Shown here: positions 1-64,000 of the stretch, piece by piece
Position numbering within the stretch: position 1 is the stretch's first letter
How the letters are laid out: each line of letters opens with the position of its first letter
Source of the DNA: Bacilli bacterium
GTDB lineage: Bacteria > Bacillota_I > Bacilli_A > RFN20 > CAG-826
Direction of reading: 5' to 3'
Length of the DNA stretch: 64,000 nucleotides
Assembly: GCA_045222195.1 (NCBI GenBank)
Contig: JBGUXN010000029.1
Span: 742 to 64,741, forward strand
Translations under genes and position numbers: made by a program
The notes under the pieces: generated by a model
Database searches by the model: none
The model's input: the letters and a program-made list of their open reading frames with translations, nothing else
Told to the model about the DNA's origin: nothing

Positions 1-1809
1 TTTATCGGTCCAAGGTTTATTTGGTTCGCAATCAGTTAAAAGTTCTGGGAAATTGTCACGATGGACAAATTCGATGTTTTGATCAACAGAAGAACCATCA
101 ATTGGCATACCTTCATAAGCGGTTTCGCCAGTGAAGCGGTTTTCCACTTTTTCACCAGTGATTTCATCATAGTCAATCATGACATCGTCATAGACTTTAT
201 AAACTAATTTATTCATGCCGTCTTTAACGTTATGAGCATCTGTCATAAAGTAGAGTTCATAATCACCAGCTTCTAATTCATAACCGGTATGTCCGTTTTC
301 ATTGGCATCATAATCATCATATGATTTGAAATCTTTGGTATCGACTTCGATATCGATAGTACAGACATCACCAGGTTGAAGTAATGGAGTCTTTTCATAG
401 CCCACTAATTTACGGGCTGATTTTTCAATACCACCTGGTGTATATGGAGCAGTAAGGTAAATTTGGACAACATCTTTACCTTTGTATTCACCAGCATTGG
501 TGACTTCCACGGATAAGACGAGTTTTTCATCAGCTTCAATTCTGGCACCATTAGGTTTATTGGCTTCGACGAATCTCCAACTGAAGTCAGTGTAGGACAT
601 GCCATATCCAAATGGATATTGGACAACGTTTTCATAACCGTTGTATGGATCTCTATCCCAGAAGCCTTCTTCATCAGCGGTTTCGAACCATCTATAGCCC
701 ATGTAAATACCTTCTGTATATTCAGAATAACAGGCATATTGATAGAAGGCAGAACCACCAGAACCTCTACCAGCTTTGCTGAAGAAATCACTGGATTTGC
801 CACCTTCATAGTGTCTGGTGTGCTTAGCACAAGAACGGTAATATGTAATGTTATATTCTGGGCGATATGGAGTGGTATCTGTCATATGGCCAGAAGGTGT
901 GACATCGCCAAAGACGACATCAGGAATAGCAAGGGCGCCTTGACCACCGGTAACACCAACGTTGAGGACAGCGTCAATACCATCAGGAATTTCTTCATTG
1001 ATTTTCTTGACGAAATCAAGAGTCATGTTATTGGTGCTATTTTCAATAACAATGACGTTTTCAAAGTCAGCGGCAATCTTACGAAGCGCGTATTCTTCTT
1101 CTTCTGAAATTTCAAGATAGTCACGATTCATATCTTGAACTGTGCTACCACTCTTATGAGTGGAAGTATTTGTTGATAATTTGTTTTGATAGTGAGGGCA
1201 GTCACTGTTCTCGCCAGCGTGGCGAGAGATGACAAAGAAGGCTGTATCACTATAAGACTTAGCCGCATCATAGAGTTCTTGATATTTACTATCGTCTTTT
1301 AAAGATGGCTCACGAATGACAAAGTAAGTATCAAGAGCAGTGAAGATGGTATTAGCATCGCCTTCTGCTTTATGCCAGTCTAAATAATAGGCTGGAAGGT
1401 CTTCATTAACCTTGATGCCTCTTTTCTTAAGAGCGCTGTTAAGGTCGTAAGACTTATGGCCTTTTGTGCCGACCATTTCAGAGCCTGATGACATAATGTA
1501 CCAGTCAACAGAACCGTGTCCGAAAACATTGACTTGTTCGACATTGTCTTTGCTGAGTGGAAGAGTGCCATTATTCTCAAGCATGACAAGACCTTCGCCT
1601 TCGACTTCGACGGCGAGCTCGTCACCCATACCAGGGGCTGAACGAGTCATCGCGCTTTTATCTTGTGGGACTGGAGTTGTGAGATAGGTGGTCATTGTAC
1701 TAGAACCATCACCAAACGCCCAAGCATTACCGATGCCAAGGGCCACACCAGCCGCCACAATCGCGACAAGTCCAGCAATAGAAAAAGTAATTTTAACTAT
1801 TTTGTTCAT
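1..1809 (-). CDS. GH3 family beta-glycosidase, partial (N-terminal 603 aa; C-terminus lies left of the window)
   Basis: Absent from the ORF track because it has no in-window stop. The minus frame from ATG 1809-1807 to codon 3-1 stays consistent at every point I checked: start MNKIVKITFSIAGLVAIVAAGVA, RDYLEIS at about 1110-1140, VQYPFGYGMSY at 592-624, and DCEPNKPWTDK at 1-33. RBS AAAGGAGAA is upstream. The N-terminal TM anchor is followed by GH3 sandwich-domain signatures (LENNGTLPL, VNVFG, YPFGYGMSYT). Confidence 0.85.
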   Translation of the reverse strand, partial: MNKIVKITFSIAGLVAIVAAGVALGIGNAWAFGDGSSTMTTYLTTPVPQDKSAMTRSAPGMGDELAVEVEGEGLVMLENNGTLPLSKDNVEQVNVFGHGSVDWYIMSSGSEMVGTKGHKSYDLNSALKKRGIKVNEDLPAYYLDWHKAEGDANTIFTALDTYFVIREPSLKDDSKYQELYDAAKSYSDTAFFVISRHAGENSDCPHYQNKLSTNTSTHKSGSTVQDMNRDYLEISEEEEYALRKIAADFENVIVIENSTNNMTLDFVKKINEEIPDGIDAVLNVGVTGGQGALAIPDVVFGDVTPSGHMTDTTPYRPEYNITYYRSCAKHTRHYEGGKSSDFFSKAGRGSGGSAFYQYACYSEYTEGIYMGYRWFETADEEGFWDRDPYNGYENVVQYPFGYGMSYTDFSWRFVEANKPNGARIEADEKLVLSVEVTNAGEYKGKDVVQIYLTAPYTPGGIEKSARKLVGYEKTPLLQPGDVCTIDIEVDTKDFKSYDDYDANENGHTGYELEAGDYELYFMTDAHNVKDGMNKLVYKVYDDVMIDYDEITGEKVENRFTGETAYEGMPIDGSSVDQNIEFVHRDNFPELLTDCEPNKPWTDK

Positions 1810-1894
1810 TATCGTATGTTTCTCCTTTCTAAATGTATAGGCACATTTATTGTAGTATTTATTTTCAATAAATTCTATTAAAAACGCGTAGGTA

Positions 1895-1926
1895 AGAAAA
1901 AACCCCACATACTGTGAGGTTTTTTT
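1895..1926 (-). terminator. Rho-independent terminator (bidirectional hairpin)
   Basis: Minus-strand hairpin AACCTCACA-gta-TGTGGGGTT followed by TTTTTC, just after the stop of 1943..4909. The plus strand also has a T-run. Confidence 0.6.
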
Positions 1927-1942
1927 ATATTAATTTGTTAAG

Positions 1943-4909
1943 CTATTCTGCTTTTTCTTCCTTATTAGGTTCACTGATAGCTGGTTCATTAGCAGGAACT
2001 TCTTCTTTCTTCTTGAGAGTTTTCAAGATGACGATGAATCCCCAAGCGATTAAGCCCGCACCAAGGACGCCTTCACCGATGAATAATAATTCTTGCCAGA
2101 CTGGAAGTTTGTAGCCAAGAATCTTTTGGTTCATGGCGTTAGAATTGGCTAAAGCATAGAGAATGTTATGGGATGCACGTCTAAGCATGACGACATCTTC
2201 GATTTCGCTAGATTTAGCGGTCTTCCAATAAGCAGTACCGGTGAGGTTTAAGTCACCACCAGCGTAAGCCATTTGTTTGCTATCCATATATGCGTCAGTG
2301 TGGAAGTCACAAATGACGAGACCCTTGAAGCCCCATTCTTCACGGAGAACAGTTGTAAGAAGTGGATAGGAACCACCACACCAACGTTGACCGATACGAG
2401 TGAAGGAACTCATCAAACCTAAGCTCTTGCCTTCTTTAATAGCAATTTCAAATGGTTTGAGGTAGAGTTCACGGACGGCTTGTTCTTTGACCCAGTAAGA
2501 TTGACCGTTATTAGAACGGTGTGTTTCTTGTTCATTAAGGGCAAAGTGTTTAATGGTTGTATAAACGCCTTTAGCTTGTGCTTCTTTAATGACGACAGCG
2601 GCTAATTTACCAGAAATGAATGGGTCTTCTGAATAGTATTCAGTGTTACGACCAGAGAATGGAGAACGGTGTAAGTTGACACCAGGAGAATACCAACCAG
2701 TATATGGTAAGGAGCTACCATTAGCACGTTGATCGCCGAAGACGGCTTCATTACCAATAGCGTTACCTTCTTTACCAGCGAGCTCAACATTGAATGTTTG
2801 AGCCACTAAAGCTTCGGAACAGTAATAGCATGTGCCATACACTTCTGGGGTACCCATGAAGGCGACTAAACCAGTAGGACCATCACATGATAATGTTTTT
2901 GGCACACCTAAACGGCTGAGTTTGGTGGTTGCGTACATACCTTTATTGAAGAGGCTGAGCATTTCATCAAACTTCATTTGATTAAGGAATTCGTCCCATT
3001 TTTCATCATCGTATTCTAAACCGGTCATTTCATCTAAGTGGATGGTCACTCTTTGACCCATCTTTGGTTTGACGGTATATTCATTTGGATTATCAGATGT
3101 TGTCTTAGATAATCTATTGATGAATTTAGAGTTGACGGTGAGGTCTTCTTCGGTTGGCATTTGTGGGAATGTCGCTTCAAAGCCTTGACGAGAGAGATTT
3201 TGATTCAAGAATTGATTCAAGAAACTCATTTCGTCTTTATTGTTTTGATAGAAGACTGGTTCAACTTTAGTGCCGGTCACTGGGTCATTTTCAAATCTAA
3301 CATCAGCGGCGAGATTCTTAGTGAATGAATCGGCATCTGTATGAGCATCTGTACCGAGATAGAAGGAGTAATTACCCGCTTCTAATTCATAACCTTTGAA
3401 TTCGTTTTCGTTAGCGTCTTCAGAGTCGAAACTAGCGAAATCATATGGAGTAACTTTGATATGAAGTGGTTCGGCTGTTGTTTCACCAGCATCTAACATT
3501 GGGGTTTTAGCAAAACCGACAAGCACTTTATAAGCTTTTTCGATTTCACCGGATTCATATGGCGCGGAAGCGTAAACTTGAACGACTTGTTTACCGGCTT
3601 TGCTACCAGTGTTTTTGACTTTCACATCAATGGTGAAATCTTCATCAGCTTTAAGAGCGGCCGCTAAAGCGGACTTATTGACGATTTCTTGTTCGAAGGT
3701 GGTATAGCTTAAGCCATAACCGAATGGATATAAGACATGTTCGTTATACCATGCATCACCACTACCAGTGGAAACTTTTTCCATTTCCGCCCAGCGGGTT
3801 TCATAATAACGATAACCTAAGTAGATACCTTCTTCGTAAGCGACGGAGAAATATGGTTGTAATTCACCATCCACTAAATAGGCATCGCCCATTGTGGAAT
3901 CACTTTCGTTAACGGCATTATCACCAAAGTTTTGCCATGTTGGGTCTTGGTCATAATGGGTATAGACGGTATCGGTTAAGTGACCACTTGGGTTAACAGA
4001 GCCATTAAGGATTCTACCTAAGGCCATGATACCTGTGGCACCTGGGCTACCGATTAAGATAGCAGCGTCAATCTTTGAGTTGTATGCTGGATCGCTAGCA
4101 ATCTTAAGGAAAGCCATATCGATGTTATTAGAACCGTTGAATAAAACGATGACGTGAGCAAAGTCTTGCGCACAGATGTGTTCTAATAACGCTCTTTCGT
4201 TGGTATCTAATTCTAAATAGTGACGTCCGGCGACACCATCAGCGGAAACACGTGGTAAGTCCCAGTTTTCACCAGCGATACGAGAGAAGACCACTAAAGC
4301 GGCATCTTTGTAATCAGCATAGGTGCTAGTAATATCAGTAGTATACTTTTCAACTTCTGTTTCACCAGTTTTTAAAAGTGGAATACCATCACCGTGTTCC
4401 ATTTTTGGGTTGGCGCTGCGGCCACTACCGGAACGGGCATTATCTTCATAGAAGCTCTTAAGAGCTGGGTTACATTGAAAACCAGCTTCATTAAGAGAAT
4501 CATAAATGGTCTTAAGTGGGACGGTTTGTGTTGGAGCAGCAGAACCAGAACCACCATAGACTAAATTGACAGAGTTTTTACCAAAGATAGAAACTTTGGC
4601 GCCGTTAGCTAATGGGAGGGCATTATTTTCGTTCTTTAAAAGAACCATGCCTTCTTCACAAATTTCTTGTGTGACTTTGTTACCATTTTCTAAGGCTTGT
4701 TCTTTGTTTTCAAAGTCAGGGGTAAAATATCTAAACTTAACGTTTGGATCGATAACCGCTCTTTCACCACCGAGAACACCATTAATTAAATCTGGTAAGA
4801 CGGCAGTCGCGACCACGTTAACGGCCACGATAATGAGAACAAGAGCGAGAGTTGTAATACCCCAAGCGAGTACTTTTTTACTTTTTATGAGCTTTTTGAA
4901 CACGTTCAT
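1943..4909 (-). CDS. GH3 beta-glycosidase (beta-glucosidase/xylosidase type), circularly permuted domain order, N- and C-terminal TM anchors
   Basis: 988-aa ORF with RBS GAGGA. Signal-anchor WGITTLALVLIIVAVNVVATAVL. Sandwich-domain motifs come first (MVLLKNENNALPL, VSIFG, YPFGYGLSYTTF at aa 394-405). An Fn3-like module follows (VKVKNTGSKAGKQVVQVY). Barrel motifs come last (NLHRSPFSGRNTEYYSEDP, KHFALNEQE aa 787-795, nucleophile motif WGFKGLVICD868). C-terminal TM GVLGAGLIAWGFIVIL plus a charged tail. Confidence 0.9.
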   Translation of the reverse strand: MNVFKKLIKSKKVLAWGITTLALVLIIVAVNVVATAVLPDLINGVLGGERAVIDPNVKFRYFTPDFENKEQALENGNKVTQEICEEGMVLLKNENNALPLANGAKVSIFGKNSVNLVYGGSGSAAPTQTVPLKTIYDSLNEAGFQCNPALKSFYEDNARSGSGRSANPKMEHGDGIPLLKTGETEVEKYTTDITSTYADYKDAALVVFSRIAGENWDLPRVSADGVAGRHYLELDTNERALLEHICAQDFAHVIVLFNGSNNIDMAFLKIASDPAYNSKIDAAILIGSPGATGIMALGRILNGSVNPSGHLTDTVYTHYDQDPTWQNFGDNAVNESDSTMGDAYLVDGELQPYFSVAYEEGIYLGYRYYETRWAEMEKVSTGSGDAWYNEHVLYPFGYGLSYTTFEQEIVNKSALAAALKADEDFTIDVKVKNTGSKAGKQVVQVYASAPYESGEIEKAYKVLVGFAKTPMLDAGETTAEPLHIKVTPYDFASFDSEDANENEFKGYELEAGNYSFYLGTDAHTDADSFTKNLAADVRFENDPVTGTKVEPVFYQNNKDEMSFLNQFLNQNLSRQGFEATFPQMPTEEDLTVNSKFINRLSKTTSDNPNEYTVKPKMGQRVTIHLDEMTGLEYDDEKWDEFLNQMKFDEMLSLFNKGMYATTKLSRLGVPKTLSCDGPTGLVAFMGTPEVYGTCYYCSEALVAQTFNVELAGKEGNAIGNEAVFGDQRANGSSLPYTGWYSPGVNLHRSPFSGRNTEYYSEDPFISGKLAAVVIKEAQAKGVYTTIKHFALNEQETHRSNNGQSYWVKEQAVRELYLKPFEIAIKEGKSLGLMSSFTRIGQRWCGGSYPLLTTVLREEWGFKGLVICDFHTDAYMDSKQMAYAGGDLNLTGTAYWKTAKSSEIEDVVMLRRASHNILYALANSNAMNQKILGYKLPVWQELLFIGEGVLGAGLIAWGFIVILKTLKKKEEVPANEPAISEPNKEEKAE

Positions 4910-4923
4910 AAGCGATTCCTCAC

Positions 4924-6054
4924 TTATTCGAGTTGAGAAGCTTTGGCGTTAAGCCAAGAAAGTGTTTGTTGTGTTTCAATTGTAATGCAGTCAATCATTG
5001 GCGCTGTAGCAGCGGCTGTACCATATAATAAATCTTCATTGTCTGTGATCATTTCAATGGTATTTTTGCCGGCCACTAATGGGATATTGACGCCTAATTG
5101 ATAATCAGCGAATTCTTTCCAACCTTCACCTTGAAGTGGGACGTTTGTGAAATCGATTTGACCGTAGTCAATATCGTTGCCATTCACTTTGATTGGATAT
5201 TTGGAAACGTTTGTACCACCAGCACAGCTGATAGAGAACGCTTCTTTATATTCAGCGGATAAACGCATATCAATTTTGGCTGTACCAGCAGCATCAGAAT
5301 TGATTTCGAATTTTAAGTTGTTGCCTTTGACATAGAGGAAGTGGACAAAGTAACCATTGGATGCTTTAGCAGCACTATTTTCATCTTCTTGGATTAAGCC
5401 TTTGCCAGCTTGACCACCAGAATATGTCGCACCTTGCATACCGATTGTGCCTTTTGTGATAACATCACAATATTCGGCTTCGAAACGATAAGCTTTTGGA
5501 GAACCAACAGCACCCCATTTAGCATAGAGTGTGGTATCAGCGGTGAAATGACGTGTGAAGTCATAATATTCTTGTTGGGTGTCTTTATCGACAGTCCAAC
5601 CGATGAAAGCATAACCGTCACGCACTGGATCGGCTGGTCTTTCAACCGCTTGTTTTTGAATGACTTTGACCACTGTTGGGGCTGGAGCGCCACTATAGTT
5701 TAAGTCAAATGTGCATTTGAGTTCGGCTAACCAGTGAGCGAAAACCTTTGTGTTCTTTTTGATTGGTTCTTCAAAGTCGAATTCAGAGTCTTTGTCTTGG
5801 TCATCGTGCCAACGGTCGAAGATGTAACCTTCTCTTTCTGGTACTTCTTCTGGTTCATCAACACATTCGCCTTTTTTGACTTTCACTTCTTTGAAGACGT
5901 CTTCCGCACTATTCTTTTTGTAGTTAAGACGGAATGTAACTGTGAGGCCATCGCCACCATTACCACCTTCTTCACCGTTACTGCCACAAGAAGCAAGAGC
6001 GGTTGAGAACATGAAAACGGTTGCGAGAATCAAAGTTTTTGCAATTTTTTTCAT
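4924..6054 (-). CDS. Lipoprotein with two Listeria-Bacteroides (Flg_new) repeats and a C-terminal CBM6/35-like module
   Basis: 376 aa with RBS GAGGT. Lipobox FSTALAS-C. Repeats EREGYIFDRW...KVFAHW and VRDGYAFIGW...TLYAKW. The C-terminal beta-sandwich starts YRFEAEY and ends MIDCITIE. It lies 14 nt upstream of the next GH3, so it is in the same operon. Confidence 0.75.
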   Translation of the reverse strand: MKKIAKTLILATVFMFSTALASCGSNGEEGGNGGDGLTVTFRLNYKKNSAEDVFKEVKVKKGECVDEPEEVPEREGYIFDRWHDDQDKDSEFDFEEPIKKNTKVFAHWLAELKCTFDLNYSGAPAPTVVKVIQKQAVERPADPVRDGYAFIGWTVDKDTQQEYYDFTRHFTADTTLYAKWGAVGSPKAYRFEAEYCDVITKGTIGMQGATYSGGQAGKGLIQEDENSAAKASNGYFVHFLYVKGNNLKFEINSDAAGTAKIDMRLSAEYKEAFSISCAGGTNVSKYPIKVNGNDIDYGQIDFTNVPLQGEGWKEFADYQLGVNIPLVAGKNTIEMITDNEDLLYGTAAATAPMIDCITIETQQTLSWLNAKASQLE

Positions 6055-6175
6055 AATTAATACCTCATTTCTAAAATTACAATGTTGTTTTTAATTTATG
6101 GATAAGGCTCCCACAAGAATAAACCTGTAGGAGCCAAATTCATTTTTTTAGATGGATTTGTTAGTAGTTATCTGA

Positions 6176-9100
6176 CTATTCTTCTTTTTTACGAAGAGCT
6201 TTGACACAAAGCAAGCCAGCAAGAGCAAGACCGACCACTGATGTCATGAGGACAACAGCACCGACTTCGCCGAAGCAGCCTTTCTTCTTGTTTGGTTCAA
6301 CTGGGCTTAAATCGCCAGCTTCGCCATTTTGTGGAAGAATGACTAAGCGAATTGTCTTACCTTTAACGGTACTACCATTTGTGCTTAAGACGTGAATCTT
6401 GATATCGCAATCTTTGGTTGGAACACCACTAATTGTGCTGCCATCAAAGACTAAGCCTTCTGGTAATGGAGTGGCTTCGTCGATTGATAATTCACCGCTA
6501 CCAGCGTAGCTGATTTCGATATTGGCTTCTTCACCAACTCTTAAATCGTATCTTTCATCGGCTTCGATTTCAGCATCAACACCGATTCTAGAATCCATAA
6601 CGCTACTATTAGCGATCATCCACATTTGTTCTCTGACGCTCTTTCTAACAGCGTACCACCAAGAATAGGATGGATATGTATCACCATCATACTTGAAGGT
6701 TGGGCAACCCATTTCTGCATCCCAGGAAGCTTCGATATAGCTACCGAAACCTCTTTGGTCTAAGTTAACGTTCATACCAGAGAGGACTCTGTTATTGACA
6801 TTTTCGTAGCACTTGAAGTTAACGCTACTATTGCCAGAGTGAGTCATATCGGAAAGGACAGTGCCTTGGAAGCCCCATTCTTCACGAGTGACTTCTGTTA
6901 ATAATGGATAGGAAGCAGCTGTTTCCATTAAACCTAAACGGTTGTAGGAAGACATAACACCAACTGAATGACCTTCTTGGAAGACCATTTGGAAGGATTT
7001 TAAGTAAATTTCACGTAAAGCTTGTTCACTAACGAATGTTGAGACACCTTCACGGCCTTTTTCTTGGTCGTTAACGGCGTAGTGTTTGAAGTAGCAGTAG
7101 ACACCTTGTTCAGTGGCTGGGCCAACTGTGCAAGCAGCCATCTTACCCATTAAGAATGGATCAGCGGCGAAGTATTCGAAGTTACGGCCACCGAATGGGG
7201 AACGGTGTGTGTTACAACCACAACCTAACCAACCACCAGTGCCTTCCATACCGATCATATTGCCACGTTCAGTGACTAATTCGAGGTTCCATGTCGCGGC
7301 GACAATTGGTTCACCAGCCCAGAGGATGCCATTCCATTTGTTTGGACCATCAGAGTCTCTGGAACTTGGTTTACCGATGGAGTTCATCGCACCATTAGAG
7401 AAGTTACCATTGGCAACGTACGTTTGCATTTCGGACCATGTGAATTCATTTAAGAATTCAACCCATTTTGGATCATCTTGTGGGATGTTCTTCATTTCGG
7501 AGAGTTGGATACGATTAGCTTGAGATAAGGATGTAGCTTGTTGTGACCAACCTAATTCTTCAATGTCTTCTTTTGATCTATAAGCCGCTTGTGGGACGTA
7601 TTCATATTCGTTATCAACATAATCGCCATCAGCGTTCTTGATTTGTGGGAGATCGAGATCGGCGAGTGTGAATTCGTGTGTTAAGAATTCTTCAACACGG
7701 CTATCGCTTGAAACCATACGATCTTCGATTGTTGGATGTGTTGGGAATGTGCCTTCGAAGTCAGCACGGGACATATGTGTGAATTCGATATCTTCTTCAC
7801 TTGGTAAGGAGTTATAGAAACCTCTATCTGTGAAGCGGTTTTCGACTTTGTGACCTGTGTAACGGTCTGTTTCGTATTGGATACCAGCTTTTTGGACTTC
7901 GAATTTCTTTGTTTCATAGAATTCGTGAGCGTCTTTAGCGAGGATCACTTCATATTCACCACCATCGAGTTCATAACCAGCAAAACCGTTGTTGTTAGCA
8001 TCGGTGTAGTCGTAGTTAGCAACATCTTGGAGGTAGAAACTTAAATTGAGTTCTTGGGATTCACCTGGATCAAGGATGTTTGTCTTGTCAAATGCGCATA
8101 AGACGTGATCAGCTTTTTCAATGCCACCCTTGAAGTATGGGGCTTTCCAATAAATTTGAACGACATCTTTACCAGCTCTATTACCAGTGTTTGTGACTTT
8201 GACTTTCATTTCGATTGTCTTGACTCCTGGGTTAAGGATTGAACCTTCATCATAGTTCATGGAGACGATTTCTTGTTCAAATGTTGTGTAGCTTAAGCCA
8301 TAGCCGAATGGATAGATGACACCAGTGCCATCGTTATTTGTGCCGTTATACCAAGCTTCAGCAGCGGCTTCGTCTTTAAGCTTCATATCTTGATAGACTG
8401 TTTCGTAGTATCTATAGTCGACATAAATGCCTTCTTCATAAGAGACGTAGGAAGCTGGTTTAACACCATTTAAGCCACCTTTAACAATCTTGTATTCTTC
8501 ACCAGTGGCTGTTCCACCTGGGAATTTTGTAATACCGAAGACAGAGCCATCACCTTCCCAACGTGGGGATTGTTTATTGCTATAGTTCTTATCGGTACCA
8601 TAACTTAAGATTGGGACACCATCAGAGTCGAGCATTGTATCGTTTGGTAAATAGACTTTTTCACCATTGATTTCTTGAAGGTTTGTTTGAGCGTTATCCG
8701 CGAAGTTTTGATATGTTGGGTCTAATGTGAAGTCACGGCCCCATGTATCAACTGTTCTACCGGATGGGTTAACTTCACCTTTTAAAATTTCAGGAATAGC
8801 TTTACAGCCATCTTGACCTGGTGTACCGATCCATAAAACGCCTTGGATAGCATCATCTTTTTCGAACTTGTCGCATTGGAAGACGTTACCGGAGTTGACG
8901 ATAACGATGATTTTGTTGAAGCCCGCATCCTTAACCATCTTGAACATATCTTCTTCGTTTTTGGATAATTCGAGATAGTGTCTTGTGGAGAAGCCATCAG
9001 CATCGAAGTCTCTTGCGTCACAAGTCTTTTCGTCAGCACCTTCTGTACCCCAACGAGCGATAACGATAATCGCGGCATCGTGATATTGAGCGAAGGAATC

Positions 9101-9583
9101 TTTGACAGCTTGAGTGTAACTAGATTGTGGAGTTTCACCAACGCAGTTATAACCAGTACTGGAATAGTTACCGGTACTAACTTTTGGACCACTGCCGGAT
9201 TGGCTGCTGCTAGCATAGAAACTTTGAAGTGTGGAGTTGATTTCAAAGCCAGCACTTGTTAAAGCGGATTGCATTGTGGTACCAATGCTACCACCACCAC
9301 CAGAACCACCACCATTTGCGGCCATATCATTACTTGCTTTACCGAAAATGGAGATTTTCTTCACATTCGAATCAAATGGAAGGACGTTGTCTTTATTCTT
9401 TAAAAGAACGAAACCTTCTTCGGCGATTTTGACGTTTAATTCCTTTTCTCTAGTGGAGAGATTGGAAGAATCACCAACGAATTTGTTGAATGGAATAGCC
9501 TGTTTAGCAGTCACGCCACCAGCTTGGCAAGCGGTAAGCATTAAACTACCTAATACGACAGGCCAAATAATTCTTTTTTTCAT
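6176..9583 (-). CDS. GH3 beta-glycosidase lipoprotein, permuted domain order, C-terminal GC-motif/TM/basic tail
   Basis: The track ORF is 6176..9613. I prefer ATG 9583 (MKKRIIWPVVLGSLMLTA-C lipobox, RBS AAAGGAAAA). Motifs: FVLLKNKDNVLPF, ISIFG, YPFGYGLSYTTF, VKVTNTGNRAGKDVVQIY, NTHRSPFGGRNFEYFAADP, KHYAVNDQE, WGFQGTVLSD. An Ig-like module PLPEGLVFDGSTISGVP is present. The protein ends KKKGCFGE-TM-RKKEE. Confidence 0.9.
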   Translation of the reverse strand: MKKRIIWPVVLGSLMLTACQAGGVTAKQAIPFNKFVGDSSNLSTREKELNVKIAEEGFVLLKNKDNVLPFDSNVKKISIFGKASNDMAANGGGSGGGGSIGTTMQSALTSAGFEINSTLQSFYASSSQSGSGPKVSTGNYSSTGYNCVGETPQSSYTQAVKDSFAQYHDAAIIVIARWGTEGADEKTCDARDFDADGFSTRHYLELSKNEEDMFKMVKDAGFNKIIVIVNSGNVFQCDKFEKDDAIQGVLWIGTPGQDGCKAIPEILKGEVNPSGRTVDTWGRDFTLDPTYQNFADNAQTNLQEINGEKVYLPNDTMLDSDGVPILSYGTDKNYSNKQSPRWEGDGSVFGITKFPGGTATGEEYKIVKGGLNGVKPASYVSYEEGIYVDYRYYETVYQDMKLKDEAAAEAWYNGTNNDGTGVIYPFGYGLSYTTFEQEIVSMNYDEGSILNPGVKTIEMKVKVTNTGNRAGKDVVQIYWKAPYFKGGIEKADHVLCAFDKTNILDPGESQELNLSFYLQDVANYDYTDANNNGFAGYELDGGEYEVILAKDAHEFYETKKFEVQKAGIQYETDRYTGHKVENRFTDRGFYNSLPSEEDIEFTHMSRADFEGTFPTHPTIEDRMVSSDSRVEEFLTHEFTLADLDLPQIKNADGDYVDNEYEYVPQAAYRSKEDIEELGWSQQATSLSQANRIQLSEMKNIPQDDPKWVEFLNEFTWSEMQTYVANGNFSNGAMNSIGKPSSRDSDGPNKWNGILWAGEPIVAATWNLELVTERGNMIGMEGTGGWLGCGCNTHRSPFGGRNFEYFAADPFLMGKMAACTVGPATEQGVYCYFKHYAVNDQEKGREGVSTFVSEQALREIYLKSFQMVFQEGHSVGVMSSYNRLGLMETAASYPLLTEVTREEWGFQGTVLSDMTHSGNSSVNFKCYENVNNRVLSGMNVNLDQRGFGSYIEASWDAEMGCPTFKYDGDTYPSYSWWYAVRKSVREQMWMIANSSVMDSRIGVDAEIEADERYDLRVGEEANIEISYAGSGELSIDEATPLPEGLVFDGSTISGVPTKDCDIKIHVLSTNGSTVKGKTIRLVILPQNGEAGDLSPVEPNKKKGCFGEVGAVVLMTSVVGLALAGLLCVKALRKKEE
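6179..6289 (-). other. C-terminal tripartite sorting-signal-like segment (KKKGCFGE / hydrophobic helix / RKKEE)
   Basis: The last 37 aa of the 6176..9583 product are KKKGCFGEVGAVVLMTSVVGLALAGLLCVKALRKKEE. Confidence 0.5.
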
Positions 9584-9791
9584 ACGTATTTTCCTTTCTA
9601 AGTTATCTTGCATAAAGGCTTCGAAACGAACGCCGTAACATAATATAGTAGAAAAATAGAAAGACTATTTGTTCCACAGTAAATGGGAATATGCAAAGTA
9701 TCTTATACATATATTGAAAATTATTTAAATTATAAATAATATGACAATCTTGTGATTTAACATATTTTTTTAAAATATAGATGGAGCGTAA

Positions 9792-9828
9792 AAAAAGGGG
9801 AGGTGCATGAACACAACCCCTAATTTTT
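9792..9828 (-). terminator. Probable terminator after GH3 9849..13241
   Basis: Minus strand AGGGGTTGTG-ttcatg-CACCTCCCCT followed by TTTTTTT. Confidence 0.5.
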
Positions 9829-9848
9829 ATGATTTTAGTTTTACAAAA

Positions 9849-12800
9849 CTAATCTTCTTTTCTCTTGGCTAAGATCACACCAAGTCCCATAACGGCAACA
9901 AGTGCCATTAAGGAAGAAGCAGCAACGATACTACCACCACAACCTTTTTTCTTTGGTTTTTCTGGTTCGATGAGCTCAACTTCTGGTGAGTTAGCAAGAA
10001 CGATGAGTTCAAAGCTTCTACCCACTGTTGCAGTGCTATTATCATCAAACTTCAATTCCACTAAGACGTGGATGAACTTATTGAATGTCGCATCTAAAGA
10101 ACCAGTGATGTGGTTGTTAGCAAAGCTGACACCTTCTGGTAATGGAGTGAATGGGTCAATCTTGACGTTGACTTCTTGGATGTTCTTACCATTATAAGAC
10201 CCACCGACTTTGATTTCGCTTGGTAAGGTGACTTCGACATCGATATCTTCACCCGCTCTCACAGCGTATTGTCCCATTTCATTGACACCAGAGAATTCCA
10301 TACCTTCAAGTGGAGTAATGAAGCTGCTGAGATATTTGCTAGAACGGATGTTCATCCAGATGCATTGTTGTGCCATTTTTCTCACTGCGTACCACCATGA
10401 ATATGATTCATATGTATCGCCTTCGTATTTGAAGGTTGGGCAACCGAGTTCAGCATCCCAAGTAGCATTCATATCACCAGTATAACTAGAACCATCTAAT
10501 TGTTGGTTACAGCCAGCGAGGATACGGTTATTGATGTTTTCATAGCAGTTTCTATTATGCGCACCATTGCTATGGTGAGTCATATCGGAAATGATACTAC
10601 CTTTGAAGCCCCATTCTTCTCTTAAAACTTCAGTTAAGAGTGGGTAGCTAGCAGCGGTTTCCATTAAACCTAAACGGTTATAGGAAGACATGATACCTAA
10701 GGATTTACCTTCTTGAATTGGGAGTTGGAAAGCCTTTAAGTAGATTTCACGTAAAGCTTGTTCACTGAGGTAGGCAGAAACGCCTTCTCTTTCTTTTTCT
10801 TGATCGTTAACAGCGAAGTGTTTGAAGTAACTATAAACACCTCTATCAGAAACACCAGCGACCACTCTACCTGCCATACGGCCAGTTAAGAATGGATCAG
10901 CGGAATAGTATTCGAAGTTACGGCCACCGAATGGAGAACGGTGAATGTTGACGCCTGGGCCAGCCCAGCCTTGTGTGCCTTCGATTTTACCTTCCATACC
11001 AACGCAATCGCCTTGTTGTCTAGCTAATTCAACATTGTATGTTGCGGCAACGATTGGGCCAGAGACCCACCAAATGATTTTGAATCTTTGTGGACCATCG
11101 CTATCGCCAGTTGCTTGTTTACCAAAACGAGAAATTGCTGGGTTATGGTTGCTACCACCGGAGACGAATTGAAGCATTTCGCTATATGTCATTTGATCCA
11201 TGAATTCATCCCATCTTGGATCATCCATGTCTGTATTCATGAGGTCAGTGACTTTGATGTTAACTGTACCATTTGTATTTTCCGCTTGTGTCCAACCTAA
11301 TTCTTCGATATCTTCTTTGGTCTTATGAGCGGCTTCAGGAACGTATTCGAATTCAGAATCTTCACCATCTAAATCGTATAAGGTGAATTCGTGAGTTAAG
11401 AATTCTTCCGCACGGCTATCAGCACCCAAGGTTCTATCTTCAATTGTTGGATGGGTTGGGAAGGTTTCTTCGAAATCTTCACGGCTCATTTGTGTGAATT
11501 CAAAGTCATCATCACTTGGTAAAGAGCTATAGAAACCTCTATCAGTGAAACGGTTTTTAACTTCACCACCAGTGAATCTATCAACAGCGTATTGGAGACC
11601 TTTTTCTTGCACTTTGAAATCGACTGTTTCAATTTCTTCGTGAGCGTTTTTACCTAAAACGAGTTGATAATCACCACCATCGAGTTCATAACCGGCAAAG
11701 CCGTTATTATTGGAATCCATAAAGTCGTAGTTAGCGACATCTTGTAAATAGAATTCTAAAGTGACTTCTTGTTCGTCTTGTGGGTCTAAAATATCAGTTT
11801 TAGCAAAAGCACAGAGAACTTTACTAGCTTTTTCAATGCCACCTTTGATATAAGGAGCGCGGAAATATAATTGGACGACTTCTTTACCGGCGACATTACC
11901 AGTATTTTTAACTTTGACTTTAACTTCAACCTTAGTGTCTGGATTAGAAACAGCTTCTTCTGGAAGATTATTGGAAACGATTTCTTGTTCAAATGTTGTG
12001 TAGCTTAAACCATAACCAAATGGATAAACAACACCGCTTTCGCCTTCGTACCATGCATCAGCGGCATTTTCATCTTCCGCTTTCATGTCGTCGTATTTTG
12101 TTTCGTAATAACGATAATCGTAATAAATACCTTCTTCGTAGCTGACATAGGAGCCTGGTTTAACACCGTTTAAGCCACCTTTAACAACAAAGTTCTTTTC
12201 ATCCGCCCAGTTTGGTTTTTCGTGGTCGGTATAGCTCTTATCAGAACCATAGGACATGACTGGATAACCATCAGCGGTAATCATGGTATTTTGCGCAGCA
12301 AAAACTGGTTTGCCATTAGCATCTTCAGTTAAGTTTGTTTGCGCGTTATCAGCGAAGTTTTGCCATGTTGGATCAAGGGTAAAATCTCTCGCCCATGTAT
12401 CAACTGTATGACCTGATGGGTTGACTTGACCAGAGACAATTCTACCTAAAGCACCTGGACCAACGTCACCTGGGTTACCAATCCAAATAACCGCAGAAAC
12501 TTTTGGATCGTCTTCAAAGACACCACATTCAAAAACGTTACTGGAGTTAATGAGCATAATGATGTGGTCGGTGTGTTTATGTAATTCATCAAATAAAGCT
12601 TGTTCGTTATCGGATAGCTCTAAAGCGTGCTTTTCTGTAAAAGCGGCATTATTGTTATCGCGGCAATCGCATGTCTTAAGGTCGCAACCTTCACTACCTT
12701 CACGAGTGATGAGTTGGAAGATGGCGTCACCATAAGTGGACATGGATTCAAGTTCACTTGAGGAATAAGAACTTAATGGAGTTTCACCAATTGTGACTTG

Positions 12801-13241
12801 GGAAACACCTGTCCAACCAGTGTTGCCATTGGTACGGCCATTCCCTGATCGAGAAGAACTATAGAAGCTCTTAAGTGTCGGGTTAACAGTACAACCAACT
12901 TCTGTTAAAGAGGATTCAAGATCGTAAGCGTATGATCTGACGTTTTGGTGAATACCACCCGCACCAGAACCAGAACCACCTCTTAAAAGATCGTTTGTCG
13001 CTTTGCCTGCGAGGGACACTTTTGCGCCTTCGGTTTTCATTGGAAGGAAGCCGTCATTCTTTAAAAGAACGAAACCTTCATCCGCTAACTGGGCGTTAAC
13101 TTTAACAGCGTGCTTGATGTAGTCAGATTGATTATTGGCTTCGCCAAACATTTCGGCGTTAACAGCGTGCGGGCTTTTAGCAAAGCCTAATGGTAGAGCC
13201 ATCGCGGCAAGAAAAATAGGAATAAGAATTCTTTTCTTCAT
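9849..13241 (-). CDS. GH3 beta-glycosidase, secreted, permuted domain order, C-terminal GC-motif/TM/basic tail (tandem paralogue of 6176..9583)
   Basis: 1130 aa. Signal peptide MKKRILIPIFLAAMALPLGFAKSPHAVNA. Motifs: FVLLKNDGFLPM, YPFGYGLSYTTF, VKVKNTGNVAGKEVVQLY, NIHRSPFGGRNFEYYSADP, KHFAVNDQE, WGFKGSIISD. Ends KKKGCGGS-TM-KRKED. Confidence 0.9.
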   Translation of the reverse strand: MKKRILIPIFLAAMALPLGFAKSPHAVNAEMFGEANNQSDYIKHAVKVNAQLADEGFVLLKNDGFLPMKTEGAKVSLAGKATNDLLRGGSGSGAGGIHQNVRSYAYDLESSLTEVGCTVNPTLKSFYSSSRSGNGRTNGNTGWTGVSQVTIGETPLSSYSSSELESMSTYGDAIFQLITREGSEGCDLKTCDCRDNNNAAFTEKHALELSDNEQALFDELHKHTDHIIMLINSSNVFECGVFEDDPKVSAVIWIGNPGDVGPGALGRIVSGQVNPSGHTVDTWARDFTLDPTWQNFADNAQTNLTEDANGKPVFAAQNTMITADGYPVMSYGSDKSYTDHEKPNWADEKNFVVKGGLNGVKPGSYVSYEEGIYYDYRYYETKYDDMKAEDENAADAWYEGESGVVYPFGYGLSYTTFEQEIVSNNLPEEAVSNPDTKVEVKVKVKNTGNVAGKEVVQLYFRAPYIKGGIEKASKVLCAFAKTDILDPQDEQEVTLEFYLQDVANYDFMDSNNNGFAGYELDGGDYQLVLGKNAHEEIETVDFKVQEKGLQYAVDRFTGGEVKNRFTDRGFYSSLPSDDDFEFTQMSREDFEETFPTHPTIEDRTLGADSRAEEFLTHEFTLYDLDGEDSEFEYVPEAAHKTKEDIEELGWTQAENTNGTVNIKVTDLMNTDMDDPRWDEFMDQMTYSEMLQFVSGGSNHNPAISRFGKQATGDSDGPQRFKIIWWVSGPIVAATYNVELARQQGDCVGMEGKIEGTQGWAGPGVNIHRSPFGGRNFEYYSADPFLTGRMAGRVVAGVSDRGVYSYFKHFAVNDQEKEREGVSAYLSEQALREIYLKAFQLPIQEGKSLGIMSSYNRLGLMETAASYPLLTEVLREEWGFKGSIISDMTHHSNGAHNRNCYENINNRILAGCNQQLDGSSYTGDMNATWDAELGCPTFKYEGDTYESYSWWYAVRKMAQQCIWMNIRSSKYLSSFITPLEGMEFSGVNEMGQYAVRAGEDIDVEVTLPSEIKVGGSYNGKNIQEVNVKIDPFTPLPEGVSFANNHITGSLDATFNKFIHVLVELKFDDNSTATVGRSFELIVLANSPEVELIEPEKPKKKGCGGSIVAASSLMALVAVMGLGVILAKRKED
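9852..9953 (-). other. C-terminal tripartite sorting-signal-like segment (KKKGCGGS / hydrophobic helix / KRKED)
   Basis: The last 34 aa are KKKGCGGSIVAASSLMALVAVMGLGVILAKRKED. Confidence 0.5.
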
Positions 13242-13413
13242 ATGTTTTTCCTTTCTAAGAAAAACGCCTAATTTGTCTCGTACGAGTACGCATTCAAAAA
13301 AGATAATTGAATTAATTATGTGCGTTTCCTTATATTTACATTATACATTTTAAATAAATTTAATCTTTATTTTATATGATAAATATGCGTTTTCTGTAAC
13401 ATTATGTATCTAG

Positions 13414-13441
13414 TTGCATATATGAATTTTTCTTATATAAT
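13414..13441 (+). promoter_or_regulatory. Sigma-70-type promoter for ssrA
   Basis: TTGCAT (13414-13419), a 16-nt spacer, then TATAAT (13436-13441), about 20 nt before the mature 5' GGGG. Confidence 0.5.
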
Positions 13442-13462
13442 AGATATGCTTTTAAGCAGCAT

Positions 13463-13853
13463 GGGGTTGAATAGTTTCGACAGCGATGTGCTTAGCTTTA
13501 GCTGCAGCGGCCGGTAACCTTAAACCAAAACTAAAAATAACTGCCAACAGTTATATGAGAGCTCCTAGAGCTCAATCTCTCTGCTTAGCATAGTTCTACC
13601 CGACATAGGGACCGACCAATAGGGCCGGACAGAGCATCCTCCAAGGTTTTCTCCTTTCACGCTTGGTCAGGGTGTCATACCAAAAGGATAGGGAAAGAGA
13701 GTGGACTTGTTACTCTTACCGAAACTTAGTAAGTCTCGCGTAAACTAGTGAGTCAATATACGACCTTACGTTAAAATCTAAAATATTGTCTAAGCTGTAG
13801 ACGCTTCTGCGGGTAATCGTTGGACGCCGGTGCGATACCGACCAGCTCCACCA
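13463..13853 (+). ncRNA. ssrA: tmRNA (transfer-messenger RNA)
   Basis: The 5' end GGGGTTGAATAGTTTCGAC pairs with the 3' end CAGCTCCACCA, forming the acceptor stem with the G3:U wobble. The tRNA-like 3' end is GGACGCCGGTGCGATACCGACCAGCTCCACCA. The resume context AAAAATAACT-GCC matches the E. coli-type AAAAAUAGUC-GCA context. Length is 391 nt. Confidence 0.92.
13543..13593 (+). other. tmRNA tag reading frame: (A)ANSYMRAPRAQSLCLA-stop
   Basis: GCC AAC AGT TAT ATG AGA GCT CCT AGA GCT CAA TCT CTC TGC TTA GCA TAG, starting 81 nt from the 5' end. Confidence 0.65.
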
Positions 13854-13864
13854 CTCGATAACTA

Positions 13865-13890
13865 CTCTGGGAAACCGGAGTTTTTATTTT
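13865..13890 (+). terminator. ssrA terminator
   Basis: CTCTGG-gaaa-CCGGAG followed by TTTTTATTTT, immediately after the CCA end. Confidence 0.6.
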
Positions 13891-13900
13891 ATAAACAAAA

Positions 13901-13928
13901 AACTTCCGCCCAACTTACGGAAGTTTTA
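13901..13928. terminator. Second, bidirectional hairpin terminator
   Basis: AACTTCCG-cccaactta-CGGAAGTT flanked by an A-run and a T-run. Confidence 0.5.
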
Positions 13929-14093
13929 GTTTAATCGCTTTTAAAAGGAGATTATAGCGATTTGATCCAAGATTTAACTTGGAGGTGAGAAGGAAATTTG
14001 TAAATCAATCAAGATTTACGCCCTCTATTATGCCGAAATAAATTGATACAATCATTTATTTTCGTGCTTTTTTTGTATAGACAAGTTTGCGTA

Positions 14094-14124
14094 GAAAAAA
14101 GGCCAACCCATTATGAGTTGACCT
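14094..14124 (-). terminator. Terminator of the GH3/membrane-protein operon
   Basis: Minus strand AGGTCAAC-tcataatgg-GTTGGCCT followed by TTTTTTC, after the stop at 14152. Confidence 0.6.
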
Positions 14125-14151
14125 AATTTATAAGTTTTAGTCTAAGACTAA

Positions 14152-15558
14152 CTATTCAGTGACTGTGACGGTAATCTTAGCTTCGAAGCCATTCCATTTT
14201 GCGGTGACTTCATATTCACCAGCTTCAGTAAAGGCTTGTCCATCTTTGATACCTGTACCATCAGTCCAACTGACTTCACTAGCTTTAAAGACAGCGGAGT
14301 AATTCAAGTTCTTTAAGATACGGTCAGCAACCCAACCAGATCTATCGAACACTTCACCGACTTTGAATTCAGTACCTGTGCTAGATGGGTCAATCGCTAA
14401 AGCGACTTCTGGATAGTACATATAACCGGCGATTTCCATGGAACGTGTGCCCCAAGAGAAGCCGAGGTAGATGTGAGCACGCCAATCATAGAAGCCACTT
14501 GCAGGTTCGAAGTTAATGAATTCGTATTTAGAGACGTTACCAACTAAGTTGAGGCAGTCTTTAGATTCATCAACATCTTCTGTGGCTGGATCATCAGCAG
14601 GAGCGTCTTTAGAAGAGTTATACCAGAAACCTCTAATGTCTGTACCACCGATTCTACCACCATAGATACCATCTTCCCAAAGGTAGATGCTACCATATGT
14701 TTCACTATAGTCACCTTGATAGCCTTCAGCGTATGCGCCTTCAAAGACGTAGACGAGATTATGACCAGCACGAGTACCGCTTTGTGTTGGAACACCACTC
14801 ACCGCGGAGAAATCAGTATATTCATCTTGTTCTTCGATGAAAACTGCTGTTGGATCAAAGTCATATTCGTAAGCATCAGCGACTGATTTAATATCGTCGG
14901 TGATTGGATCAAATTGTGGTTCATCTGGGATTGGCTCTTCGCTACTAGAAGGAGCGACACTTTTACCAGAAGCATTTTTCTTCACTAAGTCAGCAGAGAC
15001 TAAGGAAGAAACCAAGATAGCGGCTAAGACAAGAGCGCCAGCGCCACCAATTTTAGCTAAGTTAACAACACCTTCAACTTTCTTCATGTCAGCTTTTGCT
15101 TCGTCTTCTTTTTTGTAGAAGCCTAAGAAAGCGACAACGACAGAAACGATAAAGATGATGAAAATCATGATGAAATAGAAGAAGTTGAGACCAACGTGAC
15201 CACCATTATACATAACCTTATTAGCAATACCGGCAAAGAAGTCAGCAATGACAACAACATCTTTCATAAATGCTAAGCCAATCATGACGACAGCGGCAAT
15301 TTGAAGGAATCTATATTGAGGAACGATTAGAACGGCGATTTCCACTGCGGCACCCGCTAAGAGGAAAATACCGATTGTTTCAACGACTAAGCCTTCGGCT
15401 TTATTACCCATTGTTGGAGTATCTTCAACGCCTGGGAAGGCTGGGCTCTTATATGTTAAGAAGAAGAAGATGCCCATGAATAAAGATAGAAGTGCAACAC
15501 CGGCGGCAATATAGTAACCGACAGATTTGTTTTTAAAGAAATTTAAAATCTTTTCCAT
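14152..15558 (-). CDS. Polytopic membrane protein (about 5 TM) with a large extracytoplasmic C-terminal domain; function unknown
   Basis: 468 aa with a strong RBS AAGGAGGT. It starts 18 nt after the GH3 stop. The N-terminal half is hydrophobic. A Ser/Pro/Glu linker follows. The acidic, aromatic-rich C-terminal domain ends in an Ig-like strand pattern (EYEVTAKWNGFEAKITVTV). Confidence 0.7.
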   Translation of the reverse strand: MEKILNFFKNKSVGYYIAAGVALLSLFMGIFFFLTYKSPAFPGVEDTPTMGNKAEGLVVETIGIFLLAGAAVEIAVLIVPQYRFLQIAAVVMIGLAFMKDVVVIADFFAGIANKVMYNGGHVGLNFFYFIMIFIIFIVSVVVAFLGFYKKEDEAKADMKKVEGVVNLAKIGGAGALVLAAILVSSLVSADLVKKNASGKSVAPSSSEEPIPDEPQFDPITDDIKSVADAYEYDFDPTAVFIEEQDEYTDFSAVSGVPTQSGTRAGHNLVYVFEGAYAEGYQGDYSETYGSIYLWEDGIYGGRIGGTDIRGFWYNSSKDAPADDPATEDVDESKDCLNLVGNVSKYEFINFEPASGFYDWRAHIYLGFSWGTRSMEIAGYMYYPEVALAIDPSSTGTEFKVGEVFDRSGWVADRILKNLNYSAVFKASEVSWTDGTGIKDGQAFTEAGEYEVTAKWNGFEAKITVTVTE

Positions 15559-15575
15559 ACTATGTTACCTCCTTT

Positions 15576-18500
15576 CTATTCAGCACTCACAGGTTCGGAG
15601 TTATCATTTTCTCCACCTGCTTTAGCGCCTTTTAATGACATGATTTCGAAGAAGGCATAGACACCGACTAAGATAGCGGCGATACCAGCACTACCGATGA
15701 CAATACCAGTCACGGCTTTCTTCCACCATGGATTTAATTGTTCAGCGATTTCTTCTTCGCTGACTGGGGCGACACCACCCATCCAAGATCTGCTCATCGC
15801 ATACATGATGTATTTGTTGGCTCTTTGTAAATCTTGTAAGAGGGCACCATCGTGTTTACTTGTAATCCAGTCTCTTAATTGGCCACCACGGTTACCGTCT
15901 AAGCAGAATAAGTCGGTACCACTATGGAGCATGGCTGGACCATTGGAGTAGTTAGATGTATTACTACCTGTTAAAGCATCGTCAATAATTTGACCTCTAT
16001 ATTTCCATTCACCTCTCATGACGTTCATCATTAATGGTTCATGACATGCGGCGTATCTAACACCGATTCTGTTATAAGAAGTCATAATACCTAAGCCGTG
16101 GCCTTTAGTTAAAGCGCCTTCGAATGGCTTTAAGTAGATTTCTCTAAGAGCTTGTTCATTACAGAATGTAGCAACACCTTGTCTACCACTTTCTTGGTTA
16201 TTTAAGAAGCAGTGTTTAATATTCATGATTAAACCTTTTCTTCTTGCTTCACCAACAATGTTAGCGGCGACATTGTAATTTAAAATAGCGTCTTCAGACA
16301 TATATTCGGAAGCACGGCTACCATATGGGGTTCTATTAATATTGGCACCTGGAGCGTTAACACAAGCCACACCACAGAATAAAGCGTCTTCACCATAGAA
16401 ACCACCAAATTTCTTTTGCATTTCGTGATCCCATGTACCTGTATATGTTGGGCCAGTTGGGAAACCAGTAGCCCATCTCTTATCACCGTATTGGTATTTG
16501 CTTAATAAGCCTTCTGGACCTTCGGCAACGGAGTTACCTGGTTTCATAACTTTCTTAACAGCTAAGATACCACGGTTATCACTGACGGAGATGACTAAGT
16601 CATTTAAGTTCATTTGAGAAATGAATCTATCCCAAACATCCGCACCATTTTCACCAAAGAATCTGCTATCGGCGTCTTCAACTTTACCATCTAATGGAAC
16701 ATTAGCCATTTCGTTGAAGGTAATCTTGTCATCGCCTAAATCGACGTTATAGACATCACCATCGCCATCTTCATATCTTGGAGCATCGGCAGGAACGTCT
16801 TTATAGTAGTTAGACATATCTCTTTCCGCACTTGGTGCTGGGTTACTTGTTGTAGCGGTTGGCCATGTGGTATCCCAGTGTTGTCTATCTAAGTAAGTGA
16901 TGCCACCGGATTTACCATCATCGTGATTCTTTTCACCGACGAACCAGTTATAATCAGCGTCATCAAATTGGTTGACAACATCAACGCTTGGATCGTAGTG
17001 AGATTTTCTATAGGTAATTGGATCATCGTCAAATTCTAAGGTCTTGACGCAAGCGTCATTACCGATATAGGTTTCACCATTGTGGTCATATAATTGAGCA
17101 CTTGGTTCTTTAACGGAAATGATGTTATTTAAAGCTTCGTGAGCACCATTACCGACAGCAAAATAATATTCGCCACCTTCTAAGATATAGGTTTTATTAA
17201 TCTTGTAGTCGTATGTGGTTAAGAAATATTTATCGAAGGAGAGTTTAACTTTTTCAGTCTTGCCCGCTGCGACATCTTTCTTTTCATATGCCATTAAAGC
17301 AATTGCGGATTTACCTAAACCGTTTTCTTTATCGAAATCAGTATATGGAGCTTGGACATATAATTGTACAGAGGCTTTGCCATCCATCTCACCAACGTTT
17401 TTGACTTCGACTTCCGCTTCGATTGTATCGTTTTCTTTATTTTCCTTTAAGGAAACGATTCTTTGTTCAAAATTGGTATAGCTTAAACCAAAGCCGAATG
17501 GATAACCCATTTCTTCAGCGTAGTTCCAAGAACCACCTGTGGATTTATAAATACCTTTATTGCTATCAGCATTGCCTTGATTGAGGACTAAGTCTTCATA
17601 TCTAGTTTCATAGTATTTATAACCAACATAGACGCCTTCTTTATAGACGACGACTTGGCTGTTACCAAAGTTTTGATAAGCGGCACTGCTGGAAGCAGAA
17701 GCAGCGAATGTATCTGGAGCGTGACCAGAAGCATTGACAACTTTACCTTCGGCATCTTTGCCCATTAAAACGTGAACGATACCACCGGCACCATAATAGC
17801 CAGGAACACCCATATAAACACAGGCGTCAATGCCATATTGTTCATCGTTAACCCAGTCAGTAGACATCGCTAATGGGGAGTTGATTAAGACGATAACCTT
17901 TTTGAATGTACCGTTATCTTTGTACTGTTTAACTAATTTTAAAAGATTAGCTTCGTCATTCTTAAGATCGAGTTGACCGGCACCTGGGTCGGTATTTTCT
18001 GTACCGATACGGACAAATGTAATAATAGCAGCGTCACCATATTCAGCTTTAATTGCGCTTTCTTTGGTTTCACTGTACCTTTCAACATTTGTTCCAGGAG
18101 AAGTCATGCTGCCTTCGTTAGAATAACCATTGAAGAGTTCTCTGTTGATCTCGAAACCATTTGCTTCAAAAGCGGCATCGAGCTTCACAACTAAGTTGTT
18201 GTTTGGCGCAGCACCACCGGCACCAGAACGCATGAATAAGTTCTTGCTACCACGACCTAAGAGGGTGACTTTTCTTTCATTTTCTTTTAATGGAAGGGCG
18301 TCGTTATCGTTTTTAAATAAAACAGAACCTTGTTCGACAGCTTCTTCACAGAATTTGTAAGAATCTTTGATCATCTTTTTCCAACCAGAGTTGGATAAAG
18401 AACCATCTTCTGCTGCGTAGGCTGAACCTTCGACTTCATCGGAATCGATTTTGTCGATTTTTTGTGTGGATAGACCTAAAGCGTCATTGATAAGACCTTC

Positions 18501-18593
18501 ATTAGCGTTGGCGAGTTGTTGGGCTGCTAACACCAATGTCAAAAGGGCCACACCACTAACTGCTAGACCTAACCATAGTTTTGGCTTTGCCAT
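15576..18593 (-). CDS. GH3 beta-glycosidase, permuted domain order, N-terminal signal and C-terminal TM anchor
   Basis: 1005 aa with RBS GAAAGGAA. Motifs: VLFKNDNDALPL, VTLLG, YPFGFGLSYTNF, VEVKNVGEMDGKASVQLY, NINRTPYGSRASEYMSEDA, KHCFLNNQE, WKYRGQIIDD. C-terminal TM VTGIVIGSAGIAAILVGVYAFF. Confidence 0.9.
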   Translation of the reverse strand: MAKPKLWLGLAVSGVALLTLVLAAQQLANANEGLINDALGLSTQKIDKIDSDEVEGSAYAAEDGSLSNSGWKKMIKDSYKFCEEAVEQGSVLFKNDNDALPLKENERKVTLLGRGSKNLFMRSGAGGAAPNNNLVVKLDAAFEANGFEINRELFNGYSNEGSMTSPGTNVERYSETKESAIKAEYGDAAIITFVRIGTENTDPGAGQLDLKNDEANLLKLVKQYKDNGTFKKVIVLINSPLAMSTDWVNDEQYGIDACVYMGVPGYYGAGGIVHVLMGKDAEGKVVNASGHAPDTFAASASSSAAYQNFGNSQVVVYKEGVYVGYKYYETRYEDLVLNQGNADSNKGIYKSTGGSWNYAEEMGYPFGFGLSYTNFEQRIVSLKENKENDTIEAEVEVKNVGEMDGKASVQLYVQAPYTDFDKENGLGKSAIALMAYEKKDVAAGKTEKVKLSFDKYFLTTYDYKINKTYILEGGEYYFAVGNGAHEALNNIISVKEPSAQLYDHNGETYIGNDACVKTLEFDDDPITYRKSHYDPSVDVVNQFDDADYNWFVGEKNHDDGKSGGITYLDRQHWDTTWPTATTSNPAPSAERDMSNYYKDVPADAPRYEDGDGDVYNVDLGDDKITFNEMANVPLDGKVEDADSRFFGENGADVWDRFISQMNLNDLVISVSDNRGILAVKKVMKPGNSVAEGPEGLLSKYQYGDKRWATGFPTGPTYTGTWDHEMQKKFGGFYGEDALFCGVACVNAPGANINRTPYGSRASEYMSEDAILNYNVAANIVGEARRKGLIMNIKHCFLNNQESGRQGVATFCNEQALREIYLKPFEGALTKGHGLGIMTSYNRIGVRYAACHEPLMMNVMRGEWKYRGQIIDDALTGSNTSNYSNGPAMLHSGTDLFCLDGNRGGQLRDWITSKHDGALLQDLQRANKYIMYAMSRSWMGGVAPVSEEEIAEQLNPWWKKAVTGIVIGSAGIAAILVGVYAFFEIMSLKGAKAGGENDNSEPVSAE

Positions 18594-18774
18594 ATAAAAT
18601 TCCTTTCCCGCATTTATGCATGCGAATAAAAAACATTAAAAACATTCGACATGAATTATTTTTTGTTCTTCACCTATTATTTTACCCACACTTGCGTGTA
18701 TAACACGTAGGATTAACTTGCGATAAAGGCGTGTATGAATATGTGTGTGACAAAAGTAAGAAATATAAATTATA

Positions 18775-18800
18775 AGAAAAAAGCATCTTTTAAGATGCTT
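18775..18800 (-). terminator. Terminator after the AraC-family gene
   Basis: Minus strand AAGCATCTT-aa-AAGATGCTT followed by TTTTC. Confidence 0.6.
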
Positions 18801-18817
18801 ATATATTTTTATTCAAT

Positions 18818-19789
18818 TTATTGCTCAGTCTTCTTGAAATCATTTAAGGCCTTGATGGAATCAGAGACACTATAGATGGTTTCAGTTTCATGAATGACTT
18901 GTTTGACTTCCACTTGTTCCGCGCCGATTCTACGACGATATTCTTTAGGAGTATAGCCATAATGTTTTATAAACATTCTATTCATGTATTTTGGATCAGA
19001 GAAGCCAGACTCATAAGAGATTTCTAATAAGGTTTTTTCCTTATTTGGCATTAATCTAATGCATTGTTCCATTCTCTTGATGTTGACGTAGTCTTGGAAT
19101 GTCACACCAAAGAGTGATGTAAACAAATGAGAGAAGTGAGTTGGAGAAAGATTTTCTTGCTCCGCTAAATCTTGTAATCTAATTTGCGTTTCAAAATTAG
19201 CGTCGATATAAGAAATGATTCTTTCAATTCTTAAGTTCTTTTGTTTTAAATTATTCTTTTGTGCTTCAGAAATGATTTCATATGGCACATTTTCATAGCA
19301 GCGTGTTAAAACACGAGCAATGTTGCCTAAGATCTTTAATTGGTAAAGATTATCTTCTAAGAAATAAAGCTTAGCGGAATCAACGAGTAGACCAACGACT
19401 TCTTTTACTTGTTCTTCGCTTAAATAATCTCTTAAATTACAAGAGTTGAAGACGGTTGTTCTAATTTGTGGGAAATATTCTCGTAAGCAGTGATTAGAGA
19501 TTTGGACAAATAAGAATAATGGAGCGGAATCTTTATATATATCTAAAACAATATTAGAAACAGGATTACGAGCGTAGGCGTGCACCTCGCCTGAATTAAT
19601 CAGATAGACATCACCTTCTTTAATTGTGAAAGTGTGGTTTTTAATTTTAGCGACGCCTTCACCTCTTAAAACGACAAAAATTTCAAATTCATTATGGATG
19701 TGTTCGTTACGATGTTGGATGCGGTTAACTAAAAATTTGACGTGTTTAAGCTTTTCATAACGAATAAGCTCAATATCTAATTGCTTCAT
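18818..19789 (-). CDS. AraC-family transcriptional regulator (cupin sensor plus HTH_AraC)
   Basis: 323 aa with RBS AGGGAG. N-terminal cupin (HRNEHIHNEFEIFVVLRGEG...GDVYLINSGEVHA). C-terminal double HTH (LQDLAEQENLSPTHFSHLFTSLFGVTFQDYVNIKRMEQ...ISYESGFSDPKYMNRMFIKHYGYTPKEYRR). Confidence 0.9.
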   Translation of the reverse strand: MKQLDIELIRYEKLKHVKFLVNRIQHRNEHIHNEFEIFVVLRGEGVAKIKNHTFTIKEGDVYLINSGEVHAYARNPVSNIVLDIYKDSAPLFLFVQISNHCLREYFPQIRTTVFNSCNLRDYLSEEQVKEVVGLLVDSAKLYFLEDNLYQLKILGNIARVLTRCYENVPYEIISEAQKNNLKQKNLRIERIISYIDANFETQIRLQDLAEQENLSPTHFSHLFTSLFGVTFQDYVNIKRMEQCIRLMPNKEKTLLEISYESGFSDPKYMNRMFIKHYGYTPKEYRRRIGAEQVEVKQVIHETETIYSVSDSIKALNDFKKTEQ

Positions 19790-19997
19790 ATATTGACTCC
19801 CTTATTTGTAAAATCAATATAACATAAACAAATAAGAACGCAACATAATCTTAATGACTATTATGCGTTTTATGCGCCATTAAAAACGATGTTTAGACAT
19901 TTACACTACGTGTACTTCATCGATTTATTTATGACTATTTTTTTATTACTTTATAGAACAATTTTCTTAATTGTGATGGAAAACGCACTATTGACAT

Positions 19998-20028
19998 AAA
20001 AAAGAAAAGAGTCGGAAACCCGACTCTT
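19998..20028 (-). terminator. Terminator after the 707-aa lipoprotein gene
   Basis: Minus strand GAGTCGG-gttt-CCGACTC followed by TTTTCTTTTTT. Confidence 0.7.
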
Positions 20029-20052
20029 CTCATTTATTTAGAATAGTTACTA

Positions 20053-22176
20053 TTAAGCAACTTTAACTAAACGGACAGCAGCGATGAAGGCGGAGTAGCC
20101 TTGACCACCGTAGTGAATTGTGAAGGAAGCAACACCTTCAGCAGCGGTAAGTTCGCAAAGAGGTTTTGTCCAAGCGACATTACCAATCTTTTCACCAGTA
20201 CCTAAACCGTAGGAAGCATAAGTACCAGAAGCTGGGGAGACGTAATCGCCTTCGCTACCAAATCTGAATTGATAACGGCCAGAACCACCAGAAACGATAT
20301 CTTGAGTTAATGTTGTTGCGGCAGCACAAGCGGATAAGCGGACTTCGTATTTACCAGCTGGTAAACCTGTGACATTCCATGTTAAATCGGATTTAAGTTT
20401 AGCTGGAGAAGCAACGGCTAATTCATAGCACATAGCGTGGCAAGCGGAGCATTCATGTGGAACGGCATCACCTAACGCGGTTTGACCTTCGCCCCAAGAG
20501 TGTTCGCCTAATGGGAGTTCTTGAGCTTCTTTAGCACCACAGACAGAGCATTTGACGTGAGCAACGCCGTGTGTTGTACATGTGGATGGAACGTCAGTAG
20601 CGGCTAATTCTTCATCAGAAACCCATGTATGGGCTTTGAGTTCTAATTCTTCAGTAAATTTCTTACCGCAGACTTCACACTTATAGTGTTTGACACCTTT
20701 AACTGTACATGTGGATTCTGTATCGGTTTCATCTGTATCAGCGACTAAACGGTGTTCGCCTCTATTGAATTTGAAGGCATCGCCTTCAGCAACTTGCCAG
20801 TGGGAATCATCATCTTGGCCAGCGAAAGCGGCATCAGCGGCTGGGTTGACATGAGCCTTTTCAACTGGTTTACCAATGAAGACGAAGTGGCTGATTGCTA
20901 AGTTGTAGCTATCGACTCTTTCGAAGGAAGCAGTATTTGCACCATTCTTTAAGAATGCTTCACCGATTAAGCAATCTTTGACTTCGGAATAACCACTACC
21001 GATGGAGGCATCGCCTTCAGCGGAAGCGTAACCTAACATATCGCCATATTTAACGTCTCTCTTATCGCCATAGTAGACAACGGATTCGTTAACTTTCATT
21101 TCAAAGTTACCATATTTAGCACCTTTGGTTTGGCTGAAGTATGTGCAGGAAGAGTTGCCTGGGTAACCATCCATTGCACCACGTTGATAGATTTGACCAT
21201 CAAGATTGGCATCGAAATTGAATGCATAGGAGATCTTGTTGGTATTGGTGTTGAGTTTTAAGTAACCATCTGGTGTACCAGATTTGTTGGAGGAGCCTTC
21301 GGCCATTGTACCATCTAAGGCTTTCCATTCAACTTTAACTTCACCTGTGACATTGTTAACTGTCTTGGTGTAAGCGATACTACCATCAGCAGCTGGAACT
21401 TGTTGTGGTTCGGCCCATTCGGTATCAATTTCTTCACCAACGAAGACGACATCTTTAACTAAGGTGTTCATGGATTCGAGTCTTGTATAAACAAATTCGT
21501 TGACACCCTTATTTAAGACGACATCACCGAGACAGCCATAGCCATCATCGGAATAATCGGAAGCAGAACCGCTTAAGAAGTCTGTATAGACAACATTTGC
21601 TAAAGCAGCGATGTCGAGATCTTCACCGTTGATTGTGACTTTGATGTTTGGTTTGCCGTTGTAATCAAAGGCTTTTTTGCTAGAGTTGCTGCTCCAACCA
21701 TCCATACAACCAAAGAGGTAAACTTTACCTTTGAGGTATTTGTCAGTTTTGATCTTGAAGGACCAAGATTGATTCTTGCCACTTAATTTGGTGTAGCCTT
21801 CTGGAGTACCATCTTTTCTTGTTGAACCAGAAGCATAAGTGACCACTGATTGATTGACTGTGTACTTGACAGCCTTGTCTTCTTCTGTACAAACAGCTCT
21901 CTTGTAAGCGACTGTTCCGGCTTCGGCGTCTGCAGCAACGTCAGCATCGGCACCCCAGATGTGACCTGTTTGGTCTTTTTGTGGAGCTGGAGCTTCGGAA
22001 GAGGTTGGTTGTTGAGAAGAGGATTTGTCTTGTTCGGATGAAGATGGATTTTCAGATTGGGAGACTGGATTTTCAGAAGATTTTGGAGCATCTTCGGAAG
22101 ATTTGGCACCACCACAAGCTGTGAGACCCATTGCTAAACATACGCCCAAGATTGTTAAGATTTTTGTTTTGTTCAT
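20053..22176 (-). CDS. Large surface lipoprotein: S/P/Q/E linker, two about 170-aa CBM-like repeats, tandem Cys3-His knuckles, C-terminal beta-sandwich
   Basis: 707 aa. Lipobox LAMGLTA-C. The internal duplication spans aa 88-246 versus aa 266-435 (shared GTP(E/D)GY(T/L)KL, (C/A)MDG(W/Y), VVFVG/FVFIG). The motif C-x9-C-x2-C-x12-H-x-W occurs twice (aa 490-518 and 533-561). Confidence 0.8.
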   Translation of the reverse strand: MNKTKILTILGVCLAMGLTACGGAKSSEDAPKSSENPVSQSENPSSSEQDKSSSQQPTSSEAPAPQKDQTGHIWGADADVAADAEAGTVAYKRAVCTEEDKAVKYTVNQSVVTYASGSTRKDGTPEGYTKLSGKNQSWSFKIKTDKYLKGKVYLFGCMDGWSSNSSKKAFDYNGKPNIKVTINGEDLDIAALANVVYTDFLSGSASDYSDDGYGCLGDVVLNKGVNEFVYTRLESMNTLVKDVVFVGEEIDTEWAEPQQVPAADGSIAYTKTVNNVTGEVKVEWKALDGTMAEGSSNKSGTPDGYLKLNTNTNKISYAFNFDANLDGQIYQRGAMDGYPGNSSCTYFSQTKGAKYGNFEMKVNESVVYYGDKRDVKYGDMLGYASAEGDASIGSGYSEVKDCLIGEAFLKNGANTASFERVDSYNLAISHFVFIGKPVEKAHVNPAADAAFAGQDDDSHWQVAEGDAFKFNRGEHRLVADTDETDTESTCTVKGVKHYKCEVCGKKFTEELELKAHTWVSDEELAATDVPSTCTTHGVAHVKCSVCGAKEAQELPLGEHSWGEGQTALGDAVPHECSACHAMCYELAVASPAKLKSDLTWNVTGLPAGKYEVRLSACAAATTLTQDIVSGGSGRYQFRFGSEGDYVSPASGTYASYGLGTGEKIGNVAWTKPLCELTAAEGVASFTIHYGGQGYSAFIAAVRLVKVA

Positions 22177-22477
22177 AAATCTTTAAACTTTTTTGCAACG
22201 TTTGTATAACTGTTGCGAAATTCCTTTCTTTAGAGGTTTTGCATTATTTGAATCACTAGAACCTCTAAGAAACTAGCAACTCAAAAGAAATGAAACAAAT
22301 TTTTGCGCAAAAATGTTTTTTCTTTCACCTTTTATCGTATGTGTTATGCGTATTAGCATGTATGACATTTATGCGAATTAACAAAGACTTTTTTTAATCT
22401 ATCTTTTATATGAATATAAAATAACTTTAGCCCACTAAAGTCGTAAAAATGCCTTTTTATAACTCATGCTTAAACAA

Positions 22478-22505
22478 CAAAAAAGGGACTTAATTGAAAG
22501 TCCCT
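22478..22505 (-). terminator. xylA terminator
   Basis: Minus strand AGGGACTT-tcaatt-AAGTCCCT followed by TTTTTTG. Confidence 0.7.
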
Positions 22506-22527
22506 AATTGATTGTTAATAGATGTAA

Positions 22528-23850
22528 TTATTTACCAAAGAGGATGTCGTTGACAATGGATTCGAGCATTTCTTGACGACCACTGCCTGGAAGTTCTGGT
22601 GCGCCTAATTTATCAGCGTATGCGGCTAAACCTTGGAGATCGATATCATCGTTAAGAATCTTCTTACCAATTTCTGTATTGTGGAAGGAAGAGTATTTGT
22701 TTTCGATGAATTTATCGATACGACCATCTTCGATGATTTCCGCGGCTTTGATTAAACCAAGAGCGAATGTATCCATACCTAAGATGTAAGCATAGAACAT
22801 ATCTTCCATGGTGTAGCTTGGACGTCTATTCTTAGAGTCGAAGTTGAAGCCACCGGTGAGACCACCATTCTTTAAGACTTCATACATACATTGTGTGGCA
22901 CTGTAGACATCGAATGGGAATTCGTCTGTATCCCAACCTAAGAGCATGTCGCCTTGGTTAGCATCGATAGAACCTAACATACCGTTGATGGCGGAGATTC
23001 TTAAATCGTGTTGGAATGTATGACCCGCTAAGGTAGCGTGGTTAGCTTCGATGTTCAACTTGAAATCTTTATCTAAACCATATTGTCTTAAGAAGCCAAT
23101 CGCTGTGGCAGCGTCGAAATCATATTGATGCTTCATTGGTTCTTTTGGTTTTGGTTCGATATAGAAGTCACCTTTGAAGCCGATTGAACGACCATATTTA
23201 ACGGCCATCTTCATTAAGCGAGCAATATTCTTTTGTTCGAATAAGACATCGGTATTTAAGAGTGTTTCGTAACCTTCTCTACCACCCCAGAAGACATAAC
23301 CTCTACCACCTAATTTAACAGTGATATCTAAGGCTTTTTTAACTTGGGCAGCGGCGAAAGCGTAGACGTCCGCACTATTGGTGGAACCAGCGCCGTTCAT
23401 AAAGCGTGGGTTACCAAACATATTGGCGGTGCCCCATAAACACTTAATATCTGTACCTTTCATCTTTTCTAAGATGTAGTCAGAAATTTCATCTAATTCT
23501 TTGTTTGTTTCTTTGATGTCTTTGCATTCTGGAACTAAGTCAACATCGTGGAAGCAGAAATATCTGATGCCGACTTTCTTCATGAATTCAAAACCAGCAT
23601 CAACTTTGGCTTTGGCGTGTTCCATGGTGCCTGGTTTTGCACCAAAGGATTTATCGGCGGTGCCTTGACCGAACATATCAACACCAGTTGCGCCTAAGTT
23701 ATGCCACCAGGCCATCGCAAATGGTAAGTGTTCTTTCATTGGTTTGCCGAGAATGATTTGATCCGGATTATAGTAATGGAAAGCTAAAGGATTTTTGCTA
23801 TCCTTACCTTCGAATTTAATTTCCGGAATATTTGGAAAAAATTCTTTCAT
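22528..23850 (-). CDS. xylA: Xylose isomerase (class II)
   Basis: The track ORF starts at 23883. I prefer ATG 23850 ([26 protein letters not shown]), giving 440 aa. Hallmarks: [44 protein letters not shown]. Confidence 0.95.
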
Positions 23851-24014
23851 ATATATGTACCTCTTCGATTTGTATATTGACATAAAAGGTTTATATATAA
23901 ATTGATTATCTTGCTATTTGAATACACTTTTTATTAGAACGAAAAAAGATAAAATAAATAAAAAAGACAAAGTCTTTTGCCTTCAAATCGTTAAAAGATT
24001 ATTTAAAGGCGATT

Positions 24015-24359
24015 TTATAGATATAGCAAAATGATGAGACCCATTAATTCTTCGTGAGTGACAAAGCCAACGACTTCATATTCCCAGGCACCACCATACT
24101 TCTTAAAGTAGCGGCCATCGAACTGGGCAAATGGAGCGCCACCCCATCTTTTAATATAACCGTTTTCGTAAACGAGTTCCCATGGGCCACCCCATCTTTT
24201 AATCGTTCTTCCATCACGAAAATCCCATTCCCAGGCACCGCCCCACTTTTTCATCATGCCACGTTCAATGACATAAAGCCATGGGCCACCATATTCTCTG
24301 ATTTTGCCACCGGAAATCTCTAAAAGATAAGGACCACCATATCTACGCAAGTACGCCAT
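24015..24359 (-). CDS. Small repeat protein: six about 16-aa [KR]-x-[WY]-G-G-[AP]-[WYF] repeats; function unknown
   Basis: 114 aa. Repeats: RRYGGPY, REYGGPW, KKWGGAW, KRWGGPW, KRWGGAP, KKYGGAW. No signal peptide. No obvious SD. A TATAAA sits about 10 nt upstream of the ATG, so the mRNA may be leaderless or have a very short leader. Confidence 0.5.
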   Translation of the reverse strand: MAYLRRYGGPYLLEISGGKIREYGGPWLYVIERGMMKKWGGAWEWDFRDGRTIKRWGGPWELVYENGYIKRWGGAPFAQFDGRYFKKYGGAWEYEVVGFVTHEELMGLIILLYL

Positions 24360-24416
24360 ACACTATTATTTTATAATGAATTTAATGAATATTGTTCTAA
24401 AGAAAAACGATATTTG

Positions 24417-24445
24417 TTTACACTTTTAAATATTATTTGTAAAAT
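24417..24445 (+). promoter_or_regulatory. Promoter of 24469..25521
   Basis: TTTACA, a 17-nt spacer, then TAAAAT. RBS GAGGT precedes the ATG. Confidence 0.5.
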
Positions 24446-24468
24446 AATTTGGCACTGAGGTAAGTAAG

Positions 24469-25521
24469 ATGAAAGCAAGAACAAAAGAAATATTAAAAGA
24501 TGGCTTTGGATCATTAGTCAATAATGCATCAGCAATTAGAGGGGCAAAGAATGGACCATTATGGCTCACCATTTTGTTCTTCATTTTTTCACTTATTCTT
24601 CCAATCATTCCTCTTTTTGTGCAACAAGCCACCACTAAAGGTTCTTCTTTCTTAAATAACTACTCCTATGGTTTAGAAAGATACGTCACAAGTATCGCCA
24701 TGGATTTAGAAAGTCAAAACGTTGAATTTGGTATCGATGAAGAACACATGTTAAGTGTTTCTGAAAATGGTACCGCGGTTGATTTTGCTAGCTATGGCAG
24801 TGCTAATCCATATGCTGTTTATAAGAATGATGTGACAAAACAATATGAATTTGTTGTCTATTTAAGCGACGCCACAACCAACAAAGAAAAGACTGCTCTT
24901 AATACTTTAATCACCACTACTTATTATGGTTTAGGTGGAACAGAAAAAGTCACATCTGCTGATAACGCTTATATTCCAAGCTATATGATTCTTTTCAAAA
25001 ATGGTGTCTATGTCGCTATCTATGGTGTCGATTCCACTAAGGTTGCAGCCTATTCTTATAATGGTGATTTCAAAACCATCGCTGCTAACGATAAATGTTT
25101 AGCCACTTTATTAACTGTTAAAGATAAAGAAGGTAACGATGTTGCTCCAAGCATCATCAGCAAAGCCTACACCGAAGGTGTTTATAAAAACTTCAAGACA
25201 TTCTTAAATAAATCTTATGATACTTTGAAGATTAAAAATACTTGGGTTACATCTGCGATTTACCTAGGTATCTTCTTCGGTCTTAACGTTATTATGGGCT
25301 TCTTAATGTGGCTATTAACCCGTGGTAAAAACAATCCAAACAATTACTATTCACCATGGCTCACAGAAAAGATTCAAGCTCGTATGGCTTTAGCGCCAGC
25401 GCTTATTACTCTCGTGGTTGGCTTCTTCTTAACAAGTCAAACTATGTTGATCTACATCATCACCATCGGCATGAGAGTGATGTGGGTCTCAATGAAAGAA
25501 TTAAGACCAATTCAACAATAG
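24469..25521 (+). CDS. Membrane protein, function unknown (N-terminal TM, about 200-aa external domain, 3 C-terminal TMs)
   Basis: 350 aa with RBS GAGGT. Hydrophobic segments: LWLTILFFIFSLILPIIPLFV, SAIYLGIFFGLNVIMGFLMWLL, ALAPALITLVVGFFL, MLIYIITIGMRVMWV. Confidence 0.7.
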   Translation: MKARTKEILKDGFGSLVNNASAIRGAKNGPLWLTILFFIFSLILPIIPLFVQQATTKGSSFLNNYSYGLERYVTSIAMDLESQNVEFGIDEEHMLSVSENGTAVDFASYGSANPYAVYKNDVTKQYEFVVYLSDATTNKEKTALNTLITTTYYGLGGTEKVTSADNAYIPSYMILFKNGVYVAIYGVDSTKVAAYSYNGDFKTIAANDKCLATLLTVKDKEGNDVAPSIISKAYTEGVYKNFKTFLNKSYDTLKIKNTWVTSAIYLGIFFGLNVIMGFLMWLLTRGKNNPNNYYSPWLTEKIQARMALAPALITLVVGFFLTSQTMLIYIITIGMRVMWVSMKELRPIQQ

Positions 25522-25863
25522 TTAATCACCATAATCACTACCACGTGACTTATCTTCCGCGAAGATTTGTAATGGATCAGTGACATCAGTAATTTCTAAA
25601 AATATAAAATTGTCGATCTCGGTTAATGGATGTTCAAAGTTACCCGTGAAGACAATTTTTTTATTCTTCTTCACTAGTTCTTCCATTTTATTGATAATCA
25701 AATGATATTTTTCTGGATAATGGTCTTTAAATCCCATTAATTGGGTATAAAAGACTGGTTCTAAATAAAAGCATTCACCACTTGGATAATGAAATAGAGC
25801 ACAGAAAGGATTTTTGGTATCTATTTCTCTTTTTAACTCTTTCCATTCTTCATATTCTCTCAT
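25522..25863 (-). CDS. Hypothetical cytoplasmic protein (113 aa), last gene of the dnaB-rlmH operon
   Basis: ATGA start/stop overlap with rlmH (25860-25863). I recognised no motif. Confidence 0.55.
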   Translation of the reverse strand: MREYEEWKELKREIDTKNPFCALFHYPSGECFYLEPVFYTQLMGFKDHYPEKYHLIINKMEELVKKNKKIVFTGNFEHPLTEIDNFIFLEITDVTDPLQIFAEDKSRGSDYGD

Positions 25864-26339
25864 TTGTGGTAAACCTCGTTTCTATTAATCTTAAAAGCGC
25901 GATAGATTTGCTCTAATAGTATTAGTCTAGTCATTTGGTGAAGGAATGTCATGTTAGATAAACCAATTCTATCGTTACATCTATTCTTAAGTTCGTCACT
26001 TAAGCCATAAGAACCACCGATGACAAAAGAAATAATCGCTCCCCCTAAAACAAACTTATCTTCGATATAATTAGCGAATTCTTCACTACTTGGTTGTTTC
26101 TTTACTAAATCTAAACCAATCAGGTATTCATTATCTTTTAATAATTTAAGGATTCTTTGACCTTCTTTGTTTTTCGCGGTAATAATGTCACCACTACTAG
26201 GATTATTTGGAATAGGTTCATCGTTTACTTCAATGATTTCCACTTGGGTATATGGTTTTAATCTTTGAACGTATTCATTAATGCCTTGTTTTAGATAATC
26301 TTCTTTGAGATGACCAATAGCGTAGATTTTAATTTTCAT
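25860..26339 (-). CDS. rlmH: 23S rRNA (pseudouridine1915-N3)-methyltransferase RlmH (SPOUT)
   Basis: ATG 26339 is preceded by GGAGGTG. The track uses an upstream GTG. The 159-aa product reads MKIKIYAIGHLKEDYL...GGSYGLSDEL...LSNMTFLHQMTRLILLEQIYRAFKI..YHK. It ends in TGA. Confidence 0.9.
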   Translation of the reverse strand: MKIKIYAIGHLKEDYLKQGINEYVQRLKPYTQVEIIEVNDEPIPNNPSSGDIITAKNKEGQRILKLLKDNEYLIGLDLVKKQPSSEEFANYIEDKFVLGGAIISFVIGGSYGLSDELKNRCNDRIGLSNMTFLHQMTRLILLEQIYRAFKINRNEVYHK

Positions 26340-27084
26340 GATAGTCACCTCCGGTTAAAGATTCTCTTTGTTTCGCGCATCTAATCAAATATTTATCAAA
26401 AGAGACACCAAAATGTTTGAAGATCTTTTGATAGGCTTCAAGAGCGACTTCTGGAGTATTTGCTTCTTCAGAAAGATGGGCTAAAACAATTTCTTTAGTG
26501 TGTTCTCCCGCGATAGCAATAGCGGCGATCGCACTATCTTCATTGCATAAGTGTCCCTGGTCAGACATAATCCTATTTTTAAGTTCAAATGGACGGTTTG
26601 TGTGAAGTAACATTTTGATATCGTGATTAGATTCAATAATTAAATAAGTTGGATCTTTAATTAAGGGTAAATTTTCTTCTAAAAAAGTACCGGTATCTGT
26701 CATATAGAATAAAGATGAATCTTTATCTTTAATTAAAAATCCACATGGATTAGTAGCGTCATGACTAGTCTCAATAGGGGTTATTTCAAAATCATCTATT
26801 TTAAAGGGCGTATTAAGCATCACTACATGACTTAAAGAAGATGGTAAAGTACCTTCTAAAGCGTACATGATTTTAGGGGAAATAAACTTAATACCAGAGA
26901 TGTGATCAGCGTGGTCATGAGTAAAAAGAGCCCCTGTGATATCGCTTTTCTTTAAATTGATCTCCGCGAGGCCTTCTTCTAAACGCATTAAAGTAATACC
27001 CATATCAATGAGCAAAACTGTTTTATTACTCACTACAACAGTAGCGTTGCCTTTAGAACCTGACGCAATGATGTGGAAATACAT
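26329..27084 (-). CDS. MBL-fold metallo-hydrolase, YycJ/WalJ-like
   Basis: 251 aa. Motifs: ASGSKGNA, LIDMG, and the HxHxDH motif THDHADH. The TAATG overlap with the dnaB stop suggests translational coupling. Confidence 0.85.
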   Translation of the reverse strand: MYFHIIASGSKGNATVVVSNKTVLLIDMGITLMRLEEGLAEINLKKSDITGALFTHDHADHISGIKFISPKIMYALEGTLPSSLSHVVMLNTPFKIDDFEITPIETSHDATNPCGFLIKDKDSSLFYMTDTGTFLEENLPLIKDPTYLIIESNHDIKMLLHTNRPFELKNRIMSDQGHLCNEDSAIAAIAIAGEHTKEIVLAHLSEEANTPEVALEAYQKIFKHFGVSFDKYLIRCAKQRESLTGGDYHEN

Positions 27085-28583
27085 TAGTCTGCACTATCTT
27101 GATTGATTTCACGCATTTGTTTGAGCCATTCTTCACTTGGTTCATCAAATCTACCGAATGACTTATAGAAGAATAAATATGATTTACCGGTTTGGCCATT
27201 TCTATTTTTAGCGATGTTAACTTCAACGAAAGAGACATCACCCACCATGGATTCACCAGTAATCTTTTCTTTTTGTTCTTTGACCATTTCGAAACGTTCA
27301 CTACCAGAGAGATTTTTCATCTTCTTATCGCCAGCGCTATTATTTGGATTCTTAGAATCCTTATAATAGTCTTCACGGTAAAGTAACATGACGACGTCAG
27401 CGTCTTGTTCAATGGAACCAGAGTCTCTTAAGTCAGAGAGGATTGGGCGTTTATTTTCACCACGTTGTTCAACAGAACGAGATAATTGTGAAACAACGAT
27501 AACAGGAACTTTTAATTCACGGGCTAAAGCCTTTAAGGCTAAGGAAGCTTTACGAACTTCTTCTTGACGGGAATCACTACTCTTAGTGTTACCAGAAGAA
27601 ACTAAGCCTAAATAGTCGATAATGATTAAGCCAAGATCTGGGTGATTGGCTTGAAGTTTTCTACTTTTAGCGATGATATCCATGAGTTTTCCGTTAGGAG
27701 AATCATCGATATAAAGTGGAAGGCTACCAATTCTAGAAATAGCGGTACTAACTTTCGCTCTATCAACACCCACAAGGTTACCAGTGGTAATTTTGCTTAA
27801 GGAAACGGAAGATTCAGTACCGATTAAACGGGTAACGAGTTGTTCCGCAGGCATTTCTAATGAGAAGATAGCAACAGGCTTATTGGTACGGTTAGCCGCT
27901 CTATAGGCAAAGTTAAGCGCTAAAGCGGTTTTACCAACAGATGGTCTAGCGGCAACAATAATCATGTCACCAGCGTGGAAACCTTGGGTAATCTTATTGA
28001 TGGAATCAAAACCAGTTGTTAAACCATTAACACCGTCGGTTTTAACTTCTTTTGGTGTTTCAATGGACATCTTAACTTTTTCGGCAACTGTGCCAATGTT
28101 ATGGAAATCGGAAATCCTTCTTCTTTCACAAGCATCTTTAAGAAGAGCTTCACTATCTAAAATGAAGTCATTAACATTATTAATTTCATCGGTTAAGAAA
28201 CGATGATCAATATCTCTACATGATTGAATTAATCTTCTTAAAACAGCTTGGTCATTAACAATGTTAATGTAAAAATCAACCGCAGATAGGGCCACCATCG
28301 CATCTGAACATTCTTGTAAGTACTCAACACCACCAATGGATTCGAGTTCTTTCATGTTCATTAATTCTTCAGTGACAGTTAATACGTCAACCGCAAAGTC
28401 TTTATCAAATAAGTTCTTAATGGCACGATAGATTAATTGATGTTTACCTAAAAAGAAATCATCTTCCTCTAAAGTGGAAAGAACGTTAAACATGCATTCT
28501 CTAGATTGCAGAGCGGAGCCTAAAACAGCTTGTTCAGCTTGCTCGTTATATGGTAATTCACGATTAGCTTTTCTAGTAGCCAT
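27084..28583 (-). CDS. dnaB: Replicative DNA helicase DnaB
   Basis: 499 aa. Motifs: PYNEQAEQAVLGS, Walker A ARPSVGKT, IIIDYLGL, SQLSR, IEQDADVV, IAKNRNGQTG. An extra segment of about 35 aa lies between YREDYY and VEVNIAKNRNG. Confidence 0.95.
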   Translation of the reverse strand: MATRKANRELPYNEQAEQAVLGSALQSRECMFNVLSTLEEDDFFLGKHQLIYRAIKNLFDKDFAVDVLTVTEELMNMKELESIGGVEYLQECSDAMVALSAVDFYINIVNDQAVLRRLIQSCRDIDHRFLTDEINNVNDFILDSEALLKDACERRRISDFHNIGTVAEKVKMSIETPKEVKTDGVNGLTTGFDSINKITQGFHAGDMIIVAARPSVGKTALALNFAYRAANRTNKPVAIFSLEMPAEQLVTRLIGTESSVSLSKITTGNLVGVDRAKVSTAISRIGSLPLYIDDSPNGKLMDIIAKSRKLQANHPDLGLIIIDYLGLVSSGNTKSSDSRQEEVRKASLALKALARELKVPVIVVSQLSRSVEQRGENKRPILSDLRDSGSIEQDADVVMLLYREDYYKDSKNPNNSAGDKKMKNLSGSERFEMVKEQKEKITGESMVGDVSFVEVNIAKNRNGQTGKSYLFFYKSFGRFDEPSEEWLKQMREINQDSAD

Positions 28584-28584
28584 A

Positions 28585-29034
28585 TTACTTCTCCTCTCCT
28601 TTTATTTCGACATGGACCTTACCGATGACACCTTTATATAGTTCGACACCAATGTGATGATAACCAAGTTCATCTAATGGTCCTTTATCCACGAATTTTC
28701 TTTTATCAATTTCGATACCAAGCTTCGCTAATTCTTCGGCGACTTGTTTTAAAGAGACAGCACCGAAGAGTTTGCCTTCTCTACCGGTTTTGACTTTAAA
28801 AACGAGAGTAATACCTTCGAGTCTTTTAGCGAGAGTTTCAGCATCCGCTTTCATTTTGGCGGCTTGTTCTTTTCTTTCTTCTTGTTGAGTTTCCAAGACT
28901 TCCGCGCTCTTTTTAGAGAGTGGTACTGCTAAATGGCGTGGGAAGAGAAAGTTATTGGCGTAACCATCGCTGACTTCGATAGTTTGGTCTTTCTTGCCGA
29001 CTTTTTTAACGTCGGCTAATAAAATTACTTTCAT
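28585..29034 (-). CDS. rplI: 50S ribosomal protein L9
   Basis: 149 aa: MKVILLADVKKVGKKDQTIEVSDGYANNFLFPRHLAV. RBS GAGGAGGAAG. Confidence 0.95.
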   Translation of the reverse strand: MKVILLADVKKVGKKDQTIEVSDGYANNFLFPRHLAVPLSKKSAEVLETQQEERKEQAAKMKADAETLAKRLEGITLVFKVKTGREGKLFGAVSLKQVAEELAKLGIEIDKRKFVDKGPLDELGYHHIGVELYKGVIGKVHVEIKGEEK

Positions 29035-29035
29035 A

Positions 29036-31078
29036 CTATTCTTCCTCCTCGCTAGTAGCTTTTGGTAAAGCGGAGTTAGTAGCTTCAGCTAAGGAAGTTT
29101 CTAAGACGACAAGAATCTTTTCTTTAACAGCTTTTAAATCAGAGCCGTTGAACATAGCGGCAGCAGAGGTGAAATGACCACCACCACCGAGTTTTTCGCT
29201 TAATAATGAAACGTTAACTGTACCATCACTACGAGCGGACACTCTGATTTCTTTATTAGAGACTTTTCCAATAACGAAAGCAGCATGGACACCTTTATAG
29301 GTGAGACATGTATTAGCCGCTTTAGCGATTGTGGCATAGTCATATAATCTATCTTGTCTAGCTGTGGCGATAACCACACCATAGAATGGGGTTTCTAAGT
29401 TAGTTGTGATTTCAGTCACTTCTTTATGTTCTTCATAATCGTCTTTTAAGAAGTCATCTGCTAAGGAGTTATCAGCGCCGTATTCTTTTAGAATAGTAGC
29501 GGCTTCAAATGTTCTAATACCGGTACTTCTACTTCTAAAGAAGCCAGAATCTAAGAAGATACCAGATAACATAATTGTGGCGTAGGTACTTGGTAATTCA
29601 ATCTTAGGATTGATAGAGGAGAATCTAATGAATTCAGAGATTAATTCACAAGTACTGGACGCTGCTGGGTCGATATGGTTAAAGACTGGAGATTCAATAT
29701 ATTCTTCCGCTCTTCTATGGTGGTCGATAACGACAATCTTAGAAGCCTTATCCACTAGTTTTGGTGCCATGACCATGCCTGGAGTATGGACGTCCACGAC
29801 TACTAATAAGGTGTTACCATCGATGATCATTTCAGCGTCTTTTGAGTTAACGATTAATTTATCTAATTCATCTTTACCAAATGTCGATGTTAAAGCGGTT
29901 CTTGTCTTCACTTCGGTATTTTTTAAGTCAACAACGATACGAGAGTGTTTGTTCAAACGATTACAAATGGCTTTCATACCTAAACAGGCCCCTAAAGCAT
30001 CCATATCCATATTAGCGTGACCCATGATTAAGACTTTTTGTGAAGCGTTAATTAAGGAGATAAGGGAGTCAGCTAAAACACGAGTCTTAACTCTGTTACG
30101 TTTTTCTTGGGCTTCAGATTTACCACCATAGAACTTCATTTCTTGACCATAAGCAGAGACGACAACTTGGTCACCACCACGAGACATAGCGATATCTAAA
30201 GCATCGTTAGCGAGGTCATTTAATTTGTTCACATCTGGGAAGTCATGAGCAATACCCATGGATAAGGTTAATGGGATTTCTCCACGAGAGGATTCACCAC
30301 GTACTTTATCGATGATAGAGAACTTATCATTGAGCATTCTTTCAAAGGAGGCATAGTTACATAACATGGAATAACTATCATCTTTAATTCTTCTAAGAAG
30401 AATGCCATATTCTTTAGCGTAGTTAAAGATGTCGTTTTTAACTTTAGTGACAACGTCATTGAAGTCGTCATCACCACGGACAACATCATCATAGTTATCA
30501 ATGGCTAAAATACCGATGACTGGCGCTTGTTGAGTGGAATAGTTAAAGGCATCTTCATAATCATCGATATCTTTAAAAATCCATAAACCCGCTTCTGGGA
30601 TTAATTTAACGGAATAGAAACGATCACCGAAATAGACTTTACATGTACTTTCAGTACTAGTGGTATCTCTTAAGACAGCGAGTTCTGGTTTCCATTCAAT
30701 GATGTTCTTATCCATGATTTCGATATGTCTTTCTTTGAATAGGTCGTTAGTCCATAAAACAACGTTTTCATCATTGGTGATTGCTAAACCAATCATCGCA
30801 AAGTTATAAGCTTCTTGAATATCACTACCGATAACTTCCGCGGCTCTTAAGTCAGTCTTTTGTCTTAAAGATGTTAATCGACGGATGATAATCCAAATGA
30901 ATAAGCTATCAAGAAGAATAACACCGATGACAATACCCACTAAAGCGTATCTATTTAAGACATTTTGGAAGTTAAAAAGATTAAAGAAGAATAGGACCGA
31001 TAAAACGATACCAAAGACTACTTCAAGAAAGATGATAGTTAAAGCAAATATTTTAATAATTTTAATAGTTTTTCCCAT
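29036..31078 (-). CDS. gdpP: GdpP-type cyclic-di-AMP phosphodiesterase (2 TM, PAS-like, degenerate GGDEF, DHH/DHHA1)
   Basis: 680 aa. DHH motifs: GHANMDMDALG, VVDVH, IDHHRR. DHHA1 motif GGGGH. The gdpP-rplI-dnaB order is conserved, as in Bacillus. Confidence 0.9.
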   Translation of the reverse strand: MGKTIKIIKIFALTIIFLEVVFGIVLSVLFFFNLFNFQNVLNRYALVGIVIGVILLDSLFIWIIIRRLTSLRQKTDLRAAEVIGSDIQEAYNFAMIGLAITNDENVVLWTNDLFKERHIEIMDKNIIEWKPELAVLRDTTSTESTCKVYFGDRFYSVKLIPEAGLWIFKDIDDYEDAFNYSTQQAPVIGILAIDNYDDVVRGDDDFNDVVTKVKNDIFNYAKEYGILLRRIKDDSYSMLCNYASFERMLNDKFSIIDKVRGESSRGEIPLTLSMGIAHDFPDVNKLNDLANDALDIAMSRGGDQVVVSAYGQEMKFYGGKSEAQEKRNRVKTRVLADSLISLINASQKVLIMGHANMDMDALGACLGMKAICNRLNKHSRIVVDLKNTEVKTRTALTSTFGKDELDKLIVNSKDAEMIIDGNTLLVVVDVHTPGMVMAPKLVDKASKIVVIDHHRRAEEYIESPVFNHIDPAASSTCELISEFIRFSSINPKIELPSTYATIMLSGIFLDSGFFRSRSTGIRTFEAATILKEYGADNSLADDFLKDDYEEHKEVTEITTNLETPFYGVVIATARQDRLYDYATIAKAANTCLTYKGVHAAFVIGKVSNKEIRVSARSDGTVNVSLLSEKLGGGGHFTSAAAMFNGSDLKAVKEKILVVLETSLAEATNSALPKATSEEEE

Positions 31079-31146
31079 GGTGCTTATATTATATATACTG
31101 TTTGAAAAATAATAAATACAAAACGTAAAAACGTGTGTATTTATTA

Positions 31147-31175
31147 AATTAAAAACTAGCCCAGTGGACTAGTTG
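31147..31175 (-). terminator. Terminator after the mutarotase/SGNH operon
   Basis: Minus strand AACTAGTCC-act-GGGCTAGTT followed by TTTTAATTT. Confidence 0.55.
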
Positions 31176-31239
31176 ATGTTTTAATTGGGGTTTGTGCTAG
31201 TATTATAGACTAGTTGTTTTATTAATGTCTAATAAAATA

Positions 31240-32154
31240 TTAGAAAGTTAAATCTTTAGCGATGTCCCACACTCTAGAAGCAACGTATTGAGCACCTTCT
31301 TTTGTGAAGTGGACGTTATCGTTATTTGGTCTTAGATATTTAGAGGCAAAATCCTCTGTGGCTTCGAATTCTTCACGAAGATCTAAGACTTCAAAACCAT
31401 ATTCGTCCGCTAAATCGCGTTGGATTGGATTAACATAATCTCTAATCTCATCATTAGGAATACCAAATTGGTTTGGTGTCACTACTGGTGGAGAGACCAT
31501 CATAATGAATCTAGCATTTGGGAATTGTTCAACATAGGAATCAAGAAGAATACGATATTCATCTTCAAATTGATCTTTGGCTTTTTCCCAACCAGTGGCA
31601 TCGTTTGTGCCTAACATAATAGCGAAGATATCTGGGGCAAGTTTAACTGATTTTTGATACACGTCCTGCTTAATATATCGCATTTCAGGATCATCCCAAG
31701 AACCACCATAACCGGTAACAGAGATGCCATTAACACCACAATTTTCAACCGCGTATTTATCGCTAACGTATTGGCTTAAATATGTTGGATAAGATTCATT
31801 AGCCCAGTAATGACCAGCGGTTAAAGAGTCACCACAACAGGCGATATGATACTTTTCTTTAACGAAAAATTCATACTCTAAAGTAACGCCTTCACAAGTG
31901 ATTGTGGCTTTTTTATCATCTAACCCTAAAGTATGACTAACTTCGAGTTGAAATTCGACCTTTTGTGTGTGGCCACATTTAGAACATTTCTTGCTCACTT
32001 CTAAACCAGTGGGATCAAAGCTATCACCGACGATATAAGTTCTTTTGTCTGAATTTCTGCTGATAAAATAAGAATATTCGTGGTCACATTTAGAACCACA
32101 ACCCGCTAATGCGGACATTAAGATAGGTAAAAGTAAGAGGAATCTAGTTTTCAT
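31240..32154 (-). CDS. SGNH/GDSL-family esterase lipoprotein with an N-terminal Cys-rich module
   Basis: ATG 32154 lies in TAATATG, one nt after the upstream stop. Lipobox MSALAG-C. The GDS block is IACCGDSLTAG. Other motifs: MLGTNDA and a C-terminal DNVHFT (DxxH). The N-terminal module has CDHEY...CSKCGH. Confidence 0.8.
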   Translation of the reverse strand: MKTRFLLLLPILMSALAGCGSKCDHEYSYFISRNSDKRTYIVGDSFDPTGLEVSKKCSKCGHTQKVEFQLEVSHTLGLDDKKATITCEGVTLEYEFFVKEKYHIACCGDSLTAGHYWANESYPTYLSQYVSDKYAVENCGVNGISVTGYGGSWDDPEMRYIKQDVYQKSVKLAPDIFAIMLGTNDATGWEKAKDQFEDEYRILLDSYVEQFPNARFIMMVSPPVVTPNQFGIPNDEIRDYVNPIQRDLADEYGFEVLDLREEFEATEDFASKYLRPNNDNVHFTKEGAQYVASRVWDIAKDLTF

Positions 32155-32155
32155 A

Positions 32156-33238
32156 TTAATCAATTGCTAAGAATGTATAGCTGGTCTTGCTATAGAATTC
32201 TTCTCCTGGTCTAAGAATTGGATTTTCGAAATTATCATGGTTAATCGCATCAGGCATCATCTGACTTTCTAAACAAATGTTGCCGCTACCATCTTTATAA
32301 AGTTGTAATCCTGGTCTATCTGTATGGACCAAAACGGCTAACTTAGATGTGTTACCAGTTAATGTGGCGACATGACGGAATCCTTCGCCGTTTAAGACAT
32401 AGTTATCATCATAACTCTTCGATTTATCGAAGGCTTTCTTTTCTCGATAATCAAATTGTGTGCCTGCGACAGGCGAAATATCACCTGTTGGGATTTGATT
32501 GCTCAACGGGGTGTAATTATCTGCGTTAATCATTAAATCAACGTTATCATAAGATCTATTTCCATTGATATCGATGAATAGGTGATTAGTAGGATTACAT
32601 AAAGTTGCTTTATCTGTAATAGCGCTATATTCAATCTTTAATTCACCTTCGCTAGATAAAGTATATTTAACTGTCATATCCATGTTACCTGGATAGCCGT
32701 TTTCTCCATCATTAGAATGGATTGAGTAAGTAATTGTATCAGCGGTTTGACTAACTTTAGTCCAATCTTTGGTGGCGAAAGGACCACGCCAAGAGTTCAT
32801 GCCGCTACCGCTTCCACCATGTAATGAGTTCTGACCATCGTTTTTACTGACGCTGTATGTTGTACCATCAATTTTAAATGTGCCGCCCGCAATACGATTA
32901 GCGCATCTACCGACAACAAAGCCGTCTTTAGCGACTTGCTTTCCGTTCCAAGTAATTCTATCAATGCTCGCACCTGTTGCTTTAAATTTCACGGATAAAC
33001 CACTATCAGTGTAAAGCTCATTCTCTTTCATTGGATGAGCTGGATCACTTGATGGTTCTGGTTCGCTTGATTCTTCTTTTGAGGATGAGACGATATCGTC
33101 AGAGGATACTTCTACTTGAGAAGTAGCACTTGGCTCTTCGCTGCTTTTTTCACTAATTGGTTGACTGCTTGAGGAACCACAAGAGGATAAAGCAGTTATC
33201 AAAGATAATAAAATAAGTGTACTAAAGATCTTTTTCAT
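32156..33238 (-). CDS. galM: Aldose 1-epimerase (galactose mutarotase family) exported as a lipoprotein
   Basis: ATG 33238 (RBS AGGTGA). Lipobox ITALSS-C plus a Ser/Glu-rich linker. Mutarotase motifs: GRCANRIAGGTFKIDGTTY, NSLHGG, PTNHLFIDI, DDNYVL, CLESQMMPDA. Confidence 0.85.
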   Translation of the reverse strand: MKKIFSTLILLSLITALSSCGSSSSQPISEKSSEEPSATSQVEVSSDDIVSSSKEESSEPEPSSDPAHPMKENELYTDSGLSVKFKATGASIDRITWNGKQVAKDGFVVGRCANRIAGGTFKIDGTTYSVSKNDGQNSLHGGSGSGMNSWRGPFATKDWTKVSQTADTITYSIHSNDGENGYPGNMDMTVKYTLSSEGELKIEYSAITDKATLCNPTNHLFIDINGNRSYDNVDLMINADNYTPLSNQIPTGDISPVAGTQFDYREKKAFDKSKSYDDNYVLNGEGFRHVATLTGNTSKLAVLVHTDRPGLQLYKDGSGNICLESQMMPDAINHDNFENPILRPGEEFYSKTSYTFLAID

Positions 33239-33321
33239 ATGTTTCACCTGCTCTTATAGTGTGGCACGTTCACGCTTTTTTGTATATGTCTTTTGTGTGA
33301 AAAACAAAAGATAATTGTTTT

Positions 33322-33348
33322 AGAGAAGAAAAAACCACTTACTTAGTG
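33322..33348 (-). terminator. Short hairpin terminator overlapping the stop of 33339..34154
   Basis: Minus strand GCCACT-aagta-AGTGGT followed by TTTTTC. Confidence 0.4.
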
Positions 33349-34154
33349 GCTTCTTCTTTTTTATTTTTATGTGTTAAGAATAAGACTAATTCAAATGCGC
33401 CATAATATATCGCAATAAATGCGGTCATCGATAATAAGACAAATAAGTCATATAAGAACATACTGCCATGAGCCCAACCTTCAAATAAGGAGAATGGAGT
33501 GCCCGAAGAGCTCTTAAAGAACATGTAGTTATAATCGAAACTATAATCTACGATTAACGCTAAAGCGGCAAAGACATATAAAACTAAGATAGTAATCCAA
33601 ATATCTTTGATTCTCATGCTATATAAACCAACAAAGATTAAATACAAAGAAACAAAGCCTGGAATACAGTGATTAACATAGTTATGGATGGAGAAGAAAC
33701 ACCAGATTTGGTTATTGCCAAATGTGCCTGCGTTGAACCACGCCCCCATAAATGCAGTTAAAATACCTAAGATGACGCATAAGTCAAAAGCAATCTTTTG
33801 GACTTTCCCTTTGCCCCACGCCGCAAACGGAATAGCGAATAATTGGATATCGCACATGAATAAAGGCAAGATGTCTCTAAAGATATCGTGGAAATAGCTA
33901 TCGCCTTTTCGCGTTCTAATAAAAGTAATAATGATGTATAAGACTTGGAAAGATAGATGGATGATTGCAGATATCTTAATTGGCTTTAATTGCTTTTCTA
34001 AATCTTTTCCTTTAAGTTTTAAGCCAAAATAGATGGCTAAACCAATAAATAAAAGAGTAATTATTGTTGAAACAATAATATGTTCTGGTTTGAAGTAGCA
34101 GTCGACAGAATCTGCGCCTTCTAATCTAAAGAAGTTTTTAATAAACCAATCCAT
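33339..34154 (-). CDS. Integral membrane protein (about 7 TM), possibly YwaF/TIGR02206-like
   Basis: 271 aa, hydrophobic throughout. The family guess is from overall topology only and is weak. Confidence 0.65.
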   Translation of the reverse strand: MDWFIKNFFRLEGADSVDCYFKPEHIIVSTIITLLFIGLAIYFGLKLKGKDLEKQLKPIKISAIIHLSFQVLYIIITFIRTRKGDSYFHDIFRDILPLFMCDIQLFAIPFAAWGKGKVQKIAFDLCVILGILTAFMGAWFNAGTFGNNQIWCFFSIHNYVNHCIPGFVSLYLIFVGLYSMRIKDIWITILVLYVFAALALIVDYSFDYNYMFFKSSSGTPFSLFEGWAHGSMFLYDLFVLLSMTAFIAIYYGAFELVLFLTHKNKKEEATK

Positions 34155-34192
34155 GCCTCACTATTATGTGAAAGATAGATATTCTTGTCAAA

Positions 34193-34222
34193 TAAAAAAG
34201 CCCCTCGTTTAACGAAGGGCTC
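34193..34222 (-). terminator. Terminator ending the sipW/amylase operon
   Basis: Minus strand GAGCCCTTCG-ttaaa-CGAGGGGCT followed by TTTTTT. Confidence 0.7.
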
Positions 34223-34236
34223 AAACTTGTTATTTA

Positions 34237-35178
34237 TTAGGCAAGTTGGAAATAGATTTGGTCTTCACCGTATTTAAGCTTGATGTAGATGGATTCAACA
34301 TTGAAGTCTTGTAAGACGGTGTATGTATGAGTGGAATAGTTATGAGAAATATAAGCTTTCCAGTTCGTGGATTCAGAATTACCACCGAATGACCATGGAT
34401 CGATATCAACTGTCCAACCAGCATTATTTTCAAAGTCATAGAGTTGGAAGACTTGGTCTTTGGCAAAACTTCTATGATTGATCAAGTGTTGTTGGAAACC
34501 GTTATCATCATTTGTTCTAACCGCGGCCATATAAGATTCATCAGAGAACTTAAAGCCAAAACCTGATGTTGGTAAAGCACCAGTACTTGATGGGGTGTAT
34601 TCGCCTGGAGTTGGAGGGACAACTTCACCGCCACCGCCATGGTTACCACCGCCTTGGCCACCACCTTTACCGCCAGTAAATGAGGCATAAAGGATTTTAT
34701 TTTGATAGCCAGGAGCTTTTAAGTATTCAGTGAGCTTGCCATCATTGTTATAAGCAACCCAACACACAAAGTGTGAACCTTCAACAGAGGAAGTGACTTC
34801 GTCATTTGGTAATAAGTCACCGACTTTTGCACTGAATTCCACAGTGTGTTCTAAGAACATTGATTCAATCTTAGTGTTAACTGGATTACCTTTATATAAG
34901 CCATATTCACCAAAGACTAAATAGACTTTGACTTCTGTGCCCGCTGGTAATTCATCGCTTGGAATGACAGGATCACTGCTTGGTTGAGGAGCGACACTAG
35001 AACTTGGCTCAACATTGCTACTTGGAGTGACTTCACCACTACTTGGTGTCACTTCTGAACTTTGCTCAGCATCAGAAGAAGATTTCTTACCTGGTTTACC
35101 TTGACCGTTATATTTCACACAGCCACTAATTGAAGTAAGGATGAGAGGGATTAAAACGAGTAAAACTTTCTTTTTCAT
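34237..35178 (-). CDS. Lipoprotein with an S/P linker, Flg_new-like domain, poly-Gly tract and an unknown C-terminal beta domain
   Basis: ATG 35178 (RBS AGGAGG 8 nt upstream). Lipobox LTSISG-C. Gly-rich tract GGKGGGQGGGNHGGGGE. The last about 110 aa are aromatic-rich. Confidence 0.7.
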   Translation of the reverse strand: MKKKVLLVLIPLILTSISGCVKYNGQGKPGKKSSSDAEQSSEVTPSSGEVTPSSNVEPSSSVAPQPSSDPVIPSDELPAGTEVKVYLVFGEYGLYKGNPVNTKIESMFLEHTVEFSAKVGDLLPNDEVTSSVEGSHFVCWVAYNNDGKLTEYLKAPGYQNKILYASFTGGKGGGQGGGNHGGGGEVVPPTPGEYTPSSTGALPTSGFGFKFSDESYMAAVRTNDDNGFQQHLINHRSFAKDQVFQLYDFENNAGWTVDIDPWSFGGNSESTNWKAYISHNYSTHTYTVLQDFNVESIYIKLKYGEDQIYFQLA

Positions 35179-35190
35179 ATTCACGCCCTC

Positions 35191-37767
35191 CTATTTCTTG
35201 AATACCGATACGGACCATTTTACCGCACCGATATCGCCGCCAGCATTACTTGGCGCACCACCCATGGTTTTGACATTAGAGTAGCCAGAACCTGGATTCA
35301 TTAAATAACTACCAGTACCAATACCAACGTTAATGTAAATCTTAAGCGATTCATTGTTACTGCCGTAGACATCTAAGACTAAGACTGTGCCACCACTGGA
35401 ATTATCAAAGTTGAGCTTAGCGCCCTTTGGATAAAGTTTCTTAATTGCGATTAAGTCTTTATACCAGTTATACATGGAGTTAGGGTCAGCTTTTTGAGTT
35501 TCAGCGTCTGCTAAGGTCTTATTGTAGCTATCTAATTCAAATTTATAAGCACCAGACTTATAGTCTGCTCTAATTGATGTATCTTTCCATAAGAATGGTT
35601 GACGATACCAGATATCTTCGCAGTTTTCTGAGCCATACATACTAACGTGTTGATCAGTATTAGAGGACATACCGAGTTCATCACCATAATAGATCCAAGA
35701 GACACCTGGATTTAATAAAGTGACAGCAGCATGAATCTTGGCTTTATTCACTTGATCACCTTGGCCAGTGACTTTGTTTAAAGCGGTTGTGCCCGCTAAG
35801 GTACCACTACCATTGACTTGGTTAATAGCACGCATAACGTCATGGTTGGAAGTGAAGGCACCATCGATGAAGTCTGGTCTAGAACCACCCATAATGCTAT
35901 ATGGATTCTTACCATCATCGACCAAGACGTTATTGCTTGTGGAGAATGTATCAAATGTTTCTGCTGCTTGCTTTGTAGCGAAGTGAGCAGGTGTACCGCC
36001 ATCTGTATATAAGAAGGCAGGAATATGATAGTAAGTTGAGAAACTGAACTGTGAATCAAGAGCTTGATAGTAAGAAGCAGTACGTGTGCCCCAACCATCG
36101 AAGTTTTCACCCACTAAGAAGCAATTTGGATAATCGGCTTTGACACCATGAGCGAATTCTTTCCACCACATGATGTTCTTTGTTAAGTTAGAGGAATAGT
36201 CAAAGCCTTTAGTAACATAGATACCCTTTTCATCATCGTAGGACTCTTTACTACCAACGTCTTGAACGATAATATCGCCGTTTTGATAGCATTCATCTCT
36301 CATGAAGATGTGCTTGACTGCGTCAAGACGGAAGCCATCTAAACCAAAGCTCATCCAGTATTTAGCCATATCGATGACTAATTTTCTTGTTGAAGCGTTG
36401 AGATAATTAATTTCAGGCATACCACTACCGAATTTACCGTAGTAATAGTAATGAGATTCACCATCTCTATACCATGATGGGTTAGAGCTTTCAGCATCTT
36501 CTTTAACGGTGATCTTTTTATAACTGTTTGTGGATGGATCATATTTTTCAATGATGTCACTTTCAAACTTCCAGTTATAAATATCTCTCCAGTTAATGTC
36601 TGTATCTTGTTTAGCCCATTGAGAATTGGAGAACCAAACATTACCTTTGGATGTATGGTTAAGGACTAAGTCCATGAGGACTTTCATGCCACTTTCGTGG
36701 GCTTTGTATAATAATTCACGATAATCATCGACAGTACCAAATCTCTTATCTACTGCGTAGTAATCGGAAATATCATAACCGTGATAAGAATCGGATTTTT
36801 GGATTGGTGTTAACCATAAGACTTGGACACCTAAATCCGCTAAATATGGTAAAGCATCAATGATACCTCTAATATCACCAATACCATCGCCGTTACTATC
36901 TCTAAAGGAAGCGACAAAGATTTGATAGCCAGCACCTAATGATTTAAATGAATCAGAAGTAGAACTAACGCCTAAGGCATTGGAATATTGCGCATCGACA
37001 TCACTTCTATAATTACCAGTGGTATCTTCATCAATTGGATTGGTTTTGGCTTGTGGGACACCACTACCAGCGTAATAGGCATAGTCATATAAAGCACCAG
37101 TAGAAACGAAGACGTGGATGGCTTTACCACCGGTCACATCTCTCCAGTTCTTGGCTTCACTAATATCATCTAAGTATGTTTCTCTACCACCATCGGAAAC
37201 CCAGTTAGTAGCACCGCTCATTGAGCTTTGTTGTGGAAGTAAGAAACCGATTTCTTCCATACCTTCAAATGTGGTTGGAGTACCGGTTTTACCACCCTTT
37301 AAATTAGCAGCATATAAGTCAACATCAGCGATTGCGCCATAATCATCAACATACGTTGAGGTGCCTTCTTTACCAACTTCCGCAGCGGTCATCCAGTGAT
37401 TGCTCATTGGAGAAAGAGTTAATTTATCGCTAACTTTTGGATTAGCAGAGAATGCCCATAGGGAACCTTCTAAATCTTGTGGGGAATGTTGCCATAACCA
37501 AAGGCAGTAGTTTTCATAACCGCCTTTATCACCTCTATTGTAATGGAAATATAAGTGATTTGGTTGGCTCCAGGAATTTAACCAGGCATCATATTCATCA
37601 ACATCATCAACTGGTGTAATGCTTGATTCACCTTGACCCTGAGAATCACTAGTTTGGCTTGTATCACCACTTGGGGCACCGCTTTTTTCACTAGTGCTAC
37701 CATTGTGCATAACACAGCCCGTCACTAAGAGGGGCAACAAAAGGAAAATGACTGTTCTTTTTTTCAT
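35191..37767 (-). CDS. GH13 alpha-amylase-family enzyme, lipoprotein, with an N-terminal CBM41/PUD-like module
   Basis: ATG 37767 (MKKRTVIFLLLPLLVTG-C). N-terminal HLYFHYNRGDKGGYENYCLWLWQ. GH13 regions: GDGIGDIRG, I VLMDLVLNHTS, II GLDGFRLDAVKHI, III FLVGENFD, IV FTSNHDV. Confidence 0.9.
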   Translation of the reverse strand: MKKRTVIFLLLPLLVTGCVMHNGSTSEKSGAPSGDTSQTSDSQGQGESSITPVDDVDEYDAWLNSWSQPNHLYFHYNRGDKGGYENYCLWLWQHSPQDLEGSLWAFSANPKVSDKLTLSPMSNHWMTAAEVGKEGTSTYVDDYGAIADVDLYAANLKGGKTGTPTTFEGMEEIGFLLPQQSSMSGATNWVSDGGRETYLDDISEAKNWRDVTGGKAIHVFVSTGALYDYAYYAGSGVPQAKTNPIDEDTTGNYRSDVDAQYSNALGVSSTSDSFKSLGAGYQIFVASFRDSNGDGIGDIRGIIDALPYLADLGVQVLWLTPIQKSDSYHGYDISDYYAVDKRFGTVDDYRELLYKAHESGMKVLMDLVLNHTSKGNVWFSNSQWAKQDTDINWRDIYNWKFESDIIEKYDPSTNSYKKITVKEDAESSNPSWYRDGESHYYYYGKFGSGMPEINYLNASTRKLVIDMAKYWMSFGLDGFRLDAVKHIFMRDECYQNGDIIVQDVGSKESYDDEKGIYVTKGFDYSSNLTKNIMWWKEFAHGVKADYPNCFLVGENFDGWGTRTASYYQALDSQFSFSTYYHIPAFLYTDGGTPAHFATKQAAETFDTFSTSNNVLVDDGKNPYSIMGGSRPDFIDGAFTSNHDVMRAINQVNGSGTLAGTTALNKVTGQGDQVNKAKIHAAVTLLNPGVSWIYYGDELGMSSNTDQHVSMYGSENCEDIWYRQPFLWKDTSIRADYKSGAYKFELDSYNKTLADAETQKADPNSMYNWYKDLIAIKKLYPKGAKLNFDNSSGGTVLVLDVYGSNNESLKIYINVGIGTGSYLMNPGSGYSNVKTMGGAPSNAGGDIGAVKWSVSVFKK

Positions 37768-37872
37768 ATCAAAAACTTCCTTTATCTGTATAGATTCATT
37801 ATACAACCAAATAGAAAAGATTTAATAATAATCTTAATTATTACTAAAAACTAACGATTTATTTAATTATGA

Positions 37873-39900
37873 CTACGCTTGTGCAACGTATCCGTCAATA
37901 AAGATTTCTCTAATGTGTTCTAATGTATGTTCTGAGATGCCAAAAGACATCAAATGATTCTTCATCTTATCAGCGAAATTATCACCGCTTAAAGCTTCTG
38001 TTTTAGAGATCCACTGTGGAAATTCAGCATCGTTTTCAGTCAGTTTAACAGTTCTACCTTGTGTGAACTGTGTCCAGACATAGTCTCTAGTCATATCTTG
38101 AATGCTAACACCCAATAAGGATTCTAAGAAGAATGAAGCAATGCCAGTACGGTCCGCACCATAGGTACAGTGTAATAAGGCTGGGTTAATATCACAGTTT
38201 GCGATTGTATTAAAAATAGTCACATATTGATTAGCAATATTTGTGCCACTATAAGTGCCACCTTCCCAGCGTACTGGTTCTGAGCCAGAAGGAATTGAGG
38301 CTTTAACTAAAGTTACTGGCCATGCAGCAGTATTAGCAGGAGATTGACTTGGCACATTAGCGCTATCTCTTAAATCGATATCAACTTTAATACCTAATTC
38401 TTTAATCGCGGCTAAACCTTTGCCCTCGTTATCAAGTTCGCTTCTTGTAGAAGAATAACCGGATTGATTTAATTGAGCGCATCTAAAGTAGAGGCCTTGT
38501 TTAATCTTTTGACCAGGCACTAAATATGTATTCCAACCACCGATATCACGGAAGTTTAAAACGTTAGGAACTTTAACAACACGTGGCGCTAAAGAAGTAG
38601 ATGTAGATGTTCTAATTTCAGCGGAAGCTAAACCATCTTCACTAGTTGCGGCACGATAGTAATATGTAGTGTTTAATTTAGCGTTCCATAATTCGTAGTA
38701 TGTGACGGTGGCTGTATTAATTGGAGCACTATTAAGAGCGCTTTCACTTTCTGCTACTTGAACGTAATATGTACCTCTACCAGCAAGGTCATCAAATCTC
38801 AATTTCATGGCTGAAGGAGCGGATAAATCGCTACCATCTGCATATGTTTTATAGTTTTCAATGTGATTATCATGGAGGAATTGATATTGATTTAAGTTAT
38901 GGAAATCATTATCAGGTACTTCATTCACACTTAATGGATCAACTGGATTCCATGTGGCTAAGTTACTTGACCAATTATCTTGCCAGGAACTCCAAGAGTT
39001 CATGCATAAAAGTGTGGAATCTTTAGAATAGTTTGTGCCATCTGCCCAAGAAGAACCTGAGAATGAGAAATCAGCGGATTGATTGCCCCACGTAAATGCA
39101 GATGCAGTAGATGAATATCTAGAGAATTTGAAATTGTTATAGTCCGCTGGGATATAGGTATATAAGGCATCGCTAGAAGAAACACCCATATGAATGGAGG
39201 TATTGTTATCTCCTTGCCAAGCATAAATACCAAAACTACTACCAGTACCATCCCAGTCAGCAGCCCAATAGCTATTTGGTTTGAAACCAATCTTTCTTTG
39301 AACAATAGCAGCGCCTTCATTTTCAATGAATTTATAAATACCCGAAGCGGTATGAAGGCTTCTAGAATCATTCCAAGAAGCACTGACATCTAAGACACCA
39401 TCAAGGCCTAAATAACGATAACCAATCAAAGTTTGTCCGATAGTATTTGTTTCTAAAACAACATCAGTATTTACTTCGTAATAGTTGGAATTAACATAGA
39501 CTTTTTTAGATGATGATTTAAAGATTGGATAGTATGTGGCGTCACTAGAAATGGTTAATTCCGCTAACTGCTCGTTTGTATAGTCAATCGCATAGCTTTC
39601 TGATGTCGGAGCGGAAGTTTTCCAACCTTGGAAATCATAGCCCTCCAAACTTAATGCAGGAATATCACCCGAATCAATAGACTCACCATTATCTACTTGA
39701 ACCACAACAGGTGTTTGCCAGCCACTATCGTATTCGGTATAGAATGTGACATTATTTCTTAATGGACTGACACGAATTTGAACGCCAAAAGAATTAGCGT
39801 TATCAGTAACACCGTACGCAGCAAATACACTACCTGCTGATAAACCAGCGGCTAGTAAAGCAACAAGGCTGAAAATAACGACTTTGCTACGCTTGCTCAT
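37873..39900 (-). CDS. Exported multidomain protein: SipW-cognate-type signal peptide, Flg_new repeat, CBM25/26-like module, Fn3-like module, C-terminal CX5R phosphatase (Y_phosphatase3 type)
   Basis: The track ORF starts at 39975. I prefer ATG 39900 (RBS AGAGGAGA, 14-nt overlap with the sipW-like gene). N-terminus MSKRSKVVIFSLVALLAAGLSAGSVFAAYGVTDNANSF. Other motifs: GYDFQGW...YYPIF and FGIYAWQGDNN...YNNFKFSR. Phosphatase motifs: NFRDIGGW, GLYFRC, IDLRD, and the P-loop LLHCTYGADRTG (38149-38172). Confidence 0.8.
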   Translation of the reverse strand: MSKRSKVVIFSLVALLAAGLSAGSVFAAYGVTDNANSFGVQIRVSPLRNNVTFYTEYDSGWQTPVVVQVDNGESIDSGDIPALSLEGYDFQGWKTSAPTSESYAIDYTNEQLAELTISSDATYYPIFKSSSKKVYVNSNYYEVNTDVVLETNTIGQTLIGYRYLGLDGVLDVSASWNDSRSLHTASGIYKFIENEGAAIVQRKIGFKPNSYWAADWDGTGSSFGIYAWQGDNNTSIHMGVSSSDALYTYIPADYNNFKFSRYSSTASAFTWGNQSADFSFSGSSWADGTNYSKDSTLLCMNSWSSWQDNWSSNLATWNPVDPLSVNEVPDNDFHNLNQYQFLHDNHIENYKTYADGSDLSAPSAMKLRFDDLAGRGTYYVQVAESESALNSAPINTATVTYYELWNAKLNTTYYYRAATSEDGLASAEIRTSTSTSLAPRVVKVPNVLNFRDIGGWNTYLVPGQKIKQGLYFRCAQLNQSGYSSTRSELDNEGKGLAAIKELGIKVDIDLRDSANVPSQSPANTAAWPVTLVKASIPSGSEPVRWEGGTYSGTNIANQYVTIFNTIANCDINPALLHCTYGADRTGIASFFLESLLGVSIQDMTRDYVWTQFTQGRTVKLTENDAEFPQWISKTEALSGDNFADKMKNHLMSFGISEHTLEHIREIFIDGYVAQA
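39787..39900 (-). other. SipW-cognate (TasA/camelysin-type) signal peptide
   Basis: MSKRSKVVIFSLVALLAAGLSAGSVFAAYGVTDNANSF. The G-x-x-F-A-A-Y-x-V-T-D core resembles the GGT(F/W)A-x-F-x-D core of Bacillus TasA/TapA/CalY signals. Confidence 0.6.
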
Positions 39901-40933
39901 TATTCGTTGTCTCCTCTTGCTTTGGTTCTTCTGGCTTTTCTTCTGGTTGTTCTGGGTCTTTTTTCTTTTTATCAAATAAGAGCCAATAAGCTACTGGAAT
40001 TAGGCATAAGCCTAAAATCATAATTGTACCCCATGGTGAAGATAAGAAACGGATTGGATAACCAAGTTTAGGAACTACATTTACAACTTTGGCTTTTAAG
40101 TCTTTTCTTTGATACCAACCATCGTCGGTATTAGCTTTATCACCACGAATCAAATATCTTTCATCGATATTGAACATGTATTTGTTATCTTCGTCAGCTT
40201 GTTTAACAATATCGTTATTAACTAAGATCTCGTTTTTACCACCACTGAGTTTGACATATTCAAAATAGGTGTTGTATTCGTAATTCTTTTTAGTAATGGA
40301 GAACTTGGCGGGGCTCATTGATTCCCTATGATATGTAATAACGTTTTTATAGTACCCGTTAGCTTCTTTTGAACTAGAAATAGTTGGTTCAATAGATGCA
40401 CTAGCGACGTTGAAGTAATATTCATCCACATCAAATTCATTTTGGGTATAGGCAACGATTTCTACATCGGTGAAAATGTAAGAATTTTCTAAATAGACTT
40501 GAGAAGATGGAGAAACAAACTTAAATGTTGTAACATCACCAATCTTTTCTTCTTGTAAATCAGTTAAATCAAATGTATCGCCACGACGATCAATGTCGAC
40601 GATACGGTGCATATCGGTGCCGATACTTGGATTATCAAAGATAACAACGTCTAAAACATTCAATTTTGTTTTATCAGTGATTCTTTTTGATACCACAAAA
40701 TCAAATGCTTGTATTTGCTTAGTGTCTTTTAAGAATTCTTCGTACTTTTCATTCTTCTTTGACATCGAATCAGTCAAAACGACATCATAACGAGTGTTGA
40801 AGACATAGAAAGGTGTTTTAGTAAACTTATAAATAAGTTCAACGGCAACGAAAACAAATAATCCGCCGACTAAAACATAACCAATAATTCTACCGACCTT
40901 TTTAGCGCGTTTACCGGCTTTTTCTTTTTTCAT
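39887..40933 (-). CDS. sipW: Signal peptidase I, ER/archaeal (SipW) type, with a large insertion between the His box and the GD box
   Basis: 348 aa. N-terminal TM IIGYVLVGGLFVFVAVELI. Boxes in order: VVLTDS56MSK, LDVVIFDN, DMH109RIVDI, RGD265KANTDDGW, VVPKLGYPIRFLSSPWG. A C-terminal TM TIMILGLCLIPVAYWLLF is followed by a K/E/P-rich tail. Confidence 0.8.
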   Translation of the reverse strand: MKKEKAGKRAKKVGRIIGYVLVGGLFVFVAVELIYKFTKTPFYVFNTRYDVVLTDSMSKKNEKYEEFLKDTKQIQAFDFVVSKRITDKTKLNVLDVVIFDNPSIGTDMHRIVDIDRRGDTFDLTDLQEEKIGDVTTFKFVSPSSQVYLENSYIFTDVEIVAYTQNEFDVDEYYFNVASASIEPTISSSKEANGYYKNVITYHRESMSPAKFSITKKNYEYNTYFEYVKLSGGKNEILVNNDIVKQADEDNKYMFNIDERYLIRGDKANTDDGWYQRKDLKAKVVNVVPKLGYPIRFLSSPWGTIMILGLCLIPVAYWLLFDKKKKDPEQPEEKPEEPKQEETTNNEQA

Positions 40934-40945
40934 AACTAAGGGAAA

Positions 40946-40969
40946 GAGGGGCAGGAGACCCTACCCCTC
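40946..40969 (-). promoter_or_regulatory. GC-rich 10-bp hairpin between the 386-aa gene and the sipW-like gene (possible attenuator or mRNA-stability element)
   Basis: Minus strand GAGGGGTAGG-gtct-CCTGCCCCTC followed by TTTCCCTT. It sits 17 nt after the upstream stop and 12 nt before the sipW ATG, which has no SD. Confidence 0.5.
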
Positions 40970-40986
40970 ATATTTAAATAAACTAA

Positions 40987-42147
40987 TTAAGCGTGGGCTT
41001 TGCAGAAAATATGGATGCCGTTATTGAGTGTTGGGTTGAAGAAGAAATCGTAGTGATTTGCTTCACCGATAACAATGTTCGCGCAACCATTTTCGTGACT
41101 GCTTTCACCATACCAAACGTTGTCTGTGCTAACGACTTTAAGTTCTGTGCCAGCAGCAATTTCAACGTTTTCAATCTTGAATGTGTAATCGAAATCGTTT
41201 TCTTCGTCACCATTTCTATCGAGACTACCTTCGGAGGCAACGAGTTTATTGGCTTCGACCATCATCCATTCGTTGAATGTACCAACGAGATAGAAGTCAA
41301 CTTCTGCATCGAGATCTGGAGCAGCCACCCATGCATCATGGTAGTATGGGTTGCTTGGATCAATTGTTAAGTCTGTTGTTTGAGAACCATTGTTGTTGGA
41401 GAAAATGATCATATCGAAGTTAACGTCTAAAGCGATGGAATAGATGTCATCTTTGACTTGTGTCATTTCAGCACCTGGGAATTCGGCGTTGCTAGCCATT
41501 GTGGAAGAATTCCAAGCATAGGCATAAACGTGAGACCAGCTCATTTTGTTCCAGAAATAATAAGTTCTTGAAGTAACTTCTTCAATACCTGAACCCTTAT
41601 TCCAGTCAACTGTTAATGTAACAACGTCGTTCTTAATCTGGTTATAGACTGCTGGATTTAAAGTGCCGTCTAACGCGACATAGAAATAAACCATTTTTTC
41701 TACACCACTGTTAACAACGATGTCTTTTGCCACTGTGTAATTAGCAGAACCATCTGGGACTGTTAATAATGGATCACCTGTTTTTGTGTTGTTGTCATAA
41801 ACATTAACAGATAAGTAGTTGATAAGTTTTTCTTCACCTGTGGCAGTTGTTTCAAGCTTAACAAGTAAGCTACCTGTGAAAGCAGAAGCATCAGATGTTG
41901 TGGCTCTTAAACCAAGGGCATATGGGCCTTTTTCTTCACCAACTGATAAGCTTTCAATGTTGATTAAGCCTTTTGTACCCCAATCGAGAGTAACGGACTT
42001 ATCATCGCCAATTTCAACTGCTTCTGGAGTAATTGTCACGGAGAATGGATCAGCATTATCTGTGACAGCCCAAGCTGCGAATGTTCCACCGACGAGTAAA
42101 GCGGCTGCGACGACGGAACCTAAGAAAAATAGAGATTTTCCTTTCAT
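40987..42147 (-). CDS. Exported protein: SipW-cognate-type signal peptide, about 160-aa possible TasA/camelysin-like domain, CBM25/26-like starch-binding module, second CBM20/48-like module
   Basis: 386 aa with RBS AGGAAGGT. N-terminus MKGKSLFFLGSVVAAALLVGGTFAAWAVTDNADPF. aa 193-275: YYFWNKMSWSHVYAYAWNS...EFPGAEMT...DMIIFSNNNGSQTTDL. aa 283-386: FYLVGTFNEW...AGTELKVVSTDNVWYG. Confidence 0.75.
   Translation of the reverse strand: MKGKSLFFLGSVVAAALLVGGTFAAWAVTDNADPFSVTITPEAVEIGDDKSVTLDWGTKGLINIESLSVGEEKGPYALGLRATTSDASAFTGSLLVKLETTATGEEKLINYLSVNVYDNNTKTGDPLLTVPDGSANYTVAKDIVVNSGVEKMVYFYVALDGTLNPAVYNQIKNDVVTLTVDWNKGSGIEEVTSRTYYFWNKMSWSHVYAYAWNSSTMASNAEFPGAEMTQVKDDIYSIALDVNFDMIIFSNNNGSQTTDLTIDPSNPYYHDAWVAAPDLDAEVDFYLVGTFNEWMMVEANKLVASEGSLDRNGDEENDFDYTFKIENVEIAAGTELKVVSTDNVWYGESSHENGCANIVIGEANHYDFFFNPTLNNGIHIFCKAHA
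42043..42147 (-). other. SipW-cognate (TasA/camelysin-type) signal peptide
   Basis: MKGKSLFFLGSVVAAALLVGGTFAAWAVTDNADPF. Confidence 0.6.
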
Positions 42148-42296
42148 AGTTTTACCTTCCTTTTTAAAGAAAATTACCTAGTACACAAAAGAATGTAGTT
42201 ATTACTAAACTTCAGTGTATCTAGAGGATATTTAGCAATATCCATTTGCAATATAATTATATATTGTTTTATAAAACGTTAATAAATATTTTAGTA

Positions 42297-42326
42297 AATT
42301 TAAAAAGACTGCCATTTGACAGTCTT
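42297..42326 (-). terminator. Terminator ending the pullulanase/ABC operon
   Basis: Minus strand AAGACTG-tcaaatgg-CAGTCTT followed by TTTAAATTT. Confidence 0.55.
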
Positions 42327-42347
42327 TATAAGTGATGAATGTCAGGA

Positions 42348-42752
42348 TTAGCCTTTCACTACTTCTTCGTCTTCTTTTTCTTTAGCTTTCTCGGCGTGTT
42401 TTAAGATTAAACCAAACGCGACGAGAGTGGCCATACTTAAGACGTAAGCCGGAATAGCTGTCCCCTTGTATTTAGCGGAGTTCGCATCTGTTTCGTTAAT
42501 GAAATAGGTGAGAACTTCATCCCAATACACCGCTGCGTCATGATATTTGCTTGATTCATCAGTTAAAGCGTTCTCATCGGCTTTAATGAGTTCGGTGTAT
42601 TTGTTATCCGCCATTAGTTGGTTAGAGATGGAGGCTTGGTATTTAGCTTTTTCAAATTGAGAAATAGTAAATAGACCCAAAGCTAAAACAGCACAGCCAC
42701 CTAATATGGCGGTATAAGCCATTAATCTTTTAGTCTTTTTCTGTAATGCCAT
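42348..42752 (-). CDS. Small 2-TM membrane protein, function unknown, last gene of the ABC operon
   Basis: 134 aa with RBS AAGGAGGT. TM helices are at aa 12-32 and 103-123, with a helical external loop between them. Confidence 0.6.
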   Translation of the reverse strand: MALQKKTKRLMAYTAILGGCAVLALGLFTISQFEKAKYQASISNQLMADNKYTELIKADENALTDESSKYHDAAVYWDEVLTYFINETDANSAKYKGTAIPAYVLSMATLVAFGLILKHAEKAKEKEDEEVVKG

Positions 42753-42761
42753 GTTACCTCC

Positions 42762-43967
42762 TTATTGTTTATCTGCCTTTGGCAGTTCTTCTTGTTGTTC
42801 TTGATGGATGATATCAGCGTCTAATTCATAAGCATCGGCGTTTGTGATATCAACAAGCAAGTTCTTTTCGCTTTCAGGATCAAAGAAGTGCATTGCTTTT
42901 GGTGAGAATGCAATATTGATTTTTTGACCAGCGACCATGTTTTCTCTTTCTTCGTCAGAGAGAGATAAGGTTGGAATACGAACGATTAATCGATCCCCTT
43001 GATCTGTGGTGACGTGAAGGTGATATTCACTACCCATCATTTCGTTAACTTGAATGGTCACTGGGATAGAGGCGTCGCCTTTAGCTAATTGAATGTGTTC
43101 TGGTCTAATACCTAAGATAATTGGTCTAGATTCGACATTGCGTTCCGCTAAAGCTTTGGCTTTTGGACCATCCACTGGTAATTTGAATCCATAAGGATTA
43201 ACGAAATATTTGTCGCCTTCTTTGATTAATTCACAGTTGACGGTGTTCATCATTGGGGCACCGACGAATTGGGCGACGAATAAGTTCGCTGGCATATCGA
43301 ATAATTCAGTTGGTGTACCAACTTGCATGATGAAGCCATCTTTCATACAGACGATTCTATCACCTAAGGTCATCGCTTCTGTTTGGTCGTGGGTAACGTA
43401 AATGAAGGTCGTATTAATTCTCTTTCTAAGGAGAATGATTTCCGCTCTCATTTGGTTACGGAGTTTCGCGTCTAAGTTAGATAATGGTTCGTCCATTAAG
43501 AAGACTTTGCAGTCTTTAACCATCGCTCTACCGATAGCGACACGTTGTCTTTGACCACCAGACATGGCTTTTGGTTTTCTGGTGAGGAATTGGGTAATAC
43601 CCAAAACTTTCGCGGCATCTGTGACTCTACGATAGATTTCATCGTTGTCCATCTTTTGTAGTCTAAGTGGGAAAGCCATATTTTCATAGACAGTTAAATG
43701 TGGATAAAGAGCGTAGTTTTGGAAGACCATGGAGATGTGACGATCTTTTGGTTGTAAATCGTTAACGATTTCTCCATCAATAGATACCGTACCTTCGGAA
43801 ATATCTTCTAAGCCAGCGACCATTCTTAAGGTTGTAGATTTACCACATCCAGAAGGACCGACGAAGACGATAAATTCTTTGTCTTTAATGTGAAGATTGA
43901 AGTCATGGACCGCAGTCACATTACCGGAATAAATTTTCTTAACGTTTTTAATAATTACTTCTGCCAT
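42762..43967 (-). CDS. Sugar ABC transporter ATP-binding protein (MalK/MsmX type)
   Basis: 401 aa. Walker A GPSGCGKST, signature MSGGQRQRVAIGRA, Walker B FLMDEPLSNLD, and a C-terminal TOBE-like regulatory domain. Confidence 0.9.
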   Translation of the reverse strand: MAEVIIKNVKKIYSGNVTAVHDFNLHIKDKEFIVFVGPSGCGKSTTLRMVAGLEDISEGTVSIDGEIVNDLQPKDRHISMVFQNYALYPHLTVYENMAFPLRLQKMDNDEIYRRVTDAAKVLGITQFLTRKPKAMSGGQRQRVAIGRAMVKDCKVFLMDEPLSNLDAKLRNQMRAEIILLRKRINTTFIYVTHDQTEAMTLGDRIVCMKDGFIMQVGTPTELFDMPANLFVAQFVGAPMMNTVNCELIKEGDKYFVNPYGFKLPVDGPKAKALAERNVESRPIILGIRPEHIQLAKGDASIPVTIQVNEMMGSEYHLHVTTDQGDRLIVRIPTLSLSDEERENMVAGQKINIAFSPKAMHFFDPESEKNLLVDITNADAYELDADIIHQEQQEELPKADKQ

Positions 43968-43978
43968 AATAGATTCTC

Positions 43979-44836
43979 CTATCCTTTAACTGCACCACCA
44001 GTAACGCCCTCAACATAGTATTTTTGTAAGAAGAGGAATAAGACCATTACTGGAATCGCGACGATGACACCACCCGCACAGAAGTGAGCGAAGTGTTGGC
44101 CGATATTAGCGGCGCTCAACCAGGAATTAAGACCAGCGGCCACGTTCATACCTGATTGGCTACCTAACGAGACCGTATAGGCAAACACGAAGTCGCCCCA
44201 TGGTCCCATAAATGATGTTAAGACTGTGTAAATAAGAATTGGTTTACAAAGTGGAATGATGACCTTGAAGAAGATCTGCGCTCTAGTAGCGCCATCCACT
44301 AACGCTGCTTCATCAAGTGATTTAGGCATCGTATCAAGGAAGCCCTTAATAACGTAGTAGCCCATACCACTACTAGCGACATAAACAAGGATTAAACCTG
44401 GAACAGCGTTATCGCCAGTTAATCCGATGCCCTTTAAGATTTGATAAAGAACAATCATTGTTAGGAAGCCAGGGAACATGCCTAGAACAAGCATGAAGTT
44501 CATCAATGGCTTTCTAAGTTTGAATCTAAATCTAGAAAGGACGAATGACATGGCAAACTGCATAGCGGTTTGGACCACGCAGACGATTAAAGCAATGATG
44601 AAGGTATTGAAATACCATTGTAAGAAGTTGCATTCACTCGAGAAGAGGTATGCGTAATTAGCGAAACCGAACTCCTTTGGAATGATGTTAGAAGTAACAC
44701 CAGGGTTTTCCACGTCAAATGACTTCAAGAGTAAGAAGACAAATGGCGCGATCCAAATGATGGAGATAATCGCTAATGTGATATAGGAGACGATGTTTCC
44801 AATGCGTCTCTTAGTGGACATTTTCATACTAGCCAT
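43979..44836 (-). CDS. Sugar ABC transporter permease (MalG-like)
   Basis: ATG 44836 lies in TAATATG after the MalF-like stop (RBS GAGGAGGG). EAA loop LDEAALVDGATRAQIFFKVIIP. Confidence 0.85.
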   Translation of the reverse strand: MASMKMSTKRRIGNIVSYITLAIISIIWIAPFVFLLLKSFDVENPGVTSNIIPKEFGFANYAYLFSSECNFLQWYFNTFIIALIVCVVQTAMQFAMSFVLSRFRFKLRKPLMNFMLVLGMFPGFLTMIVLYQILKGIGLTGDNAVPGLILVYVASSGMGYYVIKGFLDTMPKSLDEAALVDGATRAQIFFKVIIPLCKPILIYTVLTSFMGPWGDFVFAYTVSLGSQSGMNVAAGLNSWLSAANIGQHFAHFCAGGVIVAIPVMVLFLFLQKYYVEGVTGGAVKG

Positions 44837-44837
44837 A

Positions 44838-46322
44838 TTATTGGAAACCCTCCTCATTCTTTGTACTTGGAATTAAGTTATAAACGATTAAGCTTAAGCC
44901 CGCGACAACGATGAACACCATGATACCGACAACCGCGGCGAACTTATAGTTACTATCATCGACCGCTAAGCGGAATAACCAGGTGATCAATAAGTCTGTT
45001 TTACCAGCGTTACCATAGTATTCTTGAACGTTTGGTCCACCACCAGTTAAGAGGTAAATAACATTGAAGTTATTCATGTTACCAGTGAAACTGGTTAATA
45101 AGTATGGACCGGTAATAAAGAGCATATATGGTAAGGTGATCTTTGTGTATTGTTGGAAGGCATTAGCACCGTCAATATTCGCGGATTCATAGAGGTCCGC
45201 TGGAATATTCATCAAGATACCAGTGACGACCAACATTAAGTAAGGAACACCAATCCAAATGTTAACGATAATAACGGTAATTCTGGCTAACCACTCATTA
45301 CCCCAGAAGTCAATGTGCGTACCAAATAAGCCGTTGATGATACCATCAGTAGCGAACATATTCGAAACGAACAAGATAGAGATAAACTGTGGAATAGCAA
45401 TGGAGAAGACGAGAATTGTTCTCCAAAGTTTCTTTAATTTAATGCCTTTCTTATTAATGAGCATCGCCACACCCATACCCAAGAAGTAGTTAGTGAAGGT
45501 AGCGAAGAACGCCCAAATCAATGTCCATAACAAGATTTGACCAAATGTCATGGAGAAAGAGGCGCCACCACTATTAGTCCAAGTGAATAACTGCGCGAAG
45601 TTATCCATACCAACCCAACCGAATAAGTTAAGTGGAGGATTATGGTTAGCATCGTAGTTAGTAAAGGCGACGAGAATCATGAAGAAGATCGGTAAGACCG
45701 TAAAGATTAAGATACCTAATACTGGAAGGGCTAATAATGTCTTGTGGAAGTTTTCATCCACTAAAGCACGTAAGTCATCTTTCGCAGTAGCGAGTTTCTT
45801 TTTATCTTTAATGATTTGTTCATTAATTCTGTTTTGTTTAATATTGAGGTTCCACGTATATATAAACGCAGCAATGAAGAATAAGGTAAGAACGCCGTAT
45901 AATAAGATGTTAAAGGAGTTTTCGCCATATTGGACAGTACCATCATCAAATGTTTGTGAACCTACAGTACCTAAGATATATAGTCTAGATAGATAGTGAC
46001 CACCAAAATAGACCATATAAAGTATGAAAATGACTTCGAAGAAGAGGAATAAGAGACCTCTCAATATTTGCTTTCTAGAGATGTTACCAAAGCCCATGAT
46101 GAAGTAGGAAACTTTTGTTTTCCAATCACCATGCACGAATGTTAATCCTAGATCTCTGAACCAGTGAACAATACCTAAAGCAAGGTTCTTGAAGAAACGG
46201 CCGATTTTAATGAATAAGTTTTTGAATTTGCCAGGAATGGAGGCAAAGAACAACTTAAACTTATAGCCAGCGCGTTTAGACTTGCTTAGTTTCAATAGTT
46301 CTAAATCAGTATATTGCTTCAT
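44838..46322 (-). CDS. Sugar ABC transporter permease (MalF-like, long N-terminal extension)
   Basis: 494 aa with RBS AGGAGGTG. EAA loop LYESANIDGANAFQQYTKITLP. Confidence 0.85.
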   Translation of the reverse strand: MKQYTDLELLKLSKSKRAGYKFKLFFASIPGKFKNLFIKIGRFFKNLALGIVHWFRDLGLTFVHGDWKTKVSYFIMGFGNISRKQILRGLLFLFFEVIFILYMVYFGGHYLSRLYILGTVGSQTFDDGTVQYGENSFNILLYGVLTLFFIAAFIYTWNLNIKQNRINEQIIKDKKKLATAKDDLRALVDENFHKTLLALPVLGILIFTVLPIFFMILVAFTNYDANHNPPLNLFGWVGMDNFAQLFTWTNSGGASFSMTFGQILLWTLIWAFFATFTNYFLGMGVAMLINKKGIKLKKLWRTILVFSIAIPQFISILFVSNMFATDGIINGLFGTHIDFWGNEWLARITVIIVNIWIGVPYLMLVVTGILMNIPADLYESANIDGANAFQQYTKITLPYMLFITGPYLLTSFTGNMNNFNVIYLLTGGGPNVQEYYGNAGKTDLLITWLFRLAVDDSNYKFAAVVGIMVFIVVAGLSLIVYNLIPSTKNEEGFQ

Positions 46323-46333
46323 CTTCTCACCTC

Positions 46334-47647
46334 CTAATCTTCACTTAATAAATCAGGTAACCCATTCTTATAGTTAAGAAGGATTTGTCTGATTTGTTCA
46401 TCGGTTGAGTCTTTAGTAACCGCTTTAGCGGTTGTGCTTAACGCGACGAACCAAGCACCTGGGCATTGGCCTTGTTGAGTAGCGTAAACGTGTTGTTTTG
46501 CTAAGGCCGCTAAACCTGGATGCGCTAAAACTTCTTCTTTTTGGGAAGATTTTTTATTTGTTGGGCCCCAAGAGACTTCTTTAAATCTCTCGGATTGGCA
46601 CTTTTCACCAGTTAAATATCTGGCTAATTTACGACACACGGATGCCTTCTTTGCGTCCACTTGCGGTTTGACACCGATGAGTTTATAACCATCGTATGAA
46701 CCTAAGTGATAGGACTTGCCGTCTACTGAGAATGATGGAAGTTCAGCACAACCTAAGTTACTACCTAAACGCTTAAGAGCGACATCGTATTCCCAAATAC
46801 CAGAGATGACCGCAATCGCAGAATCACCTAACTTAGAGGCTAATGAGTTAGTGGCGACGATTGAAGTATCCGCTAATTCTTTTAAGCCTTTCGCAGCGAT
46901 GACGCCATTATCGCCAGAGAATGTATCATCGTATTTGGTGAACTTACCAGTGATTTCATCAAGTGTCCATTCGGATTTACAGAGCGTTTCATCTTTTCCA
47001 CTTTCAGTGGCTAAGAAGTAGCTCGCGGTATAGAAGCCATTACTTCTACCTTCAAAGTTGAGTTTCTTACCAGCGGATTTACATTTCGCTAAGATCTTAG
47101 ACATATCTTTAGCGTCTTCATCAGAGATAACACTCTTATCGTAATATAAGAAGTAACCGTTATCGCTAGTGATTGGGAAAGCGTAAACGTTTTCGCCTAA
47201 TGAAGCGGCTTTGACGGAATCTTCACTATTGTTTTCTTTGATAAATGAAGCATACGTGCCTGTTAATTTACCAACCGCACCAGCGACTTTTAATCTCGCT
47301 AATTGGTCTTGGGCGAAGCAGAAGATATCCGCACCGCTTTGGACGTCTTGGAGCATGGAAGAGGCCGCTGTGCCTTCTGATTGTGGTTCAACAGTCGCGT
47401 TAATTGTGTACTTACCCATGCTTTCAGACACAAAGGATTGAATTTGTGTTCTGGTTAAGTCGACGATTTTATCGTCAACCCAAACTTTGATGTTATATGT
47501 ACCAGCATCATCAACGCCATCGGATTCACCACTATCATCGGTGTCTCCACCTAAATCTAATCCTTCAATAATATATGTGTATTTGAAGTTACAGCTCGCT
47601 AATAGAAGAACTGGGAGAATTAAAGCTAATTTCTTAAAACTTTTCAT
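46334..47647 (-). CDS. Sugar (maltodextrin-type) ABC substrate-binding lipoprotein
   Basis: 437 aa with RBS AGGAGGT. Lipobox LLLAS-C. It sits first in the permease/ATPase set. The substrate call rests on context only. Confidence 0.75.
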   Translation of the reverse strand: MKSFKKLALILPVLLLASCNFKYTYIIEGLDLGGDTDDSGESDGVDDAGTYNIKVWVDDKIVDLTRTQIQSFVSESMGKYTINATVEPQSEGTAASSMLQDVQSGADIFCFAQDQLARLKVAGAVGKLTGTYASFIKENNSEDSVKAASLGENVYAFPITSDNGYFLYYDKSVISDEDAKDMSKILAKCKSAGKKLNFEGRSNGFYTASYFLATESGKDETLCKSEWTLDEITGKFTKYDDTFSGDNGVIAAKGLKELADTSIVATNSLASKLGDSAIAVISGIWEYDVALKRLGSNLGCAELPSFSVDGKSYHLGSYDGYKLIGVKPQVDAKKASVCRKLARYLTGEKCQSERFKEVSWGPTNKKSSQKEEVLAHPGLAALAKQHVYATQQGQCPGAWFVALSTTAKAVTKDSTDEQIRQILLNYKNGLPDLLSED

Positions 47648-47657
47648 ATCTTACCTC

Positions 47658-48086
47658 CTATTTGCTCACCCAAATGCCATATAAGTTGAGGACATTTGAT
47701 TGTTTATAATCTGTTTCAAAATTCCATAATTTAGATTCATCAATCGAGGATGAATATTCGGAATAACCTAAGAAGTGTCCATATAGTGGATCAGATGCTT
47801 TAGCGTCGGTTAAAACCGCTTGTTCTGGGCAACTTCCTAAAGGTTTAAGCATAAACCATCTCATGGAATAGATTGGTTCATCACTGTGTGAATAATCTAA
47901 ATAGAAATTAACAGTCATGTTTTCTTCTTGATCGATGTCACCTTGACCTTCGCCACCACCTTCACTGGTTTCTTCGTTGAATGGATCACCAGGATAGGAA
48001 TGGACTGGTTTAAAGACACTGCTTGAAGAACAGGCCACTAGAAGTGGTAACGCTAATAAGCTAACTAAGAATAATTTCTTTTTCAT
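47658..48086 (-). CDS. Small lipoprotein with one Flg_new-like repeat
   Basis: 142 aa. Lipobox LLVA-C, an acidic G/E linker, and the repeat VNFYLD...GHFLGY...LNLYGIW. Confidence 0.6.
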   Translation of the reverse strand: MKKKLFLVSLLALPLLVACSSSSVFKPVHSYPGDPFNEETSEGGGEGQGDIDQEENMTVNFYLDYSHSDEPIYSMRWFMLKPLGSCPEQAVLTDAKASDPLYGHFLGYSEYSSSIDESKLWNFETDYKQSNVLNLYGIWVSK

Positions 48087-48100
48087 AACTTTACCCCCTT

Positions 48101-51100
48101 CTATCTACCATGACGGTCATAGAATAAGACCGTGTTTCTATCGTTGAAGTAAACTTTGTTATCGCTAATGGAAGAGCTTCCGTATTCAAATACTTTATTC
48201 CATATGGCCATCGCGGCTTCATCGCATTGGATGTAATCACCCGCTCCGATGCCACCAGCACATGTGTAGATGAAAGCTTCGTTAGCTTGGAAAGCGACAC
48301 AGTTAGAGAAGTTTCCTTCTTGTGACCAATAACGATTCATGACACCACTACCAGAACTTGTGGTACCGACAAATGCTTCATAACCATTATTTTCACCGCG
48401 TTTCTTTAATAAATCTTTATGAGATTTAATTAATGTTTTGAAACAGTTGTTGTATTGATAGACCGCATCAGTGATGACGTCATCATCACATGTGATCTTC
48501 ACTTTGTTACCCCATTTGAATGAGTTAACACTTAATGGAGCGTTATATGAGTTATGGGAAATCTTATGACCCCACATATCAGTCCAGCTATCAGCGGTGA
48601 CACCCGCGACAGTCGCTGGATTAACTGTATATTCTTTTGTTCTAAGTAATTCTTCACCACCTAAGAAGAAGGCTGCGGAGTTGCCCGCCATCACAAGAGC
48701 GTGGGCTTGTAATGATGCTCTAAGAATAGATTCTAAGGAAGCACCGTGTTCCGCATCTCTATTTGGTAAGGTGTTGAATAATTGATCTCTCACTGTCCAG
48801 TTATCGTGACAGGACACGTAGTTAACTGTTTGTTCTGGATAATAGCCAGATTTATGACCATCAGTATTGATGTTCTTATTAACACCCCACATACCATCGC
48901 TGATAGCGTCTAAAGTGTTATAGTCAACATACCAAGGATCGCCTTCTCTCCAGTTACCTAATTGGACAAAGCCACTGCCTGGATAAGTTTTGCCGTTATA
49001 AGAAGGACCATTTTCCCCTCTGACAGCGTTTCTAAAGCAATCGTTGAAACCACCGAGATAAACGGATTGTTCACCGACTTTGAACTTATTGCATTCGTTA
49101 TAAACTTGCCATGTTTCAGTGCCGTAGTTATCGCCGCTTGGACCATTATAGCCAAGAGACCAACCTTCACCATAGATATAAATATCTGGATCGATTTTAT
49201 ATAACTCTTTTTGTACTTCATTCATGGTCTTGAAATCAATAAGACCCATTAAGTCAAATCTGAAGCCTTTAACTTTGTATTCTTTGGCCCACATGCATAA
49301 AGAATCAACAATGAATTTTCTCATCATTGGTCTTTCAGAGGCCACTTCGTTATGGCAACCAGAACCATCATATAATTCACCCTCAGGAGTATATCTGAAG
49401 TAGTAACGAGGCATTAATTTGTGGAAGTTACTACCAGTCGCACTACTGACGTGGTTATAAACAACGTCCATAATGACTCTTGTATGGGCTTCAGTCTTAG
49501 ACATTTGTAAGACTAAATTCTTGAATTCTTTGACTCTTGCCAAACCATCGTGTGGATTAGAGGAATATCCACCTTCGACGATATTGTAATTAAGAGGGTT
49601 ATAGCCCCAGTTGTATTTAAGTTCTTCTGCGGATTCATCGTTATCGTGGTCGAAACATGGCACGAGTTGTACCGCACCAACACCTAATTCATTTAAGTGA
49701 TCATAACCAGTGGAAACAGTGACGCCGTCCACGGTTAATTCAGTACCACTCTCAACGAAAGCATTATATGTACCGCGTTTATTGTTTTTCTTAGACACCC
49801 AAGATTCATCACCGGTGAAGTCTTGCATATGAACTTCGTAAATGGTTAAGTCTTGAGGTGTTACTAAATCTAAAGTGGAATCCCCGTCCCATTTAAGTGG
49901 TAAAGCACTCCAACCTTCAGGATTAGAATCTTCTTTATCGTAGATATAACCACGAATGCCACAGCAACCAGCACTTGTCGCATATGGATCCATGACCACA
50001 TTAGTGCCTAAAGTATTGTCTACTTGATAGTTGTAATAGACATCTTTTAAGTCACCATCAATGGTTAATTCCCAAATACCACCACTGGTGTAATGCATAT
50101 GGTAACCTGTGTATTTATTATCCCCACCATATTCAACGGATGTATCTCTACCTTCACTTCTTTCAGGAAGGATATTGCCGTCCGCATCAAACTTAAGACC
50201 ATAGAGAAGAACAGTCATATTCGCACTGACTGGTGACCAAACTTTAAATGTGGTCTTAGTTGGGGTATATGTCACACCTAAATCCACATCTTGTTTTTCA
50301 TAATATTGATGGAATTTAGCGGATTCATATAAGTTTTCAAAACCAACAGTGACGGTCTTATCTAATTCTTTCATGTCTGGATCAACATCACTATTTGGAT
50401 CATGGGACACTAAAGAATAGACGAGATTGATATGTGCTTCATATGGTAATTCGATATTGAAGTTACCACTATTGGTGCCTTCTTTAACTAGATACCATCT
50501 TTGCGCATCCGCTCTTTTCTTTGGTTTGATTTTGTAATATGTTTCATCGAAAGCATAAAGCTTCCAATTGACAGTTGATGTATTCTCGGTCAAATCACAC
50601 TTGATTGTTTTCCAATCGGTGAATTTGGCGAGTTTTACACCATGAACTTTTGTTTTTGCTTCACTATCTAGAATAGCAATGCCTCCACCTGCTGCAGGCA
50701 TTGTCCAAACTTCGCACACCTTTTCTTTTGGTGGGAAGTCAGCATAACGTAATTGGACGTCATCTGATTGTCCACCCCAGTTGAGATTAGTATCACTAAT
50801 CATCTTGAACTTGATAATGAAGTAGAGACTACTCTTGCCGTTGAACGCGGCAAATCTCGCATCATTAAGGAAGTCAATTTGGATGGTCATCATCGTTTCA
50901 TCGTCGCTCACAGTGATGATATCAGAGGCGTTATCTAAGTTATATTCAACGCCATCTTCACCTGTGACCCACAAATAAAAGGCACGCCCTCTACATCCAC
51001 CTGCCTCATTGTAGTAATGGAGGACAACTTTGTCGACTTCGACTACCTCGTCTTCTTCGTCATCATCGTCTCCTGGAGCATATTTAATGTCAGGACGATT

Positions 51101-51250
51101 GAGTTGTGCATGTTCTAAGCTATCATCATAAATAGCGGTATCTAAACCAGGATCTTCTTTAGGAGCATCCTTTAGTAAGGCTGGTAAGCACATGCCCATA
51201 ACGAAAAAAGAAGGTAACAAAGTCATCAAAATCTTTTTGACCTTTTTCAT
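48101..51250 (-). CDS. Type I pullulanase (GH13 with CBM41/CBM48-like N-terminal modules), membrane-anchored
   Basis: 1049 aa with RBS AGAGGA. N-terminal hydrophobic anchor. VVLHYYNEAGG..FYLWV (PUD-like). GH13 regions: VIMDVVYNHV, GFRFDLMGLI, YIYGEGWS, NYVSCHDNWT. Confidence 0.9.
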   Translation of the reverse strand: MKKVKKILMTLLPSFFVMGMCLPALLKDAPKEDPGLDTAIYDDSLEHAQLNRPDIKYAPGDDDDEEDEVVEVDKVVLHYYNEAGGCRGRAFYLWVTGEDGVEYNLDNASDIITVSDDETMMTIQIDFLNDARFAAFNGKSSLYFIIKFKMISDTNLNWGGQSDDVQLRYADFPPKEKVCEVWTMPAAGGGIAILDSEAKTKVHGVKLAKFTDWKTIKCDLTENTSTVNWKLYAFDETYYKIKPKKRADAQRWYLVKEGTNSGNFNIELPYEAHINLVYSLVSHDPNSDVDPDMKELDKTVTVGFENLYESAKFHQYYEKQDVDLGVTYTPTKTTFKVWSPVSANMTVLLYGLKFDADGNILPERSEGRDTSVEYGGDNKYTGYHMHYTSGGIWELTIDGDLKDVYYNYQVDNTLGTNVVMDPYATSAGCCGIRGYIYDKEDSNPEGWSALPLKWDGDSTLDLVTPQDLTIYEVHMQDFTGDESWVSKKNNKRGTYNAFVESGTELTVDGVTVSTGYDHLNELGVGAVQLVPCFDHDNDESAEELKYNWGYNPLNYNIVEGGYSSNPHDGLARVKEFKNLVLQMSKTEAHTRVIMDVVYNHVSSATGSNFHKLMPRYYFRYTPEGELYDGSGCHNEVASERPMMRKFIVDSLCMWAKEYKVKGFRFDLMGLIDFKTMNEVQKELYKIDPDIYIYGEGWSLGYNGPSGDNYGTETWQVYNECNKFKVGEQSVYLGGFNDCFRNAVRGENGPSYNGKTYPGSGFVQLGNWREGDPWYVDYNTLDAISDGMWGVNKNINTDGHKSGYYPEQTVNYVSCHDNWTVRDQLFNTLPNRDAEHGASLESILRASLQAHALVMAGNSAAFFLGGEELLRTKEYTVNPATVAGVTADSWTDMWGHKISHNSYNAPLSVNSFKWGNKVKITCDDDVITDAVYQYNNCFKTLIKSHKDLLKKRGENNGYEAFVGTTSSGSGVMNRYWSQEGNFSNCVAFQANEAFIYTCAGGIGAGDYIQCDEAAMAIWNKVFEYGSSSISDNKVYFNDRNTVLFYDRHGR

Positions 51251-51279
51251 AGTTAATCCTCTTTTTAAATGATACTCAT

Positions 51280-51288
51280 ATTATAGCA
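51280..51288 (-). promoter_or_regulatory. Extended -10 element (TGCTATAAT) of the pullulanase operon promoter
   Basis: Minus strand TGcTATAAT, about 30 nt upstream of the ATG at 51250. Confidence 0.4.
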
Positions 51289-51336
51289 CTCGCACGCGAA
51301 AGTGATTATTTTTTTATAATCTTAGATTATTTTATT

Positions 51337-51368
51337 TTAAATAAAAAAGCCGTTCCTTGAAACGGCTT
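51337..51368 (-). terminator. pepO terminator
   Basis: Minus strand AAGCCGTT-tcaagg-AACGGCTT followed by TTTTATTT. Confidence 0.7.
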
Positions 51369-51386
51369 AATTGTTTCGATGTAGTC

Positions 51387-53285
51387 TTACCAAATGATGA
51401 GTCTCTTCTTTGGTTCAATATACATTTTATCAGTTTTCTTCACATCGAATGTTTCATACCATTCTTCGAAGTTACGTGGAGGCATATTGGTTCTTAAGAT
51501 GACTGGTCCATGGACGTCCACAGTGAGGAGGAGAGCTTGGTATTCTGGTTTAGCTTTTTGACACCAAATCTTGGCCCAGTTAAGGAAGTATTCTTCATAG
51601 TTAGCGTCTTTCATGTTCTTCATGATGTTAAGAGTGACCGCCATACCACCATTATCAGCGATGTTTTCACTGACAATAAGAGCGGAGTTAACTTTACCCC
51701 ATGGGAGTTCGATACCATCGAATTGTTCAATCATGAGTTTGGTTTTCTTTTCGAATTTCTTGAAGTCTTCTTTGGTCCACCAGTTATTGATGTTACCGTT
51801 TTCATCCATCTTGGCGCCATTATTATCGAAGGCGTGAGAGATTTCATGACCGATAACCGCACCAATACCACCTAGGTTTTGGCTTCTAGTTTGTTTGATG
51901 GAATAGAATGGGGCTTGTAAGATAGCGGCAGGGAAAGTGATATCGTTACTTGTTGGATCATAGCAGGCATTAACCATATGACCTGGCATTAACCATTTTG
52001 TCTTATCCACTGGTTGATTTAATTTGGCTAAGCTATCAAAGAATCTCACTTTGTAGATGTTAGAAATGTTCTTATATAAAGAATCCTTTTTATTAACGAC
52101 GAATTGGTCGTAAATTGGTTCGACTTTGTCGGTATAGCCCATCTTAATTTTCATGGTGCTAAGTTTTAAGATGGCTTTTTCTTTAGTGGCATCACATAAA
52201 ATATCAGAGTTTTTAACTCTTTGCTTATATGTTTCGATGATTTCTTTTACCATTTCAATGACGTCTTTTTTGGCTTCTTCACCGAAGTATTTAACGCCGT
52301 AATAGTAACCAACTGGTTGATCAAAACAGTTAGAGGCTAAACGATAGGCAAATTTAACTGGATCTGTTGGTTTTGCAATACCAGAAAGCGCTCTTCCAAA
52401 GGCACCAGAGATTTCTCTAAGTGGTTCGCTTAAGAATTGGCCTCTTTGTAATAAGAAGTTAACGTATGACCAGTGAATGAACTTATTGAAGTTTTCTTCA
52501 TTGAATAATGTTTTAAAACCATCTAAGAATCTTGGATCAGCGACGATCACCACTTCTGGGATATAACCGAATAATTGTTTAAAGACTCTTTTGATTTTAA
52601 CAGGAGCAAGCAATCTATTAACCTTATTAACTTTATAAGGATTATACATCTTTGTGTATTCGCTCCATTCTTGAGAGGACTTCACTAATGTCGCGATTAT
52701 GGCATCGAACGCTAAGGTGTCTTCTAAATATAAAGCTTGTTCTTCCTTAGATAATTCAGAGAAGGATAAGGCTTGCATCGCGAATGCTTTCCACATGTTT
52801 AAGAGCATATCCTTATTTGGATTAGCAGGATTATACATGGTGGTATCTGGAAGGATTGTGCTTGGACCAGATAAGAATAAAGCGTGCTTATTGGAATCTT
52901 TTAAATCTGTATCAACCCAGAAATTAAATGGTAATGGGTAACCATTAACGACAAAGTTTTTAAATTTTCTATTAAATAAGGCATAATCATTCGCACTTGC
53001 AATAAACTTTAAATCTTTAGCGATTGGTTTAATACCTTGTTTATTTCTCTTTTTAACGTTTTTAGCGACGCTATAAAGGTCAACAGCTTTTTGTAAGTTT
53101 GGGTCTTTGATATCATTAGCTTTTTCTAATGCTTTAAATTCATCCATCAATGTCTTTTCGACGTTATCACGTAATTCAGCGAAACCACCGGCGACAGGCA
53201 TATCATCTGGAATGACTAAAGAATCGATTTTTTCTTGATTAACGAATGTGAATAAATCATCTTGTATTCTGACTTTATTTTCCAT
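51387..53285 (-). CDS. pepO: M13 (neprilysin-family) zinc endopeptidase PepO
   Basis: 632 aa with RBS AGGAGG. No signal peptide. Motifs: NACYDP, VIGHEISHAFD (HExxH), ENIADNGG (ExxxD), and a C-terminal IW. Confidence 0.9.
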   Translation of the reverse strand: MENKVRIQDDLFTFVNQEKIDSLVIPDDMPVAGGFAELRDNVEKTLMDEFKALEKANDIKDPNLQKAVDLYSVAKNVKKRNKQGIKPIAKDLKFIASANDYALFNRKFKNFVVNGYPLPFNFWVDTDLKDSNKHALFLSGPSTILPDTTMYNPANPNKDMLLNMWKAFAMQALSFSELSKEEQALYLEDTLAFDAIIATLVKSSQEWSEYTKMYNPYKVNKVNRLLAPVKIKRVFKQLFGYIPEVVIVADPRFLDGFKTLFNEENFNKFIHWSYVNFLLQRGQFLSEPLREISGAFGRALSGIAKPTDPVKFAYRLASNCFDQPVGYYYGVKYFGEEAKKDVIEMVKEIIETYKQRVKNSDILCDATKEKAILKLSTMKIKMGYTDKVEPIYDQFVVNKKDSLYKNISNIYKVRFFDSLAKLNQPVDKTKWLMPGHMVNACYDPTSNDITFPAAILQAPFYSIKQTRSQNLGGIGAVIGHEISHAFDNNGAKMDENGNINNWWTKEDFKKFEKKTKLMIEQFDGIELPWGKVNSALIVSENIADNGGMAVTLNIMKNMKDANYEEYFLNWAKIWCQKAKPEYQALLLTVDVHGPVILRTNMPPRNFEEWYETFDVKKTDKMYIEPKKRLIIW

Positions 53286-53336
53286 AAGGGGCCTCCTATT
53301 TTGTAATATTATTACACAAATTAGGAAATTCGACCA

Positions 53337-54119
53337 CTAATTGCCACATTCAATAGATATTTCATTAAAGATTTTAAGAAGATCAGCGATTTCGGTTTTA
53401 TCTTTTTCCTCATTAGCGACATCGAGCACTATTTCACCTTGGTTAAACATTAATAAGCGGTTGCCGTATTCTTTAGCGAATCTCAAATTATGTGTCACCA
53501 TAATCGTGGTAATGTGCTTTTCTTTGACGATTTTATCAGTTAAATCCATGATGAGCTGACTTGTTTTTGGATCAAGTGCCGCGGTATGTTCGTCTAAAAG
53601 AAGTAAGTCAATTGGTTTTAAGGTGGCCATGATGAGGGCTAAAACTTGTCTTTGCCCACCAGAGAGGCTTTTTACTTTGACATTCATCTTTTCTTCTAAA
53701 CCGAGATTTAATGGTTTTAAGATATCATAATATTCTTGCATTTTCTTTTTGCTAACAGCGAAAGATAAACCATATGATTTACCTTTATTTTCCGCAAGAG
53801 CGAGGTTTTCCGCGATTGTTAAATTAGGAGCGGTACCTAAAGATGGATCTTGATAGACACGTCCTATTTTTCTCGCTCTTAGATATTCTTTAACTTTGTT
53901 AATGTTTTCATCTTTAAGGATGATTTCTCCTGCGTCAACATTAAGAGAACCACTAATGATGTTTAAAAGAGTGGTCTTACCGGAACCATTACTACCAACG
54001 ATAGAAATGAATTGACCTTCTATAACATCTAAAGAGAAATTATCAAAGACTTTCACCTCATCGACAGTATTTCTATTAAAAGCCTTATAAACATTTTTTA
54101 GAGATAATAAGTTAGACAT
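53337..54119 (-). CDS. ABC transporter ATP-binding protein (trpXYZ-like system)
   Basis: 260 aa. Walker A GSNGSGKTT, signature LSGGQRQ, Walker B LLLDEHTAALD. Confidence 0.85.
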   Translation of the reverse strand: MSNLLSLKNVYKAFNRNTVDEVKVFDNFSLDVIEGQFISIVGSNGSGKTTLLNIISGSLNVDAGEIILKDENINKVKEYLRARKIGRVYQDPSLGTAPNLTIAENLALAENKGKSYGLSFAVSKKKMQEYYDILKPLNLGLEEKMNVKVKSLSGGQRQVLALIMATLKPIDLLLLDEHTAALDPKTSQLIMDLTDKIVKEKHITTIMVTHNLRFAKEYGNRLLMFNQGEIVLDVANEEKDKTEIADLLKIFNEISIECGN

Positions 54120-55044
54120 TACTCATACCTCCTTTTTTGATTTTCTTTTGTTTATTTAAAACAAAGTTATTGACGATGAGAATGATGGCAAACGCTATCG
54201 CCATCATCAGTCTTAAATAGGTTGTTGGGACACCTAAAGCGATGACAACATTTAAAGCGGCGGTATAAATAATCGCACCGATAATCGCCGCGGTTGTACC
54301 TTTGATGAATCTCGCTTTTCTAAATATCGCTGAACCGATAATAACGCTCGCTAGAGCGATAACAACCATACCGGTGCCAGAAGTATTATCAAAATAGTTC
54401 ATATATTGACTATATAGAGCACCCGCCATAGCAACTAATCCATTAGCGAGACATAATCCTAATATCTTATAAACACCAACGTTGGAGCCTAATGAGGTAG
54501 ACATTTGTTCATTATCGCCCACCGCTCTTAACATATAGCCACATTTAGTTTTAAAGAATAAATCTAAAACAATTTTAATAACTACTACCACTACAACAAG
54601 AATGATGATATTAGCCAAAGCTTGCATAGAAAGACTATCACCAAATAACGAAGTGAAAGCATTATTGAAGATAGTTTTCTTATCGCCATATGGGATGAGT
54701 GTTCTACCTTTAGCAATGGCTAAGTTAACCGATAAGAAGGCGGTCATTGTGATAATGCCAGAAAGTAAAGCGCTTATCTTGAACTTAACGTGTAAGAAAC
54801 CCGTAATAAAACCTGCAAGAGCACCACTTATAAAGGCGACAAGAATAGCGATTATATATGGACAACCGACTTGTATTAATACAAAGCATGTCACTGCGCC
54901 TAATGGGAAGGAACTATCAACAGTTAAATCTGGGAAATTTAAGATCTTATAACTGATGTAAACACCTAAAGCCACTAAAGCGTAGCAAAGACCTTGCTGG
55001 GCAATATTAAGAAAGACATTTAATACAATCATATGATTAATCAA
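54112..55044 (-). CDS. ABC transporter permease (BPD_transp_2-like; trpXYZ-like system)
   Basis: 310 aa, with 8-9 hydrophobic helices. The start is either TTG 55044 or ATG 55032. Confidence 0.8.
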   Translation of the reverse strand: MINHMIVLNVFLNIAQQGLCYALVALGVYISYKILNFPDLTVDSSFPLGAVTCFVLIQVGCPYIIAILVAFISGALAGFITGFLHVKFKISALLSGIITMTAFLSVNLAIAKGRTLIPYGDKKTIFNNAFTSLFGDSLSMQALANIIILVVVVVVIKIVLDLFFKTKCGYMLRAVGDNEQMSTSLGSNVGVYKILGLCLANGLVAMAGALYSQYMNYFDNTSGTGMVVIALASVIIGSAIFRKARFIKGTTAAIIGAIIYTAALNVVIALGVPTTYLRLMMAIAFAIILIVNNFVLNKQKKIKKGGMSNV

Positions 55045-55993
55045 CGTTTCTCATGCTAGAAACATCAGGTAATGCAATACCTAAAGCTTCTGCAACTTTC
55101 GCGGAGTAGCAGTTAAAACTACTATCGATTTGAATAGCGATATCATTACTAGCGATAGCTTCACCTTTTAAAACTTTGGCCATGATAGCGCCTGTTTGTT
55201 CGCCCAAAGAAACATAGTCTAAAGATGCACTTGCCAAACAACCACCTTTAACTTGGTCAATTTCGCTACCAAAGACTGGAATCTTTTTCGCGTTTGTCTT
55301 AGCTAAGATGATATCTAAAGCGCCCACGACTGTGTTATCGGTTAAGTTAGTTAAGCAATCAATATCTTTAGCGAGTAATGTATCTGTAGCTGTTGGAATT
55401 TCATTAGCGTTTGTAATGGCTTGTCTCACAATTTCAATACCTTTAGCCTGTGCTTTTACTGTTAATGATTCAATTTGACTGACAGAATTGGCTTCGTTTA
55501 GTGTATAAAGAACACCAATTTTACTAACTGCAGGAATGAAAGCTTTGATGAGATCTAACTGACCATCATAGTCAAGCAAATCACTGGACCCTGTGACGTT
55601 TTTCATTGTTGATAAACCAGCGGAAACTGGATCAGAAACCGCACAGTAGACAACTGGAATACTGCCTTTAGCGGCACTAGAGGCTGCCATAGCGCTAGGA
55701 GTGGCAATCGCACCGATAATACTAGCGTTTTTACTGACAAAAGTATTAGCTTGAGCGGCACTTGTGGAGGCATCAAAGTTAGAATTTTGTCTATCGATTG
55801 TGTAGTTATCAAATTCATCACCTAAACCATCTTGTAAGCCTTTGACCATGCCGTTATAGCAGTCATTTAATGATTCGTGGGTACCAAATTGGATGATACC
55901 GATTAATTTTTTGCCGTTATTACAACCTGTCATGAAGAATGAGCCTAATGTTAAGGCGCATGTAAGTGTTAATGTTTTAAATAAGTTTTTCAT
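55037..55993 (-). CDS. ABC substrate-binding lipoprotein of the ABC_sub_bind family (trpXYZ-like system)
   Basis: 318 aa with RBS AGAGGA. Lipobox FFMTG-C. LIGIIQFGTHESLND is typical of this family. Confidence 0.8.
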   Translation of the reverse strand: MKNLFKTLTLTCALTLGSFFMTGCNNGKKLIGIIQFGTHESLNDCYNGMVKGLQDGLGDEFDNYTIDRQNSNFDASTSAAQANTFVSKNASIIGAIATPSAMAASSAAKGSIPVVYCAVSDPVSAGLSTMKNVTGSSDLLDYDGQLDLIKAFIPAVSKIGVLYTLNEANSVSQIESLTVKAQAKGIEIVRQAITNANEIPTATDTLLAKDIDCLTNLTDNTVVGALDIILAKTNAKKIPVFGSEIDQVKGGCLASASLDYVSLGEQTGAIMAKVLKGEAIASNDIAIQIDSSFNCYSAKVAEALGIALPDVSSMRNVD

Positions 55994-56114
55994 TTTATAA
56001 ATCCTCTTTTCTTAAAAATTAGTAATGTTAAAAACTAGACTTATTGTCTCTAAGGCGTCGCCATCGGAATACTAATTTTAAGATTTTCTTCATGTTTTTT
56101 ACCTTCCTATTAAA

Positions 56115-56336
56115 CAAAAAAGCTTTTCCCCAAAAGGACAAAAGCTTAAAAATCTCTTGTTATGCCACCTAATGGTTCTTCGTGTACTAACATACACTAT
56201 CACATGGTCACGGAGTGATGCCGTCGGGTATTGGCCGCCCTCGATGGTCCATTCGCTTCTAGAAGAATATTCTGTTTCACCAACCCAGAACTCTCTACAA
56301 TTCCCCTATGAAGGTACTATTCCACTTCATCGGTTT
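56115..56336 (-). promoter_or_regulatory. T-box riboswitch leader, tryptophan-specific (UGG specifier)
   Basis: Read on the minus strand. Stem I is CGATGAAG...GGAATAGTA...AGAGAG...GGTGAAA. The specifier loop is GCGAA-UGG-A (UGG at 56249-56251). The F-box-like element is CCGTGA. The T-box is ATTAGGTGGCATAAC (56159-56173), whose UGGC bulge fits a G73 discriminator. The terminator is AAGCTTTTGTCC-tttt-GGGGAAAAGCTT plus TTTTTTG (56115-56148). Confidence 0.85.
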
Positions 56337-56351
56337 ATTTATGTATAACTG

Positions 56352-56381
56352 ATTATTGTCTTTATTGATGTGATTTGTCAA
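56352..56381 (-). promoter_or_regulatory. Promoter of the T-box/ABC operon
   Basis: Minus strand TTGACA (56376-56381), an 18-nt spacer, then AATAAT (56352-56357). Confidence 0.5.
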
Positions 56382-56416
56382 TAAAATATGAGAACAAATC
56401 TTACTTTTGTATCGGA

Positions 56417-57625
56417 TTACGCTCTTAAAGAACGTATGACACTTTCACAATCTTTAGCGTTCATGATTTTCGGTACTGGATAACCAGGATTACCTTCTTT
56501 TAAGGCTCTTTTTACCAAAGTAGGAATATCTTCTTCTTTAATAAAATCAAACTTTTCAGGAATGTTCATCGCTTTATTCATTCTTTTAATTTCAGCGATA
56601 TAGGCCTTAGCCTTTTCTTCCATAGACATACTTTCATTAGTGATACCGATTAAGTCCGCGAGTTTACTTAATGGTTTATAAACAGACTTGCCGTACCATT
56701 CTAGAACATAAGGAAGAATGACAGCGTTCGCTAAACCATGTGGAGTGTTATACATACCACCTAAGTTATGAGCGATAGCGTGCACATAACCAACAAAGGC
56801 TCTAGTGAAAGCGCTGCCAGCATAGAAAGAAGCTTTTAACATCTTCTCTCTGGCTTCGATATCTTTACCGTTGTGATAAGCTTTTTCGAGGTAGATGTGT
56901 ATTAATTTAACTGCATCTTCTGCATATTTAATCGTGGATTTCACATTACTTTTACCAATATATGATTCCACAGCGTGCGTTAAAGCATCCATACCAGTTG
57001 TGGAGGTGATATGTGGAGGAAGACCTGTTGTTAAGGCTGGATCAAGAACAGCGTACTTAGGTCTTAAGCATGGATCACAGATAGCGTTCTTTTCATGAGT
57101 GGTTGGATCAGTCACTACCGCCGCTAATGTGGTTTCACTACCCGTACCAGCAGTGGTTGGTACGGCAAAGAATGGAGGTAACTTTTTACCAACTTTTAAA
57201 TAGCCTCTCATCTTACGAACTGATTTCTTTGGTTTAACAACTCTAGCCGCTGCCGCTTTAGCGCAATCCATTGGTGAACCACCGCCAAAAGCGATGATAC
57301 CTTCGCATTTATTATCGATATAGATTTGTTTACATTCTTCAATGCTTGGAATTGTGGGGTTCGGTTGAACTCCATCATAAACGACGTATTCTAAACCTTC
57401 TTTTTTAAGTTCATTAAATAAAGGATCTAATAGATGGAGATTCATTAAACCTTTATCGGTAACGATTAAGATTTTATTAATGTTTTTATTTTTAATAAAA
57501 GAAGGCAACTTTAAAACCGCTCCTTCACCTTCTAATAGTTCTGGTTCTTTCCAGTTCATAAAGCGCATAAAAAACTTTAAGACTTTTTGATTGATGCGGT
57601 AATAGCAGTTTTTAAATAAGCCCAT
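56417..57625 (-). CDS. Iron-containing (group III) alcohol dehydrogenase
   Basis: 402 aa with RBS AGGAG. Motifs: IAFGGGSPMDCAKA, AVPTTAGTGSE, GMDALTHAVE, HAIAHNLGG. Confidence 0.85.
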   Translation of the reverse strand: MGLFKNCYYRINQKVLKFFMRFMNWKEPELLEGEGAVLKLPSFIKNKNINKILIVTDKGLMNLHLLDPLFNELKKEGLEYVVYDGVQPNPTIPSIEECKQIYIDNKCEGIIAFGGGSPMDCAKAAAARVVKPKKSVRKMRGYLKVGKKLPPFFAVPTTAGTGSETTLAAVVTDPTTHEKNAICDPCLRPKYAVLDPALTTGLPPHITSTTGMDALTHAVESYIGKSNVKSTIKYAEDAVKLIHIYLEKAYHNGKDIEAREKMLKASFYAGSAFTRAFVGYVHAIAHNLGGMYNTPHGLANAVILPYVLEWYGKSVYKPLSKLADLIGITNESMSMEEKAKAYIAEIKRMNKAMNIPEKFDFIKEEDIPTLVKRALKEGNPGYPVPKIMNAKDCESVIRSLRA

Positions 57626-57720
57626 AAAAATCTCCTATTTGATATTGTTTATAATCCAATTTCTAATGGATTCTTTTAATCATGCTTATATTCTATCACT
57701 TCCCCCTACTTCTTAAGAAA

Positions 57721-57750
57721 CAAAAAAGCCCCCACTTTTTAAGCGGAGGC
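57721..57750 (-). terminator. Terminator after 57772..60009
   Basis: Minus strand GCCTCCGCT-taaaa-AGTGGGGGC followed by TTTTTTG. Confidence 0.65.
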
Positions 57751-57771
57751 CGTATATCCTTAAATAAAATA

Positions 57772-60009
57772 TTAAGCAACTAGATTAAATAGATAGTAGT
57801 CAATACATGGACAACCAGCATTAGTATTAGCGTTTTGTGAATCTAAGCAACCAGCGATGGTATGTAAACCGGCTGTGACTGTGAATTCGAATTCAATTAA
57901 ACGCCATTCCCAGCTAGCCACTGAACTATCAGTATGATCAGCAGTAACGCAGGTGAATTTACCTGTTTCACCATCTAAACGATATTGATAGACATATGAA
58001 TAGTCGATAGTTGCGGTTTTGGAGTTTTTGCCACCACGACAGTACGCAACTTTCATATTAACTTTGCCATCTTTTGGTGCATAAATGACGATTTCAAATT
58101 TTCTATTAGCGTCATAGTTACCAGTACTTGGAGTGACGAATTTACCACCTGAAGCATTAGCATCAGCGTCATCAGCGACGAATGTGCTATTACTACCCCA
58201 ACCAGAGTTTTTCCACGCTGTTGGTGTGGCGTTTTCCGCTTCAAATTTCACTTCTTCACCAGCTTTTAAGGCAATACCATTACTTGGGATTTCTGGAGTT
58301 TCATCAGTTGGAATGTATGGATCTTGGTCTTTAACATAACCAGGAACGAATTTAACTCTAATAGTTTCTAATGTATCGCTAGATAAGCCTTTACTCATTA
58401 AGTGAGCTTTCATTTGTTCGGCAAATGTTGGTTTATCAGCGTAAGTTGATTTTGTTTTACTAACCCAGTTAACAAATTCACTGTTATAGTCTCTAAAGCC
58501 TTGAGTGGAGAAGTTGGTGTAGCAATAATCTCTACCAATATCTTCTTCAGAAACACCACATAAGGCTAATAAGAAGAATGTCGCAATACCAGTACGGTCC
58601 GCACCAGCGGTGCAATGTAACATAATTGGATTATTATCAGCATCAGCGATAGCTTCAAAGATTGGTTTATAAACTTCACCATAATCTTCCCAACGTCTAC
58701 TTTCAGTACCTGATGGAATAGAAGCTTTTAAAATAGCAACTGGCCAATCTGTAGTTGATGCTGCAGAAGTTGATGGGACTTGATAGCTATCTCTCATATC
58801 GATATCGAGTTTGATACCTAATTCTTTAATAGCGGCTTTACCTTCAGAAGTAATGTTATTTGGATTAGCGCAGCGATAATATAAACCTTGTTTAATAACA
58901 CCATTAGGAATTAAGGAAGATTTCCAACCACCGACATCACGGAAGTTAGAAATACCACCAACTTTTAAGTTTCTTGGTGCTTGAGTAGCTACTTTAAATT
59001 CTTTAGCGGTTGCACTTGCTAAACCTGCTTCACTTGTCGCGGCTTTATAGTAATATGTTTCACCTAATTCAGCATTCCAAAGTTCGTAATATTTAGCAGT
59101 TGTTTCATATGTAATAGCGCCACTAAAATTATTAACGCCTTTAGCGACTTGGACATAATATTTACTCGCATCAGCGACATCATCAAATTTTAGATTTAAG
59201 GCTCTTGGAAGAGATAATTCTTGTGTACCTTGAGCGTAATTTCTGATGTTATGCCAATCAGGGTCATTGTTATATTGATATTGGACTAAGGTATGGAAAT
59301 CATTATCTGGAACAGAATCCACTACTGGAGGTTCTGGATCAACATCACCACTTGGTTCTTCAATTAAGAAATCTAAATAGTCAGTACATGGGCAACCTGT
59401 GGAAGTATTGCTAATAACTGACATAGTAATTTTATGATCACCTTTTGGTAAGGTAATTGGACGATATGTCATTCTATACCAATCAAATTCTTCACTTCTC
59501 GCTCTTAAAATATGATCATCACCATATGGGATTTGTTGGGAAGTTGTTTCGATAACAAAGGCATATGTTAATGACATGTCTTCATCATTACTTAACCATT
59601 TACTACTTTGGCAATACGCCGCAGTCATCGTGATTTTACTTGGTTGATTGAGTTTTAAAACAAAGTCACATGTTCCAGAATTAGCGGTATCACCAGTGGA
59701 TGAGGCTAAATAATAACCACCAGAGGCTTTTTCAGACGCCATGACTGGAGTTGGGAAAATGCTGGATGTAACCCAGTTAGCGGTATTGATATTTTCCGCT
59801 TCAAATCTAATGGTGCCATAGTTATTAATATCAACATTTGGATCACCACTAAATGTGGAAGAAGAGGAACTACTTCTTCTCGATCTAGAATAGTCTTCTT
59901 CACTAGAACTTAGTTCTTCTGATGAATGAGAACCACCTTCGGGTTTCCCACCACAAGCGGCTAAACTTAAAGCGCAAAGCAAAGCCATTAAAAAGAGTTG
60001 TTTTTTCAT
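57772..60009 (-). CDS. Lipoprotein: CBM6/35-like module, Fn3-like module, CX5R phosphatase (Y_phosphatase3 type), second CBM6/35-like module
   Basis: 745 aa with RBS GAGGAG. Lipobox LSLAA-C plus a Ser-rich linker. First CBM-like module IRFEAENINTANW...CPCTDYLDF. Phosphatase motifs: NFRDVGGW, GLYYRC, IDMRD, and the P-loop MLHCTAGADRTG (58594-58617). Second CBM-like module VKFEAENATPTAW...CPCIDYYLF. Confidence 0.8.
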   Translation of the reverse strand: MKKQLFLMALLCALSLAACGGKPEGGSHSSEELSSSEEDYSRSRRSSSSSSTFSGDPNVDINNYGTIRFEAENINTANWVTSSIFPTPVMASEKASGGYYLASSTGDTANSGTCDFVLKLNQPSKITMTAAYCQSSKWLSNDEDMSLTYAFVIETTSQQIPYGDDHILRARSEEFDWYRMTYRPITLPKGDHKITMSVISNTSTGCPCTDYLDFLIEEPSGDVDPEPPVVDSVPDNDFHTLVQYQYNNDPDWHNIRNYAQGTQELSLPRALNLKFDDVADASKYYVQVAKGVNNFSGAITYETTAKYYELWNAELGETYYYKAATSEAGLASATAKEFKVATQAPRNLKVGGISNFRDVGGWKSSLIPNGVIKQGLYYRCANPNNITSEGKAAIKELGIKLDIDMRDSYQVPSTSAASTTDWPVAILKASIPSGTESRRWEDYGEVYKPIFEAIADADNNPIMLHCTAGADRTGIATFFLLALCGVSEEDIGRDYCYTNFSTQGFRDYNSEFVNWVSKTKSTYADKPTFAEQMKAHLMSKGLSSDTLETIRVKFVPGYVKDQDPYIPTDETPEIPSNGIALKAGEEVKFEAENATPTAWKNSGWGSNSTFVADDADANASGGKFVTPSTGNYDANRKFEIVIYAPKDGKVNMKVAYCRGGKNSKTATIDYSYVYQYRLDGETGKFTCVTADHTDSSVASWEWRLIEFEFTVTAGLHTIAGCLDSQNANTNAGCPCIDYYLFNLVA

Positions 60010-60070
60010 ATATAATCTCCTCGCTATTATTTTAGACTAGCTCTAACAAAAATAGTAGATATATTATTAA

Positions 60071-60097
60071 TAAAAAAGGACCAGAAATACTGGCCCT
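60071..60097 (-). terminator. Terminator after 60117..62234
   Basis: Minus strand AGGGCCAG-tattt-CTGGTCCT followed by TTTTTATT. Confidence 0.7.
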
Positions 60098-60116
60098 TTT
60101 AATGTTAAATTAATAA

Positions 60117-62234
60117 TTATGCAAGAGATGTGACTTTTAAACAACAAATTGTCCAAGTATCATTATTCTTTAAAATTTCATATTGATGACCATCGGCTTG
60201 GATGATGTTAGTTCCCGCAGTAACTTTGAGGTTATCAACTTCACCACCGTTTAAAACAGAGTGAACTAAGAAGATACCATCAACAGAAACTGGGAATAAA
60301 CTTGTATCCATTAAGAATTTAGCGGTGAATTCATGTGTTGATGTATCAAATGATGATAATGTCTTATCGAAATCAAATTTGTTTGTCTTATCGCCTAAAA
60401 CATATCCCCAATCAGACCAACCAAGGTTGCCATGGTGTTGTAAGTTGATACCATAAGCTTTGTGATATTGATCTAATGTAAAGTTACCAGTGAATGTACC
60501 ATTAACAACATAATATGGTTTGTTATTAATTAATTCGACATCAGCAGAAGTTGGAGTAACTGTGGCATCAATTGCGCCTTCTTTTTGGGCAATTAAAGAG
60601 ACACAGTTCCATGTATCAGCATTAGCGTATAACTTATATTCATAACCACCAGCGGAAACAACTGTTTCTTCAAAGGAAATATTGAGACCATCCCATGTTG
60701 GAGCAGGAATCGCGGCTTTGAATTCGTCACTTAAATCTTCATAACCATCAATACCATCCCAGTTATCTGGTAATGTATTGATTTCAATGACTTCACCATC
60801 TAATGTATGTCTATAACGTAAGGCATCATTTCTAATTAAAGCTTTTAAGTCTTCATCAGAAGTAGTACCCGCCACTCTGAATTTACCAATATATGGTGTA
60901 CCAGCGTTATTTTTAATGAATGAGTTTTCGCTATCTAATAAGTCGGCTCTTAAAACCCAAGAACCATCAGCTTTATAACTCATTGGTTCGATTAATTTAA
61001 GTGTTTCTGTAGACCAGCTACCACCTTTAATCATGTTTCTAAGTTCGAATTGAGTATTACCAACAGCAGTACCAACGACTTCGTACACTAATTTTTCACC
61101 TTCAAGTTGTAAAGAGACATCAGTGACGGTATATTGACGTTTTTGATAAACAGCAGTATAGGTAATTTCTTCTGTACTTGCGGCATAAGGAACGATTTCT
61201 TTATCGAAACCACGGAAGACGTAAACGCCTTCAGCGTCAGTCGCTTTTCTTGGCGCTTTAGCGGTGAAAGCAGGAACTTCACCAACGGTGATTTCATCGG
61301 CTTTATAACCTTGAATTAAAGTACCATCAGTATTTCTAAAGGCTACGGCAAATTTAATACTAGAATCGATAACTGTGACCACGAATGATTGAACAAATGG
61401 TTGACCATCTGTGCCTTTTGCATCGGTAGTAACGGTAATTGTGGCTTCGCCTTCGCTTAACGCTTTAACTAAACCACTTTCACTAACAGAGGCCACTGTT
61501 GGCGCACTAGAAGCAAATGTGACTTTCTTATTTGTGGCGTTAGATGGTAAAACGGTAACACCGATTTGTTTTTCTTCACCTTTAAGTAAGGTAATATCAT
61601 CAACGTCAATTTCTAAACCAGTTGTCGCTGTTTCTTTAACAGTAACGTTAACGGTTTTAGTAAGTGGATTGCCATCCGCTGCTGGAGCAACTGTGCTAAC
61701 GGTAATAACAGCACTACCAACACCTTTAGCGGTAATTAAACCAAGTTCATCAACAGTAGCAACATCTTCTTTATTTGAAGCGAAGGTACAGCCAGCTTCC
61801 GCTGCTTCATCTGGAGTAATAGTAGCCACGATTTGATGTCTACCATTAACTTCTAATTCAACACTACTGACATCAAGTTCTAAACCAGTAACTGCTGCGT
61901 AGCGCACTGTAATTTCCACTTCGATGGAAAGATCTTCATAATAAATAGTCACTATTTTATCATCGATCTTAAGGGCTTTGGATGGACTCACATAGTAGTC
62001 ATCGACTTCTTTTTCAGAGCCGTCACTCATGACGACATAAACTTTTAAGTTTGTTTTATCAAACTTTTCGCCCACTAAGTATTCGGTTTTAGCACCTTCA
62101 ACTCTAAGGCTCACAGCGGTGACGGCTTTTTGTGATTGTTGGGAACCACCACAGCTAGGAAGTGTGAGGAATGTTGTCGCGCCTAATAAAGCAAGACCGA
62201 TAACAAACGCACCTCTTGTTTTTCTTGTTTTCAT
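60117..62234 (-). CDS. Surface lipoprotein with bacterial Ig-like (Big_3/Big_2) domains and an unknown C-terminal domain
   Basis: 705 aa with RBS AAGGAG. Lipobox LTLPS-C. There are two Big_2-like repeats (VTGLELDVSSVELEVNGRHQI...ITAKGVGSAVITV and TTGLEIDVDDITLLKGEEKQI...VKALSEGEATITV). Confidence 0.75.
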   Translation of the reverse strand: MKTRKTRGAFVIGLALLGATTFLTLPSCGGSQQSQKAVTAVSLRVEGAKTEYLVGEKFDKTNLKVYVVMSDGSEKEVDDYYVSPSKALKIDDKIVTIYYEDLSIEVEITVRYAAVTGLELDVSSVELEVNGRHQIVATITPDEAAEAGCTFASNKEDVATVDELGLITAKGVGSAVITVSTVAPAADGNPLTKTVNVTVKETATTGLEIDVDDITLLKGEEKQIGVTVLPSNATNKKVTFASSAPTVASVSESGLVKALSEGEATITVTTDAKGTDGQPFVQSFVVTVIDSSIKFAVAFRNTDGTLIQGYKADEITVGEVPAFTAKAPRKATDAEGVYVFRGFDKEIVPYAASTEEITYTAVYQKRQYTVTDVSLQLEGEKLVYEVVGTAVGNTQFELRNMIKGGSWSTETLKLIEPMSYKADGSWVLRADLLDSENSFIKNNAGTPYIGKFRVAGTTSDEDLKALIRNDALRYRHTLDGEVIEINTLPDNWDGIDGYEDLSDEFKAAIPAPTWDGLNISFEETVVSAGGYEYKLYANADTWNCVSLIAQKEGAIDATVTPTSADVELINNKPYYVVNGTFTGNFTLDQYHKAYGINLQHHGNLGWSDWGYVLGDKTNKFDFDKTLSSFDTSTHEFTAKFLMDTSLFPVSVDGIFLVHSVLNGGEVDNLKVTAGTNIIQADGHQYEILKNNDTWTICCLKVTSLA

Positions 62235-62410
62235 ACAAAAACTCCTTCTCTAAATAGCACAATAACTTTTTTATGACAATTTTGTTATTTCATGCTCCTA
62301 TATTTTGCTACTTTTCTATAAACATTGCAAGGAAAGTGTGATAAAATCAAAACACGTGATATAAAATTTTTGCGGTTATATCGTAAAAAAATATAAGGAG
62401 ATACCAATAT

Positions 62411-64000
62411 ATGGCTTTAAAAATCGGCAAAGACTGGATTTTGCGTGGCGCATCGATTTTAACAGCGGGTGTTGTAGTCGCTGGTTTAATCATTGGTGAC
62501 ACCATCGTTAAAAATAACGAAAATAACTTAAATTCAATTCTTTGTCCTCCGATTGTCCATGAAGATTCTTTAGTCGTCTCTAGAGAAACTGGTCAAAAGA
62601 TGGCGGAACAAATTATTGAAGAAGGTGCCGTATTACTTAAAAATAATGGCACACTACCACTTAAAGGAAGTAACGATAAAGTTAATGTCTTTGGTTGGGC
62701 AAGTGTCGACTGGGCATATGGTGCGAATAGCGGCTCTTGTTCAGGTAGAGTCATGGCGGAAGATTCTAAACGTGAATCTTTAGTGGACATCTATGATGCC
62801 TTAAGCGCTTATCAAATTAATTATAATAATGAATTAAAAGACATGTATTTACGCTATGCAAGCCCATATGTATATGCCTTAAAAGATCCAGGTTCTGTTA
62901 ATAACGATAATGTTATTACATTACATGAACCAGAAATTAGTGACTCATCTTATTATTCTGAATCTTTATTAGAAAACGCTTTAGCGTATTCAAATACAGC
63001 GTTAGTTGTTATTACCAGAAACGCTGGTGAAGATATTCCCGCTGATCGAGCGATGAGAAAAGCTGGTAGAAACTATGTCACAGAATCAAATAAGATTTAT
63101 TTAGATTTATCAATTGAAGAAGAACATTTATTAACATATGTTGGTGAAAATTATAAAAACGTTGTCGTTTTAATTAATTCTCCAGCGGCGATGGATTTAT
63201 CTTTCTTAAATACCATTCCAGGCTTAGATGCCGCCCTTCAAGTTGGTTTTACTGGTACACATGGCGCCGCTTCTATTCCTTCTTTACTATATGGCGAAAA
63301 GACTCCATCTGGTCATTTAGTGGACACATATACTTATGATCGAACATTAAGTTTTGCTTATAGAGCGAAAAATGCCGCTTCCTTTAGTGGTTCGGTATTA
63401 AGTGGGAAGAAATTCTTTGAATATATTGAAAATATTTATGTTGGATATCGCTGGTATGAAACCGCTGACGCTACCCACTACTGGGCGGATTATGATCGCA
63501 TCTTATTAGATAGTAACGATAAAGAAGTCTTAGTGAAAGGTTATGATTCAGTGGTTCAATATCCGTTTGGATATGGCTTAAGTTACACAGACTTTGAATA
63601 TAAATTAGAGGATAGTTATTTCACTAAAAACGGAGAAAAGATTGATGATGTTGATGTCGAAGGTGAATATCACATCAAACTTAAAGTCACTAATATTGGT
63701 GAAAGAAAAGGCAAAGATGTTGCGCAAGTCTATTTAGAAGCGCCATATCATAGAGGTCAAATTGAAAAGAGCGCGAAAGCACTTGTGGCTTATGAAAAGA
63801 CGATTGAATTAGAACCAGGCAAGAGTGAAATCTTAGATATTGAAATCCAAATTTCTGATTGCTTATCTTATGACTGCTACGACTTAAATAATAACTCTCA
63901 TACTGGTTATGAATTAGATAAAGGTGAATACAAATTCCATTTAGGTAAAAACTCTCACGTTGATATCGAAATGACTAATTTAGAAAATGAAAAGGTGCCA
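62411..64000 (+). CDS. GH3 beta-glycosidase, partial (N-terminal 530 aa; continues right of the window)
   Basis: Absent from the ORF track because it has no in-window stop. ATG 62411 is preceded by AAGGAG (62395-62400). TM anchor ILTAGVVVAGLIIGDTI. Motifs: AVLLKNNGTLPL, VNVFG, VQYPFGYGLSYTDF (in frame at 63557), KVTNIGERKGKDVAQVY. It is most similar to the partial GH3 at 1..1809. Confidence 0.85.
   Translation, partial: MALKIGKDWILRGASILTAGVVVAGLIIGDTIVKNNENNLNSILCPPIVHEDSLVVSRETGQKMAEQIIEEGAVLLKNNGTLPLKGSNDKVNVFGWASVDWAYGANSGSCSGRVMAEDSKRESLVDIYDALSAYQINYNNELKDMYLRYASPYVYALKDPGSVNNDNVITLHEPEISDSSYYSESLLENALAYSNTALVVITRNAGEDIPADRAMRKAGRNYVTESNKIYLDLSIEEEHLLTYVGENYKNVVVLINSPAAMDLSFLNTIPGLDAALQVGFTGTHGAASIPSLLYGEKTPSGHLVDTYTYDRTLSFAYRAKNAASFSGSVLSGKKFFEYIENIYVGYRWYETADATHYWADYDRILLDSNDKEVLVKGYDSVVQYPFGYGLSYTDFEYKLEDSYFTKNGEKIDDVDVEGEYHIKLKVTNIGERKGKDVAQVYLEAPYHRGQIEKSAKALVAYEKTIELEPGKSEILDIEIQISDCLSYDCYDLNNNSHTGYELDKGEYKFHLGKNSHVDIEMTNLENEKVP

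Follow-up and report, generated by a model that had tools for sequence, protein, structure and literature searches.

Two GH3 glycosidase genes with similar C-terminal tails

The window, that is, the whole stretch of DNA analyzed here (64,000 nucleotides), carries a pair of genes for GH3 glycosidases, each of which encodes at its C-terminal end a short Cys-containing signature, a transmembrane (TM) helix, and a basic cluster. The features are as follows.

6176..9613, minus strand: P0001, GH3 glycosidase of 1145 aa (ORF and translation; Pfam Glyco_hydro_3_C, Fn3-like, and Glyco_hydro_3)
6179..6289, minus strand: C-terminal signal of P0001, KKKGC-FGEV, TM helix, and KALRKKEE (translation; tail-profile match, E 1e-17)
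9849..13241, minus strand: P0002, GH3 glycosidase of 1130 aa (ORF and translation; Pfam)
9852..9956, minus strand: C-terminal signal of P0002, PKKKGC-GGSI, TM helix, and KRKED (translation; tail-profile match, E 3.8e-21)

The ORFs and their translations confirmed both genes and their tails at the places named in the original prediction. The boundaries proposed for the P0001 tail (6179-6289) were correct, but the P0002 tail, which had been placed at 9852-9953, comprises 35 residues and thus extends to 9956. P0001 ends in ...NKKKGCFGEVGAVVLMTSVVGLALAGLLCVKALRKKEE, with the Cys codon at 6275-6277, and P0002 in ...PKKKGCGGSIVAASSLMALVAVMGLGVILAKRKED, with the Cys codon at 9939-9941. According to Pfam, the domain order is permuted in both proteins, running from Glyco_hydro_3_C via Fn3-like to Glyco_hydro_3. 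The two proteins had been taken for recent duplicates, a view that is no longer tenable because they are only 51% identical. An N-terminal lipobox had been assigned to one of them; this protein is P0001 (LMLTAC), and the N-terminus of P0002 is an ordinary signal peptide. Two other large proteins of the window, encoded at 1943-4909 and 15576-18593, have a C-terminal TM helix without the G-C motif and with longer acidic tails, as had been noted earlier.

A C-terminal signal on unrelated exported enzymes

The tail follows the pattern [KR][KR]-G-C-x-G-[SD]-[IVL], then a helix of approximately 20 residues, and then a basic cluster of Lys and Arg. We observed strong conservation among 60 tails from many genera: Gly at position -1 and the Cys were found in 100%, Gly at +2 in 91%, Ser at +3 in 71%, and Ile, Val, or Leu at +4 in 98%, with 28-33 residues after the Cys; Gly at mid-helix was seen in 26 of 29 tails. 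A 43-position tail profile retrieved six ORFs of the genome to which the window belongs (G000, 1.45 Mb), with E values from 1e-17 to 3e-21 and no intermediate matches. All six encode exported proteins with an N-terminal signal peptide, and they belong to four unrelated enzyme families: three GH3 glycosidases, an endonuclease I, an S8 subtilase, and a phosphatase (Y_phosphatase3). The dipeptide GC occurs at the right distance from the C-terminal end in 19 of the 1624 ORFs of this genome, six of which have the full signal, and the tail pattern is far beyond chance. The original prediction would have failed if the motif had been limited to the two supposed duplicates, which is excluded by these six proteins.

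The search for further members also reached well beyond this genome, with hundreds of tail-bearing proteins detected in approximately 100 genomes of the order, which is probably the GTDB order RFN20. The observed distribution is patchy, with the tail present in 95 of the 401 genomes and in 20 of 70 genera. A subset of tails sharing KGCGGSI, when used as the search query, matched MAGs. A search of the 45-residue tail region against a collection of 5.8 billion proteins returned a single match, because so short a query cannot reach significance at that database size. The tail satisfies the general definition of the tripartite class: its signature, TM helix, and basic cluster stand at the very end of proteins with an N-terminal signal peptide, and it is present on many unrelated proteins and patchy across genomes. 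It probably serves as a C-terminal sorting signal throughout this lineage of Bacilli, which lack both a cell wall and sortases.

Known sorting signals and sorting enzymes

No NCBIfam sorting-signal model matched the tail. Among 29 tails, none matched the MYXO-CTERM models (TIGR03901/TIGR03382) at E<=10, one matched Synerg-CTERM (E 0.77), none matched JDVT-CTERM or CGP-CTERM, and two each matched PEP_CTERM and PGF_CTERM, at E>0.03. The proposal of a new tripartite Cys-containing signal therefore gained support, both from the additional members and from the lack of a match to a catalogued CTERM model.

The LPXTG anchor model TIGR01167 aligned weakly, and only with the TM and basic parts of the tail. 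This resemblance could be read as a hint that a known enzyme of another class, such as a sortase, rhombosortase, or exosortase/archaeosortase, processes the tail. However, LPXTG tails were not found in G000, and the searches, which covered sortases and rhomboids only, led us to reject both as cognate enzymes: sortase (PF04203) is absent in all tail-positive genomes, and rhomboid (PF01694) is missing throughout the order, being absent in 60 of 61 relatives, with the single match lying below the cut-off. Peptidoglycan for attachment is also missing. None of nine peptidoglycan genes tested (FtsI, MurC-G, MraY, FtsW, and Ddl) was detected in G000 by phmmer with E. coli dcw proteins and positive controls, and RsmH, FtsA, and FtsZ were recovered adjoining one another; a motif scan for Mur enzymes was judged too weak. 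On the basis of these sortase and rhomboid searches, processing by an enzyme of these other classes is extremely improbable.

The gene upstream of the C46 member was considered as a protease candidate and rejected, being an HTH-plus-TM regulator. Clustering of the neighborhoods of 23 tail genes yielded ABC-transporter parts only; a protease was not among them, which shows that the enzyme is not consistently encoded beside tail genes.

A CPBP protease coupled to a second Lgt

Elsewhere in the same genome, two overlapping genes were identified that we term type A and type L.

C28:72384-73154 of G000: type A, CPBP/Rce1-like protein of 256 aa (PF02517 match)
C28:73141-73965 of G000: type L, Lgt paralogue of 274 aa (PF01790 match)

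The stop codon of type A overlaps the start of type L by 14 nt, which indicates translational coupling, and opposite-strand genes flank the pair. In every examined locus with flanks, A and L adjoin, with the gene order running either way; in G053, L lacks an adjacent A. Type A matched PF02517 with 56 bits (cut-off 22.4), and its motifs EExxxR, FxxxH, and HxxxD are kept in 47 of 47 sequences, the residues E122, E123, R127, F156, H160, and H204 being conserved in 97-100% of these. It fell below every cut-off of the named myxosortase models (MrtX/C/P/J/S/A), with MrtJ the best at 18.4 bits versus 75. The CPBP family as a whole is uninformative because, at the Pfam family level, it is present in 58 of 61 genomes; the candidate enzyme was resolved only by a clade split together with adjacency to L, the 47 L-adjoining CPBPs forming one clade among 126.

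Type L is a short, divergent protein with the signature GRIGCFxAGCCYG. It matched PF01790 (LGT family) with 105 bits over positions 2-239 of 240 and remained below the Lgt equivalog cut-offs (TIGR00544, 68 bits versus 118.9; NF000778, 118 versus 334). A single L sequence had no match in the PDB, and a profile of L sequences was needed to find E. coli Lgt (5AZB; E 9e-17). In this alignment, Y26, R143, G154, and R239 are kept, whereas H103 is replaced by Leu or Ile and both N146 and E151 by Cys; the Lgt catalytic signature GRxGNFxNxExxG with H103 is thus not present in type L. Because the three replaced residues matter in E. coli Lgt, a different chemistry, or even inactivity, is possible. Canonical Lgt, with the motif GRWGNFFNCEVHG, is encoded by a separate gene in every genome, and G000 has approximately 87 candidate N-terminal lipoproteins. 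L-like Lgts scoring 230-300 bits also occur in another family (f16) with neither a CPBP neighbor nor tails, so that high similarity to L is insufficient by itself.

The CPBP protease might act alone, cleaving or shedding the tail without prior lipidation, with L serving N-terminal lipoproteins or another substrate. The intact catalytic motifs of type A, the missing N146 and E151 in L, and the many candidate N-terminal lipoproteins would all fit this explanation; however, canonical Lgt is already available in every genome, and L is essentially restricted to tail genomes and coupled to A, apart from G053. Moreover, Rce1-type enzymes act following Cys lipidation (10.1101/2023.06.07.544157), and the invariant Cys with its small -1 residue is lipobox-like. 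We regard action of the protease alone as quite unlikely.

Co-occurrence of the tail and the pair

Among 401 genomes of the order, the tail and L occurred together in 88, the tail only in 7, L only in 11, and neither in 295. Eight of the 11 genomes with L only hold GC tails slightly below the cut-off, and counting these gives 96, 7, 3, and 295, respectively; in two of the seven tail-only genomes, fragments of L were found at the ends of contigs. The pair was detected without a tail in one genome of the order (G273) and in two outside it (G444 and G674). Presence and absence of tail and pair were concordant inside the genera g27, g28, g38, g43, and g45, and across four families, and the distance between the pair and tail-bearing genes is often 4-25 kb. 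The co-occurrence has a Fisher p-value of 5e-67, which ignores shared ancestry; a proxy tree of 54 genomes provided only 3-5 independent contrasts, all concordant, and this result is not significant on its own. A CPBP-type protease was among the co-occurring processing enzymes suggested originally, and a specific CPBP clade, coupled to a second Lgt, was indeed found to co-occur with the tail.

The CPBP protein LnsB acts in N-terminal lipoprotein acylation in S. aureus (PMC7387801). By this precedent, the A-L pair could be a variant N-terminal lipoprotein modification system, comparable to LnsA/LnsB, whose association with the tail reflects shared ancestry only, and the phylogeny-aware contrasts are too few for significance. 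A general lipoprotein pathway, however, is not expected to show a comparable association, and the concordance within five genera and the physical proximity to tail genes in many genomes also argue against this explanation, which is very unlikely.

The tail may also be a permanent, unprocessed membrane anchor, with the Gly-Cys used for a disulfide, metal binding, or interface packing, and with A and L acting on other substrates. A TM helix with a basic tail suffices for anchoring, other proteins of the window carry C-terminal helices without G-C, and in a few tail-positive genomes the pair was not detected (G036, 95% complete with 9 tails; G005, 95% complete; G213; and G415). On the other hand, G-C-x-G-[SD]-[IVL] and the post-Cys length are conserved on unrelated proteins, tail and pair share gain and loss within several genera, and the layout matches that of Myxococcus signals for which cleavage has been demonstrated (PMC11980579). 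Although it cannot be dismissed, a permanent anchor seems unlikely to us.

Comparison with known systems

Tripartite signals of the Cys type are cleaved by CPBP proteases known as "myxosortases" (bioRxiv 10.1101/2023.06.07.544157), and processing by MrtX has been shown experimentally (PMC11980579). The same study stated that the cognate acyltransferase "remains unidentified" and named Lgt as the leading candidate (PMC11980579). The signal described here shares with MYXO-CTERM/MrtX of Myxococcota (also MrtC and MrtP) the arrangement of an invariant Gly-Cys, a TM helix, and a basic cluster on many unrelated exported proteins, a CPBP/Rce1-like partner protease, and the proposed order of Cys lipidation before cleavage. 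It differs in having a single Cys (KKGCxGS[IV]) and a Lys tail in place of a GCGC-type signature with an Arg tail; in its host, a monoderm, wall-less relative of Bacillus without a T2SS step; and in its protease, a separate CPBP clade without an Mrt model match. Here the protease has a coupled Lgt paralogue as its partner, whereas the transferase is unidentified in Myxococcus. Synerg-, JDVT-, and CGP-CTERM are likewise Cys tripartite signals with predicted CPBP cleavage, the protease gene sometimes adjoining the client gene, but they occur in other lineages and no Lgt partner has been described for them.

The N-terminal lipoprotein pathway (Lgt followed by LspA) likewise depends on a member of the Lgt family and on an invariant Cys with a small residue (here Gly) at -1; in that pathway, too, the Cys is lipidated before an intramembrane protease takes off the neighboring membrane helix, a sequence of events that is only inferred in our case. 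When the tail is read in the direction away from the helix, its I-S-G-x-C may be viewed as a mirror image of the lipobox L-S-G-C. In contrast to that pathway, the helix lies C-terminal to the Cys, the protease is CPBP rather than LspA, and, in the Lgt paralogue, N146 and E151 are exchanged for Cys and H103 is lost. The reversed topology of the substrate relative to a normal lipoprotein signal peptide was counted against the proposal.

In eukaryotic and archaeal CAAX processing, a near-C-terminal Cys is lipidated and an Rce1-family glutamic protease removes the rest; processing here would be extracytoplasmic and would remove a TM segment of 28-33 residues instead of three residues, and the presumed lipid donor is a glycerophospholipid via Lgt instead of a prenyl diphosphate. 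The clients of LPXTG/sortase A in Gram-positive bacteria are similar (S8 cell-envelope proteases, glycosidases, and nucleases), as are the TM helix and basic tail, but G000 has no LPXTG motif, sortase, or peptidoglycan. GlyGly-CTERM/rhombosortase and PGF-CTERM/archaeosortase A also swap a C-terminal helix for a lipid anchor; their motifs differ, and a single enzyme carries out the chemistry, which takes place at the newly formed C-terminus and not on the side chain of a Cys.

Proposed mechanism

We propose that Sec exports a tail protein, which initially remains anchored in the membrane through its C-terminal helix, with the Cys at the outer face. Type L would then transfer a diacylglyceryl group to the thiol of this Cys, and type A would cut just past the lipidated Cys, removing the helix and basic tail. 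The enzyme would finally be kept at the cell surface by a C-terminal lipid, in P0001 in addition to its N-terminal lipid. We estimate the probability of this proposal as a whole, a lineage-wide signal whose Cys is lipidated by L before A removes the helix to leave a C-terminal lipid anchor, at roughly 0.6. The existence and coupling of the pair, its catalytic motifs, and its co-occurrence with the tail are observed, as are the signal itself, with its conservation and spread, and the lack of genes for sortase, rhomboid, and peptidoglycan synthesis in the searches above; enzyme action, order of steps, lipid, and cleavage site are inferred, without biochemical evidence. The earlier reading of the tail as a signal that has its own cognate machinery is accordingly supported, and cleavage and lipidation remain inferences.

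Significance

As mentioned above, the transferase for Cys-type signals "remains unidentified", and the Lgt paralogue is therefore a dedicated, testable candidate. A second Lgt that is coupled to a cognate-type protease, in the same genomes as the signal, provides a concrete two-gene handle on the missing lipid-adding enzyme. The tail and the A-L pair together suggest an undescribed, mirror-image form of lipoprotein anchoring. In a more far-reaching inference, to which we give an even chance, the GRIGCFxAGCCYG paralogue is a dedicated C-terminal Cys lipid transferase that forms, with the Rce1-type protease, a complete "retro-lipoprotein" pathway mirroring Lgt/LspA. It would then put a gene to the enzyme class that has been postulated, without ever being identified, for MYXO-CTERM and other Cys-type signals, and the pathway would be the main display route for polysaccharide-degrading enzymes of wall-less gut and rumen Bacilli.

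The hosts are abundant, uncultured, wall-less Bacilli of the rumen and gut, for which "reduced surface protein expression" was predicted because they lack sortases (PMC10868615). The presence of the tail on GH3 glycosidases, a cell-envelope protease, a nuclease, and a phosphatase points to a possible route by which these bacteria hold degradative enzymes at their surface. Profiles of the tail, type A, and type L would allow pipelines to recognize hundreds of surface proteins whose current annotation is that of ordinary membrane proteins.

C-Terminal Tails of GH3 Enzymes and Other Exported Proteins

The window corresponds to contig C29:742-64741 of genome G000. Two GH3 genes lie in tandem in it, and both encoded enzymes have a permuted domain order.

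Window 6176-9613, minus strand: P0001, GH3 gene, in tandem with P0002
Window 9849-13241, minus strand: P0002, GH3 gene, in tandem with P0001

The C-terminal ends of the two proteins, ...NKKKGCFGEVGAVVLMTSVVGLALAGLLCVKALRKKEE in P0001 and ...PKKKGCGGSIVAASSLMALVAVMGLGVILAKRKED in P0002, share a tail composed of the signature [KR][KR]-G-C-x-G-[SD]-[IVL], a transmembrane (TM) helix and a basic cluster, which the original prediction had regarded as a candidate new sorting signal. The position assigned to the first tail was right, whereas the second had to be corrected to 35 residues at 9852-9956. P0001 and P0002 are 51% identical and hence are old paralogues; the N-terminus of P0001 carries a lipobox, and that of P0002 an ordinary signal peptide. 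A tmRNA gene (window 13463-13853, plus strand; Rfam RF00023, 94 bits) is located just upstream of the GH3 pair.

As had been predicted, other large proteins of the window possess a C-terminal TM helix without Gly-Cys. Two of them (window 1943-4909 and 15576-18593, both minus strand) have an N-terminal signal-anchor, a C-terminal TM helix lacking Gly-Cys and long, acidic cytoplasmic tails, and these endings are a second, distinct C-terminal anchoring style at the same locus.

The signal is not confined to the pair from which it was proposed: a scan of all ORFs of the source genome, G000 (1.45 Mb, 61 contigs, 37% G+C), revealed the tail on six proteins, four of them in addition to the two GH3 enzymes.

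Further G000 proteins with the tail (by contig)
C28:34243-38583, minus strand: third GH3 enzyme, with collagen-like repeats
C28:120868-122667: endonuclease I
C44:13753-17550: S8 subtilase with PA and fn3_5 domains
C46:30453-32234: Y_phosphatase3 protein

An N-terminal signal peptide is present in all six proteins and a lipobox in three, and the linker before the tail is typically Pro/Glu/Ser-rich or collagen-like. In the third GH3 enzyme, the tail is immediately preceded by collagen-like G-x-y repeats that extend over about 100 residues, a combination also seen in the relatives L002, L009, L043 and L044. XRE-type HTH paralogues with C-terminal membrane segments are encoded at C46:29758-30360 and C47:1510-2124 (both plus strand); the former gene precedes the tail-bearing phosphatase gene, with a gap of 57 nt if translation of the phosphatase begins at an in-frame ATG at 30417, or of 93 nt if it begins at 30453.

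Tail Signature and Distribution

Motif frequencies were obtained from 60 distinct tails of many genomes.

Residue frequencies by tail position
-3: Lys, 66%
-2: Lys, 61%
-1: Gly, 100%
0: Cys, 100%
+2: Gly, 91%
+3: Ser, 71%
+4: Ile/Val/Leu, 98%

In the same 60 tails, the Cys is separated from the first dibasic pair by 21-28 residues and followed by 28-33 residues in total; a mid-helix Gly occurs in 26 of 29 aligned tails. In the direction away from the helix, the residues of the tail run I-S-G-x-C, an order that we infer to resemble a mirror-image lipobox (lipoboxes in G000 include ISGC and LTGC). NCBIfam release 20 contains no model for this tail: the MYXO-CTERM, JDVT-CTERM and CGP-CTERM models gave no match, the Synerg-CTERM model matched 1 of 29 tails (E 0.77), and the LPXTG anchor model aligned weakly, via its TM and basic part only.

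Among congeners, a profile of the tail matched 21 of 22 genomes; it also matched some other genera within the family and, outside this family, one genome, both of whose congeners were negative. Among 401 genomes drawn from the order, the profile detected the tail in 95, belonging to 20 of 70 genera. Searching the GTDB species genomes for the exact pattern retrieved 'Bacilli bacterium' MAGs from rumen and horse faeces, as well as 'Candidatus Enteromonas sp.', 'Erysipelotrichaceae bacterium', 'Anaeroplasma sp.' and 'Bacillales bacterium UBA7642', names that we take to be consistent with GTDB order RFN20.

A CPBP Protease Gene Paired with an Lgt Paralogue

The CPBP family (PF02517) was found in 58 of 61 relatives, and its presence is therefore not discriminating at the family level. 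Among the genes extracted from these relatives, however, one CPBP type, the Rce1-like type A, always directly adjoins a short, divergent Lgt-family gene, type L.

The A-L pair in G000
C28:72384-73154: type A, CPBP protease gene
C28:73141-73965: type L, Lgt-family gene

In G000 there is a 14-nt overlap between the stop codon of A and the start of L, and the genes flanking the pair on both sides are on the opposite strand; across genomes, A-L is seen in both gene orders and is divergently transcribed in one genus. The CPBP catalytic motifs E122-E123-x-x-F-R127, F156-x-x-x-H160 and H204-x-x-x-D are retained in 47 of 47 type A sequences. When 126 CPBP proteins were placed in a tree, a single branch (SH-like support 89) split the 47 L-adjacent ones from all others; L-adjacency required one change versus 38 expected with shuffled labels.

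The match of L to PF01790 is full-length (105 bits), but L falls far under the Lgt equivalog cut-offs; E. coli Lgt 5AZB could be aligned with an L-sequence profile (E 9e-17). In this alignment, Tyr26, Arg143, Gly154 and Arg239 of the E. coli enzyme are retained, whereas His103 is replaced by Leu/Ile, and Cys stands in place of both Asn146 and Glu151; the resulting signature is GRIGCFxAGCCYG. These active-site replacements could reflect reversed substrate topology or different chemistry.

The pair might instead act in N-terminal lipoprotein modification, a role held by a CPBP protein of S. aureus, LnsB (PMC7387801). A canonical Lgt, with GRWGNFFNCEVHG, is found in nearly all relatives; in G000 its gene is a separate long ORF at C42:4157-5740 (plus strand). 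In this family, such ORFs comprise 450-530 aa, roughly double a typical Lgt, and include additional membrane segments at both the N- and the C-terminus. Some tail-negative genomes have short Lgt paralogues of yet another, third class, scoring 92-186 bits against the L profile; among them are the relatives G039, G078, G128, G227, G249, G348, G351 and G388.

Co-Occurrence of the Tail and the Gene Pair

The original prediction had raised the possibility of a co-occurring processing enzyme, and the tail largely co-occurs with the CPBP-L pair in the 61 relatives and with L in the 401 genomes. Among the 61 relatives, a second, short Lgt was found in 24 of 27 tail-positive genomes, and A-L in 0 of 34 tail-negative ones. 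With a cut-off of at least 220 bits, which a gap separates from other paralogues (186 bits or less), L-type matches occurred in 99 of the 401 genomes. The initial cross-table comprised 88 genomes with both, 7 with the tail only, 11 with L only and 295 with neither. Eight of the 11 'L only' genomes proved to have sub-cut-off GC tails (AGCFGSI, AGCRGSI, SGCFGSI, KKGCGGSV, RGCAGSI), located 9-10 kb from the A-L pair in genus g43; in another, L is a pseudogene. In two of the 7 'tail only' genomes, parts of L lie where a contig breaks off. The corrected counts were 96, 7, 3 and 295, respectively.

Presence or absence of tail and pair was concordant within genera g27, g28, g38, g43 and g45. A-L is positioned 4-25 kb from tail-bearing genes in many genomes, and about 5 kb from orthologues of the window's two GH3 genes in most G000 congeners. 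The Fisher p-value of the co-occurrence is inflated by shared ancestry: a 54-genome proxy tree offered only 3-5 independent contrasts, all concordant and not significant alone.

Several exceptions remain in the order. No pair was detected in G005 or in G036 (9 tails, 95% complete), G273 has A-L with no detected tail, and G053 has L without A. G036 (JAZRYE01, 'Bacilli bacterium'), whose nine tails are canonical KKGCGGSI, is the main unexplained case. Beyond the order, the evidence is mixed: family f31 has A-L together with large proteins ending in GCK[SA]S, a helix and KKKK (G552), and two genomes, G444 and G674, have the pair with no tail detected. L-like Lgts of family f16 (230-300 bits), which lack both a CPBP neighbour and tails, may simply be ordinary Lgt; in some lineages, L-like genes commonly have no protease next to them. 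In G486 (L273, G486:C1 9739-13174), an 850-aa exported protein ending in AGCAALFNVSN, a TM helix and KRKY is encoded directly upstream of an L-like gene without a CPBP neighbour; this arrangement may represent a variant form of Cys-tail system from a different order.

Cell Envelope and Other Sorting Enzymes

A sorting enzyme of another class could also act on the tail. However, no sortase was found in any tail-positive genome and no rhomboid in the order (61 relatives searched), which excludes these two classes; exosortase was outside the search. G000 has no LPXTG-type tails. Among its congeners, G059 does have a sortase.

In a search of G000 with the dcw-cluster proteins of E. coli, rsmH, ftsA and ftsZ were found side by side (C33, about 5650-9462, minus strand), whereas FtsI, MurC, MurD, MurE, MurF, MurG, MraY, FtsW and Ddl had no match. 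This dcw cluster remnant clearly marks the loss of peptidoglycan, and on these grounds the organism is very probably wall-less. The inference agrees with a report in which RFN20 families CAG-826 and CAG-288 were predicted to be wall-less and were also noted to lack sortases (PMC10868615).

Proposed Mechanism and Implications

A published prediction is that cognate CPBP proteases cleave Cys-type tripartite signals once the Cys has been lipidated (bioRxiv 10.1101/2023.06.07.544157). For Myxococcus MrtX, cleavage was experimentally demonstrated to need conserved Cys residues, and the acyltransferase "remains unidentified", with Lgt the leading candidate (PMC11980579). The arrangement of A-L and tail fits this MrtX-type model and adds a dedicated transferase gene, although no step has been observed directly. 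In such a scheme, the tail protein would be exported by Sec, with the C-terminal helix serving as a transient anchor; L would transfer diacylglyceryl to the tail Cys (a candidate peptide substrate, without assay data, is EKPKKKGCGGSIVAA); and A would then cleave after this Cys, leaving a surface enzyme with a C-terminal lipid anchor. Alternatively, the tail may be a permanent anchor that is never processed, or may be cleaved without lipidation.

A full-text literature search identified no paper on this tail signal, nor on a CPBP-coupled Lgt paralogue for C-terminal signals. The general kind of system, in which a CPBP sorting protease serves Cys-type C-terminal signals, is known; the signature and the host group are new. 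Within the A-L pair, L is a candidate for the as yet unidentified enzyme that lipidates such signals.

Follow-up and report, generated by a model that had tools for sequence, protein, structure and literature searches.

A candidate SipW-type export cassette with starch-binding and phosphatase-bearing substrates from an uncultured gut bacterium, encoded within a locus for starch utilisation

In an uncultured gut bacterium, three consecutive open reading frames (ORFs) on the minus strand of a locus for starch utilisation together make what appears to be a self-contained cassette for export and assembly, of the tapA-sipW-tasA type. In the 64-kb window (the whole stretch of DNA that was analysed), these ORFs lie exactly where the initial annotation had placed them, with all of the motifs quoted there, and encode protein A (386 aa, 40987..42147), the presumed major fibre subunit, with 108 homologues; protein B (348 aa, 39887..40933), a predicted signal peptidase of divergent S26B (SipW-class) type into which a beta-sandwich is inserted; and protein C (675 aa from its ATG, 37873..39900), a strand-only accessory or cargo protein that likewise has homologues. 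Judged from sequence, B is very likely a dedicated SipW-class peptidase with A and C as its two cognate substrates, and we lean towards a dedicated pathway of this type that would assemble a starch-adhesive fibre by donor-strand exchange and equip it with enzyme cargo.

From its predicted features, protein B belongs to the ER/archaeal-type signal peptidases (S26B, SipW-class), of which it is a divergent member. The Ser box DVVLTDS56MS (40760..40786, minus strand, as are all features located below), the His box DMH109RIV (40598..40615) and the Asp box RGD265KANTDD271G (40118..40147) aligned with SGSM, THRI/THRV and GDAN, respectively, of canonical bacterial and archaeal S26B enzymes, with Ser56, His109 and Asp265 falling on these boxes; the catalytic positions given earlier to Ser56 and His109 are thereby borne out by alignment. 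S56-M57, H109-R110, R263, D265 and D271 were invariant, and the five residues S56, H109, R263, D265 and D271 did not vary among 23 homologues with identity down to 33%. A VVIFDN motif was also present, as were a predicted N-terminal helix (aa 14-37, 40823..40894; aa 2-38 in the structure model) and a predicted C-terminal transmembrane helix (aa 300-321, 39971..40036), the latter seen in the structure model and in a stretch that aligned with the C-terminal portion of the SipW profile. The fold of B matched those of E. coli LepB and S. aureus SpsB (Foldseek probability 0.98-1.0). Between the His and Asp boxes lies an extracytoplasmic insert of about 140 aa (aa 121-259, 40157..40573), which matched beta-sandwiches of CBM6, CBM35 and GH146 (Foldseek), showed no similarity to the jelly roll of A in a profile comparison and was absent from the 199-240-aa paralogues. 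Standard models miss B because of this insert. With the insert removed, B matched the SipW model NF046067 (E 8.7e-8), and its homologues reached 1.3e-10 over nearly the whole of that model. The expected match to the archaeal-type model TIGR02228 was obtained for 3 of 4 homologues tested (about 1e-7) and not for B of the window with its insert removed, while a 239-aa insert-less paralogue matched at 2.3e-14 and 4e-11. All scores against these curated models were far below family cutoffs (19-32 bits versus 190 for SipW and up to 43 versus 51.85 for TIGR02228).

The signal peptides of A and C carried the motifs GGTFAAWAVTDNADPF and GSVFAAYGVTDNANSF, and when the entire 64 kb was scanned in six frames with a regular expression, such motifs appeared in these two genes only, in agreement with the earlier remark that the special signal peptide is unique in the window to the proteins flanking B. 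The signal peptide of A (aa 1-24, MKGK...LLVGGTFA, 42076..42147), with cleavage predicted after Ala24, ends in T-F-A↓A-W, and that of C (aa 1-27, ...AGSVFA) in V-F-A↓A-Y (arrow, cleavage), giving the common pattern T/V-F-A↓A-[W/Y]; G20 and A24 of the A signal peptide were invariant, and T22 and F23 nearly so. The experimentally defined site of TasA, T-W-A↓A-F (VGGGTWA↓AF), has aromatic P2 and P2' residues around Ala↓Ala that block LepB, and it is cleaved by SipW (PMC10269814). The predicted sites of A and C reproduce this pattern; their N-termini matched no signal-peptide model in NCBIfam, the SipW-cognate type included.

Likeness between A and C was confined to their N-terminal stretch (17/34 residues identical, E 2e-6 by BLASTP), and the A4 profile matched at positions 6-45 only; what the two proteins have in common is the signal peptide and about 15 mature residues. 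The predicted mature proteins start with AWAVTDNADPF... in A (aa 25-39, AWAVTDNADPFSVTI, 42031..42075), a candidate donor strand, and with AYGVTDNANSF... in C, where BLASTP against A delimited the signal peptide and shared strand (aa 28-42, AYGVTDNANSFGVQI) at 39775..39900. Mature residues +1 to +15 were the best conserved of the A family, with a mean top-residue frequency of 0.84 as compared with 0.49 for the jelly roll and 0.49-0.52 for the folded domains. Similarly, TapA and TasA resemble each other only in the strand stretch (PMC9674648).

The strand of A is followed by a jelly-roll (TasA/AbpA-like) domain (aa 43-184, 41596..42021), a CBM26 module for starch binding (aa 197-261, 41365..41559) and a C-terminal beta domain (aa 285-384, 40996..41295), the last in a confident structure model. 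In the monomer model (pLDDT 82), residues 1-42 were disordered. The only high-probability PDB matches of the N-terminal domain were the TasA fibre (8aur_A, 0.99) and an archaeal bundling pilin (7ueg_A, 0.98), a likeness of fold that the initial annotation had foreseen; the Peptidase_M73/TasA match that it also expected did not appear, as A had no match to PF12389 in Pfam and its jelly roll no sequence match to TasA in the PDB. These Foldseek matches to the TasA fibre and AbpA had modest E-values (0.007-0.013) and low TM-scores (0.34-0.37) because the query was a three-domain model. Weak fold matches to CsuA/B and FimG were also noted, and the jelly-roll profile retrieved only 178 representative clusters among 1.84 billion proteins. 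The CBM26 was identified with PF16738 (49.1 bits versus a cutoff of 28.1, E 6.6e-13) and with 2c3h (Foldseek probability 1.0), and the CBM region matched Sas6 over about 220 columns (probability 0.98). The C-terminal beta domain, for which Pfam gave no match, is probably a second carbohydrate-binding module.

Protein C carries the shared strand without a jelly roll. A Flg_new (Listeria-Bacteroides) repeat at aa 51-106 (39583..39750), weak in the window (E 0.004-0.008), was significant in C-type proteins of related loci L001, L007 and L008. The middle region (aa 107-320, 38941..39582) includes a possible CBM26-like stretch at aa 223-280 (hhalign E 0.0087, low probability); of the starch-binding cargo proposed earlier, the CBM26 of A stood above cutoff and the evidence in C was weakly suggestive. 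The CX5R phosphatase was confirmed: the C-terminal module (aa 321-675, 37876..38940) contains Y_phosphatase3 at aa 443-618 (Pfam, 87.4 bits, E 1.9e-24) and the HCX5R motif HCTYGADRTG at aa 577-586 (38143..38172). More than 100 relatives have this module as a lipoprotein, whereas here it is fused to a strand protein, a fusion that exchanges one surface-attachment device for another.

The starch setting of the triad was also verified. Downstream of C are genes for a GH13 alpha-amylase-family lipoprotein (35191..37806, Pfam E 6e-75) and a 315-aa lipoprotein (34237..35184) to which family searches assigned no match, and a MalK-type ABC importer is encoded upstream together with a pullulanase-type gene that has CBM48. 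Most of the remaining proteins exported from this locus were membrane-tethered lipoproteins. The terminator-like scan found no site between C and the GH13 gene, which probably shares a transcript with the triad, and a likely operon terminator, an 11-bp hairpin followed by a T run, was located after the 315-aa lipoprotein gene (34198..34222). Upstream of A, in a 200-nt intergenic gap, a weak promoter-like site (42288..42315; 9/12 matches in a consensus scan) overlaps the terminator-like hairpin of the preceding gene (42304-42327). Genes B and C overlap by 14 nt, and a B/C overlap was also noted at the called gene ends of L001-L003. Between A and B, the terminator-like scan revealed a G+C-rich hairpin (40946..40969; -20.4 kcal/mol, z -2.9), and a hairpin 3' of the subunit gene was present in 7/7 loci tested (the window and six others), with structure kept and sequence different. 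This element is probably a partial terminator or mRNA stabiliser that gives a high ratio of subunit to accessory protein.

All three genes occurred in each of the complete related loci (10/10), which come without exception from metagenome assemblies of gut or rumen Bacilli, and motif-bearing genes adjoined every homologous peptidase examined. GH13, GH77 or CBM20 genes occurred near the triad in the window, L002, L007, L010 and L012, and in L007 both a similar GH13 gene and an unannotated 317-aa lipoprotein gene adjoin it. Of the earlier proposal that the triad would be conserved beside GH13, the triad itself was upheld, while GH13 genes proved to lie beside it often though not always. Among the triad loci, L011 and L012 encode jelly-roll-only proteins with a lipobox or membrane helix and no strand; none was encoded in the window.

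In the mechanism that we favour, Sec would export A and C by way of the special signal peptide, and membrane peptidase B, with its predicted Ser56-His109-Asp265 active site facing outward, would cut both after T/V-F-A and bare the conserved N-terminal strand. The strand of one A could then complete the jelly roll of the next by donor-strand exchange to form a fibre, a step that we regard as evenly poised and for which the TasA/AbpA fold matches, strand conservation and strand-less anchored jelly rolls strengthen the TasA-style polymerisation raised in the initial annotation. Each A in such a fibre would display CBM26 and the second beta module, making a multivalent adhesin for starch granules. 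More tentatively, C may be an end-piece that fills the free groove at one fibre end, as TapA or AbpB would, and places Flg_new and the HCX5R phosphatase there; it would be restricted to one end because it has the strand and lacks the acceptor domain. The lipid- or helix-anchored strand-less proteins of related loci plausibly hold the opposite end, and, probably owing to the hairpin downstream of gene A, mRNA for the subunit would exceed that for the peptidase and the tip.

A rival account, to which we give appreciably less weight, is that B is only a dedicated signal peptidase, needed for A and C since the housekeeping enzyme is resisted by their aromatic P2/P2' sites, and that the products, starch-binding proteins and a phosphatase, are monomers, released or held at the surface, with no fibre. 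The peptidase and cleavage-site data fit this account equally well, no anchor gene was found in the window, the fold similarity of A to TasA is only modest and not every camelysin-family protein is known to polymerise. Left unexplained, however, are the finding that the most conserved part of A is the 15 residues past its cleavage site, the occurrence of exactly the same stretch in the otherwise unrelated C, the strand-less membrane-anchored copies of the jelly roll in related operons and the conserved hairpin after the subunit gene.

It is improbable that B is an inactive or repurposed S26-fold chaperone or assembly platform that uses its beta-sandwich while a general signal peptidase cleaves A and C. 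The large insert close to the active site and the very low HMM scores are in keeping with such a role, as is the fact that archaeal bundling pili do without a dedicated peptidase (PMC9245690), but Ser, His and the two Asp residues do not vary even in homologues of 33% identity and are kept in insert-less paralogues, a pattern typical of active enzymes, and P-type peptidases cleave a TasA-type site poorly. Marginally less probable still is that the shared segment is an uncleaved signal-anchor or sorting tag by which A and C are simply membrane-tethered, just as lipidation tethers the majority of the locus's other exported proteins; P0378 and P0404, which have a degenerate motif after a seemingly uncleaved helix, would suit this idea. 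Against it, the hydrophobic stretch is short and ends in Gly-Gly before an invariant small-residue site, a signal peptidase gene is always linked, and the polar strand VTDNADPF is not membrane-like.

Among the closest parallels is tapA-sipW-tasA of Bacillus subtilis, which also combines a jelly-roll fibre subunit, an ER-type signal peptidase that has a helix at each terminus, and an accessory protein whose N-terminus mimics the subunit donor strand, with cleavage at T-aromatic-A↓A-aromatic. In contrast with that operon, the gene order here is subunit-peptidase-accessory, the subunit escapes PF12389 and bears CBM26 with a further beta module, Flg_new and a phosphatase replace the TapA domain in the accessory protein, the peptidase has the insert of about 140 aa, and the setting is starch utilisation rather than biofilm control. 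The AbpA/AbpB pili of Pyrobaculum calidifontis (PDB 7UEG) share the jelly-roll fold, in a donor-strand-exchange filament there and in a proposed one here, and AbpB has been proposed to supply the first strand and carry distal adhesin domains (PMC9245690), the role suggested here for C. Their operon, however, has no dedicated peptidase, the subunits have no carbohydrate-binding modules, and they function in bundling and biofilm formation of hyperthermophiles.

Canonical clusters of SipW with camelysin-like proteins, as in Acetoanaerobium noterae (L014) and a haloarchaeal plasmid (L013), place a 190-230-aa S26B peptidase, which aligns with B over all boxes and has no insert, beside small secreted proteins. 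These substrates consist of a single domain, measure about 190-240 aa and carry neither CBMs nor enzymes, their signals end in ...TMAWFTDSE or ...TTAYFSDS, and their motif is A-[WY]-F-[ST]-D-S as opposed to A-A-W-A-V-T-D-N-A here. Chaperone-usher pili that have a tip adhesin (Fim, Csu) resemble the proposed fibre in having an anchor, a shaft of repeats that donor strands link together and a specialised subunit at the end, but they depend on a chaperone, an usher and an outer membrane and are of unrelated lineage, and C, with a strand and no groove, would be the reverse of FimH. The Ruminococcus bromii amylosome with Sas6 and the Bacteroides Sus glycan-binding proteins likewise set several surface starch-binding modules near amylases and a maltodextrin importer; these are assembled by cohesin-dockerin pairs or lipid anchoring, whereas assembly here would rely on a TasA-like domain that polymerises by itself, together with a dedicated signal peptidase.

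The general design of a SipW-type peptidase with cognate substrates is already known, and the claim of an undescribed system holds for its starch-binding, enzyme-bearing version only. The GH13 amylase would be co-transcribed with the cassette, and a maltodextrin importer and a pullulanase-type enzyme adjoin it; the fibre would therefore keep the cell attached to the starch that the enzymes and transporter harvest. If this is so, the cassette would represent a previously undescribed way for a bacterium to hold on to starch.

Three consecutive minus-strand open reading frames were found as the initial annotation had described them, encoding a 386-aa presumed fibre subunit (protein A, 40987-42147), a 348-aa peptidase (protein B, 39887-40933) and a 675-aa accessory or cargo protein (protein C, 37873-39900), and all of the motifs quoted for them were present. 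Protein A has a good ribosome-binding site, the coding regions of B and C share 14 nt, the ribosome-binding site of C lies within the end of B, and the 675 residues of C are counted from the ATG that gives MSKRSKVV.... In agreement with the claim that no other exported protein of the window shares the signal peptide of A and C, a six-frame scan of all 64 kb found the pattern [FWY]-A-A-[FWY]..V-T-D-N-A only twice, in A and in C, each time directly 3' of the signal-peptide hydrophobic core. The proposed starch setting was likewise evident from Pfam matches to GH13 in the gene next to C and, upstream, to an ABC importer of the MalK type and a pullulanase-type enzyme with CBM48.

Several neighboring genes were also noted. 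Between the gene for the MalK-type ATPase and the promoter region of the triad, a minus-strand gene (42348-42752) encodes a protein of 134 aa that has a membrane helix at either end and matches no family. The gene for a GH13 lipoprotein (35191-37806, minus strand) is followed by that for a lipoprotein of about 315 aa (34237-35184, minus strand) without a family match, which has a Gly-rich linker and a beta-rich C-terminal region and possibly binds starch, a role that would so far have gone unrecognised. Next to the triad of the related locus L007 lie two genes that match this pair in size and order (661-1614 and 1630-4299), and the smaller protein is unannotated there too. An aldose 1-epimerase (32156-33247, minus strand) and a GDSL-type hydrolase (31240-32163, minus strand) carry lipoprotein signals (…LSSCGS and …LAGCGS, respectively) and would therefore act extracellularly, which is odd for a mutarotase.

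The predicted alignment of B with S26B enzymes was obtained. Thus, in a joint alignment with canonical bacterial and archaeal enzymes, S56-M57 fell on the SGSM box, H109-R110 on THRI/THRV and D265 on GDAN, and these residues, together with R263 and D271, were invariant among 23 B homologues with identities down to 33%. The general base would accordingly be His, unlike in P-type S26A enzymes, which use Lys. In an AlphaFold model of B (pLDDT 83), a membrane helix was present at each end, the Ser box followed shortly after the first of these (aa 2-38), and two beta domains were seen. One resembled LepB from Escherichia coli (1t7d, 1kn9, 1b12 and 3iiq) and SpsB from Staphylococcus aureus (4wvj) with Foldseek probabilities of 0.98-1.0 and a best E of 2.8e-4, a match that identifies the S26 peptidase fold and cannot separate S26A from S26B. 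The other domain, an insert at residues ~121-259 that separates the His box from the Asp box, resembled CBM6/CBM35-type beta-sandwiches. The idea that this insert is a copy of the acceptor domain of A or of a CBM of A was dropped at the sequence level, as hhalign probabilities were at most 0.2%.

The relationship of B to signal peptidases surfaced only through its fold and once the insert was removed, whole-protein searches having nearly failed. Thus, full-length B gave no match against Pfam, nothing relevant against PDB sequences and only a partial match to the SipW model of NCBIfam (E 6.6e-4, 19.3 bits), whereas with the insert cut out in silico the window protein matched this model (NF046067) at 8.7e-8 (32 bits) and trimmed relatives did so at values down to 1.3e-10 over nearly the full model length. 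The archaeal-type model TIGR02228, which had been expected to match, was hit by three of the four relatives tested (about 1e-7) but not by B of the window. None of these scores reached a curated cutoff (19.3-32 bits against 190 for SipW and, in relatives, 31-43 bits against 51.85 for TIGR02228). Since significant E-values combined with such scores indicate homology without equivalog status, B is best described, as far as sequence allows, as a divergent S26B-class signal peptidase with an intact catalytic set and a predicted cleavage activity rather than as a SipW equivalog. Natural insert-less paralogues of 199-240 aa were found in related loci; one of these matched SipW at 2.3e-14 and TIGR02228 at 4e-11, and a tblastn search of plasmids with this same paralogue as query led to a canonical SipW-like gene from a clostridium and to a haloarchaeal protein annotated as signal peptidase I. 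The B family comprises 53 sequence clusters at 90% identity, all metagenomic, and the sole member carrying a source name is entered as 'hypothetical protein [Bacilli bacterium]'.

Comparisons of A with C indicated that the two proteins share a processing site and the conserved mature N-terminus that follows it, a candidate donor strand, and nothing else. BLASTP of the N-terminal 191 aa of A against C aligned only A 6-39 with C 9-42 (50% identity, E 2e-6), the match of C to a profile of the A N-terminal domain was confined to positions 6-45, and C-type proteins of all loci matched this profile only at positions 1 to ~50. The TasA-type cleavage regions claimed for both proteins were readily recognized, with G-G-T-F-A|A-W in A and G-S-V-F-A|A-Y in C reproducing the V-G-G-G-T-W-A|A-F of TasA, and cleavage is inferred after Ala24 of A and Ala27 of C. 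At the TasA site, the aromatic P2 and P2' residues hinder the P-type peptidase LepB while ER-type SipW cleaves (PMC10269814). The signal of A also aligned with a canonical signal from L014, a comparison locus of Acetoanaerobium noterae. No match to the SipW-cognate signal model (TIGR04088) was obtained when the isolated N-termini of A and C were scanned against NCBIfam at E ≤10, a library that may not include this model and a scan whose filters so short a model may not pass. Among 37 A homologues, the mean frequency of the top residue was 0.95 for the 5 residues before the predicted site and 0.84 for the 15 residues after it, as opposed to 0.49-0.52 in the folded domains. To our knowledge, an ordinary signal peptide imposes no such constraint on the mature N-terminus.

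In the model of A (pLDDT 82), a disordered N-terminus (1-42) was followed by a beta-sandwich (43-184), a CBM26 and a third beta domain. In the fold comparison that had been proposed, here a search of the PDB, the N-terminal part, a jelly roll, matched both TasA and an archaeal bundling pilin, namely the TasA fibre 8aur_A (probability 0.99, E 0.013, TM 0.37) and the Pyrobaculum bundling pilin AbpA 7ueg_A (probability 0.98, E 0.0067), the modest E-values being attributable to the three-domain query. The only other high-probability matches, to Sas6 and CBM26, were both on the C-terminal part. The TasA fibre and AbpA both belong to a single superfamily of filaments built by donor-strand exchange (PMC9674648, PMC9245690). 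Sequence-level comparisons of the jelly roll were negative. Thus, the Peptidase_M73 (PF12389) match expected from the initial annotation was absent from the whole protein at E ≤0.1, the jelly-roll profile retrieved no TasA and only a chance-level Cag10 match from PDB sequences, and with two canonical camelysin-like proteins hhalign gave an alignment of the signal peptide alone. The jelly-roll family is small (178 representative clusters in 1.84 billion proteins). The predicted starch-binding CBM26 module of A was identified by Pfam (PF16738, 49.1 bits against a gathering threshold of 28.1) as well as by Foldseek (2c3h, probability 1.0). Two unusual homologues were also encountered, a 5271-aa protein (P0411) in which the central part of the jelly-roll profile is matched seven times and a 185-aa protein (P0415) in which the exact signal-plus-AAWAVTD start is joined to an unrelated C-terminal domain ending like a type IX secretion tail, which may be a chimeric assembly.

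Protein C lacked any jelly-roll signal and, where TapA has a central beta-sandwich, bears Flg_new and a phosphatase. The CX5R phosphatase named as cargo was confirmed in C by a Y_phosphatase3 match (PF13350, 87.4 bits against a cutoff of 22.2) with HCTYGADRT at aa 577-585 as the HCX5R(S/T) loop. For CBM26, C gave only a weak hhalign signal. The full 675-aa architecture occurred in about 18 clusters; more than 100 further clusters had only the C-terminal ~355 aa in common with C (60-76% identity), and sampled members of these began with a lipoprotein signal. The phosphatase module is thus normally lipid-anchored at the surface, and its fusion to a strand protein in this lineage suggests that the strand is an equivalent means of surface attachment. 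This module (37876-38940, minus strand; compare proteins P0182, P0195, P0199 and P0246) comprises an Fn3-like stretch and Y_phosphatase3 with HCX5R, and surface lipoproteins that combine it with various N-terminal domains abound in these bacteria. For a substrate, one might guess at phosphorylated starch or grain phytate.

Eleven further loci from metagenome assemblies of gut and rumen Bacilli, including a Coprobacillus MAG, were examined, and each contained a B homologue with an A-type gene before it. A strand-only C-type gene, usually opening with Flg_new repeats, was present as well in all 10 complete loci (the window counted), in agreement with the anticipated co-conservation of the triad. 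The anticipated linkage to starch genes held in part, as GH13, GH77 or CBM20 was found near the triad in the window, L002, L007, L010 and L012 but a strict tie to GH13 was rejected because L001 had no starch gene within 8 kb. In seven of seven loci tested, a G+C-rich hairpin (-19 to -32 kcal/mol) was located after the A-type gene and before the peptidase gene (window 40946-40969, minus strand; L002:7958-7990, L003:7949-7970, L004:7964-7989, L007:5938-5959, L009:5898-5932 and L010:5920-5953). These hairpins, which are unrelated in sequence between the loci, probably act as attenuators or transcript stabilisers that set subunit excess.

In several loci, long and short peptidases occurred together with additional subunits. 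Thus, a long insert-bearing peptidase was accompanied by a short, insert-less paralogue in L004 (8001-9470 and 10911-11630), L007 (5974-7041 and 8481-9107) and L008 (812-1480 and 5971-6990), and by a second copy cut by the contig end in L011 (3825-4853 and 6297-6644). The long peptidase of L007 and L008 comes after a subunit with ...AAW.VTD..., and the short peptidase of L004, L007 and L008 precedes a C-type protein with a more divergent motif (FANFFVQDDA, FASFLVRDDA, ADYVVKDNA), a difference that hints at two peptidase-substrate specificities.

Profile searches also returned proteins that possess the jelly roll and lack the strand. These included lipoproteins with a lipobox (P0407 and P0414), proteins with a degenerate motif anchored by an apparently uncleaved helix (P0378, P0404 and P0392) and Big_2 fusions, with P0399 and P0403 also listed among the strand-less proteins. 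Both P0414 (L011:3036-3722) and P0378 (L012:6001-6540) are encoded within triad loci. A membrane-fixed groove without a strand is what the base anchor of a donor-strand fibre would be expected to look like, and these proteins are therefore candidate acceptor-only membrane anchors. A search of the window with the profile of the A N-terminal domain revealed no gene for a strand-less anchor.

Beyond the S26B-class catalytic set, the two TasA-type cleavage regions, the CBM26, the cysteine-phosphatase motif and the co-conservation of three genes, all of which follow from sequence and homology, we infer a mechanism in which A would polymerise by donor-strand exchange into a fibre displaying starch-binding modules, C would sit at one fibre end by way of its strand, strand-less subunits would anchor the fibre in relatives and the hairpin would give differential expression. 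The proposed polymerisation is indirectly supported by the disorder of residues 1-42 in the monomer model, by the conserved mature N-terminus and by the anchored strand-less proteins of relatives. The main alternative, that A and C are merely secreted monomers in need of a special peptidase, leaves the conserved mature N-terminus unexplained, as it does the existence of strand-only and groove-only relatives and the hairpin. A more specific version of the fibre proposal, which we offer tentatively and regard as somewhat less than an even bet, is that of a new surface organelle, a TasA-like donor-strand pilus for nutrient capture and not biofilm matrix, with starch-binding modules on each shaft subunit, a base fixed by a strand-less lipoprotein or helix-anchored acceptor, a strand-only cap with interchangeable enzyme cargo (here a cysteine phosphatase maybe acting on phosphorylated starch or grain phytate) and a peptidase insert that doubles as an assembly platform. 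Such an organelle, if real, would be an amylosome without cohesins and dockerins and would make of the TasA scaffold a modular display system.

The initial annotation had considered the system a candidate undescribed one. Its general design is in fact known, being that of tapA-sipW-tasA and of widespread clusters of SipW with camelysin-like proteins. The same layout was noted on a Natronorubrum aibiense plasmid (L013:2824-4831), where the gene for signal peptidase I precedes one whose product contains ...IALFSDAST, and in Acetoanaerobium noterae (L014:3477-6346), one such cluster, where at least two camelysin-like genes come after a SipW-like gene (191 aa); the latter record is labelled a plasmid, is 2.6 Mb long and has only 4 annotated features. 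New features are that starch-binding modules are fused to the fibre domain, that the accessory protein carries enzyme cargo, that the peptidase has a large insert and that the cassette lies in a starch-utilisation locus. Full-text literature searches found no paper in which TasA or SipW was connected with CBM26, starch or bacteria of the rumen.

Fibres of the TasA type form biofilm matrix in Bacillus and bundling pili in archaea. Uncultured Bacilli of the rumen and gut appear to have turned the same machinery into an organelle for substrate capture, in which each subunit bears CBMs and the accessory protein bears an enzyme. If confirmed, this would be a third bacterial architecture for attachment to starch, in addition to Sus-like lipoprotein complexes and the amylosome held together by cohesins and dockerins, and would indicate that cargo can ride on the donor-strand fibres of monoderm bacteria. 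It would also offer base, shaft and tip components in a clean genetic system for the study of fibre nucleation and anchoring, which are still unclear for TasA and TapA, and would define a peptidase subfamily (53 clusters) and a subunit family (178 representative clusters), both of which escape present annotation pipelines.

Follow-up and report, generated by a model that had tools for sequence, protein, structure and literature searches.

A predicted secreted chimera of a SipW-cassette subunit and a PtpB-class phosphatase encoded in a starch locus of an uncultured Bacilli bacterium

The DNA analysed in this study, a stretch of 64,000 nucleotides (the window), carries a gene that is predicted to encode a catalytically intact, exported cysteine phosphatase within a starch locus. 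The product is, as read from its sequence, a secreted chimera in which a free-standing scaffold subunit is joined to a surface-phosphatase module, and we are confident of both the architecture and the extracellular location of the protein. The removal of phosphate from starch is a plausible function, only slightly more likely than general phosphate scavenging by an ectophosphatase.

Phosphate esters of starch and glycogen block amylases near the modified glucose, and plants and animals depend on glucan phosphatases dedicated to this task. No bacterial counterpart of these enzymes is described in the literature that we searched, and bacteria are reported to lack laforin (PMC13011383).

Results

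The open reading frame proposed in the earlier note proved to be a real gene, with a true ATG at 39900 and a translation identical to the database protein P0001 (Table 1), for which NCBIfam holds no name. The TTG at 39975, which would give an ORF of 37873-39975, was rejected as the start, as P0001 and all orthologues begin at the ATG. Seventeen full-length orthologues were found, with identities of 48-87%. A scan of genome contigs returned no full-length orthologue among species-representative genomes, so that uncultured herbivore-gut MAGs of the 'Bacilli bacterium' type are all that is known of the organism.

Table 1. Features of the fusion gene and of its surroundings, in window coordinates
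Feature	Position	Strand	Basis or remark
Exported scaffold-phosphatase fusion gene, 675 aa	37873..39900	-	ORF list and translation; stop codon 37873-37875
TasA/CalY-type (SipW-cognate-like) signal peptide, MSKRSKVVIFSLVALLAAGLSAGSVFAA	39817..39900	-	Translation
Domain 1: Listeria-Bacteroides repeat (Flg_new)/InlB B-repeat-like beta domain	39505..39768	-	Pfam, Foldseek
Domain 2: beta-rich, no family match	39319..39504	-	AF2 secondary structure
Domain 3: aromatic-rich beta-sandwich, divergent member of a CBM26-related repeat family	38935..39318	-	Translation, AF2, hhalign
Pre-domain, possibly FN3-like	38581..38928	-	Always ahead of the phosphatase in its family
Y_phosphatase3 (PtpB-class) catalytic domain and conserved C-terminal tail	37876..38580	-	Pfam; invariant catalytic residues
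P-loop HCTYGADRTG	38143..38172	-	Translation; H..R at 38149-38172
SipW-like (archaeal/ER-type S26B) signal peptidase gene	39887..40933	-	Stop overlaps phosphatase start by 14 nt
Cassette partner, 386 aa: same signal type, N-domain, CBM26, C-terminal beta region	40987..42147	-	
GH13 alpha-amylase lipoprotein gene	35191..37806	-	Pfam Alpha-amylase E 6e-75; lipobox LLVTGC
Conserved 315-aa lipoprotein gene, last before terminator-like site	34237..35184	-	In all orthologous loci
Paralogue: 745-aa lipoprotein, pre-domain and Y_phosphatase3 (HCTAGADRTG)	57772..60009	-	tblastn, Pfam

The phosphatase half matched Pfam Y_phosphatase3 (PF13350) with an E-value of 2e-24 (87.4 bits against a gathering cut-off of 22.2; residues 468-643 in 700-aa ORF numbering), and above-threshold matches were common to all orthologues and paralogues scanned. 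The Y_phosphatase3 signature named in the earlier note is thus sound and its motifs are exact in translation, including NFRDIGGW at 38533-38556 and DIDLRD at 38365-38382. The domain had been described as the C-terminal 175 aa, but it does not form the extreme C-terminus, as a conserved tail of ~57 aa comes after it. The CX5R P-loop contains the catalytic cysteine (Cys578 in 675-aa numbering, Cys603 in 700-aa ORF numbering), Asp583 within the loop and Arg584, and H577, C578, D583 and R584 as well as DIDLR are invariant in the 17 orthologues. The closest solved relatives were PDB 8dhi (E 1.2e-7), on which a literature search found no paper, and, as a very weak match, M. tuberculosis PtpB (1ywf, E 0.7).

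The signature of the atypical lipid phosphatase (ALP) subclass, HCXXGKDR[TA]G, contains an extra Lys that was described as important in substrate binding (PMC6409689). Membership of this subclass (MptpB/LipA) was rejected, as all orthologues of the fusion protein, and the window paralogue too, have Ala at the Lys position; across the wider family, T, R, V, L, C, M or K is found there. In most of the 80 listed genome loci, the pre-domain accompanied the catalytic domain, as it did in all ~400-aa lipoproteins of the wider family that we examined, and one homologue showed a weak Pur_ac_phosph_N match (E 0.0011).

The N-terminus reads in translation as a signal peptide, in agreement with the earlier note, and the mature protein is predicted to begin with YGVTDNANSFGV. 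The resemblance of the signal to a GGTFA/SVFA motif was judged by eye; the GGGT[WF]A signal of TasA/CalY is what we take it to resemble, and NCBIfam scans gave no match to a signal-peptide model. The neighbouring CBM26 protein bears the same signal motif (GGTFAAWAVTDNADPFSV). The locus has an adjacent archaeal/ER-type signal peptidase I gene, to which the fusion gene is predicted to be translationally coupled. The orthologous peptidases matched TIGR02228 (archaeal-type signal peptidase I) with E-values of 3e-11 to 1e-10 and the SipW model NF046067 with E-values of 1e-10 to 2e-8, in both cases below the curated cut-off, and the window peptidase aligned with an orthologue in two blocks. Export is supported by the signal peptide and the adjoining SipW-like gene, whose product would be the putative processing enzyme, in line with the earlier note, but the window peptidase itself scored weakly (NCBIfam E 6.6e-4).

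The position of the gene between the signal peptidase and the GH13 amylase was confirmed. Terminator-like sites were placed by a terminator scan only at 42304-42327, 40946-40969 and 34198-34222, with none between the phosphatase gene and GH13. A GH13 gene lay directly downstream of the fusion gene in all ten contigs examined (nine from orthologues of 48-70% identity and one with the identical protein), and the SipW-like gene lay upstream wherever the contig reached far enough. The predicted coupling to sipW, the terminator scan and the recurrent downstream GH13 make the operon link to the amylase stronger than the earlier note saw. Other starch-related genes of the locus encode a pullulanase-type GH13, a maltodextrin-type ABC transporter and the CBM26 protein. 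Two types of phosphatase module, A and B, which are 44-51% identical, were found on scaffolds that are 64-70% identical and in the same synteny, so that a phosphatase was kept or re-acquired at this locus.

The N-terminal half, consisting of three beta domains, also occurs alone as the third protein subunit (~320 aa) of a conserved four-gene cassette, which encodes a ~190-aa protein, a ~300-aa protein, a SipW-type peptidase and this ~320-aa protein; this half may act as a scaffold instead of targeting the protein. In one locus (L091), the unfused form had GH53, PRK and HAD neighbours and starch genes were absent, and the two relatives with an unfused N-half in the cassette had no adjacent GH13. 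The 386-aa cassette partner matched Pfam CBM26 (E 6.6e-13), and its N-domain resembles the ~190-aa cassette proteins (hhalign 68%, E 4.7e-5). A PDB search with this partner returned no match, and a profile of the ~190-aa protein found neither TasA nor camelysin in the PDB, so that a TasA-like fibre stays an analogy.

The AF2 model of the N-half had a pLDDT of 87. Domain 1 matched Flg_new below the cut-off in the fusion protein (E 0.008) and above it in a relative, P0131 (27.4 bits), and its model resembled the InlB B-repeat 2y5p (Foldseek target TM-score 0.80, rmsd 2.4). Domain 2 was kept in orthologues and in proteins that consist of the N-half only.

Domain 3 (AF2 pLDDT 81) had been described as a CBM25/26-like module. 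All direct tests were negative: Pfam at E<=10 gave no CBM in this domain in 15 orthologues, its profile had no match among PDB sequences, and hhalign gave 0.04% against the CBM26 of the neighbour and 0.9% against a four-sequence CBM26 profile. Foldseek searches of the PDB with the N-half and with domain 3 gave nothing at E<1e-3, and CBM25/26 was absent among the 50 matches listed; the matches were to beta-sandwiches of a generic kind, namely TssJ, pilins, cytolysin domain 4 and CBM41, and the best relevant match of domain 3 was CBM41 (TM 0.44-0.52). What stands of the description is a transitive link, in which domain 3 matched an unclassified repeat family (hhalign 98%, E 2.5e-13) and this family matched CBM26 (88.5%, E 2.7e-6, with a CBM26 profile of four sequences only) and the CBM26 of the window (82%). 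The repeat family co-occurs with CBM26, X25 and AMPK1_CBM (CBM48-like) modules. By these data, domain 3 is a putative remote relative of CBM26, through the intermediate family only. Of the two domains proposed for this protein, HMM searches thus supported the phosphatase and not the CBM.

The C-terminal half of the fusion protein belongs to a wider family. This module recurs in hundreds of herbivore-gut lipoproteins without starch context. It was counted at 284 genome loci and, at E<=1e-30, in 505 proteins, which are surface lipoproteins or membrane-anchored, and several paralogues are present per genome. The paralogue in the window (Pfam E 3e-31) is 51% identical to the fusion protein over residues 321-672 (tblastn E 1e-100); its phosphatase is flanked by two 'FEAEN...ASGG' beta modules, and starch context is absent. 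Lipoproteins whose genes lie amid ribosomal, rpoBC and plsX genes share the P-loop of the type A catalytic module and 66-76% identity with it, and there is thus no evident sign of a new substrate specificity. Among the 130 genes directly adjoining members of the wider family, we counted BY-kinase-like ATPases (5), Wzz (3), Polysacc_synt (3), UDP-GlcNAc 2-epimerase (4) and SLH proteins (6), and the 25 Pfam families seen most often included neither an amylase nor a starch CBM. Copies of the phosphatase in Ruminococcus carry SLH and a lectin-like domain.

Discussion

A glucan-directed function, namely the removal of starch phosphate, is suggested tentatively by several lines of evidence in the current study: the intact catalytic domain, export (signal peptide, SipW-like neighbour and 14-nt gene overlap), the phosphatase-GH13 operon layout, the conserved synteny with its starch context, and the retention or re-acquisition of a phosphatase as two module types. 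We also count in its favour the absence of an adjacent GH13 in the two relatives with an unfused N-half, the transitive link of domain 3 to CBM26 with the co-occurrences of the repeat family, the separate lipoprotein paralogue kept in the genome, and a P-loop without the Lys of the lipid-phosphatase subclass. Against it we count the lack of a direct CBM signal in domain 3, the occurrence of the N-half as a cassette subunit without starch genes, the likeness of the type A module to lipoproteins in housekeeping contexts, the neighbourhoods of the wider family and a fold class (Y_phosphatase3 rather than DSPc) unlike that of every known glucan phosphatase. Further, cereal starch contains little phosphate. 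Pho16B, the one characterised secreted environmental Y_phosphatase3, is promiscuous and acts on ten different substrates, which also weighs against glucan specificity (PMC6409689).

The same promiscuity is in line with a general ecto-phosphomonoesterase that scavenges phosphate from sugar phosphates, nucleotides, phytate and other organic phosphates with no glucan specificity, a function that we hold to be quite possible. The N-half would then only mount the enzyme on a SipW-dependent surface structure, and co-expression with the amylase would reflect Pi demand or a genomic accident. The wide distribution of the module on cell surfaces, its housekeeping or cell-envelope rather than starch contexts, the several paralogues per genome, the generic lipoproteins close to type A and the existence of the N-half without phosphatase and starch genes all agree with such an enzyme. 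However, it leaves unexplained why scaffold and phosphatase are fused exactly where GH13 adjoins, why two module types are maintained at the locus, and why separate lipoprotein copies exist for a generic job.

It is improbable that the protein is a PTP-superfamily phytase or inositol-phosphate phosphatase, as in rumen Selenomonas or Megasphaera, which would obtain Pi from feed phytate. PTP-like phytases have a P-loop of the HCEAGVGRT type and not HC..G.DRTG as found here. PTPlike_phytase (PF14566) was absent from every Pfam scan at E<=0.1, covering the fusion protein, homologues and the paralogue, and membership of that family was rejected for lack of an HMM match; the locus holds nothing inositol-related, and Ala takes the place of the basic P-loop Lys that is described as important to enzymes of the phosphoinositide-metabolising ALP subclass in binding their substrates (PMC6409689). 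The rumen or hindgut habitat would suit a phytase, as would the occasional annotation of Y_phosphatase3 proteins as PTP-like phytases (PMC13316621) and the ~30% relative activity of Pho16B on InsP6 (PMC6409689). The phytase alternative raised in the earlier note, having failed at the level of family, survives within the promiscuous ectophosphatase.

We also consider it unlikely that the enzyme acts on surface polymers or proteins of its own or neighbouring cells, such as phosphorylated exopolysaccharide, teichoic-like polymers or phosphotyrosine proteins, and thereby builds or remodels a SipW-dependent matrix. Such a role would fit the formal name of the family (tyrosine phosphatase), the matrix function of TasA-type cassettes in Bacillus, and the BY-kinase-like, Wzz, Polysacc_synt, epimerase and SLH neighbours, together with the Ruminococcus copies. 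Yet these neighbours are a small minority, the extracellular site excludes the usual cytoplasmic BY-kinase partners, and the operon of the fusion gene holds an amylase and not polysaccharide synthesis genes.

If starch phosphate is the substrate, the SipW-like peptidase would cleave the signal of the fusion protein, which would remain, on the cell surface or on starch, in association with the other cassette proteins, including one that has a canonical CBM26. The phosphatase would hydrolyse phosphate monoesters on alpha-glucan or phospho-maltodextrins, with release of Pi, and otherwise blocked chains would thereby become available to the GH13 enzymes and to the maltodextrin ABC transporter of the locus; outside the cell, the catalytic cysteine would stay active owing to the reducing conditions of the gut lumen. 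Plant SEX4 and LSF2 differ in C6- versus C3-phosphate specificity. In its most far-reaching form, which we regard as doubtful, the protein would be the first bacterial extracellular glucan phosphatase, convergent from a PtpB-class fold and exposed with CBM26-bearing partners on a SipW-dependent, TasA-like, starch-capturing surface assembly of herbivore-gut Bacilli, with modules A and B differing in specificity, for example for C6- or C3-phosphate.

Action on starch phosphate would reveal how gut microbes handle phosphorylated (tuber or leaf) starch, and would bring a new class of enzyme into starch-utilisation systems as well as provide a tool for starch processing. Whatever the activity, new objects of study are the surface cysteine phosphatases that form a large family in anaerobic gut bacteria, a SipW cassette with starch-binding-type modules on its subunits, and an unclassified repeat family related to CBM26.

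Concerning known systems, the fusion protein shares with PtpB, LipA and Pho16B the catalytic family PF13350, the HC-x4-DR-TG P-loop with its in-loop Asp, and export. It differs from them in the Ala that replaces the P-loop Lys, in the obligatory pre-domain ahead of the catalytic domain, and in the fusion to a 320-aa three-domain scaffold with a TasA-type signal in a starch operon.

With laforin, SEX4 and LSF2 it shares Cys-based CX5R chemistry, possibly a carbohydrate-binding-type module on the same polypeptide, and the proposed job of removing phosphate from starch or glycogen so that amylases can proceed, whereas it belongs to a different branch of the PTP superfamily and is extracellular, not plastidial or cytosolic. 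The P-loop signature of glucan phosphatases is C-zeta-A-G-psi-G-R, and that of the fusion protein reads C-T-Y-G-A-D-R. Pfam detected no DSPc at E<=0.1 in the fusion protein (homologues gave only sub-threshold DSPc under the Y_phosphatase3 match) and no CBM20 or CBM48 on the polypeptide, and membership of the laforin/SEX4 family was rejected on these grounds. The earlier parallel with the laforin/SEX4 architecture holds for an intact phosphatase, but its CBM is transitive only, its N-half is a cassette subunit and its catalytic domain is not a DSP. As the protein is of the PtpB class and lacks the glucan-phosphatase P-loop, glucan phosphatase activity is a reasonable hypothesis, and the likeness to the eukaryotic enzymes, if real, would be convergent.

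Domain 3 is a beta-sandwich as are CBM26 and CBM25, and its [YH]-x-W and F-x-R...W-x-N-Q-S-x-D-F motifs align through the intermediate family with Y-x-W-N and I-F-N...Q-T-x-D-L of CBM26; unlike those modules, it has no direct HMM, profile or structural match, and its ligand binding is putative.

The cassette resembles tapA-sipW-tasA of Bacillus and calY of B. cereus in having a dedicated archaeal-type signal peptidase gene amid proteins with GGT[FW]A-type signals and several substrates per cassette. Its ~190-aa subunit has no detectable sequence similarity to the TasA structures and, in contrast to the tasA/calY operons of Bacillus, the cassette described here has subunits that bear starch-binding-type modules and an enzyme.

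A phosphatase fusion at an amylase locus

The minus-strand open reading frame at 37873-39975 contains the scaffold-phosphatase fusion gene, whose true start is ATG 39900; the resulting 675-aa protein is identical to the database protein P0001, and the equivalent start is shared by 17 of 17 full-length orthologues. Translation recovered exactly the phosphatase motifs named in the earlier note (NFRDIGGW, IDLRD as part of DIDLRD, and HCTYGADRTG), and the secretion signal claimed there is present as the N-terminal signal peptide MSKRSKVVIFSLVALLAAGLSAGSVFAA. Its Y_phosphatase3 assignment held in the HMM check, this being the sole significant Pfam domain (ORF residues 468-643; E 2e-24, 87 bits vs a cut-off of 22). 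Because His577, Cys578, Asp583, Arg584 and DIDLR are invariant across the 17 orthologues (48-87% identical), the enzyme is almost certainly active. By sequence, the nearest solved structure was 8dhi (E 1.2e-7), and M. tuberculosis PtpB was a weak further match.

All genes from ~51250 down to 31240 lie on the minus strand, and their order agrees with the proposed placement of the phosphatase between a signal peptidase gene and a GH13 amylase. The sipW-like stop codon and the fusion start overlap by 14 nt, and the fusion gene is translationally coupled to the peptidase gene. Owing to this overlap, and since the scan of that strand gave no terminator-like site between the fusion and GH13 genes, the transcription unit likely comprises sipW, the phosphatase, GH13 and the 315-aa lipoprotein, with the CBM26 gene ahead. 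The hairpin between the CBM26 gene and sipW is GC-rich and strong (7 G-C among 10 bp), and its T tail is poor; it may be an attenuator or a processing/stability element that governs how much CBM26 protein is made relative to the products encoded downstream.

Features of the window, with genes from ~51250 to 31240 in minus-strand order
Feature	Position	Strand	Remark
Pullulanase-type GH13 with CBM48		-	first in series
Small lipoprotein		-
Sugar ABC transporter		-	binding protein, two permeases, ATPase
134-aa membrane protein		-
386-aa CBM26 protein		-	CBM26 E 6.6e-13
348-aa SipW-like peptidase	39887-40933	-	between CBM26 and fusion genes
675-aa phosphatase fusion	37873-39900	-	after sipW
Region FGIYAWQGDNN...WGNQSADFSF	38935-39318	-	domain 3
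NFRDIGGW motif	38533-38556	-	translation
DIDLRD motif	38365-38382	-	translation
P-loop HCTYGADRTG	38143-38172	-	translation
GH13 alpha-amylase lipoprotein		-	directly after fusion; E 6e-75
315-aa lipoprotein		-
TMEM164-family membrane protein		-
Aldose-1-epimerase lipoprotein	within 31240-33247	-
GDSL lipoprotein	within 31240-33247	-	last in series
Cassette counterpart	39887-42147	-
Mature-start pair	39817-39870, 42031-42132	-	VTDNANSFGV / VTDNADPFSV
Terminator-like hairpins (terminator scan)	42304-42327, 40946-40969, 34198-34222	-	second: between CBM26 gene and sipW
745-aa lipoprotein paralogue	57772-60009	-	pre-domain + Y_phosphatase3; P-loop HCTAGADRTG

Synteny was compared in nine contigs with fusion orthologues (48-70% identity) and one with the identical protein. 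GH13 was directly downstream of the fusion gene in 10 of 10, followed wherever the contig reached by the ~315-aa lipoprotein and then aldose epimerase and GDSL genes, and a SipW-like gene was directly upstream in every contig extending that way.

The protein is a chimera of a cassette-subunit N-half (signal peptide and domains 1-3) and a surface-phosphatase C-half (pre-domain and catalytic domain). In the alignment of P0001-P0018, C-halves of type A (P0001-P0014) and type B (P0015-P0018) are 81-89% and 77-94% identical within type, and merely 44-51% between types; the 'RWEGG..TYSGTNI' insertion of type A is missing from type B. N-half lineages cross this division in a mosaic distribution at one locus: the N-half of P0004 (type A) is 69-70% identical to those of P0016 and P0018 (type B), and the N-half of P0017 (type B) shares 64-66% identity with those of P0013 and P0014 (type A). 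Type A is nearer to free lipoproteins (66-76%) than to type B, which has no close free relative (best 54%), and the synteny of the two types is identical. Hence the phosphatase module was exchanged or re-acquired on the scaffold more than once, with a phosphatase always retained. Such retention despite exchange argues for selection for a phosphatase at this place, whatever its substrate.

The module outside the starch locus

The C-half is common to >100 proteins of ~520-670 aa at about 61-76% identity. The five that were read are all lipoproteins of uncultured Bacilli, with N-termini unrelated to the fusion protein (Cys-rich repeats or 'FEAE..ASGG' modules). The gene of one lipoprotein, P0036, is flanked by rpsL-rpsG-fusA-tuf on one side and acpP-plsX-rpoBC on the other, and another Y_phosphatase3 gene is close by. 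The 745-aa paralogue in the window, 51% identical to the fusion protein over residues 321-672, has no starch context. Its phosphatase is flanked on both sides by 'FEAEN...W...ASGG.Y' modules reminiscent of CBM6/35-type galactose-binding-like domains, without a Pfam match, and its N-terminal module type also occurs in P0036-type lipoproteins.

The pre-domain plus phosphatase module was found at 284 loci in species-representative genomes, nearly all of them MAGs of herbivore or gut origin (Bacilli, Erysipelotrichaceae, Lachnospiraceae, Oscillospiraceae, Acutalibacteraceae, Lentisphaerae and others), and in 505 proteins at E<=1e-30, typically of ~400 aa. With few exceptions the copies are lipoproteins or anchored in the membrane; those of Ruminococcus also have SLH and a lectin-like domain. 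Many Clostridia homologues (loci L020, L023, L028, L030, L035, L037, L039-L041, L062, L063, L072 and others) place a long His-rich N-terminal tail (HHHHHH runs, or SHHSHH) and a membrane anchor before the module; the tail might bind metal or regulate. Among 130 immediate neighbours of wider-family genes (139 families matched), the 25 most frequent Pfam families included no amylase or starch CBM. The commonest were GFO/IDH/MocA oxidoreductases (8-9 across L004-L083), uracil phosphoribosyltransferase (7), SLH proteins (6), BY-kinase-like ATPases, Wzz and polysaccharide-synthesis proteins, which hints at a link between part of the family and the cell envelope or nucleotide/sugar salvage. The catalytic module in itself has no starch link.

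The SipW-type cassette

A conserved four-gene cassette, seen at loci L002, L084, L087, L089 and L091, encodes a ~190-aa protein, a ~300-aa protein, a SipW-type peptidase and a ~320-aa protein, in which last place the N-half-alone proteins sit; all three non-peptidase proteins bear TasA/CalY-like signals. In the window, the 386-aa protein, with an N-domain similar to the 190-aa protein (hhalign 68%), stands in for the first two and carries the CBM26. Its signal and mature N-terminus (GGTFAAWAVTDNADPFSV) are of the same kind as those of the fusion protein (SVFAAYGVTDNANSFGV) and resemble TasA/CalY GGGT[WF]A signals. By eye, the opening ~12 residues of the mature phosphatase or N-half protein vary in step with those of its same-locus ~300-aa or CBM26 partner, as in the window, L087 (KKPEDASFGIR / KAAEDTSFGIS), L084 (KEVSDVTFTFR / KGASNISFEFG) and L002; these residues could form a common strand for recognition or assembly.

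At L089 the chromosomal position of the cassette matches that in the window, shortly upstream of aldose epimerase, GDSL, GdpP and L9, with a 1389-aa CBM26 protein upstream and a 720-aa polytopic membrane protein in the place of GH13. At L091 no starch genes are nearby, and the neighbours include GH53, PRK and HAD. The aldose 1-epimerase and GDSL esterase retain synteny with the cassette in every relative; in the window both bear lipoprotein signals and are predicted to be extracellular, an export signal being unusual for a mutarotase.

The window peptidase is weakly SipW-like (E 6.6e-4). Its orthologues (222-253 aa) match the models for archaeal-type signal peptidase I (E 3e-11 to 1e-10) and SipW (E 1e-10 to 2e-8), significantly yet under the curated cut-offs. 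By BLASTP, orthologue residues ~49-114 align twice to the longer window protein (~49-113 and ~177-240), which suggests an inserted degenerate internal duplication in whose second copy the Ser and His boxes are missing.

Domain 3 and its remote relation to CBM26

The CBM25/26-like module proposed in the earlier note corresponds to domain 3, and every direct test failed to place it there: Pfam gave no CBM match on 15 orthologous copies even at E<=10, a profile search of PDB sequences gave no match, and hhalign gave 0.04% against the neighbour's CBM26 and 0.9% against a small CBM26 profile. AlphaFold models were confident (pLDDT 87 for the N-half, 81 for domain 3 alone) and show three beta domains in the N-half. 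For domain 1 the structural match was the InlB B-repeat (target TM-score 0.80), in agreement with a sub-threshold Pfam match to Flg_new. For domain 3, the structure search gave nothing at E<1e-3 and, among the matches listed, generic beta-sandwiches only, the best relevant match being CBM41 (TM 0.44-0.52).

Searching 1.84 billion representative proteins with the domain-3 profile gave 26 matches: P0013, representing the fusion proteins; seven N-half-alone proteins of ~310-330 aa, without phosphatase; P0136 (3442 aa), which has a Flg_new domain and matches the profile in seven stretches; and multi-repeat secreted or lipoproteins of gut bacteria. The repeat of the last group, 'YLKPNxNW..ARFAxYxW..DGDGxY..IPxGY..IFCRMNP..NNWxNKWNQTxDL' (P0139-P0155), matched no Pfam model in the scans run and is apparently unclassified; it occurs in gut Firmicutes and Bacteroidota, with at least 7 copies in one protein. 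Domain 3 is homologous to it (hhalign 98%, E 2.5e-13), and the repeat family in turn matches a CBM26 profile along its whole length (88.5%, E 2.7e-6); against the CBM26 encoded in the window the figure is 82%. Its members co-carry two CBM26 (P0153), pullulanase X25 (P0152) or AMPK1_CBM (P0141), and we consider the family a candidate new starch-binding module family. Through this transitive homology and co-occurrence the original pattern recognition was reasonable, and domain 3 appears remotely related to CBM26, short of established membership or binding.

Possible functions

The gene product is an exported protein whose Cys phosphatase is intact, and a canonical CBM26 is carried among its cassette partners. 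The SipW-like peptidase would cleave its signal, and the protein would stay at the surface or on starch together with its cassette partners, where it would hydrolyse phosphate monoesters; an anaerobic, reducing habitat would make an extracellular cysteine enzyme workable. Action on starch or maltodextrin phosphate is a tentative reading, to which we give somewhat less than an even chance.

A general Pi-scavenging ectophosphatase comes only slightly behind in likelihood. Pho16B, a characterised secreted relative, is promiscuous, acting on Glc-6-P, pNPP, phytate and nucleotides (PMC6409689), and the module may likewise have broad activity, with its location deciding the target. Phytase-like roles, or roles on surface polymers or proteins, share what remains. 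A phosphoinositide or classical cysteine-phytase role is less likely, because the P-loop lacks the Lys of the lipid-phosphatase signature HCXXGKDR[TA]G (PMC6409689) and the Pfam scan gave no PTP-like-phytase match; membership of the atypical lipid phosphatase (ALP) subclass and of the PTP-like phytases was rejected on these respective grounds.

Comparison with known phosphatases

The earlier note is right on an exported Cys phosphatase in a starch locus; the likeness to laforin and SEX4 that it draws is weaker. The fusion protein, a member of the Y_phosphatase3 family, lies outside the laforin/SEX4/LSF2 group: its fold branch is different, it carries neither CBM20 nor CBM48, and its P-loop signature differs. 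Bacteria are stated to lack laforin (PMC13011383), and no bacterial glucan phosphatase was found in the library of literature searched. The glucan phosphatase activity and carbohydrate binding of the protein are putative, and such a function would be convergent. The starch-phosphate hypothesis is nevertheless specific and testable, and bears on how gut microbes handle phosphorylated starch. An exported PtpB-class phosphatase is a known kind of enzyme; what sets this one apart is that it is joined to a SipW-cassette subunit and encoded in a starch operon.
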